Below are positions 1 through 64,000 of a stretch of DNA of 64,000 bases, in pieces. Source of the stretch: an uncultured delta proteobacterium. GTDB taxonomy: Bacteria; Desulfobacterota; Syntrophia; Syntrophales; CAMTWB01. The stretch's first letter is position 1. Each line of letters starts with the position of its first letter. A program made the translations under genes and the position numbers. The stretch is from positions 3,507 through 67,506 of the forward strand of contig CAMTWB010000008.1 in assembly GCA_947085375.1 (NCBI GenBank). Reading direction: 5' to 3'. The notes beneath the pieces were generated by a model. That model saw only the letters and a list, made by a program, of their open reading frames with translations. It searched no databases and was not told the origin of the DNA.

Positions 1-21
1 CCGATCAGGGTAAGTATCTAG

Positions 22-69
22 GAAATAAAGGGAGAATAAAGAGAATAAAGGGAGAATAAGAAGAATAAC
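22..69. repeat. Short tandem repeat with core RAATAA at alternating 9/11-bp spacing, about 2.5 copies of a ~20-bp unit
   Basis: Read directly: aaataaagggagaataaag / agaataaagggagaataag / aagaataaca. The array may continue left of the window edge. Confidence 0.6.
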
Positions 70-185
70 AGAAAAAAGGGGACAGATTTATTTTTGCCCA
101 ACAAGGAAAATGTGGTCAGCCCTTGACAATGGACATGACCGCCTAACCAGTCCCCTTTATCTGCGAGTTAGTCAACTAATCAACA

Positions 186-230
186 ACGTCCCCCTTATTG
201 CGCCCTTATTGCGACGTCCCCCTTATTGCG
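186..230. repeat. Tandem direct repeat ACGTCCCCCTTATTGCG (x2) with an intervening partial copy CCCTTATTGCG
   Basis: The 17-nt unit sits at 186-202 and 214-230, and the 11-nt partial unit at 203-213. The core CCCTTATT is the reverse complement of the AATAA(A)GGG-like core of the 22-69 array. The last unit overlaps the LysR stop codon at 223-225. Confidence 0.6.
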
Positions 231-1116
231 CGAAATTGAAATTCTTCACCTGCCGGGTAAATCTTTGGATCCAGGGGTCGTGACACATTGATTTATGGCA
301 CAACATGGCAATTTCCAGGAAGAGGGGGTCTTTAAACGGAATCACGCCGAATGAATTCTTCTCACGGGCGGAAATAGCGCGTCTTATGACGACCGAAACG
401 CCGCGCCCCTGCAAGACCCATTCTTTAATGAAGTCCGTGCTTTGCACCTCGATCAGGACTGAGACATTGATATTTTTCGCTTTTAAGGAGGAAAGCACAA
501 GTTTTCTGGTTGCAGAACCATCTTCTCTTAGAATGAGCGGATAATTGGCAAGATCATCGATGGTAACGGCATCTTTGCCGGAAAGCCCATGATCCTTAGG
601 CGTTATCACGACCAGTTCCTCCTTGGCCAAAGACAGGGCTTGGAACTTGCTGGTAATCCCGGGATTGGCCACGATGACGATATCCTTGTCCCGCTGGCTC
701 AGTTTCTTTTCCAGCTCTCTTGAACTTCCTACGTCCAGCTGGACAACAACCTGCGGATAGGCACTCTGAAAACTGTTTATTATGTGGGGCATGATAAGAC
801 TCGAATATACGGGGGTGGTGCCGATTCTTAATCGGGGAAAGGGATTGTCTTTACTTGATTTTATAACCTCTTCGAGTTCCGTTGCTTTTTGCAATATGCG
901 GTCGGCATACTTGTAAATTGCCCGGCCTTCTTTGGTTAATTCCACCGCCCCCTTCGCCCGTTTTAAAAGGATACAGCCTACTTGCTCCTCCAGTTGAGCG
1001 ATGTGATTCGAGACGCCGGGCTGGGTCATAAATAGCGTTTCCGCCGCCCGGGAGAAGCTTTTTTGCCGGGCCACTTCACAGAAAACTATGAGTGAATTCA
1101 GGGAATAGCTGAACAT
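223..1116 (-). CDS. LysR-family transcriptional regulator
   Basis: N-terminal HTH typical of LysR (FCEVARQKSFSRAAETLFMTQPGVSNHIAQLE) followed by a substrate-binding domain. It is divergent from the UbiD cluster. Start chosen at ATG 1116 (MFSYSLNSL) rather than ORF-track 1146. Confidence 0.9.
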   Translation of the reverse strand: MFSYSLNSLIVFCEVARQKSFSRAAETLFMTQPGVSNHIAQLEEQVGCILLKRAKGAVELTKEGRAIYKYADRILQKATELEEVIKSSKDNPFPRLRIGTTPVYSSLIMPHIINSFQSAYPQVVVQLDVGSSRELEKKLSQRDKDIVIVANPGITSKFQALSLAKEELVVITPKDHGLSGKDAVTIDDLANYPLILREDGSATRKLVLSSLKAKNINVSVLIEVQSTDFIKEWVLQGRGVSVVIRRAISAREKNSFGVIPFKDPLFLEIAMLCHKSMCHDPWIQRFTRQVKNFNFAQ

Positions 1117-1173
1117 ATTATTTATTCTTATACCCCATAAAATCAAATGATTTGACAGGACGGGATGACAATA

Positions 1174-1191
1174 TTAGCAAAAAAATACTAA
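1174..1191. promoter_or_regulatory. Candidate LysR-type box (TTAG-N10-CTAA dyad) in the divergent intergenic region
   Basis: TTAGCAAAAAAATACTAA lies between the LysR start (1116) and the UbiD-1 start (1227). It fits the loose T-N11-A LysR motif. There is no experimental or comparative support. Confidence 0.25.
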
Positions 1192-1226
1192 CTAAATTGT
1201 AAAGACTGTTTGGAAAGGGGGCTGCC

Positions 1227-2642
1227 ATGGATTTACGGGACTTCATATCATTATGCGAGCAGGAAGGACAATTAAAAAGAATCACGGCGGAAGTGGACTG
1301 GGAGCTGGAGGTCTCTCATATCTGCAAGCTCGTGGAAGAGAAATCCGGCCCGGCACTTTTGTTCGAAAACGTGAAGGGCTATAAAAGTCCGGTCTTGACC
1401 GGCGCCTTCGGTACCACCCGGCGGCTGGCCATGATCCTGGGAAAGAACCCGAACCTGTCCCTGGTTGAGCTGACCAAGGAATGGGTGAGTCTCGCCGTCA
1501 AAGAGGTCATCCCGGCCAGGGAACTCCGGGAGGGGCCCATCTTCGAGAATATCATGGAGGCTGACCAGGTCAACACCTTCGCCTTTCCCTCGCCGAAGTT
1601 TTACGAACTGGACGGCGGGCGCTACTTCGGCACCGCCGTATTCATGGTAATCGAGGATCCCGAGACGGGCGACGTAAATCTTGGCACCTATCGCATGGGC
1701 ATCCTCGACGACAAAACCGTCGGCGTACAGATCCTCAAAGGAAAGAAGGCCGACCGGATCATGAAGAAGTACAAAAAGCAGGGCAGGAAGATGCCCGCCT
1801 GCGCCATTATCGGCGGCGACCCGCTCCACATCTTTGCGAGCGCTGCCACCGTAGCCAAAGCGAAAAGTGGTTACGATGTTGTAGGATCCCTGCGCGGCGC
1901 CCCGGTAGAGGTGGTGCGGAGCCAGCTCTACGGACTTCCCATTCCGGCGGCCGCAGAGATCGTCCTGGAGGGGGAGATCGATCCCGAAAAACTGAGAAAC
2001 GAAGGGCCCTTCGGCGAGTACACGGGATACTACACGGAAGAACTTATTAAGCCTATCCCCAAGCCGGCCCTGGACGTAAAAAGGATCTATTTCAGAAATA
2101 ATCCGATCCTCTGGGAGACCAGCGTGGGCCGGCCTGTTGGGGACCAGCACATGCTCTATGCCTTTGCGCGAAACGCGAGCCTCTGGACCGATCTGACCAA
2201 GATGGAGATCCCGGGCATCAAGTCGGTCTATACGCTGCCGGAAGCCTCGGGACGCTTCTGGGTGGTCGTTTCCGTACAGCAGATGTATCCGGGTCATGCG
2301 GATCAGGCGGCTGCCGCGGTAATTGCCAGCAATACCGGTTCTTACGGGGTCAAGGGCGTCATTATCGTGGATGACGATATCGAAGCCGACGATCTCCCAC
2401 GAGTATGGTGGGCACTGGGGACCCGTTACAATCCGGCCCGGGGTACGCAGATTATCAACAGGGGCCGGGCAACCCCGCTCGATCCGTCCCTGGGAGCGGA
2501 CGAGAACAAGTTCATTACCTCCCGGATCATCATGGATGCCACCATACCCTTTGAGTGGAAAATCAAACCCACGGAGATCAAGCTCACCCAGAGCGTCATG
2601 GCAAGGGTGAAGTCCCGCTGGGCGGAGTACGGCATAGACTGA
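1227..2642 (+). CDS. UbiD-family (de)carboxylase, paralog 1 (PpcA/PpcB-like)
   Basis: 471 aa with UbiD-type motifs VNLGTYR, AIIGGDP and EGPFGEYTGYY. A G-rich RBS lies upstream. Confidence 0.85.
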   Translation: MDLRDFISLCEQEGQLKRITAEVDWELEVSHICKLVEEKSGPALLFENVKGYKSPVLTGAFGTTRRLAMILGKNPNLSLVELTKEWVSLAVKEVIPARELREGPIFENIMEADQVNTFAFPSPKFYELDGGRYFGTAVFMVIEDPETGDVNLGTYRMGILDDKTVGVQILKGKKADRIMKKYKKQGRKMPACAIIGGDPLHIFASAATVAKAKSGYDVVGSLRGAPVEVVRSQLYGLPIPAAAEIVLEGEIDPEKLRNEGPFGEYTGYYTEELIKPIPKPALDVKRIYFRNNPILWETSVGRPVGDQHMLYAFARNASLWTDLTKMEIPGIKSVYTLPEASGRFWVVVSVQQMYPGHADQAAAAVIASNTGSYGVKGVIIVDDDIEADDLPRVWWALGTRYNPARGTQIINRGRATPLDPSLGADENKFITSRIIMDATIPFEWKIKPTEIKLTQSVMARVKSRWAEYGID

Positions 2643-2658
2643 CGAAAAGGAGGTTAGC

Positions 2659-3216
2659 ATGGCATTCCCGAAGGACCTGACAATAGCACAGGAAAGGGCA
2701 GGGAAGGTGAGGCTTTTTGCCCATGACATCCACGGGGTTTTGACCCCCAACCAGGTCATGAGCGATGTGGAGGGAAACAGGCAATACGCCTTCTGGCACA
2801 TGGACGGTTTTGCCGACCTTTCCCTTTCGGCCAATGAGATCAAGGTGGTCTACCTGGACAGCACCTCGATTGACGGGGAAGGACTCTACCGGGCGAAGGA
2901 ACTGAAGCTTGACAAGCTCTACTTCCGGGTGGAGGACAAACTGGCGAAACTGGAGGAACTGAGAGCGGAGTTTGGGATCAAGGATGAGGAAATCGGCTAT
3001 CTGGGCTGTGAACTCACCGATATACCCGTGATGAGACGGGTCGGCTTCGCCGTGGCCGTGGCCGATGCGATCCCCGAGGTGAAAGAGATCGCCCATTACA
3101 TTACCAATGCCCCCGGGGGGCGAGGGGCCATGAGAGAAACCTGTGAATTTATCCTGCGGGCGATGGGCAGATGGGATCTCTGGGTGGAGAAGGTCACCAA
3201 GATGGGGTACAAATAG
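2659..3216 (+). CDS. KdsC-like HAD-superfamily protein, paralog 1 (size and family of the phenylphosphate carboxylase delta subunit PpcD)
   Basis: 185 aa. HAD motif I-like HDIHGVLT and a C-terminal region typical of the KdsC subfamily (GCELTDIPVMRRVGFAVAVADA ... GGRGAMRE). AAGGAGG RBS lies 7 nt upstream. Confidence 0.75.
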   Translation: MAFPKDLTIAQERAGKVRLFAHDIHGVLTPNQVMSDVEGNRQYAFWHMDGFADLSLSANEIKVVYLDSTSIDGEGLYRAKELKLDKLYFRVEDKLAKLEELRAEFGIKDEEIGYLGCELTDIPVMRRVGFAVAVADAIPEVKEIAHYITNAPGGRGAMRETCEFILRAMGRWDLWVEKVTKMGYK

Positions 3217-3220
3217 CTAA

Positions 3221-3359
3221 TGCCAAAAGTTTCAGGAAAAGGCGCCGCAGGACGGGTGTCCACATCCACCGTAGAACAGGCGACTCGCCTGTCGGAACCT
3301 TCCTAAAGTAGTGGCGGGTTTCAAGCCCGCTCTTACATCTATAAACTTTTGACAATACG
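3221..3359. repeat. TIR-bounded intergenic repeat (member or relative of the GTAAAAAGT...ACTTTTTAC family)
   Basis: Left end TGCCAAAAGTTT (3221-3232) is the reverse complement, with 1 mismatch, of right end AAACTTTTGACA (3343-3354). There is an internal GC hairpin gcgggtttcaagcccgc. It starts 5 nt after the HAD-1 stop. Confidence 0.5.
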
Positions 3360-3369
3360 CGTAAGGCAA

Positions 3370-3741
3370 ATGAATTCTATGAGTGCCTTTAAAGTCAATG
3401 TCATAGCAGTAAACCCTAAGGGTACGGAGAAGGTCACGCCGCCCATTGAGGTTCTGGTGGATACAGGAGCCGAACTGACTTGGTTACCGAGAGATCTTCT
3501 CCTGCAGGTCGCCATAGAACCTGTCCGGAAGAGGGCCTTTGTTACAGCAACCAAGCAGATCGTCCAAAGGGAGGTAGGATATGCAATCCTTCGTTCAGAA
3601 GGATATGAGACCATTGACGAGGTGGTTTTTGCAGAGTCCGGAGATATGAACCTTCTTGGTGTCCGTACGATTGAAGGGTTCGGGGTGATGATTGACAACA
3701 TCGGCCATCGGTTTGTCGCAATCACCACCCTTGCAGTTTAG
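3370..3741 (+). CDS. Retropepsin-like (clan AA) aspartyl protease family protein
   Basis: Catalytic D-T-G-A motif (LVDTGAELTWLP), size ~125 aa, and a C-terminal IEGFGVMID segment typical of bacterial retropepsin-like proteins. Start uncertain (ATG 3370 or 3379; the track start 3349 is the TTG of a repeat end). Confidence 0.65.
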   Translation: MNSMSAFKVNVIAVNPKGTEKVTPPIEVLVDTGAELTWLPRDLLLQVAIEPVRKRAFVTATKQIVQREVGYAILRSEGYETIDEVVFAESGDMNLLGVRTIEGFGVMIDNIGHRFVAITTLAV

Positions 3742-3886
3742 GGGGCCAAAGCCTTAACAGTTTCAAAGAGGGACAGAATATTTTATCGAAAGGTGAAATC
3801 ATTTTTAAAATCGAATTGACGGAGCCGGCAATGTCTGATTTGGAAGGTATTTGAGAGTATATTGGAAGGGACTCGGAATATTTTAA

Positions 3887-3903
3887 AAACTTTTGACATT
3901 ACG
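3887..3903. repeat. Solo copy of the repeat end AAACTTTTGACATTACG
   Basis: 16 of 17 nt are identical to 3343-3359 (AAACTTTTGACAATACG), in the same orientation. It lies 24 nt upstream of the HAD-2 start. Confidence 0.5.
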
Positions 3904-3926
3904 ACAAATAATGGAGAGGAGGGGAC

Positions 3927-4439
3927 ATGGAAAACGAGGAAGCCATTGAAAAGGCCAAAAAGGTAAAATTCGTCATCCTCGATATTCACGGGGTCTTGAC
4001 GGACAATACCCTCTATTACACCCAGGCCGGGGTCAAATCGGAATGCTTTTCTCTCCATGACCGGCTGGGCTGCAAATCCCTCATGGAAGCGGGCATCGGG
4101 GTTGCCTTTCTCACGAGCAAGGTGGGAAGAGACGTGGAACAGATGGCAAAGGTTTACGGAGTACCGGCGGATAAGGTTTGGGGAACTTCGGCGAAAATGA
4201 CCAAGCTGGATGAGTTCGAACGGGAATCGGGCTATACGGACCAGGATATCTGCTACGTAGGGGATGAGATGATCGATCTTGGCATCATGAAAAGGGTTTT
4301 CTTTTCCGTGGCCCCGGCCGACGGTTCCCATGAAGCGAAGGCGATTGCCGATTACATCACGGCGGCAGGCGGCGGCAAGGGTGTGGTGAGGGAGCTCGCG
4401 GAATTCATCCTGCGGGCGCAGGGGAAATGGCATAAATAG
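3927..4439 (+). CDS. KdsC-like HAD-superfamily protein, paralog 2 (PpcD-like)
   Basis: 170 aa with LDIHGVLTDN, VGDEMIDLGIMKRV and GGGKGVVRE, paralogous to 2659-3216. GGAGAGGAGGGG RBS. Confidence 0.75.
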   Translation: MENEEAIEKAKKVKFVILDIHGVLTDNTLYYTQAGVKSECFSLHDRLGCKSLMEAGIGVAFLTSKVGRDVEQMAKVYGVPADKVWGTSAKMTKLDEFERESGYTDQDICYVGDEMIDLGIMKRVFFSVAPADGSHEAKAIADYITAAGGGKGVVRELAEFILRAQGKWHK

Positions 4440-4496
4440 GGACAGCGCCCTATTACTGTAAGCGATCAACGTGATAATAGGGCGCTGTCCCTATTT
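4434..4496. terminator. Perfect 22-bp inverted repeat (stem-loop) overlapping the HAD-2 stop codon
   Basis: AAATAGGGACAGCGCCCTATTA (4434-4455) and its exact reverse complement TAATAGGGCGCTGTCCCTATTT (4475-4496), separated by a 19-nt loop. No clear U-tract follows, so a role as terminator, RNA-stability element or protein-binding dyad is open. Confidence 0.4.
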
Positions 4497-4526
4497 ACAC
4501 AAAATAAAGAAAGGAGAAAAGATCAA

Positions 4527-5984
4527 ATGCCCTACAAATTTTACAAAGACAACCGGGAATTTATGAAGGCCCTTGAGGCAAACAATGAACTTGCCACCAT
4601 TGAGCAGGAGGTGGACTGGGACCTCGAGATGGGCGCCATTGTGAGAAGGGTCTGTGAAAGGAAGTCAGCCGCCCCCTATTTTAAAAAGATTAAGGACTAC
4701 CCGGGATTCGAAGCCTTCGGCGCCCCCATGTCTACTTGGAGAAGACTGAATATTGCCATGGGTTTAGATGCTGACACTCCTATTTCAAAGCTTCAAGATG
4801 AATATGTCAGGCGGATAACGGAGCCGCGGATAAAGGCAGTTTTGGTAGACAAGAAGGATGCCCCCTGCAAAGAAAACGTAATACATGAAGATGATGTTGA
4901 CCTATTAAATCTTCCTGCGCCAATGGTCCACGGGGGAGATGGCGGCCGATACCTCTGCACCTGGCATATGGTAGTGTCCAGAGCCCTTAAAAACTACGAC
5001 GATGTTAATTGGGGAATGTATCGGCAGATGATATTTGATGAAAAGACCCTGGTAGGGCCAATCTTGCCCTTTTCCGATACGGGGAAGATGTTTTACGAAC
5101 AATATGCACCCCTGAACAAGCCTATGCCTGCCGCTATAGTCATTGGAATGGATCCGCTTGCAGGAATTGCCGCCTGTGCTCCTGCAGCATATCCAGAAAG
5201 CGAATATACCGGTCAATTAATGGGCGCTCCGATAGAACTGGTAAAATGTGAGACCGTGGATTTAGAGGTCCCCGCCCACGCCGAAATCATAATAGAAGGG
5301 GAAATGATTCCAAATGTCGGACTGGAAGAGGCTCCATTTGGAGAATATACCGGTTATAGAACCTCACCAAGGGCAAATCGCACGGTTTTTAAAGCAAAGT
5401 TAATCACACACAGGAATAAGCCCATTCTTACCGTTTCTAATATGGGAGTCCCAACAGATGAAGGGCAGCTCCTCCGTTCATTCTCATTGGCGCTTGAAAT
5501 GAGAAAGTTATTGGAAAGCCAGCTGCTTCCTATCACCGGCATCTACATGCTTCCGGAATCGACTCACCACTTGGTAGTGGTAGGGGTAAGGCCCGCTTAC
5601 CCTGGCATAGCCCAGCAGATTGCCCACATTGTATTCGGCAGTAAGCTTGCCCCTTGGTTTCACATGGTAATGGTGGTAGATGACAAGACAGACATCTACA
5701 ATATAAATGAGTTAGTCCATGATTTCTGCACCAAGCTCCATCCGACCCAGGGGATCCATAAGTATGAAAGGCATGTCGGAACCCCTCTTTATCCCTTCGC
5801 TCATCCTATCGATAGGAAATATGGAAGGGGAGACAAGGTGCTATTTGATTGCCTCTTCCCGCTGGATTGGCCAAAGGCTGAATTGCCAATAAAGGTTAGT
5901 TTTAGCAATAAGGATATATATCCTGAAGAAATTCAGAAAAAGGTTTTACACAATTGGAAGGCATATGGATTTAAGGAAGATTAG
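4527..5984 (+). CDS. UbiD-family (de)carboxylase, paralog 2
   Basis: 485 aa with VNWGMYR, IVIGMDP, PESEYTGQLMGAPIELVKCETVDLEVPAHAEIIIEGE and EAPFGEYTGY. AAGGAGA RBS. Confidence 0.85.
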   Translation: MPYKFYKDNREFMKALEANNELATIEQEVDWDLEMGAIVRRVCERKSAAPYFKKIKDYPGFEAFGAPMSTWRRLNIAMGLDADTPISKLQDEYVRRITEPRIKAVLVDKKDAPCKENVIHEDDVDLLNLPAPMVHGGDGGRYLCTWHMVVSRALKNYDDVNWGMYRQMIFDEKTLVGPILPFSDTGKMFYEQYAPLNKPMPAAIVIGMDPLAGIAACAPAAYPESEYTGQLMGAPIELVKCETVDLEVPAHAEIIIEGEMIPNVGLEEAPFGEYTGYRTSPRANRTVFKAKLITHRNKPILTVSNMGVPTDEGQLLRSFSLALEMRKLLESQLLPITGIYMLPESTHHLVVVGVRPAYPGIAQQIAHIVFGSKLAPWFHMVMVVDDKTDIYNINELVHDFCTKLHPTQGIHKYERHVGTPLYPFAHPIDRKYGRGDKVLFDCLFPLDWPKAELPIKVSFSNKDIYPEEIQKKVLHNWKAYGFKED

Positions 5985-6090
5985 ATTTATCCAGGCTGCG
6001 GATAAGAGCCTTCAAGCGTAAAAAGGTTAAATCTTTACCAAATCCGAGGCAAAATGAATCAGCCTCACTAAAATTGAGGAGGTAAACACG

Positions 6091-6399
6091 ATGCAGAAGA
6101 AATGGGATACCTTCATCTTGACCAAGTTGAGCGAGGTGGTTGAGGATAAAGAGGAACTACGGACTATACGAGACATAACTCCAGGAGTGGGAACCCGTAA
6201 ATATAGATGTATGCTTGTTAAGGCTCTCATTTCAAAAAAACCGGACAAATACCCGGATCAGCTTCAGGTAAGGTTAGGCAGAGGGCAGTTAACTCCTCAT
6301 GTATGGTCTATCAAGATAACTGAAGAGATAGACTTGGCCAAGGGGATACCCACTAAGCCGTATCATATGTCAGGAGGAATTGCTTTGGAAGAAGACTAA
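6091..6399 (+). CDS. Small protein (102 aa), candidate small subunit of the carboxylase complex (position and size analogous to PpcC; homology unverified)
   Basis: Strong RBS (GAGGAGG 7 nt upstream). Paralogous to the next ORF (RDITPG..KYPDQLQVRLGRGQL versus RDVEPG..KYPDILWIRLGRGQL). Confidence 0.6.
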   Translation: MQKKWDTFILTKLSEVVEDKEELRTIRDITPGVGTRKYRCMLVKALISKKPDKYPDQLQVRLGRGQLTPHVWSIKITEEIDLAKGIPTKPYHMSGGIALEED

Positions 6400-6441
6400 A
6401 CCTTCTCCGATTCCAATGATTTAGAGGAAGATGTAGAGACG

Positions 6442-6633
6442 GTGGGCGTAATCAGGGACGTGGAACCGGGCTGGAAGAAGTACCGGTCCACCTACGCCCG
6501 CTATCTGGTCTCGAAGGATGCCGTGAAATATCCCGACATCCTCTGGATAAGACTAGGCCGGGGCCAGTTGGTCGCTACGCCCTGTTCGGCTAAGATTCTG
6601 GAGCTGATCAATGTCATCCCCCAAGGCATGTGA
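6442..6633 (+). CDS. Small protein (63 aa from GTG), paralog of 6091-6399
   Basis: Shares the KYPD..RLGRGQL core with the upstream ORF. It is in the same reading frame, separated only by TAA (6397-6399) and 14 sense codons. The start codon is uncertain. Confidence 0.5.
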   Translation: MGVIRDVEPGWKKYRSTYARYLVSKDAVKYPDILWIRLGRGQLVATPCSAKILELINVIPQGM

Positions 6634-7966
6634 GACGATTGATTCCCTGGGAGAATATCTGGCGTTCATGGAGGCCCGGGGGTGGCTCCTGACCATCCGT
6701 GAGGAGGTCGGGAGGAAGGATATCCCGGCCTTCATGGAGCGACTGTCGGGCCTGCGAAAGGCACTGCTCTTTGAGGCGGTGGCAGGTTACAACTGCCGGC
6801 TGGCGGCGAATATCGTCCCCTCCCACGAGGTCTTCAAGGTGCTTTTCGGCACGGAGAATCCCTATGACTACTTTCTCCAGGGGATACAGAAAACGGCGGG
6901 AAAGATCCTCCTTTCCGAACGGAAACTCGAAACGACAAGGGTGGCAGATCGGGATCTGACCGATTTTCTCCCCATCCTGACCCATTATGAAAAGGATTCG
7001 GCGCCCTTTATCACCACGGGCATTGTCTCCTCGCCCGATCCGGAGTCGGGCGTGGTGGGCCGGGGAATTCACCGGCTGGAATACCGGGGAGGGAATCGGC
7101 TCGGCCTGGCCCTGCTCAACCCTCCCCTTACCACGATTCGTGATAAATACCGGGCGCGGGGAGAGGCGATGCCGGTGGCCATCACCATCGGGGTTGATCC
7201 GGTGATCTTCCTCTCGATGGCCCTCAAGTCGCCTCCCGGAACGGACAAGCTGGAGGTAGCGGGAGGCCTGAAGGGAAGGGGGGTGGAGGTGATCGGCGCC
7301 TGTAATTCCTCTGCCGATGTCCCGGCCGCAGGCGAGTTCCTCCTGGAGGGATGCCTCGATGAGGGCAAAAGAAAGATAGACGGCCCCTTAGGGGAAATCA
7401 GCGGCTATTATCTGACCTTCGAGGAGTCCCCCACGGTCCTGGTGGACCGGCTGTCGCACCGGGAGAACCCCATCTACCATGCCCTCCTGCCCACGGCGCT
7501 GGAGGCCGATGCCTACCTGACCTTCGTCAGCCGGGCCCATCTGGAAGAAAACGCGAAGCGGCTTTTCCCCTTTATTGTGAACATTGCCTATATTCCCGGG
7601 ACCTTTGGCTCATCCCTCGTGGTTTGCGTCAAGACGGCGGAGAAATTCCGGATCAGAAATCTCCTCCTCTTTCTCCTTTCCTTTCCCATGATCAAGAAGG
7701 CCGTCATTGTGGATGATGATGTGAACCCGGAGGATTTGCGGGATGTGGAATGGGCCGTGGTGACCCGGTGCAAGGCCGACGAGGATATTATCATCCTGAA
7801 TCGTCTCCAGGGGCAGCCCATCGATCCCCTGGCCCAAGACACCTACGGGGTGACCAAGATCGGCATCAATGCCACGGTTGCGGGCAAAAGAATCGCCGAT
7901 CGGGTCAAGGTGACGGGCGGAAATACGGAGCGGATTGAGCGGATCATCTGCTCTCTGGGTTTTTGA
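6611..7966 (+). CDS. UbiD-family protein, paralog 3 (divergent)
   Basis: 451 aa with ITIGVDP, GPLGEISGYY and VIVDDDVNPEDLRDVEWAV. The NxGxYR motif is replaced by GRGIHR. It overlaps the preceding ORF by 23 nt. Confidence 0.8.
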   Translation: MSSPKACETIDSLGEYLAFMEARGWLLTIREEVGRKDIPAFMERLSGLRKALLFEAVAGYNCRLAANIVPSHEVFKVLFGTENPYDYFLQGIQKTAGKILLSERKLETTRVADRDLTDFLPILTHYEKDSAPFITTGIVSSPDPESGVVGRGIHRLEYRGGNRLGLALLNPPLTTIRDKYRARGEAMPVAITIGVDPVIFLSMALKSPPGTDKLEVAGGLKGRGVEVIGACNSSADVPAAGEFLLEGCLDEGKRKIDGPLGEISGYYLTFEESPTVLVDRLSHRENPIYHALLPTALEADAYLTFVSRAHLEENAKRLFPFIVNIAYIPGTFGSSLVVCVKTAEKFRIRNLLLFLLSFPMIKKAVIVDDDVNPEDLRDVEWAVVTRCKADEDIIILNRLQGQPIDPLAQDTYGVTKIGINATVAGKRIADRVKVTGGNTERIERIICSLGF

Positions 7967-8031
7967 TTGATCCGATGGATCGGTCGGATAGGTCGGATAA
8001 ACCCTAAACCAAATTAACAAAGGAGCATGTC

Positions 8032-9369
8032 ATGCCGCATCACAAGACATCCTGCTGGAATCCCCTCTTGGAGACCTTGCCCCGGGAGAGGCTCCGGGCG
8101 TTGCAACTGAAGAAATTTCAGCGGATTTTTGCCTGGGCCTATGATAACTCGCCCTTCTATAGAAGGCTCTATCAGGAGGCAGGTATAGAACCGGGGGATA
8201 TCAAGAACTTCGAGGACATCAAACGGGTTCCCAAGACGGACAAGGGGATGTTGAGAGAGGTTCAGAGCCGTCCCCCCTTTCCCTACGGGGATATCCTCGC
8301 GGTGCCCCTTGCGGAGGTCACCGCCTTTCGTCAAACCAGCGGCACCACAGGAACGCCCGTTTATCAAGCCGATACCTGGCAGGACTGGGAATGGTGGGCA
8401 GAGTGCTGGGCCTATATCCTTTACGCCCAGGGTTACAGAGACACCGACCGGGTTTTCATTCCCTTTGGCTACAATATTTTTGTGGCCTTCTGGGCCGGGC
8501 ATTACGGCGCAGAAAAACTGGGCTGCGAGGTCGTTCCCGGCGGGGTTTTGGACACCCGGGCGCGGATCATGAAGATGCAGGAACTAAAATGCACCGCCTT
8601 CATGGCCACGCCAACCTATGTCCTGGGGATGGCCGATGCGGCGAGGGAAATGGGCCTCGATCCAGCGAAGGATTTGTTCATCGAGAGGATCACCTGCGCC
8701 GGCGAACCGGGCGCCAGCATTCCCGCCACGAAACGGCGGATGGAGGAGGTCTGGGGCTGCCGGGTGTTCGATCATATCGGCGCCACGGAAATAGGGGCCT
8801 GGAGCTATGCCTGTCTCCAGCAGGAAACGGACCTCCACGTCAATGAGGCCTTCTTTCTGGTAGAAATCGAGGACGAACAAACCGGAGAGATTAGGGAAAC
8901 GCCGGCTAACCCGGGCAAAATGATCATTACCGCCTTCGACCGGCTGGGGAAGCCCTGTATCCGTTTTGATTCCAAGGATGTGATCCGCTGGGCGGATGGC
9001 GTCTGCGCCTGCGGCCGCACCTTCCGCTCCATCGAAGGGGGCGTAGTGGGCCGGGCGGATGACATCACCAAGGTTAAGGGGGTCCTCCTGGCCCCGACGG
9101 CAATCGAAGAGGTGGTGCGCGGCTTTGCCGCACTGGCCGATGAATATGAGGTACTGGTAACGAAAAAGGCGGACATAGACGACATTCTGCTTAAAGTGGA
9201 AATCAACCCCGGTTTTGAAGGCCAGGAAGAACGAATCCTCGCTCAACTGAAGGACCAACTCCGGGTGGTGACGAATCTTGGTTATCGGGTAGAGGTCCAT
9301 CCCCACGGGAGTCTCCCCCGTTACGAGGTAAAGGCCAAACGGTTCAAAGATTTGAGAAAACAGGAGTAA
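8032..9369 (+). CDS. Phenylacetate-CoA ligase (PaaK)-like adenylate-forming enzyme / aryl-acid CoA ligase
   Basis: 445 aa with the AMP-binding motif FRQTSGTTGTPV and PaaK/F390-synthetase family architecture. AAGGAG RBS. Confidence 0.8.
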   Translation: MPHHKTSCWNPLLETLPRERLRALQLKKFQRIFAWAYDNSPFYRRLYQEAGIEPGDIKNFEDIKRVPKTDKGMLREVQSRPPFPYGDILAVPLAEVTAFRQTSGTTGTPVYQADTWQDWEWWAECWAYILYAQGYRDTDRVFIPFGYNIFVAFWAGHYGAEKLGCEVVPGGVLDTRARIMKMQELKCTAFMATPTYVLGMADAAREMGLDPAKDLFIERITCAGEPGASIPATKRRMEEVWGCRVFDHIGATEIGAWSYACLQQETDLHVNEAFFLVEIEDEQTGEIRETPANPGKMIITAFDRLGKPCIRFDSKDVIRWADGVCACGRTFRSIEGGVVGRADDITKVKGVLLAPTAIEEVVRGFAALADEYEVLVTKKADIDDILLKVEINPGFEGQEERILAQLKDQLRVVTNLGYRVEVHPHGSLPRYEVKAKRFKDLRKQE

Positions 9370-9372
9370 CCC

Positions 9373-9555
9373 TTGGAAAATCAGGAAACGATCATCCAAC
9401 TGGACGAAAAAATCACCAGGCTGAGACAGGCCGCCCTGGATGTCCTGGCCTCCGGCGGCGAAATTGAGGCGGTAAAACGCAATATTACAAAAATCCTGGC
9501 CAATACCAGGATGCTCGAACTCAATGTCTCGGATGTTAGAGAGGCTGAGAGGTAG
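9373..9555 (+). CDS. Small hypothetical helical protein (60 aa, TTG start)
   Basis: The ORF begins 3 nt after the ligase stop. No recognisable motif. Confidence 0.35.
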   Translation: MENQETIIQLDEKITRLRQAALDVLASGGEIEAVKRNITKILANTRMLELNVSDVREAER

Positions 9556-9557
9556 AT

Positions 9558-9607
9558 AGGCTGAAGGCTATTAGGCTAAAAGACTTTCAGCCTTCAGTCT
9601 TCAGCCT
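9558..9607. terminator. Stem-loop between convergent genes (candidate bidirectional terminator)
   Basis: AGGCTGAAGGCT (9558-9569) can pair with AGTCTTCAGCCT (9596-9607; one G-T). It lies between the + strand ORF end (9555) and overlaps the Nudix stop (9594). Confidence 0.3.
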
Positions 9608-10160
9608 TCCGTCTCGTTCCCTCGCCCTGCTGCATGAAAAGGTGGTAGAAGGCGGCGATTACGAGGGCATTGGTGATGGCCCCCTCCCTGATGAGTTGCG
9701 GTATCTCCGCCAGCGGTTTTAAAATCACCGCAATATCCTCCCGTTCATCCTGGTCCTGTCCGCCGGCAAGATAGACGTCCCGGGCCAGATAGGTGAAGCA
9801 GCGGTTATTGAGGATCGCCGGATTGGGATGAACGCTTCCCAGACAAAGCAGGTCGTGACATTGATAGCCCGTTTCTTCCCGCAGTTCCCGCCGGGCCGCC
9901 TCCAAGGGCGGATCGTGATCCGTAAGCCCCCCGGGAATCTCCAGGGTTAAATCCCGGATGCCATGCCGGTACTGCTGCACGAGGACCACCTCATTTTGGG
10001 GGGTAAGCGGAATCACATTGACCCAGGTTGCTGATTCCAGGATGTAGAACTCGTGGGACTCTCCGGTCCGGGGAGAAGCGGCCCGGTCGGTGCGGATCCG
10101 GAAAATCCGGTAGGACTTGTCCAGGCAACTGGAAATAACCCTCCAGGGCTTAGGCGGCAT
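9594..10160 (-). CDS. Nudix hydrolase (ADP-ribose pyrophosphatase/NudF-like)
   Basis: Nudix box GGLTDHDPPLEAARRELREETGY (GX5EX7REUXEEXGU). Confidence 0.85.
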   Translation of the reverse strand: MPPKPWRVISSCLDKSYRIFRIRTDRAASPRTGESHEFYILESATWVNVIPLTPQNEVVLVQQYRHGIRDLTLEIPGGLTDHDPPLEAARRELREETGYQCHDLLCLGSVHPNPAILNNRCFTYLARDVYLAGGQDQDEREDIAVILKPLAEIPQLIREGAITNALVIAAFYHLFMQQGEGTRRKAED

Positions 10161-10261
10161 TTTTATCTCTCCTCTTTTGTGTCCACATGAAACCCCACCA
10201 ACTTGCCAGAAAAATTTTTCATCGCCTTATCTGCCCCCCTGATGACGGAAGTGGAAAAGCT

Positions 10262-11245
10262 TTACAGGCCAGCCCGGTACAACATTTCCCTTATCCTTTC
10301 CCGGACCGTCTCTACCATCTCCGGATGAAGAACAGGGCTTACGGGGCGCCAATTTTGCCAGGGTCCCAGGATATCACGGTAAAGGACCGCACAGGCCCGG
10401 GATATTTCCACCCTTCCCTGCGGGTCAACAACCGTTATACATTCCCCTAACGCCTGCACAAGACGATCCCTTTCCCCTTCGTCCTCCGTGTGGAATACGA
10501 CCACCCGGGTCGGGGCATCGGCCAGCGAGGCTCCAAACTTGCCGTACACATGTCCCCCGGGAAACCGTTTTTCATACTCGGCAAGGAGAGAAAGGCAATC
10601 ATCAAGGCTGGAGACGACGGCGGCGACCTTCCAGCAATTATAGGCCGAATTCAGGGTGATGACGTCGGACCCGGCCCGCAACTGCCCGTAGAGGTTCTGA
10701 ATGCAGGGCAGGCATTTCCCGTAGATGTTTTCCTTGTTTTGCTTCAGGGCGGGGTCGCTCTCAAAACTGACCCAAAAACTGCCGCCCTCCCGGTAGGGTA
10801 TCTTTCCCACGTATATCTGCCAGGGTGTATGACTGTTACTTCCGGATAAGGCGTAAGAAATGGTCAACAGGTCTCCATCATAGAGTCCCAGGGTTTCTTT
10901 GATATGAACCGGGGCCAGTATTTCCACGATATTTTCCCCGTGGACGTTTACCTCACCGGCGGGGATGATTAAGGCCCCCGCAATATCGCCCAGCCTGATC
11001 CCGATCGCTCTGGCCCGGCAATAATCTGGGTCGGGGGGGATCAGTTCCACCCCGTCCTCCTCTCGCAGACGGCGGAGAGAGGAATGAGAGTCCTTCGCTA
11101 CCTCCAGGTTAAGCGTCCCCGGGTAAGGCTTGAAACCCAGCTTCTCCCCGCATTGCCTTTGCACCCAATCCAGTTGCGTGAAAAAGGTCGCCTTACCCGT
11201 TCCGCTTTTTATACGGCCGGTGATCTGTAAACAATCATGTTCCAT
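10262..11245 (-). CDS. Archaeal-type (CTP-dependent, MJ0056/RibK-like) riboflavin kinase domain fused to a ~190-aa uncharacterised C-terminal domain
   Basis: The N-terminal ~135 aa carry GRIKSGTGKATFF, GFKPYPGTLNLEV and ENIVEILAPVHIKETLGLYDGD, matching the pattern I recall for MJ0056. The C-terminal half has no motif I recognise. Confidence 0.65.
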   Translation of the reverse strand: MEHDCLQITGRIKSGTGKATFFTQLDWVQRQCGEKLGFKPYPGTLNLEVAKDSHSSLRRLREEDGVELIPPDPDYCRARAIGIRLGDIAGALIIPAGEVNVHGENIVEILAPVHIKETLGLYDGDLLTISYALSGSNSHTPWQIYVGKIPYREGGSFWVSFESDPALKQNKENIYGKCLPCIQNLYGQLRAGSDVITLNSAYNCWKVAAVVSSLDDCLSLLAEYEKRFPGGHVYGKFGASLADAPTRVVVFHTEDEGERDRLVQALGECITVVDPQGRVEISRACAVLYRDILGPWQNWRPVSPVLHPEMVETVRERIREMLYRAGL

Positions 11246-11262
11246 AATTGCCCCGGTCCGTG

Positions 11263-11895
11263 TTACCGAAACCCTTGCGGCGTCATCTTACTTCGCTTTC
11301 CCGGCTTCCGGAGATTCTGCGCCCGCTGGCCATCCTCCCTTGTCCATCTTTGGAAAATGGGAAGTTTGATCCCGAAAAAATCCAGGGCCCGGCCGACCGT
11401 CTGATTCACAATATCTTCTATGGTCCGGGGTCGCCCGTAAAAACTGGGAATGGCCGGCATGATGAGGGCGCCCATCTCCGCGACCTGGAGCATCAGACGG
11501 AGGTGTCCCTTATGAAAGGGCGTTTCCCTGACCATCAGGAGGAGCCTTCTTTGTTCCTTCAGGGTTACATCGGCCGCGCGGATCAGCAGATTTACATTGA
11601 AAGAATTGGCCACGCCGGAGAGGGTTTTTATCGAGCAGGGGACCACGGCCATGCCGATGGTTTCAAAGGAGCCGCTGGCAATCGCCGCCCCGGTATTGTC
11701 AATGTCGTGGACGACATCGGCCAGACCCGTAACATAGTCAAGGGTATAATCCGTCTCCAGCATCAAGGTTTTCTCCGCCGCGTCCGAGATGACCAGATGC
11801 GTCTCGATATCGGTTTCCCTCAAGACCTCCAGCATCCGGACCCCGTAAACCGCCCCTGTTGCCCCCGATATGCCTATGACCAGTCTCTGCTTCAT
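11263..11895 (-). CDS. ubiX: UbiX flavin prenyltransferase (prFMN synthase)
   Basis: MKQRLVIGISGATGAVYG..., PCSIKTLSG and LKEQRRLLLMVRETP are typical of UbiX/Pad1. Start set at ATG 11895, preceded by AAGGGGAGGA. Confidence 0.9.
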   Translation of the reverse strand: MKQRLVIGISGATGAVYGVRMLEVLRETDIETHLVISDAAEKTLMLETDYTLDYVTGLADVVHDIDNTGAAIASGSFETIGMAVVPCSIKTLSGVANSFNVNLLIRAADVTLKEQRRLLLMVRETPFHKGHLRLMLQVAEMGALIMPAIPSFYGRPRTIEDIVNQTVGRALDFFGIKLPIFQRWTREDGQRAQNLRKPGKRSKMTPQGFR

Positions 11896-11915
11896 GTTCC
11901 TCCCCTTTAGATCAA

Positions 11916-12250
11916 TTATCTTCCCTTCAAGGAATTCCTGATAAGTTGAACGGGATGGGTTACCGGCAGACCCGTGAGATGGTGGATCTGCATCCGGCAA
12001 CCCTCGCAATCGGAGACCACCAAATCGGGATTAAGGTCCCTGATGGCCGCAGCCAGATCCGCGCCTATGGCCTGAGAAATGTCGTATTTCTCCTTCTTGA
12101 ACCCAAAGGCCCCGGCCAGACCGCAACAGTCCGCTTTGATCAGCTCCACCTCCAAGCGGGGGATCAGTTTCAGAAAATCCAGCGCCGGCAGGGAGATGCC
12201 GAGCACCTGAGATGACAGGGGGCAAAATAGGCCACCTTCCGGGGCAGGGG
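11916..12250 (-). pseudogene. Truncated, frameshifted remnant of a CCG-domain (HdrD/GlcF/LutA-like) Fe-S oxidoreductase
   Basis: The C-terminal CCG motif is intact (IKADCCGLAGAFGFKKEKY ... DCEGCRMQI). The upstream CCG-type segment KVAYFAPCHL sits in a different frame (shift near 12205-12215). Nothing resembling the N-terminal 4Fe-4S ferredoxin part lies upstream. Confidence 0.6.
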
Positions 12251-12372
12251 GAAAGCCTTTCCGCCAGGGCCAGGCCCTGGGGCTCCTTGTTTAAAAAATT
12301 GATAAGAACTTCCTTTTTCGTTGTAGGGGCGTACGAGTCTATGGTGACTATTTTTGATTGTCAAGGGATATT

Positions 12373-12414
12373 TTGCTGCTAACACCCCGGACATATCTAT
12401 TTGCTGCTAACACC
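12373..12414. repeat. 14-bp direct repeat TTGCTGCTAACACC (x2, 28-bp period)
   Basis: Copies at 12373-12386 and 12401-12414, both preceded by TAT(T)T, in non-coding DNA upstream of the FGGY kinase gene. Confidence 0.6.
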
Positions 12415-12621
12415 GAAAATGACGGGGGAAAGGCAAGAGTGGGGGATAGGGCGAATAGGGTCAGGCTTGCTTTGTTGTCTTTTGGTCTGTATAAGCTTGT
12501 TTATGGCTCGCAAACAGCGAATACACTACCCTGCTGGCGCTCTTTACCATGTCATTCTGCAAGAGCTTACGATGAAACCAGTTATGCAAGCCTGACCCTA
12601 TTATTCTTTGAGGGAGAGATC

Positions 12622-14229
12622 ATGTCGGCAATCGGCGAGAAATATATCCTGGCCCTGGACCTGGGCACCTCGGGACCCAAGGCAGCCCTGGTTGCCATCT
12701 GGGGCGAGATGGTCGCTACTTCCTTTGAGAAGAACGAGGTCATCCTCTTGCCCGACGGGGGCGCGGAGCAATGTCCTGATCAATGGTGGGCCGCGATTGT
12801 TCAGGCCATCCGCAAGTTGCTCGCAAAGGGGATTGTCCCGGCAGACGAAATAGTGGCGATCTGCTGCACCGGCCAGTGGTCGGGAACCGTGGCCGTGGAC
12901 AGGGACGGCGCGCCCCTGATGAATGCCATCATCTGGCTGGATTCCCGGGGACACCGCTATATTCGGGGCATCACCGGGGGGTTCTGCAAAATCGAGGGCT
13001 ACGGCCTCTTGAGGCTGCTGCGCTGGCTCCGGCTCACCGGCGGGATTCCCAGCCACTCAGGCAAGGATCCCCTCGCCCATATCCTGTTTATCAAATACGA
13101 ACACCCCGATATTTACCGTAGGACCTACAAGTTCCTCGAACCGAAGGATTATCTCAACCTGCGACTGACGGGCAGATTCGCCGCCTCTATCGATTCCATC
13201 GCGCTCCATTGGCTCACGGATAACCGGAATCTCCACCGGGTGGACTACGACCGGCGGTTGCTCAGGATGTCCGGCATGGAACGGGCCAAGTTTCCTGATC
13301 TTAAAAAGGCCGTTGAAGTGCTGGGACCAATAAAAAAGGAGGTTGCCCGGGAACTGGGGCTCAGGGAGGATGTCCAGGTGGTGACGGGAACGCCGGATGT
13401 CCACTCCGCCGCCATCGGCTCCGGGGCCGTGGGTGATTTTCAGGGCCATCTTTACATAGGAACATCATCCTGGCTCACTTGCCATGTACCATTTAAAAAG
13501 ACCGATATCTGGCACAATATGGCCTCCCTGCCCTCGGCGATTCCGGGGAAATATCTTATCGCCAACGAGCAGGAAATTGCCGGCGGCTATCTTCGTTTTC
13601 TCAGCGATACCCTCCTGCACCCCAAAGGCCATTTATCTGAAGAAGGGGACAGCGCCAATATTTTTCAGACCTTCGATAGAATCGTGGAAAAGACGCCCGC
13701 AGGCAGCCACAAGGTGATTGTCACCCCCTGGCTCTACGGGGAGCGGACCCCCGTGGAGAACCATTCCCTCCGCTCCGGCATTCACAACCTGTCCCTCTCC
13801 ACCAGTCGGGAGGATTTGATCAGGGCAACCTTTGAAGGGGTGGCGTACAATTCCCGGTGGCTGCTGGGTCATGTGGAAAAGTTTATCCGGCGCCCGCTGG
13901 ACCCGATCCACATGGTTGGCGGCGGGGCCAACTCGGAGATCTGGTGTCAGATCCATGCCGATGTCTTTAACCGAACCGTCAGGCAGGTAAAGGATCCCCT
14001 TTGGGCCAACCTGAGAGGAGCAGCCTTTCTCGCCGCAGTATCCCTGGGCTATCTCCGCTTCGAGGATATTCCGGCCCGCGTGAAAATCGCCAATACCTTT
14101 TCACCCAACCAGGATAATCGCCGGATATACGATGAATTATTTCGGGAGTTTTTACATATCTACCAGTGCAACAAGGACATTTACAGACGGCTCAATAGCA
14201 CGCAAGAGACTTTCTCGCCCTGCCCTTAA
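12622..14229 (+). CDS. FGGY-family carbohydrate kinase (xylulokinase/glycerol kinase-like)
   Basis: YILALDLGTSGPKAALV, IIWLDSRG, and the C-terminal GGGANSEIWCQIHADV. Start set at ATG 12622 after GAGGGAGAG; the 88-codon N-terminal extension in the track is non-coding-looking. Confidence 0.85.
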   Translation: MSAIGEKYILALDLGTSGPKAALVAIWGEMVATSFEKNEVILLPDGGAEQCPDQWWAAIVQAIRKLLAKGIVPADEIVAICCTGQWSGTVAVDRDGAPLMNAIIWLDSRGHRYIRGITGGFCKIEGYGLLRLLRWLRLTGGIPSHSGKDPLAHILFIKYEHPDIYRRTYKFLEPKDYLNLRLTGRFAASIDSIALHWLTDNRNLHRVDYDRRLLRMSGMERAKFPDLKKAVEVLGPIKKEVARELGLREDVQVVTGTPDVHSAAIGSGAVGDFQGHLYIGTSSWLTCHVPFKKTDIWHNMASLPSAIPGKYLIANEQEIAGGYLRFLSDTLLHPKGHLSEEGDSANIFQTFDRIVEKTPAGSHKVIVTPWLYGERTPVENHSLRSGIHNLSLSTSREDLIRATFEGVAYNSRWLLGHVEKFIRRPLDPIHMVGGGANSEIWCQIHADVFNRTVRQVKDPLWANLRGAAFLAAVSLGYLRFEDIPARVKIANTFSPNQDNRRIYDELFREFLHIYQCNKDIYRRLNSTQETFSPCP

Positions 14230-14262
14230 AGTACGGTGAAACGCTCTGCCCGGGGGAATGAC

Positions 14263-15792
14263 ATGGACATCAAAAAACTCACCGAAGGCCCCTTAAGGCG
14301 CATCAACCCGCGCCTCCTGAACTGGGCGTTTAGATACCTCAAGGCCCTCCCCGCAGTAAGGAAGGGCCTGGAGGAAGAATTCGCCCCCATCGTCCGGGAA
14401 TTGGAAGACTCGGTTAAACCCTATCGGAACAGGTTTTCCACCTACAGAAAGATACCGCCACAAGGCAGGGAACGTCAGGAAATCTTGCATGAAATAACAG
14501 AAATGAATTTGATCGAGGAGGCCAGATGGAAAGAGGGCTTCGCCTCGGGGGCCGTCTATCACGGCGATCAGGAACACATTGATTTTCTGAACCAGGTTTA
14601 CGCCCTCAATTCCCAGAGCAATCCCCTCCATGCGGACCTCTGGCCGAGCAGCGCCAAATACGAGTCCGAGATCGTGGCGATGACGGCGAACATGCTGGGC
14701 GGGGACGAGCCATATGCGGGGCCGGAGGGAGAGAAGGAGGTATGCGGGGTGGTATCATCCGGGGGAACGGAGAGCATCCTCCTGGCCATGAAAACCTACC
14801 GGGACTGGGCCAGGGACCAAAAGGGAATCCGCCGACCGGAAATGATCGTACCAACGAGCGCCCATGCGGCCTTTGACAAGGCCTCCCAGTACTTCGGAAT
14901 CGGTATAAGACACATCCCCGTAGGCGGGGATTATCGGGCAGATCTGGCGGCCACCCGCAGGGCTATCACCCGTAATACCATCGTCCTCGTCGGCTCGGCG
15001 CCCTCCTTTCCCCATGGCGCGATTGATCCCATCGCCGAAATGTCTGAACTGGCCAGGGAGCGCGGCATCGGTTTCCATACCGATGCCTGCCTGGGCGGTT
15101 TCCTTCTGCCCTGGGCAAAAGAACTGGGATATGACATCCCGCCCTTTGATTTCCGTTTGCCCGGCGTCACTTCCCTCTCTGCCGATACCCATAAATACGG
15201 TTACGCTGCCAAGGGAACCTCCGTGGTGCTCTACCGGGGGCGGGAATTGCGCCGCTATCAGTATTTCACTTCCACGGACTGGCCCGGGGGACTTTATTTT
15301 TCGCCGACCCTGGCGGGAAGCCGTCCCGGCGCCCTCAGCGCCGCCTGCTGGGCCGCGATGATCGCCATGGGAGCGGAGGGCTACCGGGAAGCGACGGGAA
15401 AAATCCTTTCCGCTGCCGCCAGGATTAAGGCGGGAATCGGTGAGATACCGGAGTTGCGTATTTTGGGCGATCCCCTCTGGGTGATCGCCTTCGCCTCTGA
15501 TACCCTTGATATTTACCGGATCATGGATTTTATGACGAGAAGAAACTGGAGCCTCAACGGCCTGCACAAGCCTTCCTGCCTGCACCTTTGCGTGACCCTG
15601 AGACACACCCAGCCGGGCATTGTGGACCGTTTTCTGTCAGATCTCCAGGCGGCGGTGGCACAGGTCAGGGAAAACCCGGGAGAAAAAGGCGGGATGGCCC
15701 CCGTTTACGGGATGGCGGCCACCCTGCCGGTAAGGTCTATAGTGGGTGATCTGCTGGCGCGTTACCTTGATGCGCTTTATAAAACCAAGTAG
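14263..15792 (+). CDS. PLP-dependent group II decarboxylase-fold enzyme, sphingosine-1-phosphate lyase-like
   Basis: [41 protein letters not shown] (PLP lysine) and [17 protein letters not shown]. Confidence 0.8.
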
Positions 15793-15797
15793 CTATG

Positions 15798-15895
15798 ATG
15801 ACACTGTAAAAAGTTCGGTTGCTGCGTTGCGCTGCGCCCCTCCCCCGGTGTAAGGGGGCAGGGGGAGCGCAGTTTTGACATTTTACGAAGTCGCC
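15798..15895. repeat. TIR-bounded intergenic repeat, GTAAAAAGT...TTTTACGAAGTCG family (short form)
   Basis: Left end gatgacacTGTAAAAAGT, an internal block TTCGGTTGCTGCGTTGCGCT homologous to 55405-55425, a hairpin CCCCCggtgtaaGGGGG, and right end gacaTTTTACGAAGTCG. It overlaps the stop of the converging 15883 gene. Confidence 0.6.
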
Positions 15896-16926
15896 AACTT
15901 TGCGGCCAGTTCTCTTTGTACCTGTTTGGCCTCAGCCACAATCCGCTCGATAACCTCCGCGACAGTCGGCTCATCCCGGATCAGGCCGGTCACCTGACCG
16001 ACCGGCAGCACCCCCTTTTTTTCATCCCCATACTCGGTGGCCACGCGGATGGCCTGGAAGGCGTTGGCCATGAAGGCCAGTTGCCGCGCATTCTTCCAGC
16101 CCGAAGCCAGGGTTCCCAGGAACAATTTAAAATAGGGGAGATTAAGCTGCCGGGCTATTTCTCTTGAGTTAACCAGCGCCGCCGGCAGATCCAGGCCCTT
16201 GCGCACCGCCCGCAGGGCGGCCTTGGTTTTGAGGATGCGGCAGGGGATGCCGTCGAAACGGGAGGAGAAGATGGTATCCAAGGCGCTTTTATTGATAGAA
16301 AGCTCCTTGTATTTGTTATGCAAGGGGCTCTCCCGGGTGGTCATAAACCTGGTTCCCATAGCCACGCCTTCTGCACCCAGGGACAGGGCAGCGGCCAGTC
16401 CCCGGCCGTCGGCGATACCTCCCGCGGCGATTACGGGGATGTCGAGGACATCAGCCAAAAGGGGAATCAGGATCATGCTGGTGAGTTCGTCGCCGTGGGC
16501 CGCGGCCTCGTGGCCGGTGGCAATTATCGCATCCGCTCCGTAATCCTGTGCTCTTTTGGCATGACGGGCGTTGACCACGGTTGCCACCACCTTGCCGCCG
16601 TACTTATGGGCTTCCTTTACCAGCCAATCCCCCTTGCCCAGGGCAAAATTGATCACCGGTACCTGCTCTTCTAAAAGTACCCGGGCGTTTTCGGCGGCGC
16701 CCGGGAACATCAAGGACACGTTCGCGCCGAAGGGTTTGTCGGTCAACTTGCGAATATCCCGGATGGCCTGCCGCGTCTGTCCGGCATCCAGGGGTCCAGT
16801 GGCCAAAATACCCAGACCGCCCGCGCCGGATACGGCGGCTACCATTTGCGGTACGCTGATCCAGCTCATGCCGGACAGGACAATCGGGTAGCGAATTCCG
16901 AATAGCTCAGTAATTTTCGTTTTCAA
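15883..16926 (-). CDS. FMN-dependent nitronate monooxygenase / FabK-like enoyl reductase family oxidoreductase
   Basis: ITELFGIRYPIVLSGMSWISVPQMVAAVSGAGGLGILA and IPVIAAGGIADGRG. Start set at TTG 16926, 7 nt after AAGGAGG. Confidence 0.8.
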   Translation of the reverse strand: MKTKITELFGIRYPIVLSGMSWISVPQMVAAVSGAGGLGILATGPLDAGQTRQAIRDIRKLTDKPFGANVSLMFPGAAENARVLLEEQVPVINFALGKGDWLVKEAHKYGGKVVATVVNARHAKRAQDYGADAIIATGHEAAAHGDELTSMILIPLLADVLDIPVIAAGGIADGRGLAAALSLGAEGVAMGTRFMTTRESPLHNKYKELSINKSALDTIFSSRFDGIPCRILKTKAALRAVRKGLDLPAALVNSREIARQLNLPYFKLFLGTLASGWKNARQLAFMANAFQAIRVATEYGDEKKGVLPVGQVTGLIRDEPTVAEVIERIVAEAKQVQRELAAKLATS

Positions 16927-16940
16927 TTTGGTCCTCCTTT

Positions 16941-18083
16941 TCAGACTGTTTGCAGCACCCGGCCGATGGTCATTATCTCCGCTTCTTTGGTTCCCTCGTA
17001 CAGCTCTAGAATCTTCGCATCGCGATACCATTTCTGGACCACGTATTCGTCAATGTAGCCATAGCCGCCGTGCAGCTCCACCGCGTAGTTGGCACAAAAA
17101 ACCGCCGTTTGACCGCCGAAGTACTTGGCCATCGCCGCCAGAGTATAATCGGGCCGCCCCTGGTCTAAGAGCCAGGCCGCCTTGTAAACCAATCCGCGCA
17201 GGGCTTCGATTCTGATGGCCATCTCGGTTAGTTTCATCTGGGTCAACTGGAATGATCCCAATGGCGCGCCGAAGGCTGTCCTTTCCTTGACATATTTAAT
17301 GCTCGTTTCCAGACAGCCTTCCGAAAGGCCCAGAGCCTGGCCGCCGATGCCGATCCGGGTTACATCGAAAAAGTGCATCAGATTGCGAAAACCGCTCCCT
17401 TCCTTCCCCACCAGGTTGCTTTGCGGCACCCGGACATCTTCAAAGGTAATCTCGGCCGTGTCGCTGGCGCGGATGCCCAACTTGCCGTGAATCTTGTTTT
17501 TGATGACTCCGGGGGCGCCCGCCGGGACAATGATGAGGCTGAAACTGTTGTGCCGCTTCTCGGCGGGATTGGTGATACACTGGGCGACCATATAATCGCA
17601 TACCGTGCCGTTGGTAATGAACATCTTGTTGCCGTTGATCAGATAATCGCTGCCGTCTTTCACGGCCCTGGTTTTATATCCCGCGGCATCGGTGCCGGCG
17701 TTGGGTTCGGTGAAGGCGCCGGCGAAAACCTGTTCCCCTAGGCACAAGGGCGGGAGATAGGTCTTTTTCTGCTCTTCCGTTCCGTACATGAATATCGCCT
17801 CGGCACCGAAGGTTGCCGCAGTGATATTAAGGCAGAGGCCGATATCGACCCGCGACAATTCCTCGGTTATGATGGCGTTGCCCAGCTGCCCCACTCCAGC
17901 GCCGCCATACTCTTCCGGCACCCAGGCCCCTACCAGGCCATTGTCGGCAGCTTTCCTTCTTATTTCCGGCGTGTATTTTTCATGTTCATCGGCCTCTTTG
18001 GAAAACTTTGGAAACTCGTTTTCAGCAAACTTGCGGGTCATATCCTTCAACATCTGAAGCTCTTCGGGAAGATCAAAATTCAT
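16941..18083 (-). CDS. Acyl-CoA dehydrogenase
   Basis: 380 aa with FTEPNAGTDAAG, the C-terminal YEGTKEAEIMTIGR, and typical ACAD length. Confidence 0.9.
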   Translation of the reverse strand: MNFDLPEELQMLKDMTRKFAENEFPKFSKEADEHEKYTPEIRRKAADNGLVGAWVPEEYGGAGVGQLGNAIITEELSRVDIGLCLNITAATFGAEAIFMYGTEEQKKTYLPPLCLGEQVFAGAFTEPNAGTDAAGYKTRAVKDGSDYLINGNKMFITNGTVCDYMVAQCITNPAEKRHNSFSLIIVPAGAPGVIKNKIHGKLGIRASDTAEITFEDVRVPQSNLVGKEGSGFRNLMHFFDVTRIGIGGQALGLSEGCLETSIKYVKERTAFGAPLGSFQLTQMKLTEMAIRIEALRGLVYKAAWLLDQGRPDYTLAAMAKYFGGQTAVFCANYAVELHGGYGYIDEYVVQKWYRDAKILELYEGTKEAEIMTIGRVLQTV

Positions 18084-18263
18084 CGTTTTCCTCCTTAATA
18101 GAAGTTTTCCGCTGGTGCGGCAGTGCTATCTGGGGGCAGTTGAAACCGTTGCCCCCTATTGACATAAGAATCAACTTTGGTCAAGGTGAAGTAACTGCCC
18201 AGGAGCCAGAATTCAGGAGTCAGAATTCAGAATAAAGGCAGTGATACGTGGATAAAACAAAAT

Positions 18264-21200
18264 TTATTCTGCAACTCCTCCTACCTCCACATAGGGCAGG
18301 ATTGTCTCCCAGGAGCTGTTGCCGCCGTGGCTATAGCGCCCCTTGAGCCTTCCCGTATCGATAAATCCGTGGTCGGAGATGATACTGAAGCTGGGCAGGC
18401 TTTTTAATATCGGCAGGATGCCGTGAATGAATTCGCTTTTGATATTGAGATAAAGGGGATAGCTGTCGAGCGTGCTGTTATGCATCTTGCTGTCGATAAA
18501 ATTAAAATGAAGCACCTTTGTTTTCGCCTCTCCCTTCAGAAAACGCTTAAGATCCCGTATTGGGAAGCCCCGTTCCGACCACTTTAAGAGCGAAATCTCA
18601 GCATCTGCTGTTTCGGCCTCCTCTCCGATACCCAGGAGCCTCCGGAAGTGTGACGTAAGCGTCGGTCCCGGAATCACAAAGGGATGCTCCTTGAGCGTCA
18701 TCCCTTCTTTTTCCATAACTTCCCGCAGGATCAGCCAGAGGTCATAGCGCAGTCCATCCATAACGGTAACGATTCCCTTCATCTTTTGACTGATAGCCGC
18801 AATGTCCAGCGCCCCGGCATGCCGGTCCTGGCGCTTTTCGTAGGCGGCCAGGATTTCATGCTGATTTCTTTCGAGCGCCTCGATGATGGAACCGGCAACC
18901 AGCTCCTGGCCCATGTTTTCGTGAGCGAAGGCCGCGATGCGGTAGGCCAGAGGGGCAATGACCCTGGTGAAGACCTCGACGCCCGCGTATCTTTCCCTTT
19001 CGGCCAATAGCCTGGCAATCTGGAGCAACTCCGTAAGCGGCCGGTCTTCGATCGTCCCGAGAGAGGCCGCGGAAATGGTTCGCCCGCTCAGCCTGCGAAA
19101 TATCTCTCCCCGGATATGTTTTCTCAAGCGGCCGATCCGTTCCGTTTTGAGGAAGGCCAGGAGTTCCTGGTCCGCATAGGAGGTCCAGCGGATATCATCA
19201 ATGGCCTGAAACCTTCCATCTCGCTTAAGGGCCTCGTCGAGGTCGTCAAAGGATCGCAGTTGGGGATCATTTTCCATCAGGGCGCGAAAAACAGTCTCTC
19301 CCTGCGGCCCATAGCGGCAAAGTCCTTCCTTCAGGGCCTGGGTTGCCGCATCGCCTTCCCCGCGCAGGTGGATGATGCAGTCCTCATCGTCTCCGATCCA
19401 CTTAAGAAAGAGCCCCTTGAGTTCCTCCTGGCGAAACCGCCGCCCCTGGACCCGGCCGATAAAATCGCTCAGATCCAGTTCTTTGACCTTCCAGCGGCCC
19501 CCCAACGCCTTCTCGATTGCGATCAGTACCTCGTCTGTTAATTGAGGCAAGAGGAGGGAGGTGTTTACCCGCTGGGCGTCGAGATTCAGTAGCGACGAGA
19601 AACGTGCTGCCAGGTCCTGCTGGCCTGCATCATGGAGGCTTAAACGATATGAATCGAGCCTTTCCCTGTTTCCGGCCCCATTGAGCGCCTCCAGGAATTT
19701 TTGCAATCCCGCCCGGCAGGAGGCGGCAAAATCCGTTTCCAGCTCCGGCGGCTTGCTGTCGATGGACAAACCGCAACTGCAGGCCGGGCTGAGAAAGAGG
19801 TCTCTGTTTAAGTCGTAACGGCAGGCCGCAGGCAGGCGATCAAGCTCTCTCTTCAATTCCCACCACTCGCCGAGAAAGGTCAAGGAACCGACCTGGGCGG
19901 CAATTCTTCTTAAGGCCTTGGCCTCGGGCAGCTCCTCGACAACCTTCCTTGCTGAGAAGACGGAAGCGCGGTAGTAGAGCTCGTGCTTTTCCTTATAGGC
20001 CTGGGTATATTCATCAAAGAAGGCCTCCCATTGGTCTTTGATGTCAGGAAAGTCGCTCTTTTTGCCTTGAAGAAAATCGTCAATCAAGAGGAGCAGGACG
20101 TCCCGCTTTTCCCTGAGGTCGGCAGGCAGCTTCAGTGCGGGGTGCTCCAGGTAAAGCCAGTATTTGTTGATAGGTTGAAACTGCTCGGATAAAAAGAGCA
20201 ATAGCCTTTTGAGATAAGCCAGCTCTGCTTCCATGGCGGGGTTTGACTTCAGGTAGGAGAGGAACCTTTCCAGGCCTTCCGCCGGCGGCAAAGACAGGGT
20301 CAGGGAATGGAAAAACATGCCCAGACGGCCCAGGAGGGAGCCGTCTATAGCCGCCTTTTTGAGCAGAGAGTAGTCTTTGTATTTGTTAATGAGACCGTTT
20401 ATGTCGTCCAAGAGACGCCTGCCCTGCCGCACCAGTTCCACCGCCTGCTTCCACATCAGTTTCTGGGTGATGGGCGTCGGGATGTCTTCCACCTCGCCCC
20501 AGATAAACCTGCCCGCCCCGATATAGGCGAGGAGTTCCGCGCAGAGGGTTTTACCAGGTCGCAACGTTGAGATTTCACCGCTTGAGAGCTGAGGCAGATC
20601 CTTGAGTTCAACCATCTCCTGTCGGCTGTAAGGGATGAGGTGCCCGGAGGAGATGAAAGCAGCCAGGACTATGTTGATCTGGTCGTCCGTCATTCCCCAC
20701 TTTCCCTTTTTTAGGGCCATCCGGATATCAGCTATTCCCTCTCCCTGGGAGGAAATGGTTAGGATATGGGAAACAAGATCATTGGCGGGATCGAGCGAGA
20801 TGAGGAAGGTGCTCCCCCTTTTGACAACGATTCCCAGGGGCTCCGGCAGGGCGTTGATATAGGGGACCAGGCCCTTGGTTTCTGCTTCCTCAATCGTAAT
20901 CCTCCCCTGCCGGATAAAATCCCGGTAAAGGGACTGTAAATGCTGGGAAGAGATATAATCGCCGCGCGGCATGATCCGGGCATGGTTGGGGTACAACTCA
21001 GCTAGACTGTAGTCAAAAAGGTGAGTGAGCAGTCTTTCTATGGGCAGATAGCCCAGATCCTTGATGTTGCCCAGGCGTTTTCCCGATCCATAGACGATTT
21101 CGCCCTCGAAATACAAACGGGTGATGATCTCCCGGCATTGTGCCTCGTCCCGGCGCAGGTCATTGCCAAACACGGGAAATTCTTCCACGAGTATTTTTTT

Positions 21201-22892
21201 GGCAATAAATTCTTCGAGGAAGGTCGTCTCCTCGTTCATGGGCAATCGGGGAGTCCAGAAAACAAGAGCGCAGAGGAAGGGCGAGGCGTTGGCATCCTTC
21301 CAGGCGTAGATTCCGGCATTATCAGCCCAAGGTGACAATATAACCAGAAAACCATCCAGGCGCTTCTCAATCCCCTCGAGCATCCTTTCCATTTCCTCCC
21401 GCTGGAGCGCAAAGGGCGATGCCGCCAGGACTACACAGTCCCGGGGGCTGTTTTGCCAGGTAAAACGGTACTTCTTGCCCTCCTTGATCTCCCGCAAGGG
21501 GAGGTAGGGCAGGGCGGTCAGGCGGCATACTTCGGAAAACAGGACATTTCGGTCGGCAAATCGTTCGCGGACCGCTTTGATCCTGCCCCGCGCCCTGATC
21601 CCTTCATCTACGGTCGTATCGAGGAAATAATTTTCTCCCTCCCGATTGACATACATCTGGTGGGCCACCAGCGGATTCAAGATCGCGTTTTTGATATAGT
21701 CGTAGTTGATCTCCTTTGTGATGGTGCTGATCTTCTTCAAGAGGAGTTCGGCAATCTCCCGGGCGTTTTTTCTTTTCTCGAAGGGAGATATCTCCGTCAG
21801 CGCCATAATTTTGATTGCCGCCAGGGCGATCCGCTCTTGCCCTGGCTGGGCCAGGATCTGACCGATCTGCCTCCGGTAGTAGTCGTAAATAACCCGGGCC
21901 AGGGGTGAATATTCGGGAATCTCGCGGATCCGTTCCTCAAAGTAGTCGAAGATAGCCTCGGGTGTAATCAGAGTCGCGGGTGATTCGTCAAAATTATTTT
22001 TCACCTCCGATAAAACGAACTGGATCACCCCCCGGTGCTGGGAAAAGACCGGCGTCAGCCCGGAGAGGTAGCGGGCGGTAAAGGGGTGCAGAGGATAGGT
22101 CTTGCGAAAATCCTCCAAGCGCAGATTAAGCGCCGGATAGTAGCGTTTCAAATCCTCAAAAATGCCCTGGATGACGGCCTGGGCCCCTTCCTTTTTGATC
22201 ACGATGCGCTGGTCGATAATATCTTCGATATGCGAAGATGAGAGATTTACCCTTACCGGGTAGCGATCCTTGATCCGGTTGAAGATGGAGGAGGAGATAT
22301 GACCGGTTTCCTCGATCCATTCCTGCAGGGAGGCAATTACCCACAGGGGGTGATGAAAGGAAAACTCGCCCAGAAACTGGAGAAACCGGATATCTTCGTA
22401 AAAGGCCGGCGTAGTGGGCTTGGCCCGCAGGAATTCCGACAGTTCGTCGATGAGGATCACAGTCGGCGCCGCGACGATCTCCTGAAACTGTTCCTGACGG
22501 TTCACGCCAGCGCCGGTATAGCCGCAGCTGTCCTGCAGGATCCGCTCCAGCGGCAGGGAGGCGGGGTATTTCACGAGGGATATCTTTACGAGGTTGATCT
22601 TTCCCGCCTGGATCTCGGGGTAATCTGCCAAAAGAGATTTTCCGCCCTGTCGGAGTAAAAGAAAAAGATAGGACAGGAAGTGGGACTTGCCGCTGCCGTA
22701 ATTGCCCTTGAGAAAGACGCCGCACCCCTTTCGGGCGTTGATATTGGCGAGGATGGTTCGCAGTCCTTCTTCCACCTCCCGGGTAAGCACAAAAGACGAG
22801 GCGATTTCACTGGGTATGTGGTCCGCGTCATCGAGCTCGATGACCGGCTTTATTTCGGGGATATCTATGATGTCGCTGAGCTTTTCTGCCAT
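18264..22892 (-). CDS. Fusion protein: BrxC/PglY-like P-loop ATPase (N-terminus) + ~900-aa unassigned middle + PglZ alkaline-phosphatase-fold domain (C-terminus)
   Basis: Walker A GNYGSGKSH (22683-22697), Walker B-like VILIDELSEF and a BrxC-like YPLHPFTARYL segment. The C-terminal 170 aa (18267-18776) carry the PglZ motif set VMDGLRYD / PGPTLTS / FIDSKMH / SDHGF / HGGNSSWE. Start set at ATG 22892 (MAEKLSDII). Confidence 0.75.
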   Translation of the reverse strand: MAEKLSDIIDIPEIKPVIELDDADHIPSEIASSFVLTREVEEGLRTILANINARKGCGVFLKGNYGSGKSHFLSYLFLLLRQGGKSLLADYPEIQAGKINLVKISLVKYPASLPLERILQDSCGYTGAGVNRQEQFQEIVAAPTVILIDELSEFLRAKPTTPAFYEDIRFLQFLGEFSFHHPLWVIASLQEWIEETGHISSSIFNRIKDRYPVRVNLSSSHIEDIIDQRIVIKKEGAQAVIQGIFEDLKRYYPALNLRLEDFRKTYPLHPFTARYLSGLTPVFSQHRGVIQFVLSEVKNNFDESPATLITPEAIFDYFEERIREIPEYSPLARVIYDYYRRQIGQILAQPGQERIALAAIKIMALTEISPFEKRKNAREIAELLLKKISTITKEINYDYIKNAILNPLVAHQMYVNREGENYFLDTTVDEGIRARGRIKAVRERFADRNVLFSEVCRLTALPYLPLREIKEGKKYRFTWQNSPRDCVVLAASPFALQREEMERMLEGIEKRLDGFLVILSPWADNAGIYAWKDANASPFLCALVFWTPRLPMNEETTFLEEFIAKKILVEEFPVFGNDLRRDEAQCREIITRLYFEGEIVYGSGKRLGNIKDLGYLPIERLLTHLFDYSLAELYPNHARIMPRGDYISSQHLQSLYRDFIRQGRITIEEAETKGLVPYINALPEPLGIVVKRGSTFLISLDPANDLVSHILTISSQGEGIADIRMALKKGKWGMTDDQINIVLAAFISSGHLIPYSRQEMVELKDLPQLSSGEISTLRPGKTLCAELLAYIGAGRFIWGEVEDIPTPITQKLMWKQAVELVRQGRRLLDDINGLINKYKDYSLLKKAAIDGSLLGRLGMFFHSLTLSLPPAEGLERFLSYLKSNPAMEAELAYLKRLLLFLSEQFQPINKYWLYLEHPALKLPADLREKRDVLLLLIDDFLQGKKSDFPDIKDQWEAFFDEYTQAYKEKHELYYRASVFSARKVVEELPEAKALRRIAAQVGSLTFLGEWWELKRELDRLPAACRYDLNRDLFLSPACSCGLSIDSKPPELETDFAASCRAGLQKFLEALNGAGNRERLDSYRLSLHDAGQQDLAARFSSLLNLDAQRVNTSLLLPQLTDEVLIAIEKALGGRWKVKELDLSDFIGRVQGRRFRQEELKGLFLKWIGDDEDCIIHLRGEGDAATQALKEGLCRYGPQGETVFRALMENDPQLRSFDDLDEALKRDGRFQAIDDIRWTSYADQELLAFLKTERIGRLRKHIRGEIFRRLSGRTISAASLGTIEDRPLTELLQIARLLAERERYAGVEVFTRVIAPLAYRIAAFAHENMGQELVAGSIIEALERNQHEILAAYEKRQDRHAGALDIAAISQKMKGIVTVMDGLRYDLWLILREVMEKEGMTLKEHPFVIPGPTLTSHFRRLLGIGEEAETADAEISLLKWSERGFPIRDLKRFLKGEAKTKVLHFNFIDSKMHNSTLDSYPLYLNIKSEFIHGILPILKSLPSFSIISDHGFIDTGRLKGRYSHGGNSSWETILPYVEVGGVAE

Positions 22893-23800
22893 TGTTTCGC
22901 CTTCTTCAGTAATCCCCAGAGGTGCTTGGCCTCCGGGCGGTGGGCGAGCGCCTCGCCAACCAGCCTTTCCCAACCCTCATAATCCGCCTTGTCCTCGTAT
23001 ATCTTGAAAATCGTCCGGGTGACAAAATGGTCTTCGGGATTCTGGACAAAAACGCCCTTCAGGTGGATGGCGGCCCGCTGTCTGTCGCCCATCTTATAAT
23101 AGGCATAGCCCAGCATCTTGCGGGTAAACGGATGATCCTTAATGGCAAGGAGCCTGGTATAAATCTCGACCGCCTGGTCGAATCTCTCCATTTTTTTATA
23201 GAGATCGGCCAGATAAAGATGAAGATCGTAATCCGCGGCATATTCGGGCAGGGCCATGATTGTCTCGATCTCGATTGCCGCCTGGGCTGGACTCTTGGCA
23301 GCGAATTTCTGCTGGTAATAGGTAAATCTGCTGGTGCCGCCAACCGTCTCTTCGCCGGCCAGGGCGATCTTCTTCAGAGGTTCGCTTTGGGGAAATCTCG
23401 CCAGCGCCTGCCTGAGGACATCCTTCCCCTTTTCTGCTCCCAGGGACCTTGCCGCTGCTTCCACCAGGAAGACAAAAAAAACCTCATTGCCCACCCCCCA
23501 AGAGAAGATGGCGTTGATTAACTTTTCCAGGTCATCCTTGGCCTTCTCCCGCTGAAGAATCAGGACGTAAGTGCGGAGGAAAAAGCTGTTGTTTTTAAGG
23601 AGTTCCACCCGGCCTTCCGCCTTAGTTCTCGCTTCCTTTATCTTCCCGAGCTGAAAAAGCAGATGGACCTCGTTGCCTAAAAGAAAGAGGTTGGTCGGAT
23701 AGATGGTCAGGGCCTCCTTCAGCGCCTCATAGGCCCCGCGGTAGTCCTTCTTTCTCTCCAGTGCGATGATTAGGTCAACGTATGCTCGGGCGTCGGTCAT
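22865..23800 (-). CDS. TPR-repeat protein
   Basis: 311 aa of repeated 34-aa-like A/Y/L helical hairpins (e.g. YRGAYEALKEALTIYP, DQAVEIYTRLLAIKD, GDRQRAAIHLKGVFVQNP). Its 3' end overlaps the ATPase-PglZ start by 28 nt. Confidence 0.75.
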   Translation of the reverse strand: MTDARAYVDLIIALERKKDYRGAYEALKEALTIYPTNLFLLGNEVHLLFQLGKIKEARTKAEGRVELLKNNSFFLRTYVLILQREKAKDDLEKLINAIFSWGVGNEVFFVFLVEAAARSLGAEKGKDVLRQALARFPQSEPLKKIALAGEETVGGTSRFTYYQQKFAAKSPAQAAIEIETIMALPEYAADYDLHLYLADLYKKMERFDQAVEIYTRLLAIKDHPFTRKMLGYAYYKMGDRQRAAIHLKGVFVQNPEDHFVTRTIFKIYEDKADYEGWERLVGEALAHRPEAKHLWGLLKKAKQWQKSSATS

Positions 23801-23836
23801 GGTTTTTTTGGTTTCAAGGTTATTGAAGAGGTTGCT

Positions 23837-23947
23837 TCACCTCTTCCGGTGCTGCTGCTTCAAAAAAAGTTCCAGCGCCGCCCGAAGATTGTCCCGCAGG
23901 GCGAGGTCGGAAATAAAGGGAATGTCGAATTTTTTTTCGATGGACAT
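23837..23947 (-). CDS. Possible 36-codon ORF (MSIEKKFDIPFISDLALRDNLRAALELFLKQQHRKR) upstream of the TPR gene
   Basis: An ATG with a weak AGGA upstream. It is below the ORF-track size cut-off and has no recognisable family. The stop lies inside an 8-bp stem (GAAGAGGT/ACCTCTTC, 23825-23846). Confidence 0.2.
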   Translation of the reverse strand: MSIEKKFDIPFISDLALRDNLRAALELFLKQQHRKR

Positions 23948-23954
23948 GACGTGT

Positions 23955-23983
23955 CCTATAACCTTTTCTCCCAGGCAATGCAA
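23955..23983 (-). promoter_or_regulatory. Candidate sigma70-like promoter for the small ORF-TPR-ATPase/PglZ unit
   Basis: On the minus strand, TTGCAT (23983-23978), a 17-nt spacer, then TATAGG (23960-23955). Pattern match only. Confidence 0.25.
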
Positions 23984-23994
23984 TAATTCCATTG

Positions 23995-24190
23995 GTTAAG
24001 GGTCTGCGACAAATTTATGGGTAGAGCGGCTTTTTCTCCCCTCTTTCCCCAACTGAGCTTGGGACACAAATATTGCTGGACACGCGAGAAATGAGACCGA
24101 AGAAGGATATTTTTGTTTGATTCCCCCTTTGGGAAAGGGGGGGGCTAGGCCCTGCAAGATTGGACCGCTATAAATTTGTCTCACACCCCT
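23995..24190 (-). repeat. MITE-like repeat, copy A (terminal inverted repeats around AAATTTATGG; internal CCCCTTTCCCAAAGGGG hairpin)
   Basis: The reverse complement aligns with 31358-31580 over both ends. One end shares GTCCAATCTTGCAGGGCC and CCCTTTCCCAAAGGGGG. The other shares TTGGGGAAAGAGGGGAGAAAAA and CCGCTCTACCCATAAATTTG. The central ~70 nt differ. Confidence 0.7.
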
Positions 24191-24520
24191 CTATCCCAAT
24201 CCCCCACCGGCAATCCGGGCCAGGGACCTGGCCAGATTATCCAGCATTGCTTCATCGGGCAGGGTGATGGTCAACTTCATCTTGCCATCCCCTCCCTTTT
24301 CCAGACACTCGGCAAGCTGGCTGGTCTGCTCCGAATCGCCCGAACCGGGCAGAATCTCCCCCAGAAAGGCGAAGGCAGCCCCCAGCAGTTGCCCGCCGGC
24401 GCTGGCGATCCGCTCTTTCCGGGCCAACTCCCGGGCTTCCCTCTCCACCTGCGCCAGCAGGCTTTCATCCCGGTGCGCTTCCGGTTTCGACCCCAGGAGC
24501 ACCTCCAGGCGGCTTTTCAA
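24191..24520 (-). CDS. Hypothetical protein (109 aa, TTG start)
   Basis: ORF only, with no recognisable motif. It abuts repeat copy A. Confidence 0.3.
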   Translation of the reverse strand: MKSRLEVLLGSKPEAHRDESLLAQVEREARELARKERIASAGGQLLGAAFAFLGEILPGSGDSEQTSQLAECLEKGGDGKMKLTITLPDEAMLDNLARSLARIAGGGLG

Positions 24521-24568
24521 TTCCTCGATCGGACAGATCGTGTGCTTTTGACAAGATTAAAAATATCC

Positions 24569-24597
24569 CTTGACAGCTAAAATTAGTCCGAATATAT
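24569..24597 (+). promoter_or_regulatory. Candidate sigma70 promoter upstream of Rrf2-cydABDC
   Basis: TTGACA (24569-24574), a 17-nt spacer, then TATATC (24592-24597). A second TTGACA sits at 24547-24552. Confidence 0.35.
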
Positions 24598-24758
24598 CCT
24601 TACCCGCCTGAAAAACAGTTCTTATTACCCCTCAATAGTCGCGGTCACGCAATAATATGCAAGAGGACTCCCGGATGGTCGCTATCATCGCAAGTTTTTT
24701 TATACGTACCATATAGGAGTAAAATGACCTTATATATCTTGTTTGTAGAGGCGAGGAT

Positions 24759-25211
24759 ATGTTATTAACCAAGGCCGGTGAATACGCCGTTCGCTGCATG
24801 CTTTATCTTGCCGGCGAGGCTGATTGCGAGGTTGTATCTCGCCGGCATGTTGCGGAAGCGATGAATATTCCTGCTCCCTTTTTAGCCAAAATTGCCCAGG
24901 AACTTGCCCGCTGTGGTCTAATCCAGATCGTGCAGGGTAGCAAAGGCGGGTATCGTTTGCGAAAAAATCCTGACGAGATTTCCCTGCTGGACGTAATCGA
25001 GGCGGTAGAAGGCGAAATTTTTTTGAACGAATGTCTCTTTCGTCCGGAGAGTTGTGGCCGCAGCAGCTACTGCAAGGTGCACGGTGTCTGGCAAGAGGCC
25101 CGGGATGGTCTGCGCAACACGTTTCGCCGTACTACTTTGGCGCAATTGTGCTTCTCGGATGATCCCGTCGCGCCGCGAGGCTTTCGGTATTTATTCAACA
25201 GGTGCGAATGA
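24759..25211 (+). CDS. Rrf2-family transcriptional regulator (Cys-containing, IscR/NsrR-like)
   Basis: MLLTKAGEYAVRCMLYLA, a wHTH, and three clustered Cys (C..ESCGRSSYC) typical of Fe-S-binding Rrf2 proteins. Confidence 0.85.
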   Translation: MLLTKAGEYAVRCMLYLAGEADCEVVSRRHVAEAMNIPAPFLAKIAQELARCGLIQIVQGSKGGYRLRKNPDEISLLDVIEAVEGEIFLNECLFRPESCGRSSYCKVHGVWQEARDGLRNTFRRTTLAQLCFSDDPVAPRGFRYLFNRCE

Positions 25212-25229
25212 TTTCTAACCAAAGGAGGT

Positions 25230-26603
25230 ATGATCATGGATGTTTTATTGTTGTCACGCCTGCAATTCGCCTTCACCACTTTTGTGCATTTCATTTTCGT
25301 TCCCTTGACCCTGGGGTTGTCACTTCTGGTGGCGTACATGGAAACGAAATACCTGCGCACTGGCGAAGAAGTGTACAAACGCATGGCCAAGTTTTGGGGC
25401 AAACTGTTTTTAATCAATTTTGCCTTGGGGGTGGTATCTGGTATTGCCCTAGAGTTTCAATTCGGCACTAACTGGTCCCGGTATTCTGCGTATGTGGGAG
25501 ATATTTTTGGGTCGCTGCTGGCTATTGAGGCAACGCTGGCCTTTTTTCTGGAATCTACATTTCTGGCGGTCTGGATTTTTGGTTGGAACAGAATATCCCC
25601 CAAACTGCACAACGCCAGCATCTGGTTGGTGGCCCTGGCTGCCAACATCTCGGCGTTCTGGATACTTATGGCCAACGGCTGGATGCAAAATCCCGTAGGT
25701 TATGTGCTGCGCGGAGATCGGGCAGAGCTGGAAAGCTTTACGGCCTTGATCACTAATCCTTTTGCCTGGCAACAGTTTTTGCATACCTTGAGTGCGGCCT
25801 ATGTGCTAAGTGGATTCTTTGTTCTTGGAATTTCCGCCTGGCATTTGGCTCGGGGCAATCAGGTGGACTTTTTCAAACGGTCTTTCCGGATCGCCGCCCC
25901 GTTTACCATTTTTTTTGCCCTTGCGATCGTTGTTCAGGGCCATCTGCACGGCAACGAAGTGGCTAAAACCCAGCCCGCTAAGGTGGCTGCCATGGAATCC
26001 CACTGGGAGACAATGACCCGTGCGCCCCTTTACCTATTTGTCATCCCTGATCCTGCCAAGGAGCGTAACCTGGTTGAATTGTTGCCCATCCCCGGCGGCC
26101 TTTCCCTGCTGGCCTTTAATTCCCTTGAATCTGAGGTCCGCGGCCTGAAAGATTTTCCGCCAGAGGATAGACCTCCGGTTTCCCTTACCTTTTTCTCATT
26201 CCGAGGTATGGTTGCCCTGGGCCTTCTTTTTCCACTGCTTGCCGCCTGGGTGTGGCTCAGGCGCAAGGATCCGCTGTCATCCCCCGCTATGCTGCGCCTG
26301 TTGCCGTGGGTTATTCCGCTGCCCTACATTGCGATTCAATTGGGTTGGATTGTGGCTGAGGTAGGCCGTCAGCCTTGGATTGTACATGGCATCATGCGTA
26401 CAGAGGATGCCTTTTCACCAGGGGTTTCCGTGGGGCAGGTGGGTTTCAGTCTATTTATGTTTGCTTTGATTTATACTCTATTGGTGGCGGTGGATATCTA
26501 TCTTTTGGCTTCTCACGCCAAGAAGGGGCCAGGGTCAACTGACAACAAGGGCATCTCCCATAAGGATTCTGTCGCTGTAGAGTCGAAGCCTTCCTTGGCC
26601 TGA
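25230..26603 (+). CDS. cydA: Cytochrome bd ubiquinol/menaquinol oxidase subunit I
   Basis: LSRLQFAFTTFVHFIFVPLTLG, GWIVAEVGRQPWIV, 457 aa. Confidence 0.95.
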   Translation: MIMDVLLLSRLQFAFTTFVHFIFVPLTLGLSLLVAYMETKYLRTGEEVYKRMAKFWGKLFLINFALGVVSGIALEFQFGTNWSRYSAYVGDIFGSLLAIEATLAFFLESTFLAVWIFGWNRISPKLHNASIWLVALAANISAFWILMANGWMQNPVGYVLRGDRAELESFTALITNPFAWQQFLHTLSAAYVLSGFFVLGISAWHLARGNQVDFFKRSFRIAAPFTIFFALAIVVQGHLHGNEVAKTQPAKVAAMESHWETMTRAPLYLFVIPDPAKERNLVELLPIPGGLSLLAFNSLESEVRGLKDFPPEDRPPVSLTFFSFRGMVALGLLFPLLAAWVWLRRKDPLSSPAMLRLLPWVIPLPYIAIQLGWIVAEVGRQPWIVHGIMRTEDAFSPGVSVGQVGFSLFMFALIYTLLVAVDIYLLASHAKKGPGSTDNKGISHKDSVAVESKPSLA

Positions 26604-26673
26604 TTGTGTTTGTGGATATCGGCATATCCGTGGCTTACATGTAATCTGAGGTGAATAGACAAAGGAGAAGACC

Positions 26674-27699
26674 ATGTTAGAAATTATCTGGTTTGTACTG
26701 TGGGGTGTGCTTTGGGCGGTGTATTTTGCCCTAGACGGCTACGATCTGGGACTGGGTACCCTGATGCCCGCTCTGGCCAAGGACGAGCGAGATCGGCGGA
26801 TCATATACAATGCCGCCGGGCCCTTCTGGGACGGCAATCAAGTCTGGCTGCTCACGGCCGGTGGCGTAACCTTTGCCGCGTTTCCCGGGGCCTATGCCGC
26901 GCTCTTCAGCGGGCTGTATACGGCGCTAATGCTGTTACTCTTCGCTTTGATCCTGCGCGGGGTTTCCTTTGAATTCCGCCGCAAGGTGGACAGTGTTTCC
27001 TGGCGTAAGGTCTGGGATGTGTGCCACGTGCTCGGTAGTTTTCTCCCTGCCTTACTATTGGGAGTGGCCTTTGCCAATATCTTCAAAGGCATCCCTTTCA
27101 ATGCCCAGGGCATCAACGAAGGAGGTTTGCTGGATCTGCTCAATCCCTACGGCTTGGCTGGCGGCGTTCTCTTTGTGCTGATGTTCTCCCTCCATGGGGC
27201 ATTGTGGCTGGGTGTCAAGGCCGAAGGACCGATTGCCCAGCGCGCTGAGGCGATGGCTGAGAAACTGTGGATGGCGGTGGTGGTCATGCTGGTGCTTTTT
27301 CTGCTGATGACCATCTTTTTCACCAAGCTTTTTGCCAACTATCTCGCCAATCCGTTACTTTTCGTGATTCTGCTTTTACCCGTAATCGGGTTGATCCAGG
27401 TACGCATGGCCTTAGGCAAAAGGGCAATGCTCAAGGCCTGGGCCAATTCCGCGGCGGCCATTGTCGGTGTGACGCTCTTTGGTGTAATTGGCCTGTTCCC
27501 GGCGCTTTTACCATCCAGCCTGGATGTGGCCTACAGCCTGACCATTGCCAACTCAGCCTCTAGCCCCTTGACATTGAAGATTATGCTTGGCGTGGCCTTG
27601 GTGTTTGTCCCCCTGGTGATCGCCTACCAGGCTTGGGTGCATGTGCGGTTTGGACATAAGATTACTGATGCGGACTTGGATTATGAAGAGGCATACTAG
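26674..27699 (+). CDS. cydB: Cytochrome bd oxidase subunit II
   Basis: A 341-aa polytopic membrane protein with LDGYDLGLG and FWDGNQVWLL, immediately after cydA. Confidence 0.9.
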   Translation: MLEIIWFVLWGVLWAVYFALDGYDLGLGTLMPALAKDERDRRIIYNAAGPFWDGNQVWLLTAGGVTFAAFPGAYAALFSGLYTALMLLLFALILRGVSFEFRRKVDSVSWRKVWDVCHVLGSFLPALLLGVAFANIFKGIPFNAQGINEGGLLDLLNPYGLAGGVLFVLMFSLHGALWLGVKAEGPIAQRAEAMAEKLWMAVVVMLVLFLLMTIFFTKLFANYLANPLLFVILLLPVIGLIQVRMALGKRAMLKAWANSAAAIVGVTLFGVIGLFPALLPSSLDVAYSLTIANSASSPLTLKIMLGVALVFVPLVIAYQAWVHVRFGHKITDADLDYEEAY

Positions 27700-27740
27700 G
27701 GTGGCGGCAACCTGCTTTCGCAAACAATGTTGATACGAGA

Positions 27741-29456
27741 TTGCTCATGAGAGGCAAACTCGTATTGGGGGGCGGCTCCAGGTGGCTGCCCCTTTCCTCA
27801 GCGGAAGCGTGGCTATGCACCAAGGCCTTCCCAGACCGGAATTTTCTCATTCTAGCCGTTTCTCTGGGATTACTAGCCGGGCTTTTGCTGATCATTCAGG
27901 CCGGGGTATTGGCAGGAATTGTTCACCAAGTAATCTTTGATGGCAAAGGCTTGCGCGATGTTATTTTGCCTCTTGGGCTGTTGCCGATGACCATTATCCT
28001 GCGTGCGCTTCTGGTCTGGAGTGCTGAGCACTTCGGGTTCAAGGCGGCGGCAGCGGTTAAGACCGCTTTACGAATACAACTTTTCGATCACTTTTTTGCC
28101 CTGGGTCCACAGCGGCTGCGCAGTCGCGCCACGGGCGATCTGGCGCATCAGGTCGTTGATGCCGTGGAGGGTCTGGAAGCTTACTACGCAAGATTCTTGC
28201 CCCAGGCGGCTCAAGCGGCCCTGCTGCCCCTTGCGATGCTGGCCTTTATCCTACCCTTGGACCTGGTTAGCGGTTTGGTTCTGTTGTTTACCGCTCCATT
28301 CATCCCTTTGTTTATGGTGCTAATTGGCAACCGAGCCGAAAAGATGAACCGGCGTCAATGGCGCAAACTGGCCGCTTTGAGTGCCCGGTTCCTGGACAGC
28401 TTGCAAGGCTTAACCACCCTGAAAATGTTCAACGCCAGCCGACGCGAAACAGAGGTGATCGCGAGGATTACGGAAGATTACCGAAAAACCACGGTCTCTG
28501 TTATGCGGGTCGCGTTTCTTTCCGCCTTGATGCTGGAATTTTTAGCTACCGTCAGCGTGGCGGTGGTGGCGGTCTTCATTGGATTTAAGCTGCTGTCCGG
28601 ATCAATCACCTTTCAGGCGGGTTTTTTCATCCTGCTTTTAGCGCCGGAATTCTATCTGCCCCTGCGCACCTTGGGCGCCCACTACCATTCCAGGCTGGCC
28701 GCCCTGGCCGCGGCAGAGGGGATTATCGCCATTATGTCTGAGCCGCCACAACGCCAAACACCGGGAAATAACCGTTTTTCCTGGCCCTTAGTGAACCTTG
28801 ATTTGGAGAATATCAGTTTTAGCCACATCCATGGCCAGGCTTTGCTGCAATACCTCAATGTGCGCATTCCCGCCGGCTCTATCACTGTCCTGGCCGGTCC
28901 CAGTGGAGCGGGTAAGACGACGCTCTTGCGCATCCTGTTGCGCAGCATTACGCCGGATACCGGGAGGCTGTTGGTTAATGGAACGGATTTAAGAGAAGTG
29001 TCCTTTCAAGATTGGCTAACTCATGTCGTCTGGATGCCTCAGGAGCCCTATTTTTTTCAAGGGACGATGCAGGATAACATGCTGATGGGAGCGGCGATTG
29101 ACGTTTCACAAGACCAGTGGTCTGGCCTAAAGCGGGCTGCGGCCATGACCGGGCTCGACCAAGACCTCGCAAACCTCCCAGCGGGCTTGCAAACTACGCT
29201 GGGTGAGGGCGGCTTTGGGCTCTCGGGGGGACAGCGGCAACGACTGGCACTGACTAGGGCGTTTTTTAAGGATGCGCCCCTATTTCTACTGGACGAACCC
29301 ACTGCCCACCTGGATGAGCAGAGCTGCCAAACGGTGCTGGCCGCCCTGCGTAGCTTGGGCGGAAGGCGCACCCTGGTGGTGGCTTCCCACGACCCGCGGG
29401 TTCGGGAGATTGCGGACATCGTCGTGGAGCTGCGCACAGATAAGGACTACCCATGA
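27741..29456 (+). CDS. cydD: Thiol reductant ABC exporter CydD
   Basis: A TMD plus an ABC ATPase (GPSGAGKTTLL, LSGGQRQRLAL, LLDEPTAHLD), following cydAB. Start uncertain (TTG 27741 or ATG 27747). Confidence 0.85.
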   Translation: MLMRGKLVLGGGSRWLPLSSAEAWLCTKAFPDRNFLILAVSLGLLAGLLLIIQAGVLAGIVHQVIFDGKGLRDVILPLGLLPMTIILRALLVWSAEHFGFKAAAAVKTALRIQLFDHFFALGPQRLRSRATGDLAHQVVDAVEGLEAYYARFLPQAAQAALLPLAMLAFILPLDLVSGLVLLFTAPFIPLFMVLIGNRAEKMNRRQWRKLAALSARFLDSLQGLTTLKMFNASRRETEVIARITEDYRKTTVSVMRVAFLSALMLEFLATVSVAVVAVFIGFKLLSGSITFQAGFFILLLAPEFYLPLRTLGAHYHSRLAALAAAEGIIAIMSEPPQRQTPGNNRFSWPLVNLDLENISFSHIHGQALLQYLNVRIPAGSITVLAGPSGAGKTTLLRILLRSITPDTGRLLVNGTDLREVSFQDWLTHVVWMPQEPYFFQGTMQDNMLMGAAIDVSQDQWSGLKRAAAMTGLDQDLANLPAGLQTTLGEGGFGLSGGQRQRLALTRAFFKDAPLFLLDEPTAHLDEQSCQTVLAALRSLGGRRTLVVASHDPRVREIADIVVELRTDKDYP

Positions 29457-31096
29457 GGGAGCTTCGTTTGCTATTATTTTTAGCCAGACACAAATGGCCC
29501 TGGCTGCTTTTGGGCCTTGGATGTTCTGTGATGACGTTGCTTTCCGGCGTGGCTCTGTTTACTCTGGCGGCCTGGTTTTTGGCTTCCATGGCCCTGGCCG
29601 GGGTAAGTGGTGCTTTCTTCAACTACTTCCTCCCCGCGGCAGGCATTCGGACTTTGGCCCTGGCCCGGGTCATTAGCCGCTACGCGGAACGGCTCTTAAG
29701 CCATGACGCTGCCTTGCGAATGCTGGCTCATGTGCGGATATGGTTTTTTGAGCGCCTCGAACCATTGCTTCCGTCTGGCCTGCAAAACGCGCACAGTGCG
29801 GATTTGCTCAGTCGGATGCGGGCGGATATTGACCTTTTGGATAATTTTTATTTGCGGTTGCTGCTGCCGACTCTAACGGCGCTGATCGTAGTTGGCTGCG
29901 GCGTGGTCTTCTTGGTCGGTTTTGACTATGGTCTTGCCCTGGGCGTTTTCGGACTCTGGCTAATGGCGGGTGGTATCGTACCCTTACTCGTCATGCGCCT
30001 AGGAAGGGCAGCGGGCAAGCGACAGGTGACGGGATTTTCTCGGTTGCGCTGCTTGGTGGTGGATGGCTTGAGGGGGATGGAGGAGCTTATCGCCTATGGT
30101 GCGGCGACCCGGCATCGCGATCTTGTGGATAAGGAAAGCCGTGCCTTGTTGAGGGATCAAGCCCGGTTGGCCAGGCTGGACGGTTTTTCCCAGGCTATGG
30201 TTGGATGGTCTTCGGGGATGGCCATGTGGTTGGTTTTGCTGCTAGGCATTCCTTTGGTTCATGACGGATCATGGTCACCGGCAACGTTGCCTATGCTGGC
30301 GGTTTTCACCTTGGTTAGCTTCGAGGCCCTGCAGGCTCTGCCTGCGGCATGGCGCATCTGGGGCCAGATCAGGGCGGCGACGGCCAGAATTATGGACGTA
30401 GCTTTTGCCCCCCTGCCCGTGCCGGAGCCCCGGCAGCCGCTGATGGTTCCGGAACGTTTTGATTTGGAGATTCAAGGGCTTTGCTTTACCTATCCTGGAA
30501 GTGAACGTCCGGTCCTGAACAACCTGACGTTGGTCTTAAATAGAGGCAGACGGGTCGCGATTCTGGGAGCAGTAGGATCAGGCAAGACGACCCTCTTGCA
30601 GTTGCTGTTGCGGTTTTGGGATTACGATCAGGGCCGAATTATTTTGAACGGGCGAGAGTTACGGGAGTATTCGGCCGAGAGTGTCCGCTCGCGCATAGCG
30701 GTGGTATCGCAACATGTTTATCTGTTCAATGCAAGCATCGCCGAAAATCTTCGCCTGGCAAACCCTCACGCAACCGACGGGCAGCTGCTAGCTGCAGCCA
30801 GAGCGGCTTGCATTGAGGATTTCATTCTCTCCTTGCCCAATGGCCTGCAAAGTGCTGTTGGGCAACATGGGACCAGAATTTCCGGAGGCCAAGCCAGGCG
30901 GCTAGCCGTCGCCCGGGCCCTGCTCAAGGATGCCCCGCTTCTGTTTTTGGACGAGCCTACCGAAGGATTGGATGGCCCCACCGAGGTCGCCTTTTGGGAA
31001 ACCCTTGAACCGCTTATGCATAATCATACCGTACTGCTGATTACCCACCGTCAAGCTGGGTTGGAGTACATGGACCAGGTCTTTGAATTGGACTAG
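29453..31096 (+). CDS. cydC: Thiol reductant ABC exporter CydC
   Basis: A TMD plus an ABC ATPase (GAVGSGKTTLL, ISGGQARRLAVA, FLDEPTEGLD). It overlaps cydD by 4 nt. Confidence 0.85.
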   Translation: MRELRLLLFLARHKWPWLLLGLGCSVMTLLSGVALFTLAAWFLASMALAGVSGAFFNYFLPAAGIRTLALARVISRYAERLLSHDAALRMLAHVRIWFFERLEPLLPSGLQNAHSADLLSRMRADIDLLDNFYLRLLLPTLTALIVVGCGVVFLVGFDYGLALGVFGLWLMAGGIVPLLVMRLGRAAGKRQVTGFSRLRCLVVDGLRGMEELIAYGAATRHRDLVDKESRALLRDQARLARLDGFSQAMVGWSSGMAMWLVLLLGIPLVHDGSWSPATLPMLAVFTLVSFEALQALPAAWRIWGQIRAATARIMDVAFAPLPVPEPRQPLMVPERFDLEIQGLCFTYPGSERPVLNNLTLVLNRGRRVAILGAVGSGKTTLLQLLLRFWDYDQGRIILNGRELREYSAESVRSRIAVVSQHVYLFNASIAENLRLANPHATDGQLLAAARAACIEDFILSLPNGLQSAVGQHGTRISGGQARRLAVARALLKDAPLLFLDEPTEGLDGPTEVAFWETLEPLMHNHTVLLITHRQAGLEYMDQVFELD

Positions 31097-31357
31097 GGAA
31101 GGCTTTATCCTAAAGCGGCTCTTTCAGCTCCTCTGTATCTTTTGCCAAAACCAACGTCCTGTCAGGTCGTTTCCATCTTGTAGGTGGCTCTTGGTGGGGC
31201 GGCCTCCATCGCAATCTCTTTGTCCAGGTCGGCTAAATAAAGATTGTCGGATTCGTCTCCTCCCCCTCCCCCCCCCTTGCTCCCTCCCACGCTGGGGAGT
31301 GACGAGGTTATAGCGTTCGCACCTGCCTAGCCATAACTGAATCTTAAGCCCTTGACC

Positions 31358-31580
31358 GGTGGGTATGCGAGAAATTTATGGCTGTCCAATCTTGCAGGGC
31401 CCTGCCCCCCCCCCTTTCCCAAAGGGGGGCAGGGGGGATTTTCCCAAAGGGGGGCAGGGAGGATTTATAATAAAAGCCATAGGTTATTTATGGTTTGCCA
31501 AATCTCCCCCGACCCATCTTGGGGAAAGAGGGGAGAAAAAACCGCTCTACCCATAAATTTGCCGCACACCCTTGACCGGT
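31358..31580 (+). repeat. MITE-like repeat, copy B (inverted relative to copy A)
   Basis: TIRs: GGTGGGTATGCGAGAAATTTATGG at the left end versus the reverse complement of CCATAAATTTGCCGCACACCCTTGACC at the right end. The CCCAAAGGGGGGCAGGG module is duplicated internally. A 12-bp CCCTTGACCGGT occurs at 31349-31360 and 31569-31580. Confidence 0.7.
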
Positions 31581-31693
31581 TTTCAGCTTGACAGTCCCCT
31601 GCTAAATCCATATAGTCAACAAACTGCGAACCGTTTAATTCTATGAGATATTATTCGGATGAGCATGATTTTTACAATTTGAAAGGGGTTACT

Positions 31694-34387
31694 ATGGAGA
31701 GGAAGCTGGTGTATTTTTTCGACGAAATAGCCGAGGTGGAGCGTGCGGTCGGCGCGAAATGGGATGCGGTACGTTCTCTTTTGGGCGGTAAGGGGGCCAA
31801 CCTGGCTGATATGGTGCGGGTCGGCCTGCCCGTTCCCCCTGGGTTCATCGTTACCACGGAGGCCTGCAACATTTACCAGGAACAGGGACAGCGCTTTTCT
31901 GCCGAATTGACGGCTGAGCTGGAGGCCGCTTTCAGAAGGTTGGAAGCGCAGACCGGGAAGAAATTTGGCGATCCCACCCGGCCGCTCCTTGTTTCCTGCC
32001 GCTCCGGGGCAAAGTTTTCCATGCCCGGCATGATGGATACCGTTCTCAACCTGGGGCTCAACGACGAAGTTGTTGCCGGGTTGATAAAGCTTACCGGCGA
32101 TGCCCGATTTGTCTATGATTGCTATCGGCGTCTGATTCAAATGTTTGGCACGGTTGTGATGGGGCTAGACGATGATCCTTTTGAAGAGGCTATCGCCCAG
32201 GCAAGGAAATCCGCCGCGGTTAAAACCGACGCCGACCTTACGGCCCAAGACTGGGAGGCGGTAGTTGGCAAATTCAAAGACCTCTACCGGCAAGCTACGG
32301 GTGATTATTTTCCCCAGGACCCGCTGAAGCAGGTAAAAGCTTCCACCCAGGCCGTATTTGACAGCTGGAATGGCCGCCGGGCAATCGATTACCGCAATGC
32401 CGCCGGCATTGCTCATGATTTAGGCACTGCGGTGAACATCATGACGATGGTATTCGGCAACATGGGTGATACCTCGGGGACCGGCGTTGTTTTCACCCGG
32501 AACCCCGCCACGGGTGAGCGGGCCCTCTATGGAGATTACCTCATCAATGCCCAGGGAGAGGACGTGGTTGCCGGGATCAGGAACACCAAGAAGATAGCTG
32601 ATCTGCAATTGGACTTCCCGCATATATACGGGCAGTTCACTGCTGTTTGCGATAAACTGGAGCAGCATTACCGCGATATGCAGGATGTGGAATTTACCAT
32701 TGAGCAGGGTAAATTATGGATACTCCAGACGAGAACCGGCAAGCGGACCGCAAGTGCGGCCGTAAAAATTGCCGTCGATTTAGTCCGGGAGGGCCTGATT
32801 TCCAAGCAGCAGGCCATTAACGCCGTTACGACGGCGCAGGTAGATGCCCTGCTCCATCCTCAATTCGATCCCCAGGCAATAGCGGAAGCCAGGAAGGCTG
32901 GTCTCCTCCTGGCCCGGGGAGTCAACGCCTCACCTGGCGCCGCAGTCGGAATCGTCGCCTTTGATGCCGATCTGGCTGCTTCGTGGGGTAAATCCGGCAA
33001 GAATGTAATCATGGTACGCCCCTTTACCAAGCCTGATGATGTCCACGGGATGCTGGCCGCCAAGGGCATCCTGACCTCGGAGGGGGGCGCCACCAGTCAT
33101 GCCGCGGTGGTAGCAAGGCAATTTGGCGTTCCCTGTATTGTGGGCGCAAGCGATGTTTTGATTGACCAGGGCAAGAGACAGTTCACCGCAGCTGGAGTCA
33201 CCATCGTGGAAGGAGACTGGATGTCCCTCGATGGCGCAACCGGTGAGGTCTTCAAGGGAGAGATTAAGACGACCCTGCCCCGTTTCGAAGATCAGGATGA
33301 TCTCCAGACCCTGCTTCTGTGGGCTGATGAAGTCCGGCGGCTTGAGGTGTGGGCCAATGCGGATTATCCGGAAGACGCCGCCCGAGCCAGGCGTTTCGGC
33401 GCCCAGGGGATCGGTCTGTGTCGCACGGAACATATGTTCTTCGAAGGGGAACGTCTCCCGATTGTCCAGCGGATGATTCTTGCTGCCAGTGAAGAGGAGC
33501 GGGAGGAACCCCTGCGGGAACTGTTGCCGTTTCAGCGGGGTGATTTCGAGGGTATTTTCCGGGCGATGGACGGACTGCCCGTAATCATCCGCCTGATCGA
33601 CCCGCCGCTGCACGAATTCATGCCCAATCACCGGGATATTCTGGAGCAGGTCCTGGAGAAAAGGATCAAGGGAGAGACGGAAGGACTGGCCCCGCTTTCG
33701 AAGCTCCTGGCCGATATCGAGGGAATGCACGAAAGCAATCCCATGATGGGATTGCGAGGGGTGCGACTGAGCATCATGATGCCCGGAATCGTTCGGATGC
33801 AGGTCCGGGCAATCTTCGAGGCGGCCTGCCGGGTGACGAAAGAGGGTCTGACCGTTTTGCCTGAAGTGATGATCCCCCTGGCCGGTCATGTGAATGAATT
33901 GAAGGTGATCCAGCCCCAGTTGGAGGAGGTTGCCCGCAAGGTAATGAAGGAATGGGGAATCACCCTTAATTACAAGTTTGGCACCATGATTGAAGTGCCC
34001 CGGGCGGCCCTCACCGCAGGCGAGCTTGCCCACGTGGCTCAATTCTTCTCTTTCGGAACCAACGACCTGACCCAGATGACATTCGGGTTCTCCCGGGATG
34101 ATGCCGAGCCCAGGTTCCTTTTGGACTACGTCTCAAGGGGCATCTTGCCGAAAAATCCATTCCAGACCATCGATACCGAAGGCGTGGGACAGTTGATGAA
34201 GATGGCCGTCGAAAACGGCCGGGCAGTTCGCCCGGAGCTGGAGGTTGGCATTTGTGGCGAGCATGGCGGCGACCCTGCGTCCATTGAATTCTGCCATCAG
34301 ATTGGCCAGAATTACGTCAGTTGCTCTCCCTTCCGGGTGCCAGTGGCCCGTTTGGCGGCGGCTCAGGCGGCCATCAGGAATAAGTAA
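31694..34387 (+). CDS. ppdK: Pyruvate, phosphate dikinase
   Basis: GGKGANLADM, GGATSHAAVVARQFGVPCIVG (phosphohistidine domain), a C-terminal PEP-utilising TIM barrel (FFSFGTNDLTQM), ~897 aa. Start set at ATG 31694. Confidence 0.95.
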   Translation: MERKLVYFFDEIAEVERAVGAKWDAVRSLLGGKGANLADMVRVGLPVPPGFIVTTEACNIYQEQGQRFSAELTAELEAAFRRLEAQTGKKFGDPTRPLLVSCRSGAKFSMPGMMDTVLNLGLNDEVVAGLIKLTGDARFVYDCYRRLIQMFGTVVMGLDDDPFEEAIAQARKSAAVKTDADLTAQDWEAVVGKFKDLYRQATGDYFPQDPLKQVKASTQAVFDSWNGRRAIDYRNAAGIAHDLGTAVNIMTMVFGNMGDTSGTGVVFTRNPATGERALYGDYLINAQGEDVVAGIRNTKKIADLQLDFPHIYGQFTAVCDKLEQHYRDMQDVEFTIEQGKLWILQTRTGKRTASAAVKIAVDLVREGLISKQQAINAVTTAQVDALLHPQFDPQAIAEARKAGLLLARGVNASPGAAVGIVAFDADLAASWGKSGKNVIMVRPFTKPDDVHGMLAAKGILTSEGGATSHAAVVARQFGVPCIVGASDVLIDQGKRQFTAAGVTIVEGDWMSLDGATGEVFKGEIKTTLPRFEDQDDLQTLLLWADEVRRLEVWANADYPEDAARARRFGAQGIGLCRTEHMFFEGERLPIVQRMILAASEEEREEPLRELLPFQRGDFEGIFRAMDGLPVIIRLIDPPLHEFMPNHRDILEQVLEKRIKGETEGLAPLSKLLADIEGMHESNPMMGLRGVRLSIMMPGIVRMQVRAIFEAACRVTKEGLTVLPEVMIPLAGHVNELKVIQPQLEEVARKVMKEWGITLNYKFGTMIEVPRAALTAGELAHVAQFFSFGTNDLTQMTFGFSRDDAEPRFLLDYVSRGILPKNPFQTIDTEGVGQLMKMAVENGRAVRPELEVGICGEHGGDPASIEFCHQIGQNYVSCSPFRVPVARLAAAQAAIRNK

Positions 34388-34391
34388 CGAA

Positions 34392-35195
34392 ATGGCCGAT
34401 ATAGCAGCAGCTGGCAGAGAATTCATTCGCCTTTTGGGGATTCAAGAAAGACTGAGATCCCCGGGCGGCTGTCCCTGGGACCGCCAGCAGACGAAGGAAG
34501 ACATTCTAAAATACCTCCTCGCAGAGGCTTACGAACTGGCCGATGCCGTAGCGGATAATTCTCCTGGCTCAATCAGGGAAGAACTGGGGGATCTGCTCTA
34601 TCAGATCCTGTTTATCAGCAGCATTGCCGAAGAAGAGGGCGATTTTGATCTGGCCGGGGTGCTTGGCGACATAGCGGCAAAGATGATTCGGCGTCATCCC
34701 CATGTATTCGAATCGCTTAAGGTAAACTCGATTGCGGAAATAAATTCCAACTGGGTCAGGATTAAAAACGAAAAAGAAAACAACCACCAGACAACAGGTT
34801 TTTTCGACCGGATCCCCCGGTCGCAGCCAGCTTTAGCCCGGGCCCAGAAGGTTACCGAGCGGGCAGCCAATGTGGGCTTCGACTGGAAGAGCCGGGTTGA
34901 GATTCTGGAGAAGATCGAGGAGGAACTGAACGAACTCAAAAGAGTCGTGCGATTAGACGAGCGTGATTCTCTGGCCAAGGAGGCTGGTGATCTGATGTTT
35001 TCTGTAATGAACTTCTGCCGTTTTATTGGGATTGACGCGGAAAAAACGCTCCATGAGACTACCAGTAGATTCATCGCCCGGTTTAACTATATTGAGGAAA
35101 AGCTGGCGGGCGAGGGGAATACCCTGGAGGCTGCCTCTGTCGATGAGATGAACAGGCTCTGGGAGGAGGCAAAGGCAGTGGGGTTGGGGGGCTGA
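34392..35195 (+). CDS. mazG: MazG nucleoside triphosphate pyrophosphohydrolase
   Basis: LRSPGGCPWDRQQT, EAYELADA, RHPHVF, with a tandem MazG-domain layout. Start set at ATG 34392. Confidence 0.9.
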   Translation: MADIAAAGREFIRLLGIQERLRSPGGCPWDRQQTKEDILKYLLAEAYELADAVADNSPGSIREELGDLLYQILFISSIAEEEGDFDLAGVLGDIAAKMIRRHPHVFESLKVNSIAEINSNWVRIKNEKENNHQTTGFFDRIPRSQPALARAQKVTERAANVGFDWKSRVEILEKIEEELNELKRVVRLDERDSLAKEAGDLMFSVMNFCRFIGIDAEKTLHETTSRFIARFNYIEEKLAGEGNTLEAASVDEMNRLWEEAKAVGLGG

Positions 35196-35231
35196 AATGA
35201 TTACTTTTTGCCGTGTCGCCAGGAATAATAG

Positions 35232-35423
35232 ATGGACTACTTTCTCACCGTACTTGGTTTAGTATTTGTCCTGGAAGGGCTGCCCTACTTTGCCGCTCCG
35301 GACAAGCTAAAGCTATACCTGACAAAAATGCAGGAATTGCCGGAGAACACCCTGAGGCTGTTTGGCTTGATTGCCATCGGCGTTGGTCTTTTTCTCATTT
35401 ATTTGGGGCGGGGCCAAAATTGA
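35232..35423 (+). CDS. DUF2065-like small membrane protein
   Basis: 63 aa with two hydrophobic helices and LEGLPYFAAP. Preferred over the overlapping N-terminal extension of ORF 35213. Confidence 0.6.
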   Translation: MDYFLTVLGLVFVLEGLPYFAAPDKLKLYLTKMQELPENTLRLFGLIAIGVGLFLIYLGRGQN

Positions 35424-35440
35424 TTAACTTGAAGAAGGTT

Positions 35441-36316
35441 ATGATACTCTTTCTGAAATACACAATGAGACTAATTTCCTTTGTTCCCGCTGCGGTGAGA
35501 AGGGGGGCATTTGCTTTACTGCTGTACCTTTATTATCTGCTTTCGGCCCGTTACCGTCTGATTACCATGCATAACCTGCGTCGATCCTTTCCGCAAAAGT
35601 CAGAGGGGCAGTTGCGGAAAATCGCTCTGGGGGCCTACAAAAACATTGCCATTGTGGCGGCGGAATATTTCGTCCTGCCCTTTCTTACCAAAGAAAAAGT
35701 TAAGCAGATCGTTGAAATCGAAGGCTATGACAATTACCTGGCGGCCAAAAAAAAGGGCAGGGGGGTTATTGTCTTTGCCGCCCATTTTGGCAACTGGGAG
35801 CTGCAAGTGGCCTCTTTCCCCCTGCTGGTGGAGCCCTTGGCCATAATTTACCGTCCCATGGACAACCCAATCCTGGAGGATATTACTCGCCTGGCCCGAA
35901 CAGCTGGGGGAAATATTCTGGTGAATAAAAGAGGAGCCATTAAAGAGTCCATTAGAATTCTGGCCGAAGGTGGCAGCATCGGCATTATGGTGGATCAGAA
36001 CATGTCCTGGCAGGCAGGGGTGTTTGTCGATTTTTTCAACCGGCCGGCCTGCACTGCCAGGGCGATTGCCGGTCTGGCCCTGGCAACTGGCGCCCAGACA
36101 ATCGCTTCTTTCATGGTGAGACAGCCTTCAGGCGGATACAAACTGATTTTCAGCCCGGTGGTGGAAATTGTGCAGACCGGTGACCTTGAACGGGATACAA
36201 TAAAAAACACGCAGGAATTCACCGCCATTGTCGAAAATATGGTCCGGGAATATCCCGAGCAGTGGCTTTGGCTGCACCACCGCTGGAAAACCAAGTGCTG
36301 GCAGGTGGGTAAGTAG
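35441..36316 (+). CDS. Lipid A biosynthesis (LpxL/HtrB-family) acyltransferase
   Basis: The AAHFGNWE (HX4E/D) motif and ~291 aa. Start set at ATG 35441 after GAAGAAGG. Confidence 0.8.
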   Translation: MILFLKYTMRLISFVPAAVRRGAFALLLYLYYLLSARYRLITMHNLRRSFPQKSEGQLRKIALGAYKNIAIVAAEYFVLPFLTKEKVKQIVEIEGYDNYLAAKKKGRGVIVFAAHFGNWELQVASFPLLVEPLAIIYRPMDNPILEDITRLARTAGGNILVNKRGAIKESIRILAEGGSIGIMVDQNMSWQAGVFVDFFNRPACTARAIAGLALATGAQTIASFMVRQPSGGYKLIFSPVVEIVQTGDLERDTIKNTQEFTAIVENMVREYPEQWLWLHHRWKTKCWQVGK

Positions 36317-36317
36317 G

Positions 36318-37433
36318 ATGTTTTCGTTCCGAAACAGCAAAGAGCTGCCCCGCGAAGGCATAGACCGGATTATGATCCGTGGCACCAACTGGTTAGGTGA
36401 TGTGATCATGAGTCTGCCTGCGGTATGGGCGATAAGGAATACCTATCCGCAAGCCCGCATCAGCGTTTTGGCCAAACCCTGGGTCGCCGATCTGTATCGC
36501 TTCTGCCCGGCGGTGGATGAGGTGATCATCTATCAGAGTCCAGGAAGGCACGAGGGAATCCGGGGTAAATACCGCCTGGCCCGGGAGCTGAAAAAACGGG
36601 ATTTTGAGCTGTCTGTTTTGCTGCAAAATGCCATTGAAGCGGCGATCATTACGAAACTGGCGGGCATTCCCCGGCGCGCCGGGTACAGTACGGACGGCCG
36701 CGGTTTTCTGCTCACCCATGCGGTTGCCAAATCACGACACATTGAGCGGGCTCATCAGAGTAATTATTATCTTTATATGGCAACCAAACTGGGCTGCCAG
36801 CCTGCGGATAGTGGAACGCTGCTTGGAGTTGACGAAAACGAGCGGATTGCGGCCGTCGAGCTGATAAAAATAATAGGATCAAACGGGGAAGGGCCGCTGG
36901 TTGGAATGGCGGTGGGCGCGACTTACGGTCCGGCGAAGGAATGGTTGCCCGATCGCTTTGCCGCGGTTGCCGATCGCTTGATTGAAAAATTCGCCGCCCG
37001 GGTGGTTCTCTTGGGAAGCCTTCATGATAGGCCGCAGGCGGCTCTTGTTTTAAAATCGATGAGACATACGGCCTATGACCTAACCGGCGAAACCACGCTT
37101 GCAAAGGCTGTGGCGTTGATTGAACAGCTCAGTGTCATGATAGCCAATGATTCAGGATTGATGCATATCTCAGGCGCGCTGGATATTCCAACCATCGCAA
37201 TTTTTGGCTCCACCAATCCCGTTGCCACCTCACCTTTGGGAAGGCAGAGCGAGGTTATCTACCAGGCGGTCGATTGCAGCCCCTGCCTGAAGAAAATCTG
37301 CCCTACCGATTTTCGCTGTATGACCTCGATCCGGGTGGATGAGGTGTATCTCGCGGCGGAAAAAATGCTTGCGCGGCGTCCTGCAAACGGTACGGCAGGA
37401 ACTCGGGAAGCATCGATTCGAGGCAGCCGATAA
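36318..37433 (+). CDS. waaF: ADP-heptose:LPS heptosyltransferase II (GT9, RfaF/WaaF-like)
   Basis: RIMIRGTNWLGDVIMSLPA and NDSGLMHISGAL. Start set at ATG 36318. Confidence 0.75.
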   Translation: MFSFRNSKELPREGIDRIMIRGTNWLGDVIMSLPAVWAIRNTYPQARISVLAKPWVADLYRFCPAVDEVIIYQSPGRHEGIRGKYRLARELKKRDFELSVLLQNAIEAAIITKLAGIPRRAGYSTDGRGFLLTHAVAKSRHIERAHQSNYYLYMATKLGCQPADSGTLLGVDENERIAAVELIKIIGSNGEGPLVGMAVGATYGPAKEWLPDRFAAVADRLIEKFAARVVLLGSLHDRPQAALVLKSMRHTAYDLTGETTLAKAVALIEQLSVMIANDSGLMHISGALDIPTIAIFGSTNPVATSPLGRQSEVIYQAVDCSPCLKKICPTDFRCMTSIRVDEVYLAAEKMLARRPANGTAGTREASIRGSR

Positions 37434-37996
37434 TGGGATACAGGGCGGTATTTCTGGATCGGGACGGGACGATTAACGAAGAAGTCGGATACCTCGACAG
37501 CTTTGATAAATTGAGACTTCTGCCTAACGCGGCCGCAGCCATCCGTCTGATCAATGAAGCGGGGATGAAGGCAATCGTGGTCACAAACCAGGCCGGGGTC
37601 GCCAAGGGGTTATTCGCGGAGTCTTTTGTAAACGAAGTCCACCGGCGGATTAACGGTACATTAAAGGCCGCAGGCGCATTGATTGACCGATTTTACTACT
37701 GCCCGCACCATCCGGATGAAGGAGAACCTCCCTATCGTCAAATCTGCTCCTGCCGAAAACCGGCGGCGGGGATGATTTTTGCGGCTGCCCGCGAACTCGA
37801 TCTCGATCTGGGCGCCTCATTTTTCATCGGTGACACGACCCGGGATATGGAGGCCGCCGCGGCGGCGGGGGTTAAGGGTATCTTGGTTAAGACCGGATAC
37901 GGTCTTAACCATCTTGACGGAGGAGGTAATCCGGTTTACATTGCCGATGACATCTTAGGCGCTGTTTCCTGGCTCCTTGAGGATAGCACCCGGTGA
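37433..37996 (+). CDS. gmhB: D-glycero-D-manno-heptose 1,7-bisphosphate phosphatase
   Basis: AVFLDRDGTIN, VVTNQ, and the Zn-finger-like YYCPHHP...CSCRKP. Confidence 0.9.
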   Translation: MGYRAVFLDRDGTINEEVGYLDSFDKLRLLPNAAAAIRLINEAGMKAIVVTNQAGVAKGLFAESFVNEVHRRINGTLKAAGALIDRFYYCPHHPDEGEPPYRQICSCRKPAAGMIFAAARELDLDLGASFFIGDTTRDMEAAAAAGVKGILVKTGYGLNHLDGGGNPVYIADDILGAVSWLLEDSTR

Positions 37997-39069
37997 ACAT
38001 TCTTCTGGTGAAATTGAGCGCCATCGGTGATGTTGTCCACACCCTGCCCGCTCTGGGGGCGCTGCGTAAGCTTTACCCAGAGGCCCATATCACCTGGGTG
38101 GTGGAGGAGGCGGCTGCCGATCTGGTAATTTCACATCCCTGGCTGGACCGGGTGATCGTTTTTAGGCGCAAGAGCTGGCTCAAAAAACTCAAGGCCGGGG
38201 ATTTTCGTCTTGTAACCGGCGAAATCAAGGCTTTCCTCAAAATGCTGCGAAGTTGCAAGTACGATCTGGTGCTTGATTTTCATGGCCTTTTGAAAAGCTC
38301 CCTGGTGGTATGCTTAAGTTCAGGGAAGCGCAAGGTGGGATTTGACAGTTACCAGGAACTGAGCGGTTTTTTTGTCAGGGGAAAGGTTTTTGAAGACCTG
38401 GGCAAACATGCGGTAGATCGGTACCTGGATATTGTGCGTTACCTGGGGGCGCAAGACCCGCCGGTTGATTTCCTCATCCCCCGGGGGCCGGAAAATGAAA
38501 ATAGGGTCAGGGGGCTGCTTGGTAAGGCTGGAGTGGCCGAGGGGGAGGCCTTTGTGGCGGTCAATCCCCTGGCCCTGTGGGAGACAAAACTCTGGCCCGC
38601 GGAGAACTTCGCCCGCCTGTGCGATTTAATTGCCGGGAATATGGGGTTAAAGGTGGTCATTACGGGGGTTCTAGATAAGGCTATGCGTCGCATACTTGCA
38701 CTCGTCAAGACCCCTGTCGTGGACCTGACGGGGAAAACAACCCTCAGGGACCTGGCCAGCCTGTACCGGAGGGCCAACCTGCTGGTGACAACCGACACTG
38801 GTCCGATGCATATTGCCGCCGCCGTGGGAACCAGGGTCATCGCTCTTTTCGGACCTACCGATCCATCCCGTACCGGCCCCTACGGCAAGGGGCATCGGGT
38901 GCTTACTAGAAAACTGGCCTGCCGCCCCTGTTTTAAGAAAAAATGCGCCGACCCCATATGTATGACACAACTGACAGTGGAGGAGGTATTGCAGGCGGTC
39001 CAAGAAGAGCTGCAAGCAAAGCTCCCAGCCGACAGCTGTTGCGCGCCTGCTTGCAATTGGGAGGAATAA
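37993..39069 (+). CDS. LPS heptosyltransferase (GT9, RfaC/WaaC-like)
   Basis: MNILLVKLSAIGDVVHTLPAL and TTDTGPMHIAAAVG. Confidence 0.75.
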   Translation: MNILLVKLSAIGDVVHTLPALGALRKLYPEAHITWVVEEAAADLVISHPWLDRVIVFRRKSWLKKLKAGDFRLVTGEIKAFLKMLRSCKYDLVLDFHGLLKSSLVVCLSSGKRKVGFDSYQELSGFFVRGKVFEDLGKHAVDRYLDIVRYLGAQDPPVDFLIPRGPENENRVRGLLGKAGVAEGEAFVAVNPLALWETKLWPAENFARLCDLIAGNMGLKVVITGVLDKAMRRILALVKTPVVDLTGKTTLRDLASLYRRANLLVTTDTGPMHIAAAVGTRVIALFGPTDPSRTGPYGKGHRVLTRKLACRPCFKKKCADPICMTQLTVEEVLQAVQEELQAKLPADSCCAPACNWEE

Positions 39070-39073
39070 TCTT

Positions 39074-39250
39074 ATGCCGCTAAGTAAAGAACTGCTGGCC
39101 ATTTTGGCCTGCCCCAACTGCCGGGGCGAGGTGCTTTTGGATGAACCGAGGCAGGGTTTGCTCTGTAACTCCTGTCGTCTTTTCTACCGGATCGAGGAGG
39201 GGATACCGGTGATGCTGGTGGAAGAGGCCGGGAAGCTAGAAGAGTTGTAA
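39074..39250 (+). CDS. Trm112/YcaR (UPF0434)-family small zinc-ribbon protein (58 aa; not in ORF track)
   Basis: Translated by hand: MPLSKELLAILACPNCRGEVLLDEPRQGLLCNSCRLFYRIEEGIPVMLVEEAGKLEEL. The LACP.C...L...C..C...Y.I..GIPVML pattern is family-typical. Confidence 0.75.
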   Translation: MPLSKELLAILACPNCRGEVLLDEPRQGLLCNSCRLFYRIEEGIPVMLVEEAGKLEEL

Positions 39251-39346
39251 TCAGAAGTCAGGGTGCCCGGGGCGACGTTAGCCCAGGGGGAAGAAGGGGT
39301 CGGAGGGCGGTTTTTTTGAGCCAACAAAAACGGGAGGGAACAGGCG

Positions 39347-39766
39347 ATGGTTAATAAAGTGATTCTGGTAGGAAGACTGGGGGCGGATCCGGAAGTCAGA
39401 TATACCCCCGATGGGATGATGGTCACCAACTTCAGGCTGGCGACCGACGAACAGTGGAAAGATAAGAGCGGAGAGCGAGTGCAGAAAACAGAATGGCACC
39501 GGATTGTTACCTTCGGCAAGCTGGCTGAGATCAGTGGCAGCTACCTTACCAAGGGCAAGCTGGTTTTTATTGAGGGCCGCATCCAGACCAGAAGCTGGGA
39601 TGATAAAGAGGGAGTGAAACACTACGCAACAGAGATTATTGCCTCAGGCATGAAAATGCTGGATGGAAAAGGTGGAGGCCGAAGTCAGGAGGGAACAAGC
39701 GATGTATCGCCTGGCAACTTGGCGCCCGCTTATGATGCCCCACCCGAGGATGATGTCCCCTTCTGA
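39347..39766 (+). CDS. ssb: Single-stranded DNA-binding protein
   Basis: [20 protein letters not shown], an OB fold, and an acidic C-terminal tip DDVPF. Confidence 0.95.
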
Positions 39767-39796
39767 AGAGCGCCAGGGGCTAAAGGGGTCCAGTTC

Positions 39797-40246
39797 ATGA
39801 GAATACTTGGAATTGATTATGGAACCAAACGGATTGGTCTGGCCGTTTCGGACGAACTGGCCATTGTGGCACGGGGGCTGGGCAGTTTGCAAGGCTCAAG
39901 CGAAAGACAAACCCAGGAGGAGATTGCCAGAATCGTAACCGAGTACCAGGTTGCCAAGATAGTAATTGGTTATCCCGTAAGAACTGATGGCCTGAAGGGC
40001 GCCATGTGTGAGCGAGTTGACAAGTTTGCCCACCGCCTTGGGGAAAGCCTTGGGCTCACGGTAGTCAAGTGGGATGAAACCCTCTCTACTTGCGAGGCGG
40101 AAGAGATATTGAGACAAAGGGGGATGAACTGGCAAAAGAGAAAAAAGCATGTGGATGAGCTGGCAGCGGTCGTCATCCTTCAGGAGTATCTCAACCGCAG
40201 AAAGGTTGTGGAAGGAGAACATGGCCTTAGTCAGGCACCGGATTGA
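39797..40246 (+). CDS. ruvX: Holliday junction resolvase-like protein RuvX/YqgF
   Basis: MRILGIDYGTKRIGLAVSD. Confidence 0.9.
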   Translation: MRILGIDYGTKRIGLAVSDELAIVARGLGSLQGSSERQTQEEIARIVTEYQVAKIVIGYPVRTDGLKGAMCERVDKFAHRLGESLGLTVVKWDETLSTCEAEEILRQRGMNWQKRKKHVDELAAVVILQEYLNRRKVVEGEHGLSQAPD

Positions 40247-40255
40247 GAAAATATT

Positions 40256-41266
40256 ATGAAGCGGTACAGCTTAAATAAAAAGATAGCCCTTGCCCTTCTT
40301 GCCCTCTTGGTTGTTTTACTCTCTTGGCTTCTGTTTTACATCTATTCGCCCGTAAGTAAAGAGGAACAAATGGTGACGGTCGAGGTTTACCGGGGACAAA
40401 GCTTTCGCCAGATAAATGCCCGTCTGGCCGAAGCGGGCCTCGTGCGCCGTCCCCTTTTGTTTCACCTCATGGCGCTTGGTACGGGATCAACGGAACGAAT
40501 TAAAGCCGGAGAGTATGAACTAAGCCCCACCATGTCCCCGTGGGAAATTTTGCAAAAACTGGTTCGGGGCGAGGTAAAGGCCTTCATGGTGACCCTGCCG
40601 GAGGACATTACGCTGCGGGATGTTTTGGATAAATTGGTTGCCCTGGGGCTGGTTAACCCCGATGAGTTTATCGCGCTGTCCAAAAACCCGGAATTTATCA
40701 AATCCCTGGGAGTTAATGCGTCGTCGCTGGAGGGCTATCTTTTCCCCGATACCTATAAATTAGACCGTACCATGGGCGCCGAGAGAATCATCCGGATTAT
40801 GGTAGGCCGGTTCTGGAAGGCCATAACCCCGGAGATGCTAACCAGGATGCAACAGTTAGGCCTTACCATGACGGAGGTTATTATTCTGGCCTCTATGATC
40901 GGAAAGGAGGCCCGTCTGAGCGCTGAAAAGCCCTATGTATCAGCTGTGTTCCACAACCGCCTGAAAATAGGGATGAAATTGCAGAGCGATCCGACTGCGG
41001 TCTACAATCTTGACAAGTTTTCCGGCAAAATTCGCCGCAAGCACTTGCGGATTGATAGCCCGCATAACACCTATCTTATTGATGCCCTCCCGCCGACACC
41101 GATCGGAAACCCGGGTCTGGATTCCATTATAGCCACCTTGTATCCGGCCCCGGTAAAATACCTTTATTTTGTCGCAAAAAACGACGGCTCCCACCACTTT
41201 TCGGAAACCTACACCGAACATCGCCGTTTCGTCATAAAATATCAAATTAACAAAGAAATAAATTAA
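40256..41266 (+). CDS. mltG: Endolytic murein transglycosylase MltG/YceG
   Basis: An N-terminal TM helix, LASMIGKEA and DSPHNTYLIDALPPTPIGNPG. Confidence 0.9.
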   Translation: MKRYSLNKKIALALLALLVVLLSWLLFYIYSPVSKEEQMVTVEVYRGQSFRQINARLAEAGLVRRPLLFHLMALGTGSTERIKAGEYELSPTMSPWEILQKLVRGEVKAFMVTLPEDITLRDVLDKLVALGLVNPDEFIALSKNPEFIKSLGVNASSLEGYLFPDTYKLDRTMGAERIIRIMVGRFWKAITPEMLTRMQQLGLTMTEVIILASMIGKEARLSAEKPYVSAVFHNRLKIGMKLQSDPTAVYNLDKFSGKIRRKHLRIDSPHNTYLIDALPPTPIGNPGLDSIIATLYPAPVKYLYFVAKNDGSHHFSETYTEHRRFVIKYQINKEIN

Positions 41267-41275
41267 AAATTTCCC

Positions 41276-41304
41276 TTGACAAACGAGAAAGCCCTCTCTA
41301 TATT
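41276..41304 (+). promoter_or_regulatory. Candidate sigma70 promoter of the dcw operon (Pmra-like)
   Basis: TTGACA (41276-41281), a 17-nt spacer, then TATATT (41299-41304), 43 nt upstream of the mraZ start. Confidence 0.55.
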
Positions 41305-41313
41305 CCCATCCAG

Positions 41314-41338
41314 GTGGAGCAAAGTGGATAGTTCTGGA
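41314..41338 (+). promoter_or_regulatory. Candidate MraZ operator: three direct (G/C)TGGA repeats at ~10-bp spacing
   Basis: GTGGA at 41314, GTGGA at 41324 and CTGGA at 41334, directly downstream of the -10 element. MraZ proteins are known to bind phased GTGG/TGGG repeats in their own promoter. Confidence 0.4.
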
Positions 41339-41346
41339 GGGAAATC

Positions 41347-41787
41347 TTGTTTCGAGGTCAGTACCACCACACCATTGATGACAAGGGCCGCATAATCTTT
41401 CCCTCGCGATTCCGCGAGGTTTTCGCCGAGAAGTACGACAACAGCCTGGTCATCACCAACTGGGACGGTTACCTGATGGTCTTTCCCTATGCCGAGTGGC
41501 GCGACATCGAAGAAAAGGTCGGCAAGCAATCCATTTTGCGAAAAGAAGTGCGGGCCTTCCAGCGTTTTTTCATGTCGGGCGCCGTGGACTGCACTTTGGA
41601 TAGTCAGGGCCGGGTGCTCATTCCTCAAAATCTTCGGGAATACGCCAGGCTGGAAAAGGATGTGGTACTGGCAGGAATGACCAGGGTAGTCGAGATATGG
41701 AATAAGAATACCTTCGAGGGAGAAATGAAGAAAACCCCCGATGAAATAGAAAAATTCAGGGACTACATGGCGGATTTGGGAATTTGA
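41347..41787 (+). CDS. mraZ: Transcriptional regulator MraZ
   Basis: [18 protein letters not shown] and a second DxxGR repeat ([10 protein letters not shown]). TTG start. Confidence 0.9.
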
Positions 41788-41813
41788 CGCGGCATGAGAC
41801 GGGAAGATGATTT

Positions 41814-42749
41814 ATGTATTCCTTTCACCAACCGGTGCTCTTAGCCGAGACTTTGGCATCGCTTAATATTCATCCCGGCGGCATATATGTCGATGGGACG
41901 GTTGGCGGTGGCGGTCACGCCCGGGAAATACTGAAGCTGAGCGAGCCGGACGGCATCCTCATCGGCATTGACTTAGATGGAGATGCTCTGGGGAAAGCAG
42001 CGGAGGTGTTGCAGCCCTTTGGCGACCGGGTAGCGCTGGTGCGGGGTAATTACTCCCAGATGGCTGCGATATTGAAGTCTCTGAAATTCGAAAAATGTAA
42101 CGGCATCCTGCTTGATCTCGGGGTTTCATCCCACCAGTTGAACGAGGTCGGACGGGGGTTCAGTTTTTTGCATGATGGTCCTCTGGATATGCGCCTGGAC
42201 CAGAAAAGCGGGATAACCGCTCATTCAATAATTAACTTTGCACCCCAAGACCAGCTGGAAAACATAATCAAGACGTATGGCGAGGAAGTGATGGCCAGAC
42301 GGATCGCCCAAGCGATAGTAAAAAGGAGAAGCGTTTCGCTGATAGAAACGACGGGAGAGCTGGAAGACGTTATTTTCCATGCCCTGCCGCCCCAAAGGCG
42401 GGCGGGTAGAATTCATCCGGCCACTAAGATCTTCCAGGCCATCAGAATCGCCGTCAATCAGGAACTCGATCATCTTTCCGCGGCAATCGACTCTGCCGTT
42501 GATCTCCTTCTACCTGGCGGGAGGTTCTCCATCATATCATTTCACTCGCTGGAGGATCGGCTGGTCAAGAGGGGTTTTGCCATGCTGGCAGCAGCCTGTA
42601 TCTGTCCGCCCCGGTCGCCGGTATGTAATTGCACGACTAAGGCCCGGGGCCGGCTGATAACCAGAAGATCGATAACGCCTTCTGAAAGCGAAAAGAACGC
42701 AAACCCCCGCGCCAGAAGCGCGCGTCTGCGGACGGTAGAGAGGATTTGA
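41814..42749 (+). CDS. rsmH: 16S rRNA (cytosine1402-N4)-methyltransferase RsmH
   Basis: HQPVLLAE, YVDGTVGGGGHA, DLGVSSHQL, ISFHSLEDR. Confidence 0.95.
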   Translation: MYSFHQPVLLAETLASLNIHPGGIYVDGTVGGGGHAREILKLSEPDGILIGIDLDGDALGKAAEVLQPFGDRVALVRGNYSQMAAILKSLKFEKCNGILLDLGVSSHQLNEVGRGFSFLHDGPLDMRLDQKSGITAHSIINFAPQDQLENIIKTYGEEVMARRIAQAIVKRRSVSLIETTGELEDVIFHALPPQRRAGRIHPATKIFQAIRIAVNQELDHLSAAIDSAVDLLLPGGRFSIISFHSLEDRLVKRGFAMLAAACICPPRSPVCNCTTKARGRLITRRSITPSESEKNANPRARSARLRTVERI

Positions 42750-42752
42750 TCC

Positions 42753-43091
42753 ATGTTGCCTGGAGTTCTTGCCCGCACCTTGTCATATCGTTTTGGAGAA
42801 ATCGGTCCGGCCGTTGGGGAAAAGAAGGGCGTAAATCAAATTTATATGGTCGTATCGGCAGTTGTTATGATGCTCATCCTTTTGGGATATGTGTGGTCAC
42901 AGGTAAACATGACCAAGCTGGAATACAACGTGGCATCGCAATACGAATTGCGCAGAAAACTTTTAGAGGAGCAGAAGCGTCTCAATGGGGAGCTTGCCGT
43001 TCTTAAGGCTCCGAAGCGGATTGAAGTAGTTGCCCGGGGCAGTTTGGGTCTGTCATATCCGGAAATGGATCAGATTGTGTTTATAAAGTGA
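42753..43091 (+). CDS. ftsL: Cell division protein FtsL-like
   Basis: 112 aa with a single TM followed by a coiled coil, in the canonical position between rsmH and ftsI. Confidence 0.7.
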   Translation: MLPGVLARTLSYRFGEIGPAVGEKKGVNQIYMVVSAVVMMLILLGYVWSQVNMTKLEYNVASQYELRRKLLEEQKRLNGELAVLKAPKRIEVVARGSLGLSYPEMDQIVFIK

Positions 43092-43146
43092 GCCAGACAG
43101 TTTACCTGCTGCCTGGCGCAGTTTTAATAGTCGTCGGAGTTGGCTG

Positions 43147-45144
43147 ATGGCAGCTCAGGTAAATCATAACTTGAGAAAAAGGCTGATTTTTCTGGGGTAT
43201 TGTTTCTGCGTATTGTTCATCGCGATAGTCGCTCGTTCCTTCCATCTGCAGATATTATCGGCTGAATCTCTTAAGAGCAAAGCACAAAAGCAGCATACGC
43301 CGCCTTTGGTGGTCTTCCCGGAAAGGGGGAACATCTACGACCGCAACGGCGAGAAGCTGGCCTTTAGCATCATGGCCAAATCAGTCTTTGCTGACCCATC
43401 CAAAATTAGCAATCCAGCTGAGGCAGCCGCAAAGCTGGCGCCGATTCTCAATCTGGAAAGGGGTTATATCCTGAAGCGACTCAAGCAGGACACCAGATTT
43501 AGTTGGTTGGCGCGAAAAATTGACCTGCCAACTGTTCAGGCGGTCGAAAACCTTAAGTTGGAAGGGGTTTTCCTGATCGATGAGCCGAAACGCCACTACC
43601 CTAATGGAGAATTGGCAGGCCAGGTGCTGGGTTTTGTCGGAGTGGACAATAATGGACTGTCCGGCTTGGAGTATAAGTACGAATCACAGCTCAATGGCTC
43701 GCTCGAGGGTTTGGTATGGATACGGGACGCAAAGGGTAAAAAACTCTACCCCCGTCGCGAAAGGCTTGCCGGCCCAAGAGATAAGCCATTGAATATCACC
43801 CTAACCATTGATAAAAGGGTTCAGCATATTGTTGAGACGCAACTGAAAGAAGCTGTAGTTAAGAAGAATGCCAAAGGTGGGATTGCCCTGGTAATGGATC
43901 CGCGCACTGGTGAAATTCTGGCTATGGCATCAGAACCAGCTTTCAATCCCAACCTGCTGAACAGGGGCACCAAGGAAAAAAGTCAGATCAAGGTGATTTC
44001 AGAGAGTTTTGATCCCGGTTCCACCTTCAAGCCATTTTTGGCGGCTGCGGCCATGGAAGAGGGCGCAGCAAAAGAAACTGATCGCTTCTTCTGCGAAAAG
44101 GGGCAGTACGTTGTAGCTGATCGCGTGATCCGGGAAGCCCAAAGAAAAAGTTATGGCAGCCTCAATCTGCGTGAAGTAATGAAGTATTCCAGTAATATTG
44201 GCTCGGTTAAGTTGGTGGAGAAATTGGGTAAAGACAAGTTTTACGACTATGTGACGAGCTTTGGCTTTGGGGCGAGGACCGGGATTGACCTGCCGGGTGA
44301 GACTCCGGGGATACTAAGGCCGGCCGGCAGATGGACCAGGGTTGATACCGCCACAATTGCCTTTGGCCAGGGAGTTTCTGTGACTGCGATCCAGCTTTTG
44401 ACCGCAATGAGCGCCTTGGCCAATAATGGTGAACTTATGAAACCTTATATCGTCAAAGAAGTTTTTGATAATGAGCGAAAAAATGTCCGCCAGTTTGTGC
44501 CGACTCCGCTTAGGCAGGTGGTCTCTCCTGCGGTGGCCAAGAGGATCACGAGCATCCTGACTGAGGTGGTCAGTGCCCCTGATGGAACCGGGAAAAACGC
44601 CCGGATCACGAACGTGTCTGTAGCTGGTAAAACTGGGACGGCCCAAAAGTTTGACACCCGGCTCCGAAAGTATTCCTCTGAGCGGGTAAAAACATCTTTC
44701 ATCGGGTATTTTCCTGCAGAAAAGCCAAAAATAGCCCTTTTGGTTATCTTGGACGAACCCAAAAAAGATATGTGGGGCGGGCTTGCCTCCGCGCCCGTTT
44801 TCAGCAGCATCGGCGCCCAGATACTGACCTCTTTGAAAAGCGACATAATCGAAGCTCCTGCAGTTTTAGACAAAACGAAAGACCTGAGTCCGGCCATCAA
44901 ATTGAGACTGGTAGCCTCTCAGGAGACCCTGCTCAATTCTCACCTGCTGGAAAATCCGGTTGAAGACAATCGAATGCCGAATTTTCGAGGTATGACCATT
45001 AGAGATGTGCTCAAAGCTGCCCGGCAGAAGGGGATAGAGGTTAAGACCGTCGGGAGCGGTTGGGCGGTTCATCAGGAGCCCGCCGCAGGTTCGATTTTAG
45101 GAGACAGTCCCCATTGCCGGGTTTCCTTCAGTCCCGGCAAATAA
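43147..45144 (+). CDS. ftsI: Peptidoglycan D,D-transpeptidase FtsI (PBP3)
   Basis: A PBP dimerisation domain plus a transpeptidase domain (STFKP, SSN, KTGTA), with a C-terminal PASTA-like segment. Confidence 0.9.
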   Translation: MAAQVNHNLRKRLIFLGYCFCVLFIAIVARSFHLQILSAESLKSKAQKQHTPPLVVFPERGNIYDRNGEKLAFSIMAKSVFADPSKISNPAEAAAKLAPILNLERGYILKRLKQDTRFSWLARKIDLPTVQAVENLKLEGVFLIDEPKRHYPNGELAGQVLGFVGVDNNGLSGLEYKYESQLNGSLEGLVWIRDAKGKKLYPRRERLAGPRDKPLNITLTIDKRVQHIVETQLKEAVVKKNAKGGIALVMDPRTGEILAMASEPAFNPNLLNRGTKEKSQIKVISESFDPGSTFKPFLAAAAMEEGAAKETDRFFCEKGQYVVADRVIREAQRKSYGSLNLREVMKYSSNIGSVKLVEKLGKDKFYDYVTSFGFGARTGIDLPGETPGILRPAGRWTRVDTATIAFGQGVSVTAIQLLTAMSALANNGELMKPYIVKEVFDNERKNVRQFVPTPLRQVVSPAVAKRITSILTEVVSAPDGTGKNARITNVSVAGKTGTAQKFDTRLRKYSSERVKTSFIGYFPAEKPKIALLVILDEPKKDMWGGLASAPVFSSIGAQILTSLKSDIIEAPAVLDKTKDLSPAIKLRLVASQETLLNSHLLENPVEDNRMPNFRGMTIRDVLKAARQKGIEVKTVGSGWAVHQEPAAGSILGDSPHCRVSFSPGK

Positions 45145-45162
45145 AAACAACTGGAGGAAGGA

Positions 45163-48132
45163 ATGAAATTATCATCTCTCATAAGCGGCTTGGAACTTCT
45201 TGAGGTCAGGGGTGACATCGGCAACCGGGTTTCCTCGCTTTGCTATGATTCCCGAAAGTGTGCCCCGGATAGTGTTTTTGTTGCCATCCGGGGACTGAAG
45301 TCTGATGGACACAGCTGGCGGGAAGATGCCATAACGCGGGGGGCCAGGGCAGTTGTTCACGAAGATGACTATGATCCCCCGCCGGGAGTGGTCTCTGTCA
45401 AGGTTAGAGAAAGCCGCCTTGCCCTGGGAGCAATGGCGGCCAATTTTTTCCGTCATCCGGCTTCGGCAATCAATCTCATCGGTGTTACCGGAACCAACGG
45501 CAAGACCACGGTAACCTATTTGCTGGAATCCATCCTTAAATCAGCGGGGTTGCAAGTTGGCGTTATCGGTACCATCAATTACCGCTATGCCGACCGCTAT
45601 TTTTCCGCTCCCAACACCACCCCGGAGTCTTACGAGTTGCAGCGCATCTTGCGGGAAATGGCTGACGCGGGGGTGTCTCACGTTATTGCCGAGGTCTCCT
45701 CCCATGCGCTCCACTTAAAGAGAGTAGATGCCTGCGATTTCGATCTGGCCATCTTCACCAATTTATCTCAAGACCATCTCGATTACCATCAGACGATGGA
45801 GGATTACTTCCAGGCAAAAAAACGGCTTTTCAGCGAAGTATTACCGGCCGGCCGGAAGAGGGATAGGGCCAGAGCGGTAATCAATGCCGATGACCCCTGG
45901 GGGCGCAGACTGCTTGAAGAAATAAGCCTGCCTAAGATCACCTACGGGCTTACCGCTGTTTCTGACGTGCATGCCTTGGAGCAAAGGCTTTCCCTAGATG
46001 GGATAACCGCCGCCATCACAAGCAGCCTGGGAGTATTCGAAATCAAATCACCACTGACGGGCAGATATAATCTCGAGAATATCCTGGCGGCTGTGGCCGC
46101 TGCCCTTTCCCTGGGGATCGAGCCACGTTGCATTCAGGAGGGAATAGCAGCTTTGGCCAATGTGCCTGGTCGGCTGGAAAAAGTCAGCCGTCCGGGAGAA
46201 CCGGCGGTATTCGTCGATTATGCCCACACGGATGACGCCCTCTTAAATGTTCTGTCCCTCTTGAACCAATTCAGGCAGCGAAAAATCATCACCGTTTTCG
46301 GCTGTGGCGGGGACCGGGATCGGGGGAAAAGATCTAAAATGGGCCGGGTGGCTGCATCACTTTGCGATCTGATTGTAATTACCTCCGACAACCCGAGGTC
46401 CGAGGAACCAGCCAGGATAATGGCCGATATTGAAGCCGGGATCGATCGGATGGAGGTGCAAAAGATCACCGCGCAAAATGATTGCACAAGTGCTAAAGCC
46501 TATTTGATAATCTCAGATCGTAGTCAGGCAATAAAATGGGCAATCAATCAAGCACAGCCCTGCGATATCGTTCTCATCGCCGGCAAGGGCCACGAGGACT
46601 ACCAGATAATAGGCGATGCGAGACTCCATTTCGACGACCGGGAGGTGGCCCGGGCGGCCCTGGATTTACGGGCCGGGCCGACCAGGAAGCAGGCTTCTTA
46701 CGATCAGGTGAGCCAGGATCGGGATGATGAACCATGTCTATCCGTAGGCGATGTGCTGGCGGCTACCGGCGGACAACTCCTTAAAGGGGATCCTGATACT
46801 TTCTTTTACGGCATATCAACCGATTCCCGGTCAATCAAAGGGGGGAGTCTCTTCATTCCCCTTTCGGGGGCGCAATTTGATGGTCATGATTTTATCAATC
46901 AGGCGATAGCGATGGGCGCGGCCGGGTATCTCTGCCGGCCAGGGACGGAAAACCAGACATTGGAGGATACGGCAACAAAGGTGGCGATAGCAGTGCCGGA
47001 TACGCTTACGGCATTGGGGGACCTGGCCCGATACTGGCGGCGGCGCCTGCCCGTTTTGGTCGTGGCCATCACCGGCAGCGCTGGTAAAACAACAACCAAA
47101 GATATGACCGCCGCTATTCTGGAACTTGCCCGGCCAACCTTAAAGACCCAAGGGAACTTCAATAATCTCGTTGGCCTGCCATTAACAATATTTCGCCTTC
47201 GCCACTGCCACCAATTGGCGGTTTTGGAGTTGGGGATGAATACCCGGGGCGAGATCAGCCGTCTTACCAGAATTGCCCAGCCAGATGTGGGTCTGATCAC
47301 CAACGTCGGGCCGGCCCACCTGGAAAACTTGAAGACCATGGAGATGATCAGGGAAGAAAAGGGCGACCTGTTTCGGAACATGTCGCCTGATGGGATCGCG
47401 ATTATCAACCTAGACGATGAGGCCGTAAGGATTGTGGCCAGACAATGGGCTGGCCGACGGGTTACCTTCAGCCTCACCGGCCCGGCCGATGTGGTTGCCC
47501 AAGACCTGAGGCCCACGGAAAGCCAGGGGACTGATTTTTTGCTTAAGATCGGCCCTGAGTCCGGTCGGGTGAGACTTGCCGTGGCCGGCGACCACCAGGT
47601 GCGTAACGCCCTGGCCGCAGCCGCCTGCGCCTGGGCCTGTGGCATTTCCTGCGATGTAATCTGCCGCGGGTTGAACGGATTTGCCGCCTCGTCCGGCCGT
47701 TTCTGCATCAGTCAACTGGAAGGGGGAATATTTCTGGTTGATGATTGTTATAATGCCAATCCCGCCTCCATGAGGGAAGCCATGAAAACCATCGCCCTGT
47801 TGAAAGGTGGCAACAGGGCGGTTGCGGTTTTAGGAGATATGCTGGAATTGGGGGATGAGGCAAAACGCTATCACGAGGAACTGGGCGCCTTTGCGGTAGA
47901 ATGTCGTATGGATGCCCTTTTGCTCAAGGGTGAATTTCGTGCGGACTATGCCGCCGGAGCCCGCCTTGCGGGGCTGCCGGCGGACCGGATATTGTTCTTT
48001 GACCAGCCTGCGGAAGTAAGGGAGTACATCGCCGGGTGGTTGGGACCGGGCGATTGGGTTTTAGTTAAGGGATCCAGACGGATGAAGCTGGAGTCTGTAG
48101 TTGACGAACTCGTAAATAGTCGGAAAATGTAA
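45163..48132 (+). CDS. murE/murF: Fused MurE (UDP-MurNAc-tripeptide synthetase, DAP-type) - MurF (UDP-MurNAc-pentapeptide synthetase)
   Basis: The N-terminal half has GVTGTNGKTT, the DNPR motif (SDNPRSEEP) and IAGKGHEDYQ. The C-terminal half has AITGSAGKTTTKDM, DCYNANPASM and LGDMLELG. It is a single uninterrupted 989-codon frame. Confidence 0.85.
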   Translation: MKLSSLISGLELLEVRGDIGNRVSSLCYDSRKCAPDSVFVAIRGLKSDGHSWREDAITRGARAVVHEDDYDPPPGVVSVKVRESRLALGAMAANFFRHPASAINLIGVTGTNGKTTVTYLLESILKSAGLQVGVIGTINYRYADRYFSAPNTTPESYELQRILREMADAGVSHVIAEVSSHALHLKRVDACDFDLAIFTNLSQDHLDYHQTMEDYFQAKKRLFSEVLPAGRKRDRARAVINADDPWGRRLLEEISLPKITYGLTAVSDVHALEQRLSLDGITAAITSSLGVFEIKSPLTGRYNLENILAAVAAALSLGIEPRCIQEGIAALANVPGRLEKVSRPGEPAVFVDYAHTDDALLNVLSLLNQFRQRKIITVFGCGGDRDRGKRSKMGRVAASLCDLIVITSDNPRSEEPARIMADIEAGIDRMEVQKITAQNDCTSAKAYLIISDRSQAIKWAINQAQPCDIVLIAGKGHEDYQIIGDARLHFDDREVARAALDLRAGPTRKQASYDQVSQDRDDEPCLSVGDVLAATGGQLLKGDPDTFFYGISTDSRSIKGGSLFIPLSGAQFDGHDFINQAIAMGAAGYLCRPGTENQTLEDTATKVAIAVPDTLTALGDLARYWRRRLPVLVVAITGSAGKTTTKDMTAAILELARPTLKTQGNFNNLVGLPLTIFRLRHCHQLAVLELGMNTRGEISRLTRIAQPDVGLITNVGPAHLENLKTMEMIREEKGDLFRNMSPDGIAIINLDDEAVRIVARQWAGRRVTFSLTGPADVVAQDLRPTESQGTDFLLKIGPESGRVRLAVAGDHQVRNALAAAACAWACGISCDVICRGLNGFAASSGRFCISQLEGGIFLVDDCYNANPASMREAMKTIALLKGGNRAVAVLGDMLELGDEAKRYHEELGAFAVECRMDALLLKGEFRADYAAGARLAGLPADRILFFDQPAEVREYIAGWLGPGDWVLVKGSRRMKLESVVDELVNSRKM

Positions 48133-48137
48133 ATGTT

Positions 48138-48223
48138 GTGACGGCTTTGTAAAAAGCAGGCAAGACGGCCAAATCCCCCTGTAGGGGCGCACCTGCGTGT
48201 GCGCCCACATTACGAAGTCGTTG
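48138..48223. repeat. TIR-bounded intergenic repeat (GTAAAAAG family) between murF and mraY
   Basis: Left end GTGACGGCTTTGTAAAAAGC and right end CACATTACGAAGTCGTTG. Internal hairpins CCCCTgtAGGGG and GGGCGCACctgcgtGTGCGCCC. Confidence 0.6.
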
Positions 48224-48259
48224 TAGTTGACGAGATAAAAACCACTGGGAGTAAGTAAT

Positions 48260-49339
48260 TTGTTATATCATCTGCTGTATCCGTTACATGAAATCTATAG
48301 CTTCTTCAACGTCTTTCGATATATCACGTTTAGGACGATCTACGCCGCCATCACGGCCCTCATCATCTGTTTTATCCTCGGACCCTGGTTGATCAGGAAA
48401 CTGCAAACGCTGCAGATGGGACAACCCATCCGGGAAAATGGTCCCAGTTCTCACATCACAAAAAAAGGAACGCCCACGATGGGAGGGATTCTCGTTATCT
48501 TTGCCGTGGCGGTCTCAACCTTGTTGTGGGCAAATCTTACCGTAGATTATGTCTGGTACGTTCTGGTCGTTACCATTGGCTTTGGGATAATCGGCTTTAT
48601 GGACGACTATCGGAAACTATCACAAAACAGCAGCCGGGGTGTCTCCGGGGCCACCAAATTCCTGGTCGAATTGCTGATTGCCCTTTTAATCAGCATAGGC
48701 CTGTATTTTAAAGCCGGATTCACAACCAGTATCGCCGTTCCCTTCTTTAAGACCTACCTGCCGGATCCAGGAGTCTTTTATATCCTTATCGCCACCTTCA
48801 TTATCGTCGGAACGGCCAACGCAGTGAATCTCACCGACGGACTCGATGGGTTGGCTATCGGGCCTTCCATTACCTGTTTCATGACGTATCTTTTGTTTGC
48901 TTATTTTGCCGGCAACATCAAGATCGCCAGTTATCTGCAGATTCCTTATGTGCCAGGGACCGGGGAACTGGCGATCTTCTGCGGCGCCATAGCTGGGGCA
49001 GGAATCGGATTCCTCTGGTACAACGCCTATCCCGCCCAGATATTTATGGGCGACGTGGGGTCCCTTTCACTGGGGGGTGCGCTGGGAACAATGGCCATCG
49101 TGACAAAACAGGAGATTTTGCTGGTAATTGTGGGTGGCGTTTTCGTCCTGGAAACCCTGTCCGTGATATTTCAGGTCGGCTGGTTCAAACTCAGCGGGGG
49201 AAAGAGGATCTTACGGATGGCCCCGCTGCACCATCATTTTGAGCTCAAGGGCTGGGCGGAACCTAAGGTAATCGTCCGTTTCTGGATCATTTCAATTCTC
49301 CTGGCGCTGGTGGCAATCAGCACCTTGAAGCTAAGGTAG
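48260..49339 (+). CDS. mraY: Phospho-N-acetylmuramoyl-pentapeptide transferase
   Basis: [24 protein letters not shown], and [12 protein letters not shown] start. Confidence 0.95.
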
Positions 49340-49344
49340 GTATT

Positions 49345-50694
49345 GTGATGATGCTGGAAGGGAAAAGAACATTGGTTGTTGGGTTGGGCAAGACAGGGCT
49401 TGCCGCCGTACGCTTTCTTTTAGACCAAAAGGCGCAGGTAGTGGCGACAGATATTATGCCCCGGGAAGAGATTCATAAAACCTTGCAATCCCTCCCGGGG
49501 AAGGCCCCCCTGCTTGAGGTGTCTGAGTATGGCGAAAAAGCTCTGGCCGGGGTGGACCTGGTGATCCCCTCTCCTGGAGTGCCCCCTGACGATATTATTC
49601 TCCATGCCGCGTTAAGAGCGGGAATCCCGATCATAAGCGAGTTGGAGTTGGCCTTTAAATATCTTACTATACCGCTTCTGGCGATTACCGGAACCAACGG
49701 CAAGACTACGACGGTTACCCTGTTGGGTGAGATACTTAAGCAATGCGGCCGGTCGGTATTTGTCGGCGGCAATATCGGCGCCCCGTTGATCGGGTATGTC
49801 GCCGGACCCCAGCAAGATGATTATGTGGTGGCCGAGGTAAGCAGTTTTCAACTTCAATGGACTGAGAGTTTCCGGCCACAGGTGGCGGCGCTTTTGAACA
49901 TAACCGATGACCATCTGGACTATCATGGATCATTTGCCGCCTACCGCCAGAGCAAGGAGCGGATATTTGAAAATCAGCTAGCGGGGGACCTGGCCATTAT
50001 AAATGCCGGTGAGGACTGGGCCGCGCCCCTGTCGGCCAGGCTTGTCTCCCGCCAGCAATATTTCAGCGCTCGGGTATCTTGTACGCCGGGAATATTTCTT
50101 CAGGGAAACCACCTGATCTGTGAGGACAGCTCAGGTGCAAGAGAAGAATACCCCCTCGACATGATTATGATTCCGGGGAAGCATAACATCGAAAATGTAA
50201 TGGCGGCGATTTTGGCGGCCCGAGAATGCGGCTGCCCGCCCACAGGTATTATCGCCGCGATCAGATCCTTCCGGGGAATTGCCCATCGGATTGAGTATGC
50301 TGGCAAGAGGGGCGATGTTCTGTTTTACGATGATTCCAAGGGGACCAATGTGGGAGCGGTGCAGCGGGCGCTCGAAACCTTTGATCGTCCAATAATTCTG
50401 CTTATGGGCGGTCGCGATAAGGATAGCGATTTCAGTCAACTGGCGCCATTTATCCCGGGCAGAGTGAAGCGACTGATCACCTTTGGCGAGGCCGGCGGTA
50501 AGATTGCCTCTGCCTTGGAGGGGAGCGTAAAAACCAGCAGGGCCCAATGGTTAAAAGACGCCGTTGTCTTGGCCTGTGAGCATTCCCAACCGGGGGACGT
50601 GATTCTTTTATCCCCCGGCTGCGCCAGTTTCGATGAGTTTTCCAACTACGCCGAGCGGGGAAGGTTTTTTAAAGATGTTATCAAAAATATTTAA
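49345..50694 (+). CDS. murD: UDP-N-acetylmuramoylalanine--D-glutamate ligase
   Basis: VVGLGKTGLA, ITGTNGKTTT, DDSKGTN. Confidence 0.95.
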   Translation: MMMLEGKRTLVVGLGKTGLAAVRFLLDQKAQVVATDIMPREEIHKTLQSLPGKAPLLEVSEYGEKALAGVDLVIPSPGVPPDDIILHAALRAGIPIISELELAFKYLTIPLLAITGTNGKTTTVTLLGEILKQCGRSVFVGGNIGAPLIGYVAGPQQDDYVVAEVSSFQLQWTESFRPQVAALLNITDDHLDYHGSFAAYRQSKERIFENQLAGDLAIINAGEDWAAPLSARLVSRQQYFSARVSCTPGIFLQGNHLICEDSSGAREEYPLDMIMIPGKHNIENVMAAILAARECGCPPTGIIAAIRSFRGIAHRIEYAGKRGDVLFYDDSKGTNVGAVQRALETFDRPIILLMGGRDKDSDFSQLAPFIPGRVKRLITFGEAGGKIASALEGSVKTSRAQWLKDAVVLACEHSQPGDVILLSPGCASFDEFSNYAERGRFFKDVIKNI

Positions 50695-51805
50695 GAAAAC
50701 GCCGCTTCGCCCCGCAGCAGGGAGCACCGATATCCTGCTTTTGGGAGCGGCCCTGGCTTTGATTGCCTTCGGCACGGTGATGATCTACAGCTCAAGCTCT
50801 CTTTTGGCTCTGGACAAGTTTAAAGACGGCGAATTTTACGTTAAAAAACAGTTGTTATTTCTGATAATAGGAATGGTCGTCATGACGCTTGCAAGCAAGA
50901 TCAACTATAGTGTCTGGAGCACACTGGCCTACCCGGCCCTGGTGACATCCTTTATCTTGCTTGCTCTTTTGTTTATCCCCGGCTTTGGCGTGCGTGCCGG
51001 GGGGGCGACGAGGTGGCTTAAGCTGGGGGGACTTACTTTTCAGGTGGTGGAGGTGGTTAAGATCGGCCTGGTAATTTTTCTCGCCCATTACCTGTCCCTG
51101 CATTGGAAAAAATTGGAAAATCTGGGTGCACCTTTTTATGTTTCGCTGACAGCGGCCGGTCTTTTGGCGGCCATGATCTACCTGCAGCCAGACTACGGAA
51201 GCGCCATCCTCATTGCGGCTATTGCCATTATAATGCTCTTTCTGGCTGGCATCAGGATCAAGCATCTGCTGATTTTAGGGATCATTTTTGTTCCGGTCAT
51301 GGGTGGCCTGCTGTTTCTGAAGGGATACCGGGTAGAGCGGCTGACAACCTTCCTGGACCCGTGGAAGGATCCTTTGAAATCGGGCTTTCAGATAATTCAG
51401 TCTTTTATCTCCTTTGGTTCCGGGGGGGCAACCGGCGTTGGCTTGGGTGGAGGCATACAGAAGCTCTTCTATCTGCCGGAGGCGCATACCGACTTTATCC
51501 TGGCCATCATCGCCGAAGAAAGCGGTCTCATCGGTGTCATAATGGTGATTGCCTTATATGCAATTTTGATCTATCGCGGGTTTGCAATTGCCTATCGGGT
51601 AGCCGATTTTTTTGGCTACCTGCTGGCGGCTGGTCTTACCCTGGTGATTGCCTTTGGGGTGGTGATAAATATTCTTGGTGTCATGGGCCTTATTCCCTTG
51701 AAAGGAATGGCCCTTCCTTTTTTAAGTTACGGTGGGACATCGCTTTTGGCAAGTATGGCGGCGGTGGGAATTCTTCTAAATATTTCCAGCCATTGCCGCA
51801 GGTAA
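50675..51805 (+). CDS. ftsW: Peptidoglycan glycosyltransferase FtsW (SEDS family)
   Basis: A polytopic SEDS protein (LPEAHTDFI, GLIPLKGMALPFLSYGGTS). Start set at ATG 50675 (MLSKIF), overlapping the murD end. Confidence 0.9.
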   Translation: MLSKIFKKTPLRPAAGSTDILLLGAALALIAFGTVMIYSSSSLLALDKFKDGEFYVKKQLLFLIIGMVVMTLASKINYSVWSTLAYPALVTSFILLALLFIPGFGVRAGGATRWLKLGGLTFQVVEVVKIGLVIFLAHYLSLHWKKLENLGAPFYVSLTAAGLLAAMIYLQPDYGSAILIAAIAIIMLFLAGIRIKHLLILGIIFVPVMGGLLFLKGYRVERLTTFLDPWKDPLKSGFQIIQSFISFGSGGATGVGLGGGIQKLFYLPEAHTDFILAIIAEESGLIGVIMVIALYAILIYRGFAIAYRVADFFGYLLAAGLTLVIAFGVVINILGVMGLIPLKGMALPFLSYGGTSLLASMAAVGILLNISSHCRR

Positions 51806-51927
51806 GTGTCAATGATCAATTATCAATGATCAATGAACAATTAAGGTACTTTCATTGGTCATTGATTGGTTTTTACGCAGTCCTAACAACCTACAGTCTA
51901 AACAACCTAATTAGTTACGCGGGTTAC
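51806..51927. repeat. Repeat-rich ftsW-murG spacer
   Basis: TCAATGATCAAT x2 (51809-51820, 51823-51834). A 14-bp stem CAATGATCAATGAA (51824-51837) / TTCATTGGTCATTG (51851-51864) with 1 G-T. A GGTTTTTACGCAGTC end-like motif (51867-51881). TAACAACCTA / TAAACAACCTA direct repeat (51884-51908). Confidence 0.55.
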
Positions 51928-53040
51928 ATGAAAAAAATTAAAATCTTGATCGCCGGTGGAGGAACGGGAGGGCATCTCTTCCCCGGCATTGCCGTAGCGG
52001 AGGAGGTGCAGAGCCGCAACCGAGAGAACGAGGTTCTATTTGTCGGCACCGCCCAAGGGCTGGAAAATACCCTGCTGGCCAAGCTTGGCTTTAAACTCCG
52101 AACCATTACTGTTGGAGGGGTCATTGGTCGAGGGACGGTCAATACAATAAAAAACATTTTTCTCATCCCCCGGAGTATGAATCAGTCGCGCCGGATCATC
52201 AGGGATTTTGAGCCAGATTTAGCGCTCGGGGTGGGGGGATATGCCTCTGGTCCAACCATTCTGGTGGCGAGGTTGGCCGGGATCAAAACAGCAATTGCCG
52301 AGCAGAATGTCCAACCCGGGATTGCTAATCGGATACTGGGGGGTCTTGTCCATAAGGTTTTCATTACCTATCCCGAGACAAGCCGCTGGTTTTCCCCGGC
52401 AAAAACAGTTCTGTGCGGCAATCCGGTGCGCAGTGGGTTTCAACGTGGGCAAGCCTCGGCAAAACCGGCCGGGTCGAAATTTACCCTGCTGGTTTTTGGC
52501 GGCAGCCAAGGGGCCCAAGCGATCAACGAAGCAATGATTGACGCACTTTTCTACCTGAAGGAGTCGGGGTTGAATCTCAGGATTATTCATCAGACCGGCC
52601 AGAAGGACCAGGGGTATGTAACCAAGTCTTATAAAGATCATGGCCAGGATGCCGAGGTGCTTGCTTTTATCAACGACATGCCCCGGGTGATGCGGGAAGC
52701 GGACCTGATAATCTGCCGGGCTGGTGCCACATCCATCGCCGAGATAACATCGTTGGGGAAGGCGGCGATACTCATCCCCTATCCCTTCGCCACCCATGAC
52801 CATCAGACAAAAAACGCCCAGGCGCTGGCGGGACAGGGTGCAGCGGAATTAATTTTGCAGCGGCGGTTAAATGGTCGGGCACTGGCGCAGACTATTGCTA
52901 AATTTTATAATAACCCGGAGAGTCTGTCTTTAATGGAGAAGAATGCCGCTGCTTTGGGTAAGCCTGATGCGGCGGCCTGTATTGTTGACCATCTGCTGGC
53001 AATGATTGCGAACTCTCAAAAAATAGAAGAAAAAGGGTGA
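51928..53040 (+). CDS. murG: UDP-GlcNAc:lipid I N-acetylglucosaminyltransferase MurG
   Basis: MKKIKILIAGGGTGGHLFPGIAVAEE. The upstream 275 codons of track ORF 51103 are an out-of-frame overlap with ftsW and the spacer. Confidence 0.95.
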   Translation: MKKIKILIAGGGTGGHLFPGIAVAEEVQSRNRENEVLFVGTAQGLENTLLAKLGFKLRTITVGGVIGRGTVNTIKNIFLIPRSMNQSRRIIRDFEPDLALGVGGYASGPTILVARLAGIKTAIAEQNVQPGIANRILGGLVHKVFITYPETSRWFSPAKTVLCGNPVRSGFQRGQASAKPAGSKFTLLVFGGSQGAQAINEAMIDALFYLKESGLNLRIIHQTGQKDQGYVTKSYKDHGQDAEVLAFINDMPRVMREADLIICRAGATSIAEITSLGKAAILIPYPFATHDHQTKNAQALAGQGAAELILQRRLNGRALAQTIAKFYNNPESLSLMEKNAAALGKPDAAACIVDHLLAMIANSQKIEEKG

Positions 53041-54449
53041 CGATGAAACATCAGACACTAATAGACCAGATGAGCCGCAAGGTCCGTGGTATCCATTTTG
53101 TTGGTATTGGCGGCATAGGCATGAGCGGCATCGCCCAAGTGTTGCACAACCTGGGGTATCGGGTTACCGGCTCGGACTTAAGCGCCTCAGACACCACCCT
53201 GCGCCTGGCATCATTGGGAATTCCAGTATCCTACGGTCATCAGGCCGCCAACGTAAGCGATGCGGATGTTGTTGTCACCTCGACTGCGGTCAGGCCAAAC
53301 AATCCTGAAGTTCAAGAGGCTCACCGGAGGCTGATCCCGGTCGTGCCCCGGGCGGAGATGCTCGCGGAACTAATGAAAATGAAGTTTTCCATTGCGGTTT
53401 CCGGCAGTCACGGCAAAACCACCACCACCTCGATGATAGCAAGCCTTCTGGCCCACGGCGGGCTTGATCCCACGATGGTCATCGGCGGTAAACTGGCGGC
53501 GATTGGCAGCAATGCCAGGCTGGGCAACGGGGAGATCATCGTCGCGGAAGCGGACGAAAGCGACGGGTCATTTCTCAAGCTTTCCCCATCTCTGGCGGTC
53601 ATAACCAATATCGACCTGGAGCATGTGGACTTTTACCGCAACCTGGAGGAGATAAAAGAGTCGTTTATCAATTTTGCCAACCGGGTGCCCTTTTATGGCT
53701 CCATCGTGTTGTGCGGCGATGACGAAAATATTCGCGCTATCCTGCCTGCGATTAAGAGGAAGTTTATTACCTATGGCATCGATTCCGATTCCGATTTGAA
53801 GGCGGCGGAAATATCTTTTCAGGGAGCAACTTCTATATTTACGCTAAACCTTCGGGGCAGTTTTTTAGGAACGGTAAAACTAAATGCGCCGGGTCTCTTC
53901 AACGTGTACAATGCCTTGGCCGCAATTGCCATATCCTTGGAAATCGATCTTCCTTTGGCTAAGATCATCGCTGGTCTGTCCAGTTTTACTGGCGTTCAGC
54001 GGAGGCTGGAGGTGAAGGGCATAATAAACAAAGTAGCTGTTGTTGATGATTATGGACATCATCCCACGGAAATCAGGGCTACTTTGGCGGCGGCCCGGCA
54101 CATATGGGGCGGAAGGACGTTCGTTGTGTTTCAGCCCCATCGCTACAGCCGTACTAAGGCGCTTTTCCAGGAATTTGCCGCTTCCTTTTCTGACGCCGAC
54201 AGCCTCATCGTAACCGACATCTATCCAGCCGGAGAAGATGCCTTGCCAGGGGTTGACAGTGAAAGGCTTCAGGAGGCCATCAAGAGAAGCGGCCACCGGG
54301 ATGTCATCTATCTTGGCGCCTTTGACCGCATCGTTGACCGCTTGATCGAAGAGGTCCGGCCGGGGGATGTAATTATTACCCTGGGCGCGGGGAGCGTCTG
54401 GAAGGTGGGGGAAGAATATATTTCCCGCGCCACCGGGGCTCGCAAATGA
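53037..54449 (+). CDS. murC: UDP-N-acetylmuramate--L-alanine ligase
   Basis: IHFVGIGGIGMSGIA, VSGSHGKTTTTSM, DDYGHHPTE. Start at GTG 53037 or ATG 53043. Confidence 0.95.
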   Translation: MTMKHQTLIDQMSRKVRGIHFVGIGGIGMSGIAQVLHNLGYRVTGSDLSASDTTLRLASLGIPVSYGHQAANVSDADVVVTSTAVRPNNPEVQEAHRRLIPVVPRAEMLAELMKMKFSIAVSGSHGKTTTTSMIASLLAHGGLDPTMVIGGKLAAIGSNARLGNGEIIVAEADESDGSFLKLSPSLAVITNIDLEHVDFYRNLEEIKESFINFANRVPFYGSIVLCGDDENIRAILPAIKRKFITYGIDSDSDLKAAEISFQGATSIFTLNLRGSFLGTVKLNAPGLFNVYNALAAIAISLEIDLPLAKIIAGLSSFTGVQRRLEVKGIINKVAVVDDYGHHPTEIRATLAAARHIWGGRTFVVFQPHRYSRTKALFQEFAASFSDADSLIVTDIYPAGEDALPGVDSERLQEAIKRSGHRDVIYLGAFDRIVDRLIEEVRPGDVIITLGAGSVWKVGEEYISRATGARK

Positions 54450-55390
54450 TGGAGAATAAGCACCTGCCGTCTGGCAACGCAAAATATTTACGGCTGGAAT
54501 CGCTGGTAACGGCCGGAGTGCTTTTTGCCGAGCCGCTTAAAAACCATACCTCCATGGGCGTGGGAGGACCGGCGGACGTCCTGGCAAAGCCTGCCAACAG
54601 GGAAGAACTTGCTTCGCTGCTCTATTATTTACGAAACCAGTCCATAGCGTTTTTTGTTTTGGGGAATGGGACGAATGTGATTTTTAGAGACGGCGGCTTC
54701 AGGGGTGTGGTAGTATCCTTAAAATGTCTGGCGACGGCGCAGCTATTGGAAACGGGAGAGGAAAAAAGCTTGATACGAGCGGAAGCGGGTCTTGGCCTAA
54801 GAGATCTGGTGGAAATGGCTTGCCGTAACGGATTGGCTGGCTTGGAGTTCTGTGCCGGCATTCCCGGCTCTGTGGGCGGGGCGCTCAAGATGAATGCCGG
54901 CGCCTATGGGCGGGAAATGAAGGATTGCGTCGATAATATATCGATTATCGACAGAGAAGGAGTTGAAAGGAGCCTGGGGAGGCCGGAACTTCAATTTCAT
55001 TATCGGAATCTGCTTTTACCGGCAGGTTCGGTCATTCTGGCGGCTGACTTTATCCTTAAACGGGCAAGAACAGAAGACATTATTTCGCAGGTCAATCATA
55101 ATGTCGCGCAAAGAAGTCAACGGCACCCTCTTCAATATCGCAGCGCCGGCTCTATCTTTAAAAATCCTCCGGGGGAGCCCGCCGGCCGGATTATTGACCG
55201 CTTAGGGCTCAAGGGGCGGCGGGTCGGAGACGCCCAGGTTTCCCTGTTACATGGTAATTTCATTGTTAACCTGGGGCAGGCAAAGGCGCAGGATGTGATT
55301 GACTTAATCGGCCAGATAAAAAAAGCGGTCCAGATCGACACTGGAATATGGCTGGAGGAGGAGGTGGTGATAACGGGAGCAGAAAGTTGA
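54446..55390 (+). CDS. murB: UDP-N-acetylenolpyruvoylglucosamine reductase
   Basis: An FAD-binding PCMH domain (GVGGPADV, LGNGTNV), AGSIFKNP, and the C-terminal domain. Confidence 0.9.
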   Translation: MMENKHLPSGNAKYLRLESLVTAGVLFAEPLKNHTSMGVGGPADVLAKPANREELASLLYYLRNQSIAFFVLGNGTNVIFRDGGFRGVVVSLKCLATAQLLETGEEKSLIRAEAGLGLRDLVEMACRNGLAGLEFCAGIPGSVGGALKMNAGAYGREMKDCVDNISIIDREGVERSLGRPELQFHYRNLLLPAGSVILAADFILKRARTEDIISQVNHNVAQRSQRHPLQYRSAGSIFKNPPGEPAGRIIDRLGLKGRRVGDAQVSLLHGNFIVNLGQAKAQDVIDLIGQIKKAVQIDTGIWLEEEVVITGAES

Positions 55391-55569
55391 CGGCTTCGTA
55401 AAAAGTCCGGATGCGGCGTTGCGCTAAATACCTCCCCCGTTTTCACGGGGGCAGGCTTGCGGCGTACCCAGAAGTACGCCTCATTCCTCATGATTTGCGC
55501 GCCTTGCCTGCGAACTTTTTACAAAGCCGTCCCAACACTCACGTTTTGCCGATTTTTTACGAGGTCATC
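55389..55569 (+). repeat. TIR-bounded intergenic repeat (long form) between murB and ftsQ
   Basis: Left end GACGGCTTCGTAAAAAGT (55389-55406) and right end ACTTTTTACAAAGCCGTC (55514-55531), which are reverse complements with 1 mismatch. Hairpins CCCCCGttttcaCGGGGG and GGCGTACccagaaGTACGCC. An extra end-like GATTTTTTACGAGGTC lies at 55551-55566. Confidence 0.7.
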
Positions 55570-55573
55570 AAAG

Positions 55574-56422
55574 TTGAGATCATCTCTTGGTTATGGATAC
55601 AGGACTAAACTGGCCCGGATCAGACGCAACTGGCCTGATCAAGCCCGGGACATTGGCAAGGCCCTGGGGCTTGTCACGGCAGTTTTTTGCATTGCGTCTT
55701 TACTGGTCTATGGTTTGGCCTGCCTGCTTGCCACTCCCATTCTGGGCATCAGGGGCATTGAAATCAAAGGATTGAATGAACTGACGGAGAAGGATATATA
55801 CCTCCTCACGGAGGTAAGGTTATCTCAGAACGTGTTTTCGGTTAATCTCGATGGCCTGGTAAGAAAAATACAGACGAGCCCGTGGGTCAGGGAGGTATCG
55901 GTCAGCCGGGTACTGCCGGACAAGCTGAAGATTGAAATTGTCGAAAGAAAATCTCTGGCCCTGTTAAAGAAGGATGATTCTTTTTTTCTGGTTGATGAAC
56001 TGGGCCTGGTTTTCAAGGAACTTACCGGCCGGGAACATGCCGATCTTCCCGTGATCAATGGCTGGTCTGAGTATATCCAAGAGGCTTCCGGGTTATCCCT
56101 ACGAAAAATGATTGAACTGGTCTCGCTTTACCATGAGCGGACAGAGCCGCATATCCTGGGCAATCTCGCGGAAGTTCATTTGAGTGATGTTGTCGGGGTA
56201 ACCCTCTTTACCGAGGGGGGCATTTCGGTGTGCCTGGGTTTCGATGATTACCCTGTGAAGCTAACTAGGTTCAAACAGGTGTGGCAGGACCTGACAGAAA
56301 AGGGGATGGGGAAGGGATTTCTCCGGATTGACTTAAGCGATCCAGACAAAGCCAGTGTGGAATGGCGTGAAGTTCGTCCCCCGAAGCTTCAGGTGAATTC
56401 CAAGCGTGGTCTGAGGATTTGA
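55574..56422 (+). CDS. ftsQ: Cell division protein FtsQ (POTRA domain)
   Basis: A TM helix (LGLVTAVFCIASLLVYGLACLL) followed by POTRA (IRGIEIKGLNELTEKDIY...VSVSRVLPDKLKIEIVERK). The start is uncertain: TTG 55574 sits 9 nt after GAGG, while the track start 55457 lies inside the repeat element. Confidence 0.8.
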   Translation: MRSSLGYGYRTKLARIRRNWPDQARDIGKALGLVTAVFCIASLLVYGLACLLATPILGIRGIEIKGLNELTEKDIYLLTEVRLSQNVFSVNLDGLVRKIQTSPWVREVSVSRVLPDKLKIEIVERKSLALLKKDDSFFLVDELGLVFKELTGREHADLPVINGWSEYIQEASGLSLRKMIELVSLYHERTEPHILGNLAEVHLSDVVGVTLFTEGGISVCLGFDDYPVKLTRFKQVWQDLTEKGMGKGFLRIDLSDPDKASVEWREVRPPKLQVNSKRGLRI

Positions 56423-56423
56423 T

Positions 56424-56586
56424 GAAGCGGTAAAAAGTCGGTAAAGCTGTAAATTTTGGGACGGCGCGGTAAAAAGGCCTTGAGGCAAGGCGCGCAAATC
56501 ACGAGGAATGAGGCATACTTCTGGGTACGCCTTGAGTGACGAGGGATTTAGCGCAACGCCGCATCCGGACTTTTTACCGCGTCGTC
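56424..56586 (-). repeat. TIR-bounded intergenic repeat between ftsQ and ftsA, inverted relative to 55389-55531
   Basis: 56546-56577 is the exact reverse complement of 55398-55429 (32 nt). 56483-56531 is the reverse complement of 55461-55509 with 2 mismatches in 49 nt. An extra left-end-like GCGGTAAAAAGTC lies at 56427-56439. Confidence 0.75.
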
Positions 56587-56632
56587 AAGACTTGAGAGAA
56601 TAACAGGGAACGGGAAAGGCGGAACTTAATTA

Positions 56633-57841
56633 ATGGCCCGAAAAAGTAAAGATTATTTAGTGGCTCTGGATATCGGCAGCACCAAGGTTTTGGCGATGGT
56701 GGGACAGCCGGCGGCCGATGGTGTCGAGATTCTGGGTATGGGTACTGCCGTCGCCGATGGCTGCCGACGCGGAGTAGTAGTAAATATTGAAAGCACAATC
56801 GAGGCTATAAAAGGTGCGGTGGAAGAGGCCGAGAAGTCCTCAGGATGCAGTATCCGGGAGGTCTATGTTAACATTGCAGGCGACCATATCCGGGGCCAGA
56901 ACAGCCAAGGTATCGGCGCCGTCCGGGGAGAGGACATCGATCATGAGGATGTGCAGGGAACCATCGAAGCGGCCAAGGCGATTGCCATACCCAGAGACAG
57001 GCAGATTCTGCATTGTCTGCCGCAGAGTTTTGCTGTTGATGGCCTGGATGACATTGCCGATCCCATTGGTATGACCGGTGTCCGTCTGGAGGTCCGCGCT
57101 TATATCATTACCTGTGCGGTGGCGGCGTTTCAGAATGTAACCCGGGCAACCTCCCGGATGGGATTGGATGTCGTGGACGTAGTTTTACAGCAACTGGCCA
57201 CCGGCGAAGCTGTTTTGAGCCACGACGAGCGCGACTTGGGAGTAGGCCTGGTCGATATCGGCGGCGAAACCACTGATATTGCCATTTTCAACAGGGGAAG
57301 CATCAAACATGTCACCACCCTCCCCCTGGGGGGCAGGTATGTTACAAGTGATATTGCCACCGGTTTGAGAACGCCCGTGAGCGAGGCGGAAAAGATCAAG
57401 ATTAATTATGGCTGTGCCCATCTTCCATTGATTGACGGTGACGAGATGATCGATGTTCCCAGTGTTGGCGGCCGGGAGCCAAGGCAGGTATCACGGCATG
57501 TCCTGGTGAGAATTGTGGAGCCACGGGTGCAGGAGATACTCAGTTTGGCCAGCAAGGAGATAATAAGGGCCGGCTACGATGACCTCCTGGCGGCCGGGGT
57601 TGTCTTAACCGGTGGCACGGCGCTGATTGGCGGCATCGCTGAACTGGCCGAGCAGGTTTTCAACATGCCGGCCCGGCAGGGTTACCCCCAGGGCGGCATG
57701 GGGGTGAACCTGGATCCATCAAATGCCACCGCATTTGGTCTGATCCTCTATGGCTGCCAAACCATGAAAAGGGATGTCTCGGTCAGGGCCAAATCAAGGT
57801 ACCTGGCTAATTTGATGAAATGGTTTAAAAAGCTTTCTTAA
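56633..57841 (+). CDS. ftsA: Cell division protein FtsA
   Basis: LVALDIGSTKV, an actin-like ATPase fold (VDIGGETTDIA), and a C-terminal amphipathic tail. Confidence 0.95.
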   Translation: MARKSKDYLVALDIGSTKVLAMVGQPAADGVEILGMGTAVADGCRRGVVVNIESTIEAIKGAVEEAEKSSGCSIREVYVNIAGDHIRGQNSQGIGAVRGEDIDHEDVQGTIEAAKAIAIPRDRQILHCLPQSFAVDGLDDIADPIGMTGVRLEVRAYIITCAVAAFQNVTRATSRMGLDVVDVVLQQLATGEAVLSHDERDLGVGLVDIGGETTDIAIFNRGSIKHVTTLPLGGRYVTSDIATGLRTPVSEAEKIKINYGCAHLPLIDGDEMIDVPSVGGREPRQVSRHVLVRIVEPRVQEILSLASKEIIRAGYDDLLAAGVVLTGGTALIGGIAELAEQVFNMPARQGYPQGGMGVNLDPSNATAFGLILYGCQTMKRDVSVRAKSRYLANLMKWFKKLS

Positions 57842-57862
57842 TAAAGCCTGAGGGAGGTTGTA

Positions 57863-59011
57863 ATGTTTGAATTGGCAGATCCGGGATCATGTGGCAGCGC
57901 TAAAATCAAGGTTATTGGCATCGGCGGCGGCGGCGGCAATGCTATCAACACAATGATTTCCTATAACCTGCGGGGCGTGGACTTTGTTGTCGCCAATACC
58001 GATGCCCAGGCGCTGGGGCTTTCGCTTGCAGTCAACAGAGTGCAACTGGGCGCCGATATAACCAAAGGATTGGGAGCAGGCTCCAATCCAGAGACCGGCA
58101 AAAGGGCCGCTATCGAATCCCGTGATGTCCTCAGGCGCCACGTCGAGGGTGCCGATATGGTTTTCATCACCGTTGGGCAGGGTGGCGGCACCGGCACCGG
58201 CGGCGCTCCCATTGTGGCGGAGATTGCCAAGGAATCAGGCGCCCTTACAATTGCTATTGTTACCAAACCGTTCATCTTTGAGGGCAAGAGGCGAAATCAG
58301 CAGGCCGAGGCGGGCATCGCCGAGTTGCGAAAAATAGTGGACACGATCATCGTCATTCCCAACCAGCGCCTTTTGGCCATGGCCGGGAGGGATGTGCCGC
58401 TCCTGGAAGCCTTTAAGATGACTGATGATATCCTTTACCAGGCAGTAAAGGGCATCTCCGACCTCCTCATAATTCCCGGTTTGATTAACTTGGACTTTGC
58501 CGATGTGAAGAGCATCATGAGCGAAATGGGCCTGGCTCTCATGGGCACCGGTGTGGCCTCAGGCGAGGACCGAGCCGTAACCGCAGCGAGAAATGCCATA
58601 TCGTCGCCGCTTTTAGAAGATAATTCGATCCAGGGCGCCCGAGGTGTGCTGCTCAATATTACCGGCGGGCCAAACATGACCCTCCATGAAATTAACGAGG
58701 CCTCAACGCTCATTAAGGCTGAGACCCATGAAGAGGCCAATATTATCTTCGGCACGGCGGTCGATCCCGCCCTTACCGACGAGATTCGGGTAACGGTGAT
58801 CGCCACCGGTTTTGAGAACGCCAAGGAAAAAATCCAGGCCATGCCTACCCTGGCCGCAGTCGGGGGCTATAAGCGGGGGGACCTGTCAGTCCCAACCTTC
58901 ATCAGGAATGAACAGACAGTAAACGGGCGGGGAGTAAGCGCGGATTTTTCTGATGATGAGCTATACAGGGATCTGGAAAAGCCGGCCTTCCTCCGCAGGC
59001 AGGCGGATTGA
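57863..59011 (+). CDS. ftsZ: Cell division GTPase FtsZ
   Basis: IKVIGIGGGGGNAIN, the tubulin signature GGGTGTGGAP, and the C-terminal peptide KPAFLRRQ. Confidence 0.97.
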   Translation: MFELADPGSCGSAKIKVIGIGGGGGNAINTMISYNLRGVDFVVANTDAQALGLSLAVNRVQLGADITKGLGAGSNPETGKRAAIESRDVLRRHVEGADMVFITVGQGGGTGTGGAPIVAEIAKESGALTIAIVTKPFIFEGKRRNQQAEAGIAELRKIVDTIIVIPNQRLLAMAGRDVPLLEAFKMTDDILYQAVKGISDLLIIPGLINLDFADVKSIMSEMGLALMGTGVASGEDRAVTAARNAISSPLLEDNSIQGARGVLLNITGGPNMTLHEINEASTLIKAETHEEANIIFGTAVDPALTDEIRVTVIATGFENAKEKIQAMPTLAAVGGYKRGDLSVPTFIRNEQTVNGRGVSADFSDDELYRDLEKPAFLRRQAD

Positions 59012-59020
59012 GGCTGGTTC

Positions 59021-60733
59021 TTGCCGGTTGGCGCGGCAGCTTATAAGTTAATGGTTAGATCGCTGCAAGATAAATACCGGGAGATCCTGTCCCGTGAAAA
59101 GGGTCTGATACGAAGACCAGGTCCGGAAGAGGTAAGAGTCTGTCTGGCCTACCCCAATCTCTACCGGACGGGCATGTCCAATCTTGGCTTCCAGACCATC
59201 TATAAACTGTTCAACAGCCTGCCCGGCCTCTACTGTGACCGGGTATTTTTACCCGAGCCGCCGGAGGAAGAGGAACTTCTCCGGAGAGGCTCGGTTCTTG
59301 TTTCACTCGAAACCCAGCGTCCCCTCAGGGATTTCGATATCCTGGCCTTTTCCCTGGCCTTCGAGGGGGATTGTCTCAATATTCTCAAAATTCTCAGTCT
59401 GGGAAGAATTGCCCTCAAGAGTAATGACCGCCCGGACGATGCGCCCCTGATTATGGGTGGCGGAGTGGCGGTTACCCTGAACCCGGAGCCGCTGGCCGAC
59501 TTTTTTGATCTTTTTCTCATTGGCGAGGGGGAGGAACTATTGCCGCAGTTCTACCGGCGGTACCTGGAACTAGGCAAAAGCCTTCCCCGGGACGAGCTTT
59601 TGCTTGCCATCCAGCGGGAAGTCGAAGGCGTTTATGTGCCTGCCTGTTATGGGATTTGGGGAGAAGACCCCCACCGTTTAGTTCCGCTTCATCCCAATCT
59701 GCCCCCAAGAATCAGGAGACGCTGGGTTTCTGAACTCGACCGCTGCCCGACCGAAGAGTGCATCGATACCACCGGCGCGGAATTTAGCGATATGTTTCTC
59801 ATGGAAGTCAACCGTGGTTGCGGCCGGGGCTGCCGTTTCTGCGCCGCGGGCTACCTGTACCGTCCGGTTCGGTTCCGCTCTCTGCTGGCACTGGCGGATT
59901 CCCTGGCCCGGGGGGTGGGGCAAAAAGGAAAGGTGGGACTAATCGGCACAGCTGTCTCTGATCACCCTGAATTGGCGGCCATCTGCGGAGCCATCCTCGA
60001 TGCGGGCGGGCAACTGGGAATAGGATCTCTCAGGATCGACCGGATTAGTGCGGATATCCTGGAAAAACTAAAGGCCGGCGGCCTGGAAACCCTCGCCCTG
60101 GCGCCGGAGGCGGGAACGGAACGTCTGCGGCAGGTGATCAGGAAAGGAATCAGCGAAGAAGATATACGTCGGGCGGTGGAGCTGTTGATGGAGCATGATA
60201 TCCTTAATATCCGCTTGTACTTCATGATTGGTCTGCCTACGGAAACGGAAGATGATATTCAGGGGATAATAGATCTTACCCGCGCAATAAAGCGCTGGGC
60301 TGGGGAGTATTCGGGCAAAACCCGGAGATTCAGAAGAATAACTCTCAGCATCAATCAGTTTATCCCGAAACCAGCTACCCCTTTCCAATGGTTGCCACTG
60401 GCAAATATCGGCTCGGTGAAGAAGAAACTTATGGTCATCGAACAGGCCTTCAAACGGGATGCGATTGTTAAAATCATCCATGACCCGCCGCGTTGGAATT
60501 ATATCCAGGCCCTGCTTTCCCTGGGTGATCGGCGGGCAGGGGAACTTCTCCTGGCGGCCCATCGAGTCAAAGGCCGCTGGCCCCAAGCGATACGCCAAAG
60601 CGGCATTAATCCGGACGATTATGTTTACCGGCGAAAATCCTACCAAGAAGTCCTCCCCTGGGAAATCATCGATCAGGGAATAGAGCAGGAGTTTCTGATA
60701 AGGGAGTGCGCGAAGGCATTGGGTGAAAGGTGA
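59021..60733 (+). CDS. Radical SAM protein with N-terminal B12-binding-like domain (divergent TIGR03960-like)
   Basis: The CxxxCxxC motif in NRGCGRGCRFCAAGYLYRP, and paralogous to 62648->64000. Start at TTG 59021 or ATG 59051. Confidence 0.8.
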   Translation: MPVGAAAYKLMVRSLQDKYREILSREKGLIRRPGPEEVRVCLAYPNLYRTGMSNLGFQTIYKLFNSLPGLYCDRVFLPEPPEEEELLRRGSVLVSLETQRPLRDFDILAFSLAFEGDCLNILKILSLGRIALKSNDRPDDAPLIMGGGVAVTLNPEPLADFFDLFLIGEGEELLPQFYRRYLELGKSLPRDELLLAIQREVEGVYVPACYGIWGEDPHRLVPLHPNLPPRIRRRWVSELDRCPTEECIDTTGAEFSDMFLMEVNRGCGRGCRFCAAGYLYRPVRFRSLLALADSLARGVGQKGKVGLIGTAVSDHPELAAICGAILDAGGQLGIGSLRIDRISADILEKLKAGGLETLALAPEAGTERLRQVIRKGISEEDIRRAVELLMEHDILNIRLYFMIGLPTETEDDIQGIIDLTRAIKRWAGEYSGKTRRFRRITLSINQFIPKPATPFQWLPLANIGSVKKKLMVIEQAFKRDAIVKIIHDPPRWNYIQALLSLGDRRAGELLLAAHRVKGRWPQAIRQSGINPDDYVYRRKSYQEVLPWEIIDQGIEQEFLIRECAKALGER

Positions 60734-60868
60734 CGACGCGGTAAAAAGTAAAAAGACCCCCCTCTCCCTTGATGGGAGAGGGTTGGGGTGAGGGTGAAAA
60801 TAGCCGATCTTTAAAGATTTATTTCCCCTCCCACCAAGGGAGTGGATAAAGGGGAGTTTTTACCGCAT
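60732..60868. repeat. TIR-bounded intergenic repeat (GTAAAAAGT family) between convergent genes
   Basis: Left end GACGACGCGGTAAAAAGT (60732-60749) and right end AGTTTTTACCGC (60855-60866). Internal hairpin CCTCTCCCttgatGGGAGAGG. Confidence 0.6.
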
Positions 60869-60892
60869 CATATTTCGTATCCTAAGATGTCC

Positions 60893-61891
60893 CTAGTTTA
60901 ACCTCTCCGCGCCGGCAAATGTAACCATAGTTTTTACGCCACCGGCATTTTCCCTGACGAAGATAAGCATAAACGTAATTTTCCCTCCCGGAGGAAGCCT
61001 GTCGTTTTGAAAAGCGTTTCCTTCGGGGCGGCTGGTAATTCTTACAATATCTTCCTCCGATGAATTCATTAGATCATCATCGGTCAAGATGTTGCCGCAA
61101 TAGGCAACCCGCTCGCCGATAATCATGCCCTGTGCGTCCCATATCTCGCCCTTAACCTTAAGGCGGGCCAGGGGATAGGGACCGGCATTGGTGAGCGTAC
61201 CCTCCACCACCCTCATCGAACCCAGAATTACATTATGGATGAACCGCTGCCTAAGCTCACTGAATTGAACCTGGTGTTCAGTTGGTTTCTGCTGTTTTTC
61301 CAAGCCCAATAACCGGCCGGCCTCAGGTACCTGCTCGGCCAGCATTTCTAAAACGCCGCGGCTTTCTTGTGGGTAGAACTGATAAAAGGAAAATCCCCCC
61401 ACGGCCAGAAGAATAAGGAAGAGGAAAAAGTAAGCCAGGATCCGTCCCATAATGCTCCGTTTCGGCTGGGGCTTTATTTGCTCCTCGTTCCAGGGGATAT
61501 CATATGGCACTTCGGCATCACCGCCCACCTCAACAGTCTTTTCAATCTCCCCCAGCCTGGCCAGAGCGTTGTCATCGCCTGCCTGGGGTTCGGCGACCAT
61601 TCCAATCGCTGCCAGGCGGGCGCGAGCCATTGGATCATCCTCCCCCGCCGCCTGATGCAGATCAATCTCCGGCAGGGTATTGTCCGCTATTTTCTCCTCA
61701 AGCTGCCGCCAATCGTCCGCTGCAAGGTCTTCCCGAGCGGGCTTGTCCAATAGCTGATCCGTACTTTGGGCGGGCTCGGTCTGAAAAAAAACGCTGCTGC
61801 ATCGGCTGCATCTGACCCAGGCCCCCTCACCCTCGATGAGATCTTCATCGAACCTGTACCTTGTCCCGCACTTCCGGCATTGAACAATCAT
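60893..61891 (-). CDS. MJ0042-type zinc-ribbon protein with TM helix and DUF3426-like C-terminal domain
   Basis: MIVQCRKCGTRYRFDEDLI....VRCSRCSSVF, a central TM (ILAYFFLFLILLAVGGFSF), and a beta-rich C-terminus. Confidence 0.7.
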   Translation of the reverse strand: MIVQCRKCGTRYRFDEDLIEGEGAWVRCSRCSSVFFQTEPAQSTDQLLDKPAREDLAADDWRQLEEKIADNTLPEIDLHQAAGEDDPMARARLAAIGMVAEPQAGDDNALARLGEIEKTVEVGGDAEVPYDIPWNEEQIKPQPKRSIMGRILAYFFLFLILLAVGGFSFYQFYPQESRGVLEMLAEQVPEAGRLLGLEKQQKPTEHQVQFSELRQRFIHNVILGSMRVVEGTLTNAGPYPLARLKVKGEIWDAQGMIIGERVAYCGNILTDDDLMNSSEEDIVRITSRPEGNAFQNDRLPPGGKITFMLIFVRENAGGVKTMVTFAGAERLN

Positions 61892-62460
61892 TGCAGTGCC
61901 TCCCCACCTATTTTCTGGACTATGTAAACATCAGGAAGAAAACGGAAATTCTCATCGAAATCTAGACCATACCCCACTACAAAAAAATCATCAATGCAAA
62001 AGCCCACGTAGTCCGCCTCAAATCCAACCCTCCGTCGGGAGGGCTTATCCAGCAAAGCGCAGACCTTGAGAGAACGGGGATTGCGCTCGGCGAGCCAGCG
62101 GTGGATAAAATTCATGGAGATGCCGGAATCGATTATGTCCTCGACAATCAACACATCCTTTTGAACAATGGAGGTTTCTATATCCTTGGTGATAATTACC
62201 TTGCCGGTAGTAACCGAATCGGCGCCGTAGCTTGTCAGCCGGACGAAATCCACCGTACAGGGCACCGAAAGCTTACGCAGCAGGTCAGCCATGAAGATAA
62301 ACGCCCCCTTGAGAATACCGATGACAACAAGATCCTTGCCCCGGTAGTCCCGGGAAATGCTTTCGGCCAATTCACCCACCCTCTGTTCGATGGCAGCCTG
62401 GGAATGGAGTAATTGCAAATCCATGACAACCCTGGAAACCTCCTCTTCTGATTTTCGCAT
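61888..62460 (-). CDS. hpt: Hypoxanthine(-guanine) phosphoribosyltransferase
   Basis: GILKGAFIFMADLLR and the PRPP motif VLIVEDIIDSGISM. The stop overlaps the downstream start (ATGA). Start at 62460 or ATG 62424. Confidence 0.9.
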   Translation of the reverse strand: MRKSEEEVSRVVMDLQLLHSQAAIEQRVGELAESISRDYRGKDLVVIGILKGAFIFMADLLRKLSVPCTVDFVRLTSYGADSVTTGKVIITKDIETSIVQKDVLIVEDIIDSGISMNFIHRWLAERNPRSLKVCALLDKPSRRRVGFEADYVGFCIDDFFVVGYGLDFDENFRFLPDVYIVQKIGGEALQ

Positions 62461-62647
62461 GCTTTATATGAGGAATAAAATTGCAGGTCAAGACCAAAGA
62501 TGATATGGCTTTGCAATGGGGTCAAGCCTTGTTTTTTGCCCGGCATAAGAAGTTAATGATTATGTGAGGCTGCGTCACTCAAAGATAGGCAGAGTGGCGA
62601 AAAACAAGATTTGACCCCATCTTGATTGAAAGGCGAGAAAACTAAGC

Positions 62648-64000
62648 ATGAACTGGGAAGATATTCTCCTGCAAATAGAAAAACCAGGCCGATACTTAGG
62701 CGGCGAAGTAAACAGCCGCCAAAACCGCGCTTCCGGCAAGCTGAACTTCGTCCTGGCCTTTCCTGATACCTATGAGGTCGGCATGTCTCATCTGGGGATG
62801 CAGATCCTCTACGGCATCCTGGCGAACCTGCCTCAAGTGTCCATTGACCGCTCTTACGCTCCCTGGGTAGACTTGGAAGCTCAATTGCGCCTCCGAGGCA
62901 TTCATCTGGCCGCCTTGGAATCACGACGCCCCCTGAAGGATTTCGACCTGGTGGGCTTTTCCCTCCAGTATGAACTTTCCTACACTAATCTTTTGAATAT
63001 GCTCGATCTGGGTGGCATCCAACTTAGGCGGGAAGACAGAAGAGAGGGCTCCCCGCTGGTCATTGCCGGTGGACCGGGCGCCTATAATCCGGCGCCGCTG
63101 GCCGAATTTATTGATGCCTTCGTCATTGGTGAAGGTGAAGAGGTGCTGCAGGAAATATGTCAAGCTGTCCTGGCTGGCAAAAAAAGAAATCATGACCGGC
63201 GGGAGATTCTGCTCGCTCTTGCTCAGGTCGGAGGCGTTTACGTTCCCGGGGTCAGCCCGGGGGATAGGCCGGTGAAAAAAAGAATCGTCACCGATCTGGA
63301 TCAGGCGTTTTTTCCCGAAGAGCCGCTGGTGCCGTTGATGAAAACCATTCACGACCGGGTGGTTGCAGAAATAGCCCGCGGTTGTACCCGTGGTTGCCGG
63401 TTCTGTCAAGCAGGGATGGTCTGGCGGCCCGTTCGGGAGCGAAGCCTGCCGCGACTCCTTGATATCAGCCATCAGATGCTCTGCGCCACCGGCTATGATG
63501 AGCTGTCCCTGCTGTCGCTTAGCGCAGGCGATTATACCCGCATCGAGGAACTCCTCTCCATCCTGATGGATCGCTACCACGGCAAGCGAATCGCCCTCGC
63601 TCTTCCCTCACTGCGCGTGGAAACTCTTAGCCGTTCCATGATGAATGCGATCAAGCAAGTCCGGAAAACCAGCTTCACCCTGGCCCCGGAGGCGGGAACC
63701 AAACGGATGCGGGATGCCATCAACAAGGGAAATTCCGACGAAGACCTGCTCAATACCGCGGGCCAGGTCTTCCAGGCCGGCTGGCGGGCGATGAAACTCT
63801 ACTTTATGATTGGCCTGCCAGGAGAAAGACAGGAAGATATCGATGGCATTGCTGACTTGAGTTGCCGGGTCGCCAAGACGGCCAAACCCCGGGGGCAGGT
63901 GACCATCAGTCTGTCCACTTTTGTTCCCAAGCCGCACACGCCGTTTCAGTGGGAAAGGCAGATTACCCTCAACGAGGTCCGGGAGAAACAGGACTATTTT
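62648..64000 (+). CDS. Radical SAM protein, TIGR03960-like (5' partial relative to window end; not in ORF track because no stop is reached)
   Basis: Hand translation from ATG 62648: MNWEDILLQIEKPGRYLGGEVNS..., ARGCTRGCRFCQAGMVWRP, LAPEAGTKRMRDAINKG. The frame is open to position 64000. The listed minus-strand ORFs here are antisense shadows. Confidence 0.85.
   Translation, partial: MNWEDILLQIEKPGRYLGGEVNSRQNRASGKLNFVLAFPDTYEVGMSHLGMQILYGILANLPQVSIDRSYAPWVDLEAQLRLRGIHLAALESRRPLKDFDLVGFSLQYELSYTNLLNMLDLGGIQLRREDRREGSPLVIAGGPGAYNPAPLAEFIDAFVIGEGEEVLQEICQAVLAGKKRNHDRREILLALAQVGGVYVPGVSPGDRPVKKRIVTDLDQAFFPEEPLVPLMKTIHDRVVAEIARGCTRGCRFCQAGMVWRPVRERSLPRLLDISHQMLCATGYDELSLLSLSAGDYTRIEELLSILMDRYHGKRIALALPSLRVETLSRSMMNAIKQVRKTSFTLAPEAGTKRMRDAINKGNSDEDLLNTAGQVFQAGWRAMKLYFMIGLPGERQEDIDGIADLSCRVAKTAKPRGQVTISLSTFVPKPHTPFQWERQITLNEVREKQDYF

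Follow-up and report, generated by a model that had tools for sequence, protein, structure and literature searches.

The 64-kb stretch of DNA that we analysed (the window) contains the following genes and sequence elements, listed with the evidence for each assignment; all open reading frames described in an earlier sequence-only reading were found where it had placed them.

223-1146, minus strand: LysR-family regulator gene, divergent from ppcB (PF00126 and PF03466)
1174-1191: dyad TTAG-N10-CTAA, candidate regulator site (read from the 80-nt LysR/ppcB intergenic sequence)
1227-2642, plus strand: ppcB, phenylphosphate carboxylase beta subunit, UbiD-1 (TIGR02724, clade membership)
2659-3216, plus strand: HAD-1, an extra KdsC-like delta paralog of the H1 type (phenyl_P_delta/KdsC scores, position)
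3227-3900: insertion of ~680 bp, missing in the sister MAG L086 (blastn and sliding identity)
3349-3741, plus strand: retropepsin-like ORF (clan AA aspartic protease) inside the insertion (profile matches below cut-off)
3927-4439, plus strand: HAD-2, PpcD-equivalent delta subunit of the H2 type (best match phenyl_P_delta)
4433-4497: perfect 23-nt inverted repeat with a 19-nt spacer, on the left border of a replaced segment (sequence repeats)
4527-5984, plus strand: ppcA, alpha subunit, UbiD-2, xenologous (of foreign origin) (TIGR02723, identities, GC)
6091-6399, plus strand: ppcC, gamma subunit of 102 aa, brought in together with foreign ppcA (PF09662)
6400-6633, plus strand: remnant of the native ppcC, including a 63-aa ORF at 6442-6633 (match to the gamma genes of L086 and L004)
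6611-7966, plus strand: UbiD-3, the third UbiD, of the same type as ORF8 of Thauera and UbiD-like member of the PpcX/PpcY pair (NJ tree)
8032-9369, plus strand: PaaK-type aryl-CoA ligase (PF00501 and PF14535)
9373-9555, plus strand: 60-aa ORF, conserved after the ligase in L004 (91% identical)
9594-10160, minus strand: Nudix hydrolase (PF00293)
10262-11245, minus strand: fusion of a CTP-dependent riboflavin-kinase-like (RFK-like) domain (aa 1-130) and a four-Cys domain (aa ~136-327) (PF01982)
11263-12009, minus strand: UbiX flavin prenyltransferase, prFMN synthase (NF004685)
31643-34387: pyruvate,phosphate dikinase of 914 aa (TIGR01828)

Each of the three UbiD paralogs carries all three Pfam UbiD domains. 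The products of ppcB and ppcA passed the NCBIfam equivalog models for their subunits (669 bits for TIGR02724, cut-off 469, and 646.5 bits for TIGR02723, cut-off 564.6, respectively) and are 60% and 57% identical to PpcB and PpcA of Thauera aromatica. In trees built by NJ only, from a sequence set gathered by PpcA similarity, the window PpcB was placed in a 50-sequence PpcB clade (41 of 50 bootstraps) and the window PpcA joined Thauera PpcA in a 58-member clade (34 of 50 bootstraps). The PpcA and PpcB clades consist of proteins from ppc loci alone, and these placements, with the equivalog scores, bear out the earlier description of the cluster as phenylphosphate-carboxylase-like. A partial resemblance to benzene and naphthalene carboxylase loci had also been proposed, and this was not supported: the smallest clade with the window and Thauera PpcA leaves out L059, L061, L062, and L079, and the UbiDs of N47, NaphS2, Thermincola, and TRIP lie outside the PpcA and PpcB clades. 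Both genes are under purifying selection (dN/dS 0.046 for ppcB against L086 and 0.095 for ppcA against L005), and the full set of metal and catalytic residues is kept by PpcA only. A VdcC-type decarboxylase was rejected for the three UbiDs (293, 245, and 189 bits against NF041204, cut-off 650), which thus are not simple hydroxyarylic-acid decarboxylases.

Of the two HAD proteins, HAD-2 was matched best by the phenyl_P_delta model (TIGR02726, 117.7 bits) and is 39.5% identical to Thauera PpcD, while HAD-1 scored 106.3 bits with the same model and about equally with KdsC; all of these scores are under their cut-offs (282 for TIGR02726). KdsC, the KDO-8-phosphate phosphatase, was considered and rejected for both proteins, as neither NF007019 (107 and 114 bits for HAD-1 and HAD-2, cut-off 208) nor TIGR01670 (94.8 and 100.1 bits, cut-off 106.95) was reached. 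The outcomes that the sequence-only reading had itself named as refuting, simple decarboxylases for the UbiDs and true KdsC for the HAD proteins, were thus not seen. The two-HAD trait, with HAD-1 between ppcB and the second HAD gene, is conserved in 19 Syntrophorhabdus-type ppc loci, the location of the HAD genes between ppcB and ppcA is likewise kept in 19 loci, and the whole order of ppcB, HAD-1, HAD-2, ppcA, gamma gene, and third UbiD was found again in 19. Motifs I and IV read HD[IV]HG and G[CAS]E in HAD-1 and DIHG and GDE in HAD-2. The nucleophilic Asp of motif I is retained in both proteins, and the Asp+2 acid/base position is His rather than Asp; we counted this residue and the low profile scores against a phenylphosphate carboxylase. 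The dN/dS values are 0.055 for HAD-1 and 0.071 for HAD-2. Delta subunits outside the Betaproteobacteria were also seen to have His at the Asp+2 position.

The gap separating HAD-1 and HAD-2 is, by sequence comparison, the 680-bp insertion, which is flanked by 15-nt inverted repeats at 3218-3232 and 3887-3901. Its retropepsin-like ORF, absent from the earlier account, has a DTGA motif in translation and weak matches under the cut-offs of PF13975 (23.6 bits) and TIGR03698 (41.4 bits). No counterpart was found in any other ppc locus compared, and the ORF probably lies outside the pathway.

Both small ORFs behind ppcA, a position that is conserved for the gamma gene among loci, match PF09662 (Phenyl_P_gamma) above its gathering score of 25 (61.2 bits for the 102-aa ORF and 36.3 bits for the 63-aa ORF), in keeping with the PpcC-like character suggested for them. 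Their scores with the TIGR02725 equivalog model (60.2 and 37.9 bits, cut-off 135.6) were counted against the phenylphosphate carboxylase reading. The 102-aa PpcC is 42% identical to Thauera PpcC and 86% identical to the L005 gamma protein. The same affinity is seen for the window PpcA, which is 92% identical to that of L005 and 88% to that of a Syntrophorhabdus MAG (L006), and only 66% identical to PpcA of the sister MAG L004, with a DNA identity to L086 of about 60-70%. HAD-2, by comparison, is considered native because it has ~90% DNA identity to L086. GC content is 0.47 in ppcA and 0.44 in the 102-aa ORF against 0.54-0.59 in the ligase gene and the remaining ppc genes, a compositional mosaic that had gone unremarked. 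Together these comparisons indicate that a low-GC ppcA-ppcC cassette of foreign origin (about 4500-6408) took the place of the native ppcA. The second small ORF exists because this replacement clipped the native ppcC. Its remnant continues in frame straight after the stop codon that ends the 102-aa ORF, with the start and ~5-10 codons lost; homology to the gamma genes of L086 and L004 (84 and 87 aa) starts at position 6409 by blastn, and the protein-level match starts just past the same stop codon. The remnant has a dN/dS of 0.34, a value taken over 74 codons only.

An insertion between the HAD genes, a truncated ppcC, and a patchwork ppcA, in a region with no pps genes nearby, could be taken as signs of a decaying cluster that no longer works. 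We regard this as highly improbable. None of the eight main ORFs is disrupted, every intact gene has a dN/dS of 0.05-0.25 relative to sister genomes, the foreign cassette gives 0.10-0.13 when compared with its own relatives, and the cassette brought a complete ppcC of 102 aa with it.

The divergent LysR gene and the nearby UbiX gene are both present as previously read. The LysR gene is 91% identical in DNA to that of L086, and most Syntrophorhabdus-type ppc loci likewise have a divergent LysR gene at this place. UbiX (253 bits for NF004685, cut-off 188; 57% identical to UbiX of the Thauera cluster) belongs to a three-gene operon, shared with the Nudix gene and the riboflavin-kinase-like fusion gene, that the sequence-only reading did not record. 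The Nudix gene, also present in Thauera-type clusters, may supply dimethylallyl monophosphate for UbiX. The four-Cys domain fused to the riboflavin-kinase-like protein is unannotated: Pfam and structure searches gave no match for it. It occurs as a stand-alone gene of ~191 aa in other UbiD and ppc loci, and C45, C48, C71, and C152 are invariant.

In the NJ tree, UbiD-3 clusters with its counterpart from the Thauera cluster, to which it is 35% identical; its identity to a Smithellaceae copy is 90%. The third UbiD usually adjoins UbiX. An ATP-free, reversible 4-hydroxybenzoate decarboxylase or phenol carboxylase, with the third UbiD and UbiX as catalyst, would account for the missing pps genes; the nearest solved structure to UbiD-3 is a true decarboxylase (HmfF, 6H6V, 199 bits), and catalysis by PpcX/PpcY in Syntrophorhabdus has been put forward as speculation (PMC5946492). 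This explanation seems to us very unlikely. The residues of UbiD-3 at the Mn2+-ligand positions are G, P, and K, and the three canonical ligands, which anchor prFMN, are missing across the whole clade. Moreover, UbiX is now recognized as an enzyme that makes a cofactor and not as part of a decarboxylase (PMC10865409), this third UbiD is also present in clusters with ppsABC, and such a reading offers no explanation for the alpha, beta, gamma, and delta genes, which are conserved and under purifying selection.

The ligase shares only its superfamily with the phenylacetate-CoA ligase PaaK, an identity that was rejected on its score of 239 bits for TIGR02155, far under the cut-off of 646. It is only 38% identical to the ligase of the Thauera cluster, which we counted against the phenylphosphate carboxylase reading, has homologues in other ppc loci, and shows a dN/dS of 0.11; by analogy, we infer a 4-hydroxybenzoate-CoA ligase. 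Profile searches gave no significant family match for the 60-aa ORF that follows it.

Searches with Thauera PpsA and PpsB found no phenylphosphate synthase (ppsAB) anywhere in the 64-kb window, which extends the earlier observation that the cluster itself lacks one and was counted against a phenylphosphate carboxylase. The two queries matched only the window's dikinase, and weakly; as had been stated, this is a normal pyruvate,phosphate dikinase (1283 bits, cut-off 843). The remaining content of the window consists of cydABDC, LPS-core, and cell-wall and division genes. Among the compared loci, ppc has ppsA and ppsB no more than 10 kb away in eight of this type, L010, L015, L017, L019, L023, L024, L029, and L073 (the L019 and L029 sequences end before ppcB and the HAD genes), and ppsAB is unlinked to ppc in several related loci.

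The absence of ppsAB is a fair caveat in favor of the unidentified aromatic substrate that had been suggested for this cluster. The complex might carboxylate another activated aromatic compound, for example phenylphosphoamidate derived from aniline or a phosphorylated form of cresol, catechol, or hydroquinone; the delta and gamma proteins are under their equivalog cut-offs, the Asp+2 residue of delta is altered, and Ppc-type subunits have been re-used for aniline by D. anilini (PMC7500099). We nevertheless consider another substrate unlikely. The alpha and beta subunits exceed the thresholds of their equivalog models and are placed within the PpcA and PpcB clades, and the aniline system of D. 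anilini has two beta-type subunits as opposed to the alpha, beta, gamma, and delta set found here (PMC7500099). Syntrophorhabdus loci with ppsAB also show the His variant and the two-HAD layout, and Syntrophorhabdus is a known phenol degrader (PMC5946492).

We conclude that this region probably encodes, in a Smithellaceae-like genome, a phenylphosphate carboxylase of the Syntrophorhabdus type, together with genes for cofactor supply and, downstream, a CoA ligase. Homologues of all four subunits are present, as orthologues for alpha and beta and as probable orthologues for gamma and delta, and the same gene layout is kept in many genomes. The most likely function, by analogy with characterized clusters, is the conversion of phenylphosphate and CO2 to 4-hydroxybenzoate and then to its CoA ester. 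On this reading the cluster is an ordinary one for phenylphosphate carboxylase, the known enzyme of oxygen-free phenol breakdown. The parts that had made it seem expanded are standard in such clusters or were left by a recent gene swap: the HAD pair is a conserved trait of Syntrophorhabdus-type loci, and the second small ORF was left behind by recombination and is not a maintained paralog.

The mechanism that we propose is modeled on the Thauera enzyme. A phenylphosphate synthase encoded elsewhere would make phenylphosphate, which would bind to the HAD delta subunit or subunits; transfer and hydrolysis of the phosphoryl group would yield enzyme-bound phenolate. The UbiD-type core, with PpcB and PpcC as partners of PpcA, would add CO2 para to the phenolate to give 4-hydroxybenzoate, and the PaaK-type ligase would turn this into 4-hydroxybenzoyl-CoA. 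Prenylated FMN would come from the convergent UbiX/RFK-like/Nudix operon, the third UbiD may be an accessory protein, and the LysR protein would control the operon.

Several known systems share parts of this arrangement. In the hydroxyarylic acid decarboxylases VdcBCD and LpdBCD, too, UbiX and a small partner accompany a protein of the UbiD family, and the sequence of PpcC shows no relationship to VdcD or LpdD (PMC8379154). The putative naphthalene and benzene carboxylase loci of the N47, NaphS2, Thermincola, and strain BF type are also multi-UbiD clusters with UbiX, and those of N47 and NaphS2 hold a member of the third-UbiD family. However, their main UbiDs lie outside the PpcA and PpcB clades, no HAD or PpcB matches were found in these loci, and gamma-like matches occurred only in some related loci. 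A gene cluster of D. anilini has been described with 4-hydroxybenzoyl-CoA ligase genes and contains a homologue of the PaaK-like ORF14 (PMC6114531).

The Thauera aromatica cluster (L080) runs PpsA-PpsB-PpsC-PpcB-PpcD-PpcA-PpcC, followed by a third UbiD, UbiX, RFK-like, Nudix, and PaaK-like ligase genes, the last five being the same additional genes as in the window. These belong to the published ORF7-14, in which ORF8 is UbiD-like and ORF14 is PaaK-like (PMC6114531). The window thus resembles the PpcABCD system of Thauera and Aromatoleum (ORF1-14) in its two UbiD-type subunits, ~10-kDa gamma subunit, and KdsC-like delta subunit as well as in these accessory genes. It differs from Thauera in having two delta paralogs instead of one, with D-I-H-G in place of D-V-D-G in motif I and GDE or GCE in place of GDD in motif IV. 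In addition, ppsABC is not adjacent, the regulator is of the LysR type, the UbiX, RFK-like, and Nudix genes form a separate convergent operon, and identities are only 35-60%.

Pps-Ppc operons have been published for phenol-degrading Syntrophorhabdus (Ju et al. 2018, PMC5946492). Unlike those operons, the window belongs to a Smithellaceae-like host, has the ligase directly after the third UbiD, and carries the ppcC remnant, the 680-bp insertion, and the RFK-like/four-Cys fusion, with no ppsAB within reach. It nevertheless shares with Syntrophorhabdus and related Thermodesulfobacteriota MAGs the succession of a divergent LysR gene, ppcB, two HAD genes, ppcA, ppcC, and the third UbiD.

The window carries a Syntrophorhabdus-type gene cluster of the known phenylphosphate carboxylase (ppc) family, and the genome around it is Smithellaceae-like. 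An ORF list and two profile libraries confirmed that all of the genes named in the sequence-only reading are present at their coordinates. The cluster and its surroundings are laid out as follows:

223-1146, divergent: LysR regulator
1227-2642: UbiD-1 (ppcB), UbiD family
2659-3216: HAD-1, KdsC-like HAD protein
3927-4439: HAD-2, KdsC-like HAD protein
4527-5984: UbiD-2 (ppcA), UbiD family
Two small ORFs (102 aa and 63 aa): each above the gathering score of Pfam Phenyl_P_gamma
6611-7966: UbiD-3, UbiD family
8032-9369: PaaK-like ligase
9594-10160, minus strand: Nudix hydrolase, downstream of the ppc cluster
10262-11245, minus strand: protein with a CTP-dependent riboflavin-kinase (RFK)-like domain
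11263-12009, minus strand: UbiX

The suspected relation of the 102-aa and 63-aa ORFs to the gamma subunit PpcC is supported by HMM, as both match Phenyl_P_gamma. The ppdK gene at about 31.6 kb, earlier described as normal, encodes by profile score a 914-aa true pyruvate,phosphate dikinase, and this full-length match rules it out as a substitute phenylphosphate synthase (Pps). No phenylphosphate synthase homologue was found anywhere in the 64-kb window, the rest of which contains cydABDC, LPS-core genes, and a cell-wall/division cluster.

Several other genes were recorded. Divergent from UbiX is a pair encoding an FGGY-family sugar kinase with an N-terminal extension of about 95 aa (12358-14229, plus strand) and a 518-aa MfnA-like PLP-dependent decarboxylase (14236-15792, plus strand). 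A 1569-aa protein (18264-22973, minus strand) matches DUF6079 partially and AAA_16 weakly. The cydAB (cytochrome bd oxidase) and cydDC genes (25230-31096, plus strand) have an Rrf2-family regulator upstream (24759-25211), and the oxidase probably serves oxygen defence, the organism being presumed to be a strictly anaerobic syntroph. Within the cell-wall/division cluster, a 989-aa protein with two sets of Mur-ligase domains (45163-48132, plus strand) appears to be a MurE-MurF fusion.

We took both profile and phylogenetic approaches to place the UbiD proteins. Both UbiD-1 and UbiD-2 passed an NCBI equivalog model, the former that of the beta subunit with 669 bits (cut-off 469) and the latter that of the alpha subunit with 646.5 bits (cut-off 564.6). 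Compared with Thauera aromatica, UbiD-1 shares 60% identity with PpcB and UbiD-2 57% with PpcA. For the tree, 80 reference-genome loci found with a PpcA alignment supplied 209 UbiD proteins, which were joined by neighbour-joining with 50 bootstraps. UbiD-1 fell in a PpcB clade of 50 members (recovered in 41 of 50 bootstraps) and UbiD-2 in a clade of 58 members with Thauera PpcA (34 of 50). The latter contains only proteins of ppc loci, with the UbiDs of N47, NaphS2, Thermincola, and TRIP outside, and the tree thus rejects the earlier likening of the cluster to benzene and naphthalene carboxylase loci. UbiD-3 grouped with Thauera's own third UbiD, although only 19 of 50 bootstraps returned precisely the same members in this group. 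Its closest solved structure is the furandicarboxylate decarboxylase HmfF, which nevertheless lies outside the third-UbiD clade; no solved structure of phenylphosphate carboxylase was found in the PDB copy searched. We also considered whether UbiD-3 and the ligase form a phthalate-type module that decarboxylates CoA esters, but UbiD-3 had no phthaloyl-CoA decarboxylase match at E<=1e-10 and keeps its position behind ppcC in ppc clusters that have no adjacent ligase. Scores and tree together identify UbiD-2 and UbiD-1 as predicted alpha and beta subunits of the phenylphosphate carboxylase family. For the gamma and delta proteins scores by themselves do not decide, and their putative membership is supported by synteny.

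The intact genes are under purifying selection, with dN/dS values of 0.046 for PpcB, 0.055 for HAD-1, 0.071 for HAD-2, 0.11 for the ligase, and 0.25 for UbiD-3. A sister Smithellaceae MAG (L086) has LysR, PpcB, two HAD proteins, PpcA (481 aa), a single gamma (84 aa), the third UbiD, and the ligase, and the window compares with it as follows:

229-3226 (LysR, ppcB, HAD-1): 91% identity
3227-3900 (insertion): counterpart absent
3901-4500 (HAD-2): about 90% identity
4500-6408 (ppcA, 102-aa ORF): 57-75% identity or counterpart absent
6409-9375 (gamma remnant, UbiD-3, ligase): 91-93% identity

A metagenomic contig (L005) with a HAD gene, ppcA, and a 102-aa gamma matches the divergent segment at 90-95% identity. 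The GC content of the segment is 0.44-0.47, whereas the ligase and the remaining ppc genes have 0.54-0.59. Because of this identity pattern and low GC, we conclude that a foreign ppcA-ppcC cassette stands in place of the native ppcA. The foreign PpcA has a dN/dS of 0.095 relative to L005 and is 88% identical to the PpcA of one Syntrophorhabdus MAG. The 63-aa ORF is the leftover of the native ppcC: it continues the reading frame immediately after the stop codon that ends the 102-aa ORF, and its start and first few codons are gone. The window thus shows that lineages can exchange the ppcA-ppcC pair as a unit.

The left junction of the cassette carries a perfect 23-nt inverted repeat (4433-4455 and 4475-4497) that begins inside the HAD-2 stop codon, and a minus-strand blastn match suggests that an element like it also precedes ppcA in a second sister MAG (L004). 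The 680-bp insertion between the HAD genes holds a retropepsin-like ORF and is flanked by 15-nt inverted repeats (3218-3232 and 3887-3901). It is also bounded by 20-nt direct repeats (3340-3359 and 3884-3903), and both kinds of repeat contain TTGACA. This repeat-bounded insertion could be a small mobile element or a duplicated promoter sequence.

The two HAD proteins represent two types of delta subunit, H1 (HAD-1) and H2 (HAD-2, the PpcD equivalent). With about 38% identity between the types and about 71% within each, they are old paralogs. Thauera-type PpcD has the usual D-V-D-G in motif I and GDD in motif IV. Outside the Thauera-type clusters, which are mostly betaproteobacterial, every ppc-associated delta subunit among 71 HAD proteins shows D-[VI]-H-G and GDE instead: the HAD acid/base residue at Asp+2 is His rather than Asp, and motif IV reads GDE rather than GDD. 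The extra H1 paralog has HD[IV]HG in motif I and G[CAS]E in motif IV, HAD-1 having lost the first Asp of the latter. Reading HAD-1 as a dead enzyme is not supported, as it keeps the nucleophilic Asp and has the dN/dS of 0.055. The standard model explains neither these motif changes nor the residue changes of the UbiD clades given below, and for enzymologists a strict-anaerobe delta with His at the acid/base position, duplicated in one lineage, is a testable point.

In Fdc1, N168, H191, and E233 are Mn2+ ligands and R173, E277, and E282 are catalytic. We compared these positions across the UbiD clades using A. niger Fdc1 numbering; the named residues matched their numbers in the aligned Fdc1 sequence:

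PpcA clade: N168 N; R173 R; H191 D; E233 E; E277 E; E282 E
PpcB clade: N168 N; R173 R; H191 K or R; E233 G, D, E, or Q; E277 E; E282 E
Third-UbiD clade, including the Thauera, N47, and NaphS2 copies: N168 mostly G or A; R173 R; H191 P; E233 invariantly K; E277 D or E; E282 E

On these residues, PpcA (alpha) appears to be the only one to keep the full cofactor and metal site, which PpcB does not. The canonical metal site is absent in 55 of 55 third-UbiD members examined, with R173 and E282 kept, and a pairwise alignment of UbiD-3 with HmfF independently gave the same three ligand replacements. The third UbiD is thus predicted to be unable to bind metal in the usual way. UbiX adjoins it in 47 of 57 copies, and members also occur in the naphthalene-carboxylase loci of N47 and NaphS2. 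A Syntrophorhabdus locus (L003) that lacks ppcA and ppcB has one too, with UbiX, RibBA, and an RFK-like gene as its neighbours.

The C-terminal portion of the RFK-like protein (about 190 aa, aa ~136-327; 10262-10840, minus strand) belongs to an unannotated family with 260 matches. Its members are usually stand-alone Desulfobacterota proteins of about 191 aa in UbiD, ppc, or RFK neighbourhoods; fusion to the RFK-like domain was seen in Smithellaceae only. The family had no Pfam match at E<=10, and Foldseek of its AlphaFold model (pLDDT 82.7) against the PDB gave nothing at E<=1e-3. Because four Cys (C45 and C48 in a CLPC motif, C71, and C152) and H119 are invariant, the pattern suggests a metal or Fe-S site.

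The route by which strict anaerobes bring about the oxidative maturation of prFMN (prenylated FMN) is described as an open question (PMC10865409). Given its missing canonical metal site, its adjacency to UbiX, and its occurrence in non-ppc loci, the third UbiD might be not a carboxylase but a dedicated prFMN handler, for delivery or O2-free maturation, serving anaerobic UbiD-type carboxylases, perhaps working with the four-Cys protein; we regard this reading, drawn from residue patterns and gene neighbourhood, as unlikely. In another genome (L002, 13897-14325), a ppc cluster of the same type is followed after a few genes by one for an LpdD-type prFMNH2 chaperone (PF21758), and none was found near the ppc cluster in the window. 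The ever-present third UbiD with its altered metal site and the alpha-only full site are further testable points for enzymologists.

The mechanism of the Thauera enzyme is established and serves here as the analogy. By this analogy, the HAD delta subunit would remove the phosphoryl group from phenylphosphate, the UbiD-type core would carboxylate phenolate with CO2 to 4-hydroxybenzoate, and the PaaK-type ligase would convert this to 4-hydroxybenzoyl-CoA. UbiX would make prenylated FMN, with FMN plausibly provided by the RFK-like protein and dimethylallyl monophosphate by the Nudix hydrolase. Orthology, synteny, and selection are observed, whereas substrate, activity, and phenylphosphate source are inferred. 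The D. anilini cluster has been described with 4-hydroxybenzoyl-CoA ligase genes and has an ORF14-like PaaK homologue inside it (PMC6114531). Because the ppc cluster is complete, this Smithellaceae-like lineage may contribute to the anaerobic degradation of phenol.

The sequence-only reading had called the cluster expanded, and this mostly did not hold. In Thauera aromatica (L080) the order is PpsA, PpsB, PpsC, PpcB, PpcD, PpcA, and PpcC, followed by accessory genes for a third UbiD, UbiX, an RFK-like protein, Nudix, and a PaaK-like ligase, published as ORF7-14 with ORF8 UbiD-like and ORF14 PaaK-like (PMC6114531). The third UbiD, UbiX, and ligase are therefore standard equipment, and the second HAD is common to 19 loci. 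Our synteny table shows a one-HAD layout in Betaproteobacteria, some Firmicutes, and some other lineages, and in those 19 loci a two-HAD layout of ppcB, HAD (H1), HAD (H2), ppcA, and ppcC, usually with the divergent LysR and third UbiD where the contig reaches far enough. The two-HAD loci come from Syntrophorhabdus, other Thermodesulfobacteriota, Desulfosarcina, the sister Smithellaceae MAG L086, and the window. Genes for ppsA and ppsB lie within 10 kb of eight ppc loci of this type (L010, L015, L017, L019, L023, L024, L029, L073; the L019 and L029 contigs end before ppcB and the HAD genes). They were not found in the full 10-kb flanks of L002 and L035, nor near L009, L011, L022, L027, and L057, where at least one flank is shorter than 10 kb, so the lack of linked pps genes in the window is not unusual. 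The points raised for enzymologists leave the basic reading unchanged: this is not a new kind of carboxylase but a system already known, and a published comparison covers the Pps-Ppc operons of Syntrophorhabdus that degrade phenol (PMC5946492).

What the first reader, a model, noticed from the sequence alone, without database searches (positions are those of the whole stretch)
9594..11895. Possible dedicated prFMN cofactor supply operon: UbiX + archaeal-type riboflavin kinase fusion + Nudix hydrolase
Three genes lie on the minus strand facing the UbiD cluster, in the transcription order ubiX (11895->11263), a protein with an MJ0056-like N-terminal half (11245->10262), and an ADP-ribose-pyrophosphatase-like Nudix hydrolase (10160->9594). 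MJ0056 is the archaeal CTP-dependent riboflavin kinase RibK. UbiX makes prenylated FMN from reduced FMN and dimethylallyl monophosphate (DMAP). A riboflavin kinase would supply FMN. A Nudix enzyme could convert DMAPP to DMAP, since NudF/NudB-type Nudix enzymes are known to remove phosphate from prenyl diphosphates. Bacteria normally use the bifunctional ATP-dependent RibF, so an archaeal-type kinase domain here, next to ubiX, is unusual. A three-gene prFMN precursor module would be a tidy and, as far as I know, uncharacterised arrangement.
Basis: inference. Interest (0 to 1): 0.65.

Follow-up and report, generated by a model that had tools for sequence, protein, structure and literature searches.

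The report
Flavin-cofactor supply genes beside phenol carboxylase
Next to a phenol-degradation gene cluster, an anaerobic bacterium carries a small operon that likely makes the prenylated flavin cofactor those enzymes need, and one of its genes contains an uncharacterised four-cysteine domain that travels with flavin and isoprenoid genes in many anaerobes.

Summary
The three minus-strand genes are real and lie at the stated coordinates. They are a UbiX flavin prenyltransferase, a protein with an N-terminal archaeal-type riboflavin kinase (RibK, DUF120) domain, and a NudF-type Nudix hydrolase. The facing cluster is a phenylphosphate carboxylase set (ppcB/D/D/A/C, one extra UbiD, a CoA ligase).

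The prFMN-supply idea is partly supported. RibK genes recur beside UbiX and UbiD genes in other anaerobic aromatic degraders. In strain NaphS2 the equivalent block is about 2-fold induced on naphthalene in published arrays.

The Nudix part is weak. In four of five other lineages its 63-73%-identical orthologues follow a DinG-like helicase. None of the five lies near a flavin gene.

The C-terminal 192 residues of the "fusion" belong to a rare family with four invariant cysteines. It has no Pfam match and no convincing fold match. It is normally a stand-alone 191-aa protein. In 24 of 39 lineages it sits within 3 kb of type-2 IPP isomerase, PNPOx-like flavoproteins, HAD hydrolases, RibK or UbiD genes.

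Its role is unknown. It is a candidate for one of the unassigned steps of prFMN biogenesis in strict anaerobes.

The parts
11263..11895 (-). ubiX: UbiX-family flavin prenyltransferase, 210 aa, first gene of the unit
   Evidence: NF004685 scores 254 bits (cutoff 188) and Pfam Flavoprotein gives E 1.4e-38. A Shine-Dalgarno-like run, AGGGGAGG, precedes the ATG. The gene is 89.9% identical in DNA to L003.
10841..11245 (-). N-terminal domain (aa 1-135) of the 327-aa fusion protein: archaeal-type CTP-dependent riboflavin kinase (RibK/DUF120) domain
   Evidence: PF01982 scores 90.6 bits (cutoff 25). The domain aligns over its full length to MJ0056 (2p3m, E 1.7e-11) and Ta1064 (3cta). G10, G15, P40, G43-T44-x-N46, P95, E108 and D123-G124 are invariant with the two solved archaeal kinases and eight bacterial homologues. 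The domain falls below the NCBIfam equivalog cutoffs.
10262..10840 (-). C-terminal domain (aa 136-327, plus stop codon) of the fusion: an uncharacterised Cys4 domain that is normally a stand-alone 191-aa protein
   Evidence: Hundreds of stand-alone homologues share 51-63% identity with it, and none carries a Pfam domain. Pfam gives no hit even at E<=10 and NCBIfam gives none. C178, C181, C204, C285, K206, G235 and K/R236 are near-invariant in 128 family members. The AF2 model has pLDDT 78, and its only Foldseek-PDB match at E<=0.001 is an 84-residue de novo designed protein aligned to part of the model (TM about 0.3 by query length), so it is not informative. Only 87 representative clusters exist among 1.84 billion proteins.
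9594..10160 (-). NudF/NudE-like Nudix hydrolase, 188 aa, last gene of the unit
   Evidence: PF00293 scores 49.5 bits. The best NCBIfam model is NudE at 74 bits, below its cutoff of 169. The closest solved protein is 5c7q 'NudF protein' (E 1.4e-21). A strong Shine-Dalgarno sequence, GAGGAG, precedes the start. Orthologues elsewhere lie next to a DinG-like helicase.
9373..9555 (+). small conserved ORF (60 aa, TTG start) convergent on the Nudix gene; it belongs to the DNA block shared with L003
   Evidence: DNA homology with L003 runs from 10173 to 9363 at 85% identity, and the peptide is conserved. It has no significant Pfam hit. The only terminator-like hairpin downstream of Nudix (9512-9493) lies inside this ORF.
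1227..2642 (+). ppcB-type UbiD-family subunit (presumed prFMN client)
   Evidence: TIGR02724 scores 669 bits (cutoff 469).
4527..5984 (+). ppcA-type UbiD-family subunit (presumed prFMN client)
   Evidence: TIGR02723 scores 646.5 bits (cutoff 564.6).
6091..6633 (+). two PpcC (gamma)-like small ORFs, at 6091-6399 and 6442-6633
   Evidence: PF09662 scores 61.2 and 36.3 bits (cutoff 25).
6611..7966 (+). third UbiD-family decarboxylase/carboxylase (presumed prFMN client)
   Evidence: All three UbiD Pfam domains are present. Its homologue is followed directly by ubiX in L010 and L017.
8032..9369 (+). PaaK-type aryl-CoA ligase, convergent with the Nudix gene
   Evidence: AMP-binding_C_2 and AMP-binding domains are present, and TIGR02155 scores 239 bits, below its cutoff. 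Homologues flank the same module in L010, L017 and L019.
11916..12206 (-). remnant of a CCG-domain (Fe-S-binding) gene just upstream of ubiX; it marks the synteny break
   Evidence: The translation contains CCGLAG...CEGC and lacks an N-terminal part. Homology with L003 stops at 11906. The CCG-domain assignment rests on my reading of the motif, not on an HMM search.

Best explanation
ubiX and the ribK::Cys4 fusion gene form a compact unit that supplies prenylated FMN (prFMN) to UbiD-family enzymes. The neighbouring phenylphosphate-carboxylase-type subunits are the obvious clients.

Proposed mechanism:
- The RibK domain phosphorylates riboflavin to FMN. By homology with archaeal RibK the phosphate donor would be CTP (inferred).
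- UbiX prenylates reduced FMN with dimethylallyl (mono)phosphate to give prFMNH2. This is established chemistry of the UbiX family.
- The C-terminal Cys4 domain is a separate accessory protein family of strict anaerobes. It belongs to the same flavin/prenyl supply chain. It most likely binds a metal or Fe-S centre through its four invariant cysteines and handles the flavin after RibK. That could mean reduction or hand-over of FMN to UbiX and IDI-2, or O2-independent redox maturation together with PNPOx-like partners. A role in forming DMAP from DMAPP is a less likely alternative.
- The Nudix gene is probably a housekeeping NudF-type pyrophosphatase that happens to end this operon in Smithellaceae. 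It may contribute DMAPP->DMAP activity, as E. coli NudF does, but nothing here shows that.

What is shown: gene identities, domain architecture, cross-genome co-localisation, and co-induction in NaphS2. What is inferred: every catalytic step, and the role of the Cys4 domain.
For: 1. Identities are firm.

2. The fusion links two proteins that elsewhere are separate, neighbouring genes. Of 27 distinct genome loci encoding the Cys4 protein, neighbours within 10 kb are RibK in 10, PNPOx-like in 9, HAD in 7 (always together with RibK), UbiD in 7, UbiX in 6 and IDI-2 in 6. Control loci built around the Nudix orthologues have none of these except one HAD.

3. In 106 loci de-replicated to 39 lineages, 24 have PNPOx, IDI-2, HAD, RibK or UbiD within 3 kb. 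The commonest same-strand downstream genes are IDI-2 (12 loci) and PNPOx-like (10 loci) out of 81 evaluable loci. The IDI-2 assignment is firm: TIGR02151 scores 372 bits against a cutoff of 281.

4. L017 carries ligase-ppcB-D-D-A-C-UbiD-UbiX-small ORF-RibK-HAD-Cys4, all on one strand. In L010 and L026 UbiX is followed by ribBA.

5. In NaphS2 this block is the continuation of the naphthalene carboxylase cluster. In the published arrays it is induced on naphthalene versus benzoate: NPH_5865 (UbiX-type) 2.3-fold, NPH_5868 (HAD) 2.7, NPH_5869 (DUF120) 2.4, NPH_5876 (the Cys4 protein, assigned by gene order) 2.0 and NPH_5877 (IDI-2) 1.8. Several of these are also induced versus pyruvate (PMC2988823, Tables S1 and S6).

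6. The ubiX + fusion block is conserved as a unit (89.9% DNA identity) in a second Smithellaceae genome whose upstream context is completely different.

7. The family is confined to anaerobes, including Syntrophorhabdaceae and Dethiobacteria. The literature states that the physiological oxidant for prFMN maturation in strict anaerobes is unknown (PMC13040415).
Against: - No biochemical data exist for any of these proteins.
- The RibK domain misses the NCBIfam equivalog cutoffs.
- 15 of 39 Cys4 lineages show no flavin-related neighbour within 3 kb. One abundant clade sits next to a NERD-UvrD helicase.
- The window itself lacks IDI-2, PNPOx-like and module-type HAD genes.
- In L003 the unit lies among housekeeping genes, not next to UbiD genes.
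- The NaphS2 induction is only about 2-fold. It covers a long region, so it may reflect read-through.
- Whether Ppc-type enzymes use prFMN has not been demonstrated directly. One study reports activity of related carboxylase subunits with plain FMN (PMC7500099).
- The Cys4 domain shows no fold similarity to the known prFMN-binding proteins.
Confidence: 0.6

Rival explanations
1. Three enzymes each deliver one precursor: RibK makes FMN, Nudix converts DMAPP to DMAP, and UbiX joins them. The extra half of the kinase protein plays no particular role.
For: The gene order and tight spacing fit an operon. NudF-family Nudix enzymes of E. coli dephosphorylate DMAPP to DMAP for prFMN (Wang 2018, as cited in PMC12359138). 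The closest solved homologue is a NudF. The trio is conserved in three Smithellaceae assemblies. In other genomes a different phosphohydrolase (HAD) accompanies RibK and the Cys4 gene (7 of 8 unfused RibK loci). This could be a non-orthologous replacement. A UbiD-UbiX-Nudix polycistronic transcript was reported in a benzene-degrading culture (PMC5852087).
Against: Five independent Nudix orthologues (63-73% identity) lie in housekeeping contexts. Four of them sit directly after a DinG-like helicase, and none is near UbiX, UbiD or RibK. In L003 about 680 bp, containing an opposite-strand ORF, separate Nudix from the fusion gene. The C-terminal domain is far too conserved, and too consistently linked to flavin genes, to be irrelevant. 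The HAD genes could equally be the phosphatase of riboflavin synthesis.
Confidence: 0.2
2. This is ordinary housekeeping adjacency. UbiX serves menaquinone or other UbiD enzymes generally. The DUF120 protein is simply this lineage's riboflavin kinase. Nudix is a general ADP-sugar pyrophosphatase. The position next to the ppc cluster is accidental.
For: In L003 the same block follows trkH, leuS and lptE. The upstream side in the window is a rearrangement junction marked by a gene remnant. The rest of the window is housekeeping. Stand-alone DUF120 kinases are common in Desulfobacterota metagenomes: 190 clusters at E<=1e-10.
Against: RibK, Cys4, UbiX and UbiD recur together in several unrelated lineages, in one case within a single co-directional ppc operon (L017). 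In NaphS2 they are co-induced with the carboxylase genes. This rival disputes only the word 'dedicated'. It still leaves a prFMN supply function intact.
Confidence: 0.12
3. The Cys4 domain has nothing to do with flavins. It could be a zinc-binding regulatory or nucleic-acid-related module. Its fusion to RibK and its neighbourhoods would then reflect lineage-specific synteny.
For: 17 of 106 loci have a NERD-UvrD helicase as neighbour. One distant member is fused to a Pol-beta-type nucleotidyltransferase. Four-cysteine sites are often structural zinc sites. No flavin-binding fold was detected.
Against: The helicase context collapses to 2 of 39 lineages after de-replication. Flavin and prenyl neighbours occur in 24 of 39. 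The fusion to RibK occurs in three assemblies. The NaphS2 homologue is co-induced with UbiX, IDI-2 and RibK.
Confidence: 0.08

Closest known systems
UbiX-UbiD prFMN system with its accessory proteins (LpdD prFMNH2 chaperone; PhdC/YclD prFMN maturase)
   Same: A UbiX gene is clustered with UbiD-family enzymes and with small accessory genes that help cofactor supply or maturation. PNPOx-like and flavoredoxin-type FMN-binding proteins accompany the Cys4 gene in related loci. PhdC is reported to have a short-chain flavin-reductase fold (PMC13040415).
   Different: The Cys4 domain has no detectable sequence or fold similarity to LpdD, PhdC, UbiX or UbiD. PhdC-like proteins are described only from Actinomycetota and use O2 or ferricyanide. 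The present family is confined to strict anaerobes. No kinase or isomerase genes are part of the described systems.
E. coli DMAP supply by Nudix hydrolases (NudB, NudF, NudI, NudJ) and ThiM (Wang et al. 2018, cited in PMC12359138)
   Same: It involves a NudF-family Nudix enzyme that could turn DMAPP into the UbiX substrate DMAP.
   Different: In E. coli these are unlinked, promiscuous housekeeping enzymes. Here the gene is adjacent to ubiX, but only in one family-level lineage. Its orthologues elsewhere are linked to a DinG-like helicase. Activity was not tested.
Archaeal CTP-dependent riboflavin kinase RibK (MJ0056; Ta1064/RbkR with an N-terminal HTH)
   Same: It has the same domain (PF01982) with the family's invariant GxG, PxGTLN, E and DGD positions. 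As in RbkR, the kinase domain accepts fusion partners.
   Different: The host is bacterial. The fusion partner is C-terminal and is an unknown Cys4 domain rather than a DNA-binding domain. The bit scores are far below the NCBIfam equivalog thresholds. Related bacterial genes carry yet another unknown accessory domain or ORF of about 95 aa.
Bacterial RibF (bifunctional riboflavin kinase / FMN adenylyltransferase)
   Same: A riboflavin kinase is fused to a second domain that acts on its product. This is the analogy that makes a flavin-handling role for the Cys4 domain attractive.
   Different: There is no homology in either domain. Here the context points to prFMN rather than FAD.
Phenylphosphate carboxylase gene cluster of Thauera aromatica and related phenol degraders (ppcABCD with UbiD/UbiX-like ORFs)
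   Same: ppcA and ppcB pass the equivalog thresholds. PpcC-like and PpcD-like genes, an extra UbiD and a UbiX are all nearby.
   Different: The window has duplicated PpcC-like and PpcD-like genes and no phenylphosphate synthase. The RibK::Cys4 gene does not appear in any open-access paper I could search.

Membership tests
UbiX flavin prenyltransferase | Sequence matches the curated family model above its threshold over the full length | tested here: met
   NF004685 scores 254 bits (cutoff 188) and TIGR00421 scores 236.5 bits (cutoff 108.9); residues 3-185 match model positions 2-185 of 187.
UbiX flavin prenyltransferase | Catalyses FMNH2 + DMAP -> prFMNH2 | not testable with these tools
   This needs an enzyme assay.
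CTP-dependent riboflavin kinase (RibK, PF01982 / NF040694) | Domain model matched above the Pfam gathering score | tested here: met
   90.6 bits against a cutoff of 25, covering model positions 2-119 of 121.
CTP-dependent riboflavin kinase (RibK, PF01982 / NF040694) | Reaches the NCBIfam equivalog threshold (same function as the characterised archaeal enzymes) | tested here: not met
   NF040694 scores 64.4 bits (cutoff 168) and NF010762 scores 70 bits (cutoff 279).
CTP-dependent riboflavin kinase (RibK, PF01982 / NF040694) | Conservation of positions shared by the solved kinases MJ0056 and Ta1064 | tested here: met
   G10, G15, P40, G43, T44, N46, P95, E108, D123 and G124 are invariant in an 11-sequence alignment that includes both solved enzymes. 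Which of these contact CDP or FMN was not checked against the structures.
CTP-dependent riboflavin kinase (RibK, PF01982 / NF040694) | Uses CTP rather than ATP; substrate is riboflavin | not testable with these tools
   This needs an enzyme assay.
Nudix hydrolase, ADP-ribose pyrophosphatase (NudF/NudE) group | Nudix box GX5EX7REUXEEXGU and the Nudix fold domain | tested here: met
   The box reads GGLTDHDPPLEAARRELREETGY, with D in place of the first E. PF00293 is above its cutoff. The best solved homologues are NudF/ADPRases.
Nudix hydrolase, ADP-ribose pyrophosphatase (NudF/NudE) group | Equivalog-level match to a characterised enzyme (NudE) | tested here: not met
   NF008736 scores 73.9 bits against a cutoff of 169.
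   Five independent orthologue contexts contain none of these genes, and four have a DinG-like helicase upstream. Linkage is seen only in three Smithellaceae assemblies.
   This needs an enzyme assay.
Known prFMN accessory proteins (LpdD, PhdC/YclD) | Sequence or fold similarity of the Cys4 domain to these proteins | tested here: not met
Phenylphosphate carboxylase (neighbouring cluster) | Alpha and beta subunits at equivalog level, plus gamma and delta subunits | tested here: met
   Alpha scores 646 bits (cutoff 565) and beta 669 bits (cutoff 469). Gamma-like ORFs pass Pfam PF09662. The delta-like ORFs are below the TIGR02726 cutoff (106 and 118 bits against 282), so that part is only family-level.

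The most novel reading that the evidence does not exclude
The stand-alone 191-aa Cys4 protein is fused to RibK in this window. It may be a missing, anaerobe-specific component of prFMN biogenesis. One possibility is a metal or Fe-S redox partner. With the PNPOx-like flavoproteins encoded next to it, it would reduce FMN for UbiX and IDI-2, or carry out the O2-independent oxidation of prFMNH2 to the active iminium form. The other possibility is that it is the enzyme producing DMAP from the DMAPP made by the adjacent IDI-2. In that case the RibK::Cys4 fusion would deliver both UbiX substrates.
Probability: 0.25. Interest if true: 0.85.

Novelty: new variant of a known kind. Interest (0 to 1): 0.62.

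Why it matters
UbiD-family (de)carboxylases activate phenol, naphthalene and probably benzene in anoxic environments. They are also sought-after biocatalysts for CO2 fixation. Getting them active in heterologous hosts is limited by cofactor supply and maturation.

Three questions remain open. Where does DMAP come from? Who reduces FMN for UbiX? What replaces O2 in prFMN maturation in strict anaerobes? The PhdC paper states the last question explicitly (PMC13040415).

This locus points to a concrete, small and testable set of candidate genes that anaerobic aromatic degraders keep next to UbiX and UbiD. The set comprises an archaeal-type riboflavin kinase, IDI-2, HAD hydrolases, PNPOx-like flavoproteins, and above all an unannotated four-cysteine protein family. 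If the Cys4 protein acts in this pathway, co-expressing it could unlock the activity of recalcitrant anaerobic carboxylases. A protein family currently labelled 'hypothetical' would also gain a function.

Tried and rejected
- **FMN riboswitch or other RNA element upstream of ubiX.** Rfam gave no hit at gathering thresholds anywhere in the window.
- **Operon end.** The only terminator-like hairpin after Nudix (9512-9493) lies inside a conserved convergent small ORF. It cannot be taken as the operon terminator. No convincing promoter was found. Promoter-like matches (4 found, 2.0 expected) are near chance.
- **Cytidine-deaminase-like zinc site.** A profile hit to dCMP deaminase around the C-x-x-C motif has E 0.49. 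There is no H/C-A-E motif and no fold support, so this was rejected.
- **Similarity of the Cys4 domain to LpdD, PhdC, UbiX or any Pfam/NCBIfam family.** None was found.
- **The PNPOx-like neighbours as PhdC homologues.** Sequence search finds only Rv2991/GSP26-type PNPOx proteins and not PhdC. I claim only 'FMN-binding split-barrel type'.
- **The opposite-strand 187-aa membrane ORF inserted in L003.** I suspected a CTP-dependent prenol kinase (Sec59/VTE5-like). There is no Pfam or NCBIfam support, so the idea was dropped.
- **The divergent FGGY kinase and PLP decarboxylase as part of the module.** They are not conserved with the block in L003 and are separated from it by a gene remnant, so they were rejected.
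- **NERD-UvrD helicase as the 'true' partner of the Cys4 protein.** It is confined to 2 of 39 lineages.
- **Literature.** No held paper combines prFMN with 'riboflavin kinase', DUF120 with UbiX, or naphthalene carboxylase with isopentenyl. Subscription-only papers were not searchable, including Schuhle & Fuchs 2004.

Full report
**1. Observation**

The three minus-strand ORFs are present exactly as described (translations).

- ubiX (11895->11263, 210 aa) passes the curated UbiX model: NF004685 scores 254 bits against a cutoff of 188.
- The middle gene (11245->10262, 327 aa) carries Pfam PF01982, the CTP-dependent riboflavin kinase domain (DUF120). The match covers residues 13-129 at 90.6 bits against a cutoff of 25.
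- The RibK domain aligns over its whole length with the solved archaeal kinases MJ0056 (2p3m, E 1.7e-11) and Ta1064 (3cta). In an alignment with both solved enzymes and eight bacterial homologues, G10, G15, P40, G43-T44-x-N46, P95, E108 and D123-G124 are invariant.
- The RibK domain does not reach the NCBIfam equivalog cutoffs (64 bits against 168, and 70 against 279). So it is a family member, but equivalence of function is not established.
- The third gene (10160->9594, 188 aa) is a Nudix hydrolase with an intact Nudix box. Its closest solved homologues are NudF-type ADP-ribose pyrophosphatases (5c7q, E 1.4e-21). Its best NCBIfam model is NudE, below cutoff.
- The spacers are 17 and 101 nt, and each start codon has a Shine-Dalgarno-like run upstream.

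The plus-strand cluster that these genes face is a phenylphosphate-carboxylase-type set:

- ppcB scores 669 bits on TIGR02724 (cutoff 469).
- There are two KdsC/PpcD-like genes.
- ppcA scores 646 bits on TIGR02723 (cutoff 565).
- There are two PpcC-like ORFs, a third UbiD and a PaaK-type CoA ligase.

Exact-sequence look-ups and near-identical relatives place the window in a Smithellaceae (Syntrophales) MAG.

**2.

Only residues 1-135 of the middle protein are RibK. Residues 136-327 match hundreds of stand-alone proteins of about 191 aa at 51-63% identity. All are 'hypothetical' and none carries a Pfam domain.

- The RibK fusion occurs only in the window and in two other Smithellaceae assemblies.
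- The domain has no Pfam hit even at E<=10, no NCBIfam hit, and nothing in a profile search of PDB sequences.
- An exhaustive HMM search of 1.84 billion representative proteins finds only 87 clusters, so the family is rare.
- Across 128 members, including 25 distant ones, four cysteines are essentially invariant: C178, C181, C204 and C285 in fusion numbering, in the motifs C-x-x-C, C-W-K and R-[GA]-C. K206, G235-K/R236-x-G238 and two tryptophans are likewise conserved. The histidines are not conserved.
- This pattern suggests a Cys4 metal or Fe-S site plus a basic pocket. That is inference.

**3. Genomic associations of the Cys4 family**

A scan of one genome per species found 24 loci. All are Desulfobacterota. 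They include the naphthalene degrader NaphS2 (two copies), Desulfosarcina cetonica and tar-biofilm MAGs. Named distant members come from Syntrophorhabdaceae and Dethiobacteria.

Seeded phmmer searches of 27 distinct loci, each with up to 10 kb of flank, gave these neighbour counts:

| Neighbour | Loci (of 27) |
|---|---|
| RibK (two as fusions) | 10 |
| PNPOx-like FMN-binding protein | 9 |
| HAD hydrolase (always together with RibK) | 7 |
| UbiD | 7 |
| UbiX | 6 |
| FMN_dh-type protein, identified as IDI-2 | 6 |

- The FMN_dh-type protein is type-2 IPP isomerase: TIGR02151 scores 372 bits against a cutoff of 281.
- Control loci centred on the Nudix orthologues had none of these genes apart from one HAD.
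- Adding 80 metagenome loci and de-replicating at 75% identity gives 39 lineages. Of these, 24 have PNPOx, IDI-2, HAD, RibK or UbiD within 3 kb.
- The commonest same-strand gene immediately downstream is IDI-2 (12 of 81 evaluable loci), followed by PNPOx-like (10 of 81).
- A NERD-UvrD helicase neighbour is frequent in raw counts (17 loci) but collapses to 2 lineages.

Three loci are particularly telling.

- L017 has ligase-ppcB-D-D-A-C-UbiD-UbiX-small ORF-RibK-HAD-Cys4, all on one strand.
- L010 (Desulfosarcina) has Cys4-HAD-RibK next to ppcD-D-A-C-UbiD-UbiX-ribBA.
- L026 (NaphS2) has UbiD-93 aa-UbiX-RibBA-HAD-RibK-SCP2-HAD-HAD-ABC ATPase-ABC-2 permease-Cys4-IDI-2-PNPOx-SdhB/A-like-PNPOx.

Starting instead from RibK, the core unit is small ORF-RibK-HAD. 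In one case it lies between two UbiD genes.

**4. Published expression data**

The NaphS2 cluster in L026 continues directly from the proposed naphthalene carboxylase genes, NPH_5855-5865. The supplementary tables of DiDonato et al. 2010 (PMC2988823) give these fold changes:

| Locus tag | Product (assignment) | Naphthalene vs benzoate | Naphthalene vs pyruvate |
|---|---|---|---|
| NPH_5865 | UbiX-type | 2.30 | - |
| NPH_5868 | HAD | 2.67 | 2.42 |
| NPH_5874 | ABC ATPase | 2.07 | 1.76 |
| NPH_5875 | ABC-2 permease | 2.32 | - |
| NPH_5876 | 'hypothetical protein' | 1.97 | 1.70 |
| NPH_5877 | IDI-2 | 1.83 | about 1.8-1.9 |

A dash means no value was retrieved. NPH_5876 is the only ORF between the ABC-2 permease and IDI-2, so it is the Cys4 protein. 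The paper's text never mentions riboflavin, isopentenyl or UbiX. The induction is modest and spans a long region, so it amounts to co-regulation, not proof of function.

**5. The Nudix gene**

- The protein has more than 3000 homologues. The best are 63-73% identical and spread across Desulfobacterota.
- Five independent orthologue contexts were inspected. Four place the gene directly after a DinG-like helicase (DEAD + Helicase_C_2, about 640-656 aa). One places it next to HSP20/Lon. None has a flavin-related neighbour.
- Adjacency to ubiX-fusion is restricted to three Smithellaceae assemblies.
- In L003 about 680 bp, containing an opposite-strand ORF, separate Nudix from the fusion gene.
- A DMAPP->DMAP role remains chemically plausible, because E. 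coli NudF and relatives do this for prFMN (Wang 2018, cited in PMC12359138).
- The fact that HAD hydrolases occupy the equivalent place in other loci could be read as functional replacement. But those HADs could equally be the phosphatase of riboflavin biosynthesis, particularly next to ribBA.

**6. Is the unit dedicated to the ppc cluster?**

DNA homology with L003 covers 11906-10262 (89.9%) and 10173-9363 (85.2%). It stops 11 bp upstream of the ubiX start codon.

- Upstream in L003 are trkH, leuS and lptE.
- Upstream in the window is a remnant of a CCG-domain gene, followed by a divergent FGGY kinase.
- So the block moves as a unit between contexts. Its position beside the ppc genes in the window is suggestive but not conserved within the family. 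In other orders (L010, L017) the integration with ppc genes is tight.
- The remainder of the window is housekeeping: cydABDC, PPDK, MazG, LPS genes and the dcw cluster. It contains no ribF, IDI-2 or PNPOx-like gene.

**7. Interpretation**

The best-supported reading is that ubiX plus ribK::Cys4 is a prFMN supply unit for UbiD-family enzymes.

- RibK makes FMN, and UbiX prenylates it.
- The Cys4 domain is an uncharacterised accessory component of the same flavin/prenyl supply chain in strict anaerobes.
- Its fusion to RibK and its operonic position before IDI-2 and PNPOx-like flavoproteins point to handling of FMN or FMNH2, or to a redox role. IDI-2 and UbiX both need reduced FMN, and IDI-2 makes DMAPP. 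DMAP formation is an alternative.
- None of this has been biochemically tested.
- The field regards both the DMAP source and the anaerobic oxidant for prFMN maturation as open questions (PMC13040415; PMC12359138).
- No held paper links riboflavin kinase/DUF120, IDI-2 or this family to prFMN. Subscription literature could not be searched.

**8. Verdict**

- The arrangement is a new variant of a known kind of system, namely UbiX/UbiD with accessory genes.
- The Nudix component is probably incidental.
- The real lead is the Cys4 family.
- Interest is 0.62. The most novel reading still open is that the Cys4 protein is a missing anaerobic prFMN biogenesis factor. I rate that at about 0.25 probability, with high interest if true.

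Noticed in passing
window 6442-6633 (+): A second, shorter PpcC (gamma-subunit)-like ORF of 63 aa lies directly after the first (6091-6399) and just before the third UbiD gene. PF09662 scores 36 bits against a cutoff of 25. It may be a dedicated small subunit for that UbiD.
   Followed up: partly
window 2659-3216, 3349-3741, 3927-4439 (+): Two PpcD/KdsC-like HAD phosphatase genes are separated by an ORF with a sub-threshold match to clan AA aspartic proteases (TIGR03698, 41 bits against a cutoff of 57). Tandem PpcD-like pairs also occur in L010 and L017.
   Followed up: partly
window 9373-9555 (+): A conserved 60-aa ORF (TTG start) lies between the CoA ligase and the Nudix gene, convergent on Nudix. 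Its peptide is conserved in L003. It has no significant family match. The only terminator-like hairpin of the region lies inside it.
   Followed up: partly
window 11916-12206 (-): This is a C-terminal fragment of a CCG-domain (HdrD/GlpC-like Fe-S) protein with the motifs CCGLAG...CEGC and no N-terminal part. It looks like a gene remnant sitting exactly at the synteny break with L003. The domain call rests on my reading of the motif; no HMM search was run on this fragment.
   Followed up: partly
L009:2312-2632, L010:11691-12047, L017:7005-7337, L020:161-613; fused in L026:5199-5879 (N-terminal) and L019:10817-11584 (C-terminal); also L044-L047: An unannotated domain or ORF of about 95-118 aa accompanies the bacterial RibK genes. 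Its motif is Y[DE]FAASAGA[LF]EGY...LP.W...L...Y. It occurs as a separate upstream gene or fused at either end of RibK. It has no Pfam match and is absent from the window.
   Followed up: partly
L010:18869-19462 then 19455 onward; L026:2508-3200 then 3133-4407: In Desulfosarcina and NaphS2, ubiX is immediately followed by (and overlaps) ribBA, which encodes DHBP synthase / GTP cyclohydrolase II. A riboflavin biosynthesis gene is thus embedded in a UbiD/UbiX carboxylase cluster.
   Followed up: partly
L003:7042-7605 (-): A 187-aa multi-pass membrane ORF lies on the opposite strand inside the roughly 680-bp segment that separates the fusion gene from Nudix in the Smithellaceae relative. It is absent from the window and has no family match.
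   Followed up: partly
L034-L043 (Nudix orthologue loci): The Nudix orthologue is consistently encoded directly downstream of a DinG-like helicase (DEAD + Helicase_C_2) in several Desulfobacterota lineages. This conserved pair may point to the Nudix enzyme's real, nucleotide-related role.
   Followed up: no
window 18264-22973 (-) and 22865-23800 (-): A 1569-aa protein with DUF6079 and AAA_16 matches is followed by a TPR protein. This large ATPase of unknown function lies between the acyl-CoA dehydrogenase genes and the cytochrome bd operon.
   Followed up: no
window 25230-31096 (+): Cytochrome bd oxidase genes cydA and cydB are followed by an ABC-transporter ORF that may be cydD, in what is presumably a strictly anaerobic syntroph. 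The next ORF (29453-31096) was not scanned.
   Followed up: no
window 45163-48132 (+): A single 989-aa ORF contains two full sets of Mur-ligase domains. It appears to be a murE-murF fusion within the dcw cluster.
   Followed up: no
P0155 (425 aa, metagenome): One distant member of the Cys4 family is fused to an N-terminal Pol-beta-type nucleotidyltransferase domain (PF18765/PF01909). This is a second, different fusion partner whose meaning is unclear.
   Followed up: partly

Follow-up and report, generated by a model that had tools for sequence, protein, structure and literature searches.

In the described types of BREX, a phage-defence system, the ATPase BrxC and the phosphatase-fold protein PglZ are both found and are its two hallmark proteins. 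The window (the whole stretch of DNA analysed here, 64,000 nucleotides) contains both, fused in one gene beside a TPR gene, and the question that this locus raises is whether the pair is a piece of a known system or a unit of its own. The pair is a conserved and rare two-gene unit, and it has the appearance of a BREX relative that is complete in itself and had not been described. The large ORF spans positions 18264-22973 (-), and ATG 22892, the start favored by the first-pass annotation, matches the residue at which homologues begin. Both ORFs were as first described, and all of the motifs named earlier were found in the translation (Table 1). A database record (P0001) is identical to the encoded protein, and full-length homologues share 38-84% identity with it. 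The layout is a whole BrxC, a helical linker and then a minimal PglZ core in one polypeptide. No terminator was found by scanning after the fusion gene, and no tRNA or Rfam features were found in the window.

Table 1. Positions of the module and its neighboring elements in the window
Feature	Position	Strand	Residues or extent	Basis or remark
BrxC-PglZ fusion gene	18264..22892	-	1542 aa	ORF and translation; stop codon 18264-18266
BrxC-homologous part	19389..22886	-	aa 3-1168	hhalign, Pfam, PADLOC, Foldseek
Walker A GNYGSGKSH	22680..22706	-	aa 63-71	aligns with BrxC Walker A
Walker B region VILIDELSEF	22431..22460	-	aa 145-154	aligns with BrxC Walker B
YPLHPF motif	22080-22097	-		located in translation
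Second winged-helix-like segment LKKGKWGMTDDQINIVLAAFISSGHL	20637..20714	-	aa 727-752	hhalign with BrxC segment
Cys cluster	19773..19823	-	C1024-x13-C1038-x-C1040	invariant cysteines in family
Helical linker, BrxC to PglZ	18789..19388	-	aa 1169-1368	AlphaFold model, family profile
Minimal PglZ-type alkaline-phosphatase-fold core	18267..18788	-	aa 1369-1542	hhalign, Foldseek
VMDGLRYD	18741-18764	-		PglZ core motif
PGPTLTS	18651-18671	-		PglZ core motif
FIDSKMH	18480-18500	-		PglZ core motif
SDHGF	18363-18377	-		PglZ core motif
HGGNSSWE	18306-18329	-		PglZ core motif
TPR protein gene	22865..23800	-	311 aa, all TPR	28-nt overlap with fusion gene
MITE-like element	24000..24188			between SNF2 remnant and TPR gene
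SNF2-family helicase remnant	24209..24529	-	last ~115 codons	tblastn

Family profiles were needed because scans of the window protein with single models gave only a sub-threshold PglZ: Pfam returned nothing in the middle 800 aa, and Pfam, NCBIfam and PADLOC reported PglZ only below threshold. By hhalign, aa 3-1168 pair with residues 1-1226 of the 1241 of BREX-3 BrxC (probability 100%, E = 1.5e-40). The proposal that the protein opens like BrxC/PglY was borne out by this alignment, Pfam DUF6079 (E = 8e-29, above the Pfam cut-off), the PADLOC BrxC model (E = 2e-21) and a Foldseek search with the model of aa 1-1000, in which the BrxC structures 9zll and 9zdx came top (E = 1.6e-10), followed by ORC/Cdc6. 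The homologous part consists of an ORC/Cdc6-type AAA+ domain, winged-helix domains, an alpha+beta domain, a helical region and a C-terminal domain. In other words, the ~900 aa in which the first-pass annotation could name no motif are central and C-terminal BrxC, collinear by hhalign with BREX-3 BrxC. Among 101 aligned family sequences, K69 and the G-x-GK-x-H core of Walker A were invariant and its flanking serines at least 90% conserved; the motif had been placed at 22683-22697, and its actual span encloses that range. D149, E150, L151, S152 and E153 of Walker B are likewise invariant in the family. The second winged-helix-like segment aligns weakly with residues 805-924 of Acinetobacter BrxC. 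The cysteine cluster aligns with C-x13-C-P-H-C of BREX-3 BrxC and is a putative zinc site, for which metal binding is possible. The protein scored 99 bits with the NCBI curated family NF033441 (cut-off 400) and 20 bits with NF047891 (cut-off 1700), and since these BrxC/PglY cut-offs are missed, it represents a divergent subfamily of the BrxC/PglY ATPase.

The linker was modeled by AlphaFold as long helices (pLDDT mostly >85), and the core behind it as an alpha/beta/alpha fold with six strands in aa 1373-1538 (pLDDT 89). Residues 1371-1540 of the core pair with 399-661 of the 667 residues of BREX-3 PglZ (hhalign probability 96%, E = 4e-9 to 9e-10). All catalytic residues of the core align with those of BREX-3 PglZ and PorX, and BREX-3 PglZ has the same nucleophile motif, PTLTS. 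In the same 101-sequence alignment, D1379 of the metal and nucleophile set was at least 90% conserved and T1413, D1467, H1471, D1507, H1508 and H1522 were invariant. The predicted site is apparently active, as had been proposed from its motifs. The domain is not the complete PglZ that was first reported; only the catalytic core of ~170 aa is present, and the Pfam PglZ model (PF08665), its sole match in Pfam, scored below threshold (15.4 bits, E = 0.019, cut-off 25), with one homologue (P0083) reaching 25.6 bits. Failure to match PglZ models or loss of the catalytic residues had been named as grounds for abandoning the assignment; the Pfam match is indeed sub-threshold, yet the hhalign match is significant and the residues all align. 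Compared with BREX PglZ, the N-terminal ~400 aa (residues 1-398) and a cap-like insert of ~50 aa (about 52 residues in the alignment) between DHG and HGG are absent from the core, and neither the accessory N-terminal nor the accessory C-terminal domains of BREX PglZ occur in the window protein. Because the insert and the N-terminal domains are missing, DNA nuclease activity of this core would be an extrapolation.

The TPR gene is the true partner of the fusion gene. Several Pfam TPR models match its product (E down to 2e-12), which belongs to a specific family of ~310 aa. A homologue lies directly upstream of the fusion gene in ~65 of 73 informative loci from many phyla, and this pairing spans clades with just 25-30% identity; where the two lie next to each other, 31 of 44 pairs overlap. 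Since the TPR gene is just upstream and overlaps the fusion gene, the two proteins are almost certainly made together, in agreement with the co-translation that had been suggested from the overlap in the window. Both genes are under purifying selection, with dN/dS values of 0.13 for the fusion gene (compared with its relative in locus L016) and 0.25-0.36 for the TPR gene. Two further elements that the first-pass annotation placed upstream did not hold: the 36-codon ORF (23837-23947) found no counterpart at the related loci and was rejected as a module part, and a scan for sigma70-like promoters upstream of the TPR gene gave no site. The MITE-like repeat reported there is real, with 19-nt inverted ends (89% complementary), a second copy near 31360-31572 and four occurrences of its end motif against 0.02 expected. 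It is no functional part of the module.

The fusion family is rare: 243 matches were obtained among 185,579 species genomes, scattered patchily over many phyla with a phylogeny that does not follow taxonomy, and 291 representatives among 1.84 billion proteins. The carriers are all uncultured anaerobes represented by fragmentary MAGs, and their being uncultured anaerobes explains why the family went unnoticed. Searches of sequenced plasmids matched only the N-terminal part of BREX-3 BrxC and not the fusion family, and searches of phages gave nothing. When metagenomes were scanned with P0190, an unfused relative, nothing was matched, and a second scan, with an alignment, gave unfused BrxC-like genes (L092, L094 and L095); these have no PglZ, TPR or methyltransferase gene as neighbor and so revealed no split ancestor. 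Synteny with relatives of 75-84% identity stops at the module borders, and the flanking genes differ between loci. The defence-island association that the first-pass annotation had wanted checked proved mixed, with housekeeping genes in the window (acyl-CoA dehydrogenase, Rrf2, cytochrome bd), flagellar and chemotaxis genes around the module of locus L083, and PIN/VapB toxins, DUF4143 ATPases or a dnd-associated gene at some other loci. About 10% of the 150 nearest neighbors match defence models, the matches being ambiguous helicases or ATPases. No clear defence-island signal was found in this survey, whose heterogeneity means that defence-island enrichment cannot be claimed.

The module probably serves in defence, to judge from how rare and patchily distributed it is and how its context varies. 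The explanation that we consider best, to which we give an even chance, is a two-protein, ATP-driven, DNA-directed nuclease that would defend against phages or mobile DNA independently of modification. ATP would drive the loading or oligomerisation of the BrxC part on DNA, and the PglZ cores tethered to it would thereby meet and cleave DNA or, possibly, oligonucleotides; given the covalent fusion, a BrxB-type bridge would be unnecessary. In STAND NTPases, repeat sensors bind foreign protein. By pure inference, the TPR protein, encoded at the position of brxF or brxB in BREX operons, may act as a sensor or regulator and license assembly, for instance when it binds a foreign protein. Since no modification enzyme is linked, target choice could not use an epigenetic self-mark. 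In some lineages RecQ or SNF2 may add DNA unwinding or translocation, the helicase gene having been lost in this genome. This explanation fits the accessory, mobile-like behavior of the family and the self-contained nature of the unit, whose only recurrent neighbors apart from a few generic families are TPR, RecQ and SNF2. Against it stand the housekeeping flanks here and the flagellar and chemotaxis context of L083, the small and ambiguous share of defence-model neighbors, the lack of plasmid or phage copies in the searches, the closeness of the core to PorX, which cleaves oligonucleotides and not DNA, and the need of a nuclease without a self-mark for another safeguard. More tentatively, at somewhat under an even chance, the module may be an autonomous immune or DNA-surveillance system in which the BrxC-PglZ core is a complete sensor-effector, modification plays no part, the TPR sensor gives the license, and RecQ and SNF2 are optional.

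The linked helicases are also an argument for a role in DNA repair, replication restart or chromosome maintenance, in which the ATPase would recognize a DNA structure, PglZ would process an end or adduct, and RecQ or SNF2 would unwind. RecQ lies between the TPR and fusion genes in 17 loci and is canonical (DEAD, Helicase_C, RecQ zinc-binding, RQC and HRDC), and SNF2 is linked in 11 loci. By searching a 109-codon ORF (24191-24520) against related loci, we found that the window itself retains the tail of an SNF2 gene that is full length beside related modules. This remnant is 87% identical to the SNF2 protein of locus L006 (tblastn) and 60-63% identical to residues 763-888 of the SNF2 proteins of 883-891 aa in L081 and L060; no further SNF2 sequence was matched upstream of it, and tblastn of the window with RecQ and with two further subfamilies of SNF2 gave nothing. 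The "orphan two-gene module" of the first-pass annotation is thus an incomplete description, since a RecQ or SNF2 helicase is linked in many relatives and an SNF2 gene has left its tail here. The housekeeping contexts of the window and L083, the fairly strong purifying selection on the fusion gene and the absence of a modification gene would also suit a maintenance role. However, genes of core DNA metabolism do not usually show so few matches and a phylogeny at odds with taxonomy, and neither helicase is present at most loci. The RecQ insertion is restricted to a set of loci in Desulfobacterota, with main proteins at only 26-30% identity to that of the window, a limited distribution that may reflect few events. 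Moreover, the module was kept intact in the window when SNF2 was lost, and the characterized relatives of BrxC and PglZ, PorX excepted, all act in defence. We regard a maintenance role as unlikely.

A PorX-like signaling phosphodiesterase, in which PglZ would hydrolyse cyclic or linear oligonucleotide messengers under an AAA+/TPR switch and leave DNA uncut, appears improbable. PorX, rather than BREX PglZ, is the best structural and sequence match of the C-terminal part. Positions 1238-1437 of the family profile align with PorX residues 71-283, a stretch that holds the helical linker as well as the first of the catalytic motifs, and the PTxT nucleophile and HGG motifs of the core align as well. 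The modeling and Foldseek search that had been advised put PorX first for the core (E = 6e-8), then BREX PglZ 9zn5_B (E = 2.6e-5), with EptA, MCR-1 and NPP behind; for aa 1-1000 the top structures were BrxC, as given above. The PglZ domain of PorX cleaves cyclic and linear oligonucleotides, according to work cited in PMC12839542, and response regulators and chemotaxis genes occur near some members. Nevertheless, no Response_reg match, and hence no receiver domain, was found in the window protein, where BrxC precedes the core, and a DNA-binding BrxC that has winged-helix domains makes up three quarters of the protein. DNA helicases are what is linked to the module, genes for response regulators are common and not consistently adjacent, and the match to the BREX-3 PglZ profile, with its identical PTLTS, is significant too.

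It is very improbable that the module is a piece of a canonical, type 3-like BREX whose methyltransferase, BrxF/BrxA and helicase lie elsewhere in the genome. Its BrxC part is nearest to BREX-3 BrxC, its core matches BREX-3 PglZ models, the SNF2 helicases recall BrxHII, and in fragmentary MAGs distant genes are possible. Canonical BREX genes, however, normally form one operon. As the first-pass annotation had stated, the window lacks pglX, brxA, brxB and brxL: PADLOC on its other 49 ORFs reported generic mad3 and SspA alone (E <= 1e-8) and no BREX part. Clustering of neighbors in 82 loci (flanks of up to 10 kb) yielded TPR, RecQ, SNF2 and a few generic families; PglX/PglXI, BrxP, a BrxB/BrxF-type inactive STAND protein, BrxA, BrxL, BrxD and PglW formed no recurrent cluster, and the 25 families commonest among the 150 nearest neighbors included no methyltransferase or BREX accessory. 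The proposed survey of homologue neighborhoods thus gave a conserved TPR partner without routinely adjacent pglX, brxA, brxB or brxL. The TPR gene stands where brxF would be, and the fusion family forms a separate clade that has a partner of its own. That the module is a decayed remnant in this genome, its helicase deleted and its function gone, is highly improbable: an SNF2 gene reduced to its tail beside a MITE-like element and the negative promoter scan would fit, but neither ORF is broken anywhere in the 5.5 kb, all catalytic residues are kept, dN/dS is well under 1, and an adjacent SNF2 is missing in most family loci anyway.

Recent work points to a BrxC:BrxB:PglZ core complex and to PglZ as the nuclease, and the restriction step of BREX is debated. 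A BrxC welded to a bare PglZ core would independently support the view that both activities work as one machine, and two genes with one enzyme chain would be a much simpler object for biochemistry and structural work. If the module does defend without DNA modification, the smallest unit regarded as functional in BREX-like immunity changes; if it is an autonomous system, it would be a new BREX-derived class and a single-chain minimal model for the restriction step. If it instead maintains the genome with RecQ or SNF2, this would be the first non-defence role of a BrxC-type ATPase. The BREX literature searched contains no description of a TPR protein with a fused BrxC-PglZ, which agrees with the earlier supposition that such a pair without a methyltransferase is undescribed.

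Among known systems, the type 3 'BREX-related' systems (PMC12839542) resemble the module in combining a stripped PglZ, a BrxC-like ATPase and an SNF2 helicase, and differ in their DUF499 ATPase, methyltransferase, inactive STAND protein and separate PglZ with a cap-like insert, none of which occurs here. PorX (PDB 7pv7, 8ted, 8p6f), to which the linker and core come closest in sequence and among solved structures, shares the motifs DxxRYD, PTxT and YxHGG. It is a type IX secretion response regulator with an N-terminal receiver and acts in signaling, on oligonucleotides, whereas the window protein has a BrxC of 1168 aa and no receiver. The BrxC of canonical BREX is a DNA-binding protein whose multimerisation depends on ATP, and BrxB bridges it to PglZ, a metal-dependent DNA-nicking enzyme (PMC13326643, PMC12205998). 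The type 1 BrxC:BrxB:PglZ complex (PDB 9zll, 9zn5, 9zdx; PMC13326643) likewise joins an ORC/Cdc6-like ATPase to a PglZ phosphoesterase, and the window models match its BrxC structures best, with its PglZ structure among the best. There, however, the association is non-covalent and requires the BrxB bridge, whereas here it is a covalent fusion without BrxB. Identity to the type 1 proteins is ~14%, and the ~110-aa insert between Walker A and B of Acinetobacter BrxC is absent from the window protein.

BREX type 3 comprises BrxF, BrxC/DUF6079, the PglXI methyltransferase, the BrxHII SNF2 helicase, PglZ and BrxA. Like it, the module has a BrxC collinear over aa 1-1168 (Walker motifs, second winged helix, Cys cluster and C-terminal end), a PglZ catalytic domain with identical catalytic residues, a small gene just upstream of the ATPase gene and, at some family loci, a linked SNF2-family helicase. 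Unlike BREX-3, it carries BrxC and PglZ as one polypeptide with PglZ cut to a ~170-aa core, it is accompanied by neither a methyltransferase nor BrxA nor an inactive STAND protein of the BrxF/BrxB type, and the upstream gene encodes a TPR and not a P-loop protein. RecQ, moreover, occurs at one group of loci in Desulfobacterota, and the linked SNF2 proteins, which have a SWIM finger, fit ZorD/DpdE models better than BrxHII. STAND/Avs-type sensors combine TPR arrays with an AAA+/STAND-related NTPase and a nuclease-type effector. In the module the TPR protein is separate and the NTPase is of the BrxC (ORC/Cdc6) branch; by analogy, the likeness suggests that the module may undergo ligand-triggered oligomerisation.

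The large gene encodes a complete BrxC protein followed by a helical linker of ~200 aa and a minimal, catalytically complete PglZ core. Its homologues begin at the residue matching the ATG at 22892 (MAEKLSDII...), and the product was therefore taken to be 1542 aa. In single-model scans, Pfam DUF6079 (E = 8e-29) and the PADLOC BrxC model (E = 2e-21) matched the ATPase region only, and the NCBIfam BrxC model scored 99 bits, far under its 400-bit cut-off. We gathered 763 homologous matches, built three alignments from them (A1, A2 and A4), and found that full-length relatives share 38-82% identity with the fusion, and those of a second clade (1650-1800 aa) about 29%. Profile-profile comparison with BREX type 3 BrxC, represented by sequences from four plasmid BREX-3 operons, aligned residues 3-1168 of the fusion collinearly with residues 1-1226 of 1241 (probability 100%, E about 1e-40); the alignment includes the very end of BrxC and pairs the second winged-helix segment (residues 727-752) with its counterpart. 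Therefore, the ~900 aa in which the first-pass annotation could name no motif are the remainder of BrxC. A conserved cysteine cluster (C1024, C1038 and C1040; 19773-19823) aligns with C-x13-CPHC of BREX-3 BrxC (about residues 1085-1102); judged from its sequence, this C-x13-C-x-C pattern, close to the C-terminal part of BrxC, resembles a small zinc site, and it receives no mention in the passages of the BrxC literature consulted. With Foldseek against the PDB, an AlphaFold model of residues 1-1000 (mean pLDDT 88, 101-sequence alignment) retrieved the BrxC structures 9zll and 9zdx at the top (E = 1.6e-10, target-normalised TM 0.5), then ORC/Cdc6 proteins, and the family profile matched BrxC among PDB sequences at E = 5e-16.

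Single-model PglZ matches from Pfam, NCBIfam and PADLOC were all sub-threshold (E from 0.004 to 0.02; Pfam PglZ, 15.4 bits against a cut-off of 25). Profile-profile comparison aligned residues 1371-1540 with residues 399-661 of the 667-aa BREX-3 PglZ (probability 96%, E = 9e-10; E = 4e-9 under an alternative column setting). Residues D1379, T1413, D1467, H1471, D1507-H1508 and H1522 coincide with PglZ catalytic positions, and the PTLTS motif containing T1413 is the same in both proteins. In the same comparison no counterpart of the first ~400 PglZ residues was found in the fusion, and ~52 residues between the DHG and HGG motifs of BREX-3 PglZ are missing; the domain previously called complete thus keeps all catalytic positions and is in extent a minimal core. 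The model of residues 344-1542 (mean pLDDT 89, 101-sequence alignment) had PorX as its top Foldseek match in the PDB (E = 6e-8), followed by the PglZ chain (9zn5_B) of the Acinetobacter BrxC-BrxB:PglZ complex (E = 2.6e-5) and by other alkaline-phosphatase-fold enzymes (E > 6e-3). The family profile matched PorX among PDB sequences at E = 3e-5, pairing DGLRYDLW with DNLRYDQW, PttT with PTAT and YsHGG..E..PF with YQHGGISLEEMIIPF. These results uphold the proposal that BrxC and PglZ are joined in one protein; all motifs quoted for it were recovered and mapped exactly, the five PglZ-type motifs lying between 18306 and 18764. The fusion is thus identified as both BrxC and PglZ by structure and catalytic residues, and falls under the curated score cut-offs for both families.

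Coordinates of features in the window, and loci (L numbers, each carrying a relative of the fusion) with the RecQ-containing operon
Feature	Position	Strand	Basis or remark
Large ORF, 4.7 kb	18264-22973	-	ORF call
Walker A, GNYGSGKSH	22680-22706	-	motif mapping
TPR ORF, 936 nt	22865-23800	-	ORF call
MITE-like element, 189 bp, 19-nt inverted ends (GGGTCTGCGACAAATTTAT...)	24000-24188		between SNF2 remnant and TPR gene
C-terminal tail of SNF2 helicase gene, ~115 codons (109-codon ORF 24191-24520)	24209-24529 (similarity)	-	similarity to SNF2 proteins of the loci
MITE-like element, second copy	near 31360-31572		just upstream of 914-aa ORF at 31643
Three-gene TPR-RecQ-fusion operon	L035, L036, L037, L040, L042, L044, L045, L047, L048, L053, L057, L058, L060, L062, L066, L081; partial L033		

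In the window, the stop codon of the TPR gene falls 28 nt within the large gene. Scanning 185,579 species, each represented by a single genome, yielded 243 relatives of the fusion, and we studied 80 loci, each including at most 10 kb of flanking DNA per side. Of the 73 loci with sufficient upstream DNA, about 65 encode a homologue of the 311-aa TPR protein immediately upstream of the fusion; they include loci of the distant clade, whose TPR proteins share only 22-25% identity. Where the two genes adjoin directly (44 pairs), the TPR stop runs past the large-gene start in 31 (commonest overlap, 16 nt) and the gap is at most 11 nt in 39. The TPR partners form a separate family of ~310 aa. At locus L022 (10380-11429) the TPR gene is immediately downstream of the fusion, so that the order is permuted and the pair retained.

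Besides the TPR gene, only RecQ and SNF2-family helicases recur as neighbours in the 80 loci. A canonical RecQ (DEAD, Helicase_C, RecQ zinc-binding, RQC and HRDC domains) is encoded between the TPR and fusion genes in 17 Desulfobacterota loci; it matches the PADLOC models 'DpdF' and 'PsyrT' very strongly, probably because these models are themselves RecQ-like. In 11 loci, SNF2-family helicases are encoded no more than 10 kb from the fusion, and some of them carry a SWIM finger. Directly upstream of three of the TPR-RecQ-fusion operons (L035 2817-4829, L036 4006-6087, L040 4170-6206) is a gene whose 670-690-aa product combines TPR repeats with a periplasmic-binding (LppC-like) domain. A few TPR-less loci have AAA_14/DUF4143 ATPases upstream of the fusion; in Nitrospirota loci L002 (7359-8711) and L024 (3859-6404), one or two such genes (PADLOC candidate PDC-S01) stand upstream together with SNF2, which may represent a partner swap. 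The remaining nearest neighbours form a mixed set that comprises PIN toxins, SEC-C proteins, radical SAM enzymes, response regulators and metabolic enzymes. Context also differs from locus to locus: one member is surrounded by flagellar and chemotaxis genes, another has a dnd-associated gene, a DEAD helicase and an SMC-like ATPase beside it, and a third adjoins VapBC, an SNF2 gene and a DUF4143 ATPase.

The window itself retains an SNF2 remnant, which is 87% identical to the SNF2 protein beside the closest relative's module (L006, Smithellaceae; a 407-aa ORF there) and 60-63% identical to residues 763-888 of the full-length, 883-891-aa SNF2 proteins of L081 and L060. No match to the rest of the gene was found further upstream in the window. 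A plus-strand ORF overlapping the remnant (24176-24580) is probably spurious. The closest relatives (75-84% protein identity) are syntenic with the window over the SNF2 tail, TPR gene and large gene only, so that the ancestral order here was SNF2-TPR-fusion; the helicase gene has been lost, and the context of the cassette differs in each genome. Hence, the description of an orphan two-gene module holds for the TPR-fusion pair and misses the RecQ and SNF2 associates of its relatives and this remnant. The end motif of the MITE-like element occurs four times in the window against 0.02 expected. The 64 kb contain no tRNA genes and no Rfam features. Genes of ordinary metabolism flank the module: acyl-CoA dehydrogenase and nitronate monooxygenase downstream, and Rrf2 and cytochrome bd CydAB upstream. 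The plus strand at 24759-31096 carries an oxygen-detoxifying operon, in which an Rrf2-family regulator gene precedes those for cytochrome bd subunits I and II and two ORFs of ~550-570 aa; these two ORFs group with ABC-type proteins and are probably CydDC. The organism with this operon appears to be a Syntrophales-like anaerobe.

When residues 344-1542 were searched exhaustively with HMMER against 1.84 billion representative proteins, only 291 matched (116 at E <= 1e-30), most of them 1500-1850 aa long. About eleven clusters of 1320-1380 aa end exactly where BrxC ends and are thus unfused. Solitary, unfused BrxC-like genes of the same subfamily (1207-1265 aa) occur at L092 (9956-13579), L094 (5289-9077) and L095 (6299-10096), without a TPR, PglZ or methyltransferase neighbour at any of the three; the L094 gene adjoins two Uma2-type putative restriction endonuclease genes and a PIN gene. 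Carriers of the fusion are uncultured anaerobes of many phyla: Nitrospirota and Thermodesulfovibrionia, Nitrospinota, several Desulfobacterota orders, Elusimicrobiota, Margulisbacteria, Marinimicrobia, Halanaerobiales and Syntrophomonadaceae, Eremiobacterota and Vulcanimicrobiota, Stahlbacteria, one Marinifilum and one Burkholderiales MAG. The Syntrophales-like fusion of the window is 55% identical to a Nitrospinota protein and 39% to a Desulfobacterales one; similarity that does not track taxonomy points to spread by horizontal transfer. No full-length member was found in the plasmid or phage collections searched.

From these observations we infer the function of the TPR-fusion unit. According to published reports, BrxC binds DNA, multimerises with ATP and dimerises via its C-terminal domain, and its AAA+ domain is the contact for a stable BrxB:PglZ pair (PMC13326643); the PglZ of type 1 BREX nicks DNA as a metal-dependent nuclease (PMC12205998). 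The fusion would hard-wire the C:Z contact, so that BrxB/BrxF would be dispensable. Driven by ATP, the BrxC part would load or oligomerise on DNA, which would gather the PglZ cores and switch on cleavage, and the TPR protein, encoded at the brxF position of BREX-3 operons, would likely be a regulator or sensor of assembly. Since no modification enzyme is linked, discrimination would have to rest on something other than an epigenetic mark, possibly a foreign protein recognized by the TPR partner or a DNA structure. Where present, RecQ or SNF2 would add unwinding or translocation.

Defence is the most likely role, held at roughly even confidence, because the family is rare, its distribution is patchy with turnover of context, and all characterized BrxC relatives act in defence. 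A genome-maintenance role with RecQ or SNF2 fits the recurrence of these helicases; rarity and patchiness argue for defence, and we regard maintenance as possible but unlikely. In favour of a PorX-like oligonucleotide phosphodiesterase, PorX, whose PglZ domain cleaves cyclic and linear oligonucleotides (cited in PMC12839542), heads the structural matches of the C-terminal part; against it, most of the protein is BrxC, and we regard it as improbable. In favour of a canonical BREX system dispersed over the genome, the proteins resemble those of BREX; against it, methyltransferase, BrxA, BrxB, BrxF and BrxL are all absent from the 25 families most often matched among the 150 nearest neighbours, and we give it little credence. 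PADLOC models likewise found no BREX part on the window's other 49 ORFs (only generic mad3 and SspA matches), as the first-pass annotation had stated. That the unit is a decaying remnant in this genome is very unlikely, despite the truncated helicase gene: dN/dS is 0.13 for the large gene against L016 (dS near saturation) and 0.25-0.36 for the TPR gene against L016 and L006, values by which both genes are under selection and the TPR gene is the faster-evolving.

Among known systems, the unit is closest to BREX type 3, and among structures, the BrxC:BrxB:PglZ complex and PorX come nearest to the fusion. In the literature, an inactive STAND protein of BrxB/BrxF type and a modification module are described as constant in every BREX and BREX-related type; the fusion locus departs from BREX in these two defining features, having neither the modification enzyme nor the BrxB/BrxF protein. 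Literature searches on DUF6079, PglZ-BrxC fusions and PglZ with TPR found no description of the TPR plus BrxC-PglZ architecture, a 2026 survey of BREX diversity mentions no BrxC-PglZ fusion, TPR partner or RecQ, and PADLOC 2.0 has no dedicated model for the fusion, in agreement with the earlier view that the architecture is undescribed. NCBI names its members merely "DUF6079 family protein" or "hypothetical protein". Therefore, the locus is classed as a fused unit derived from BREX that lacks a modification enzyme and has a TPR partner.
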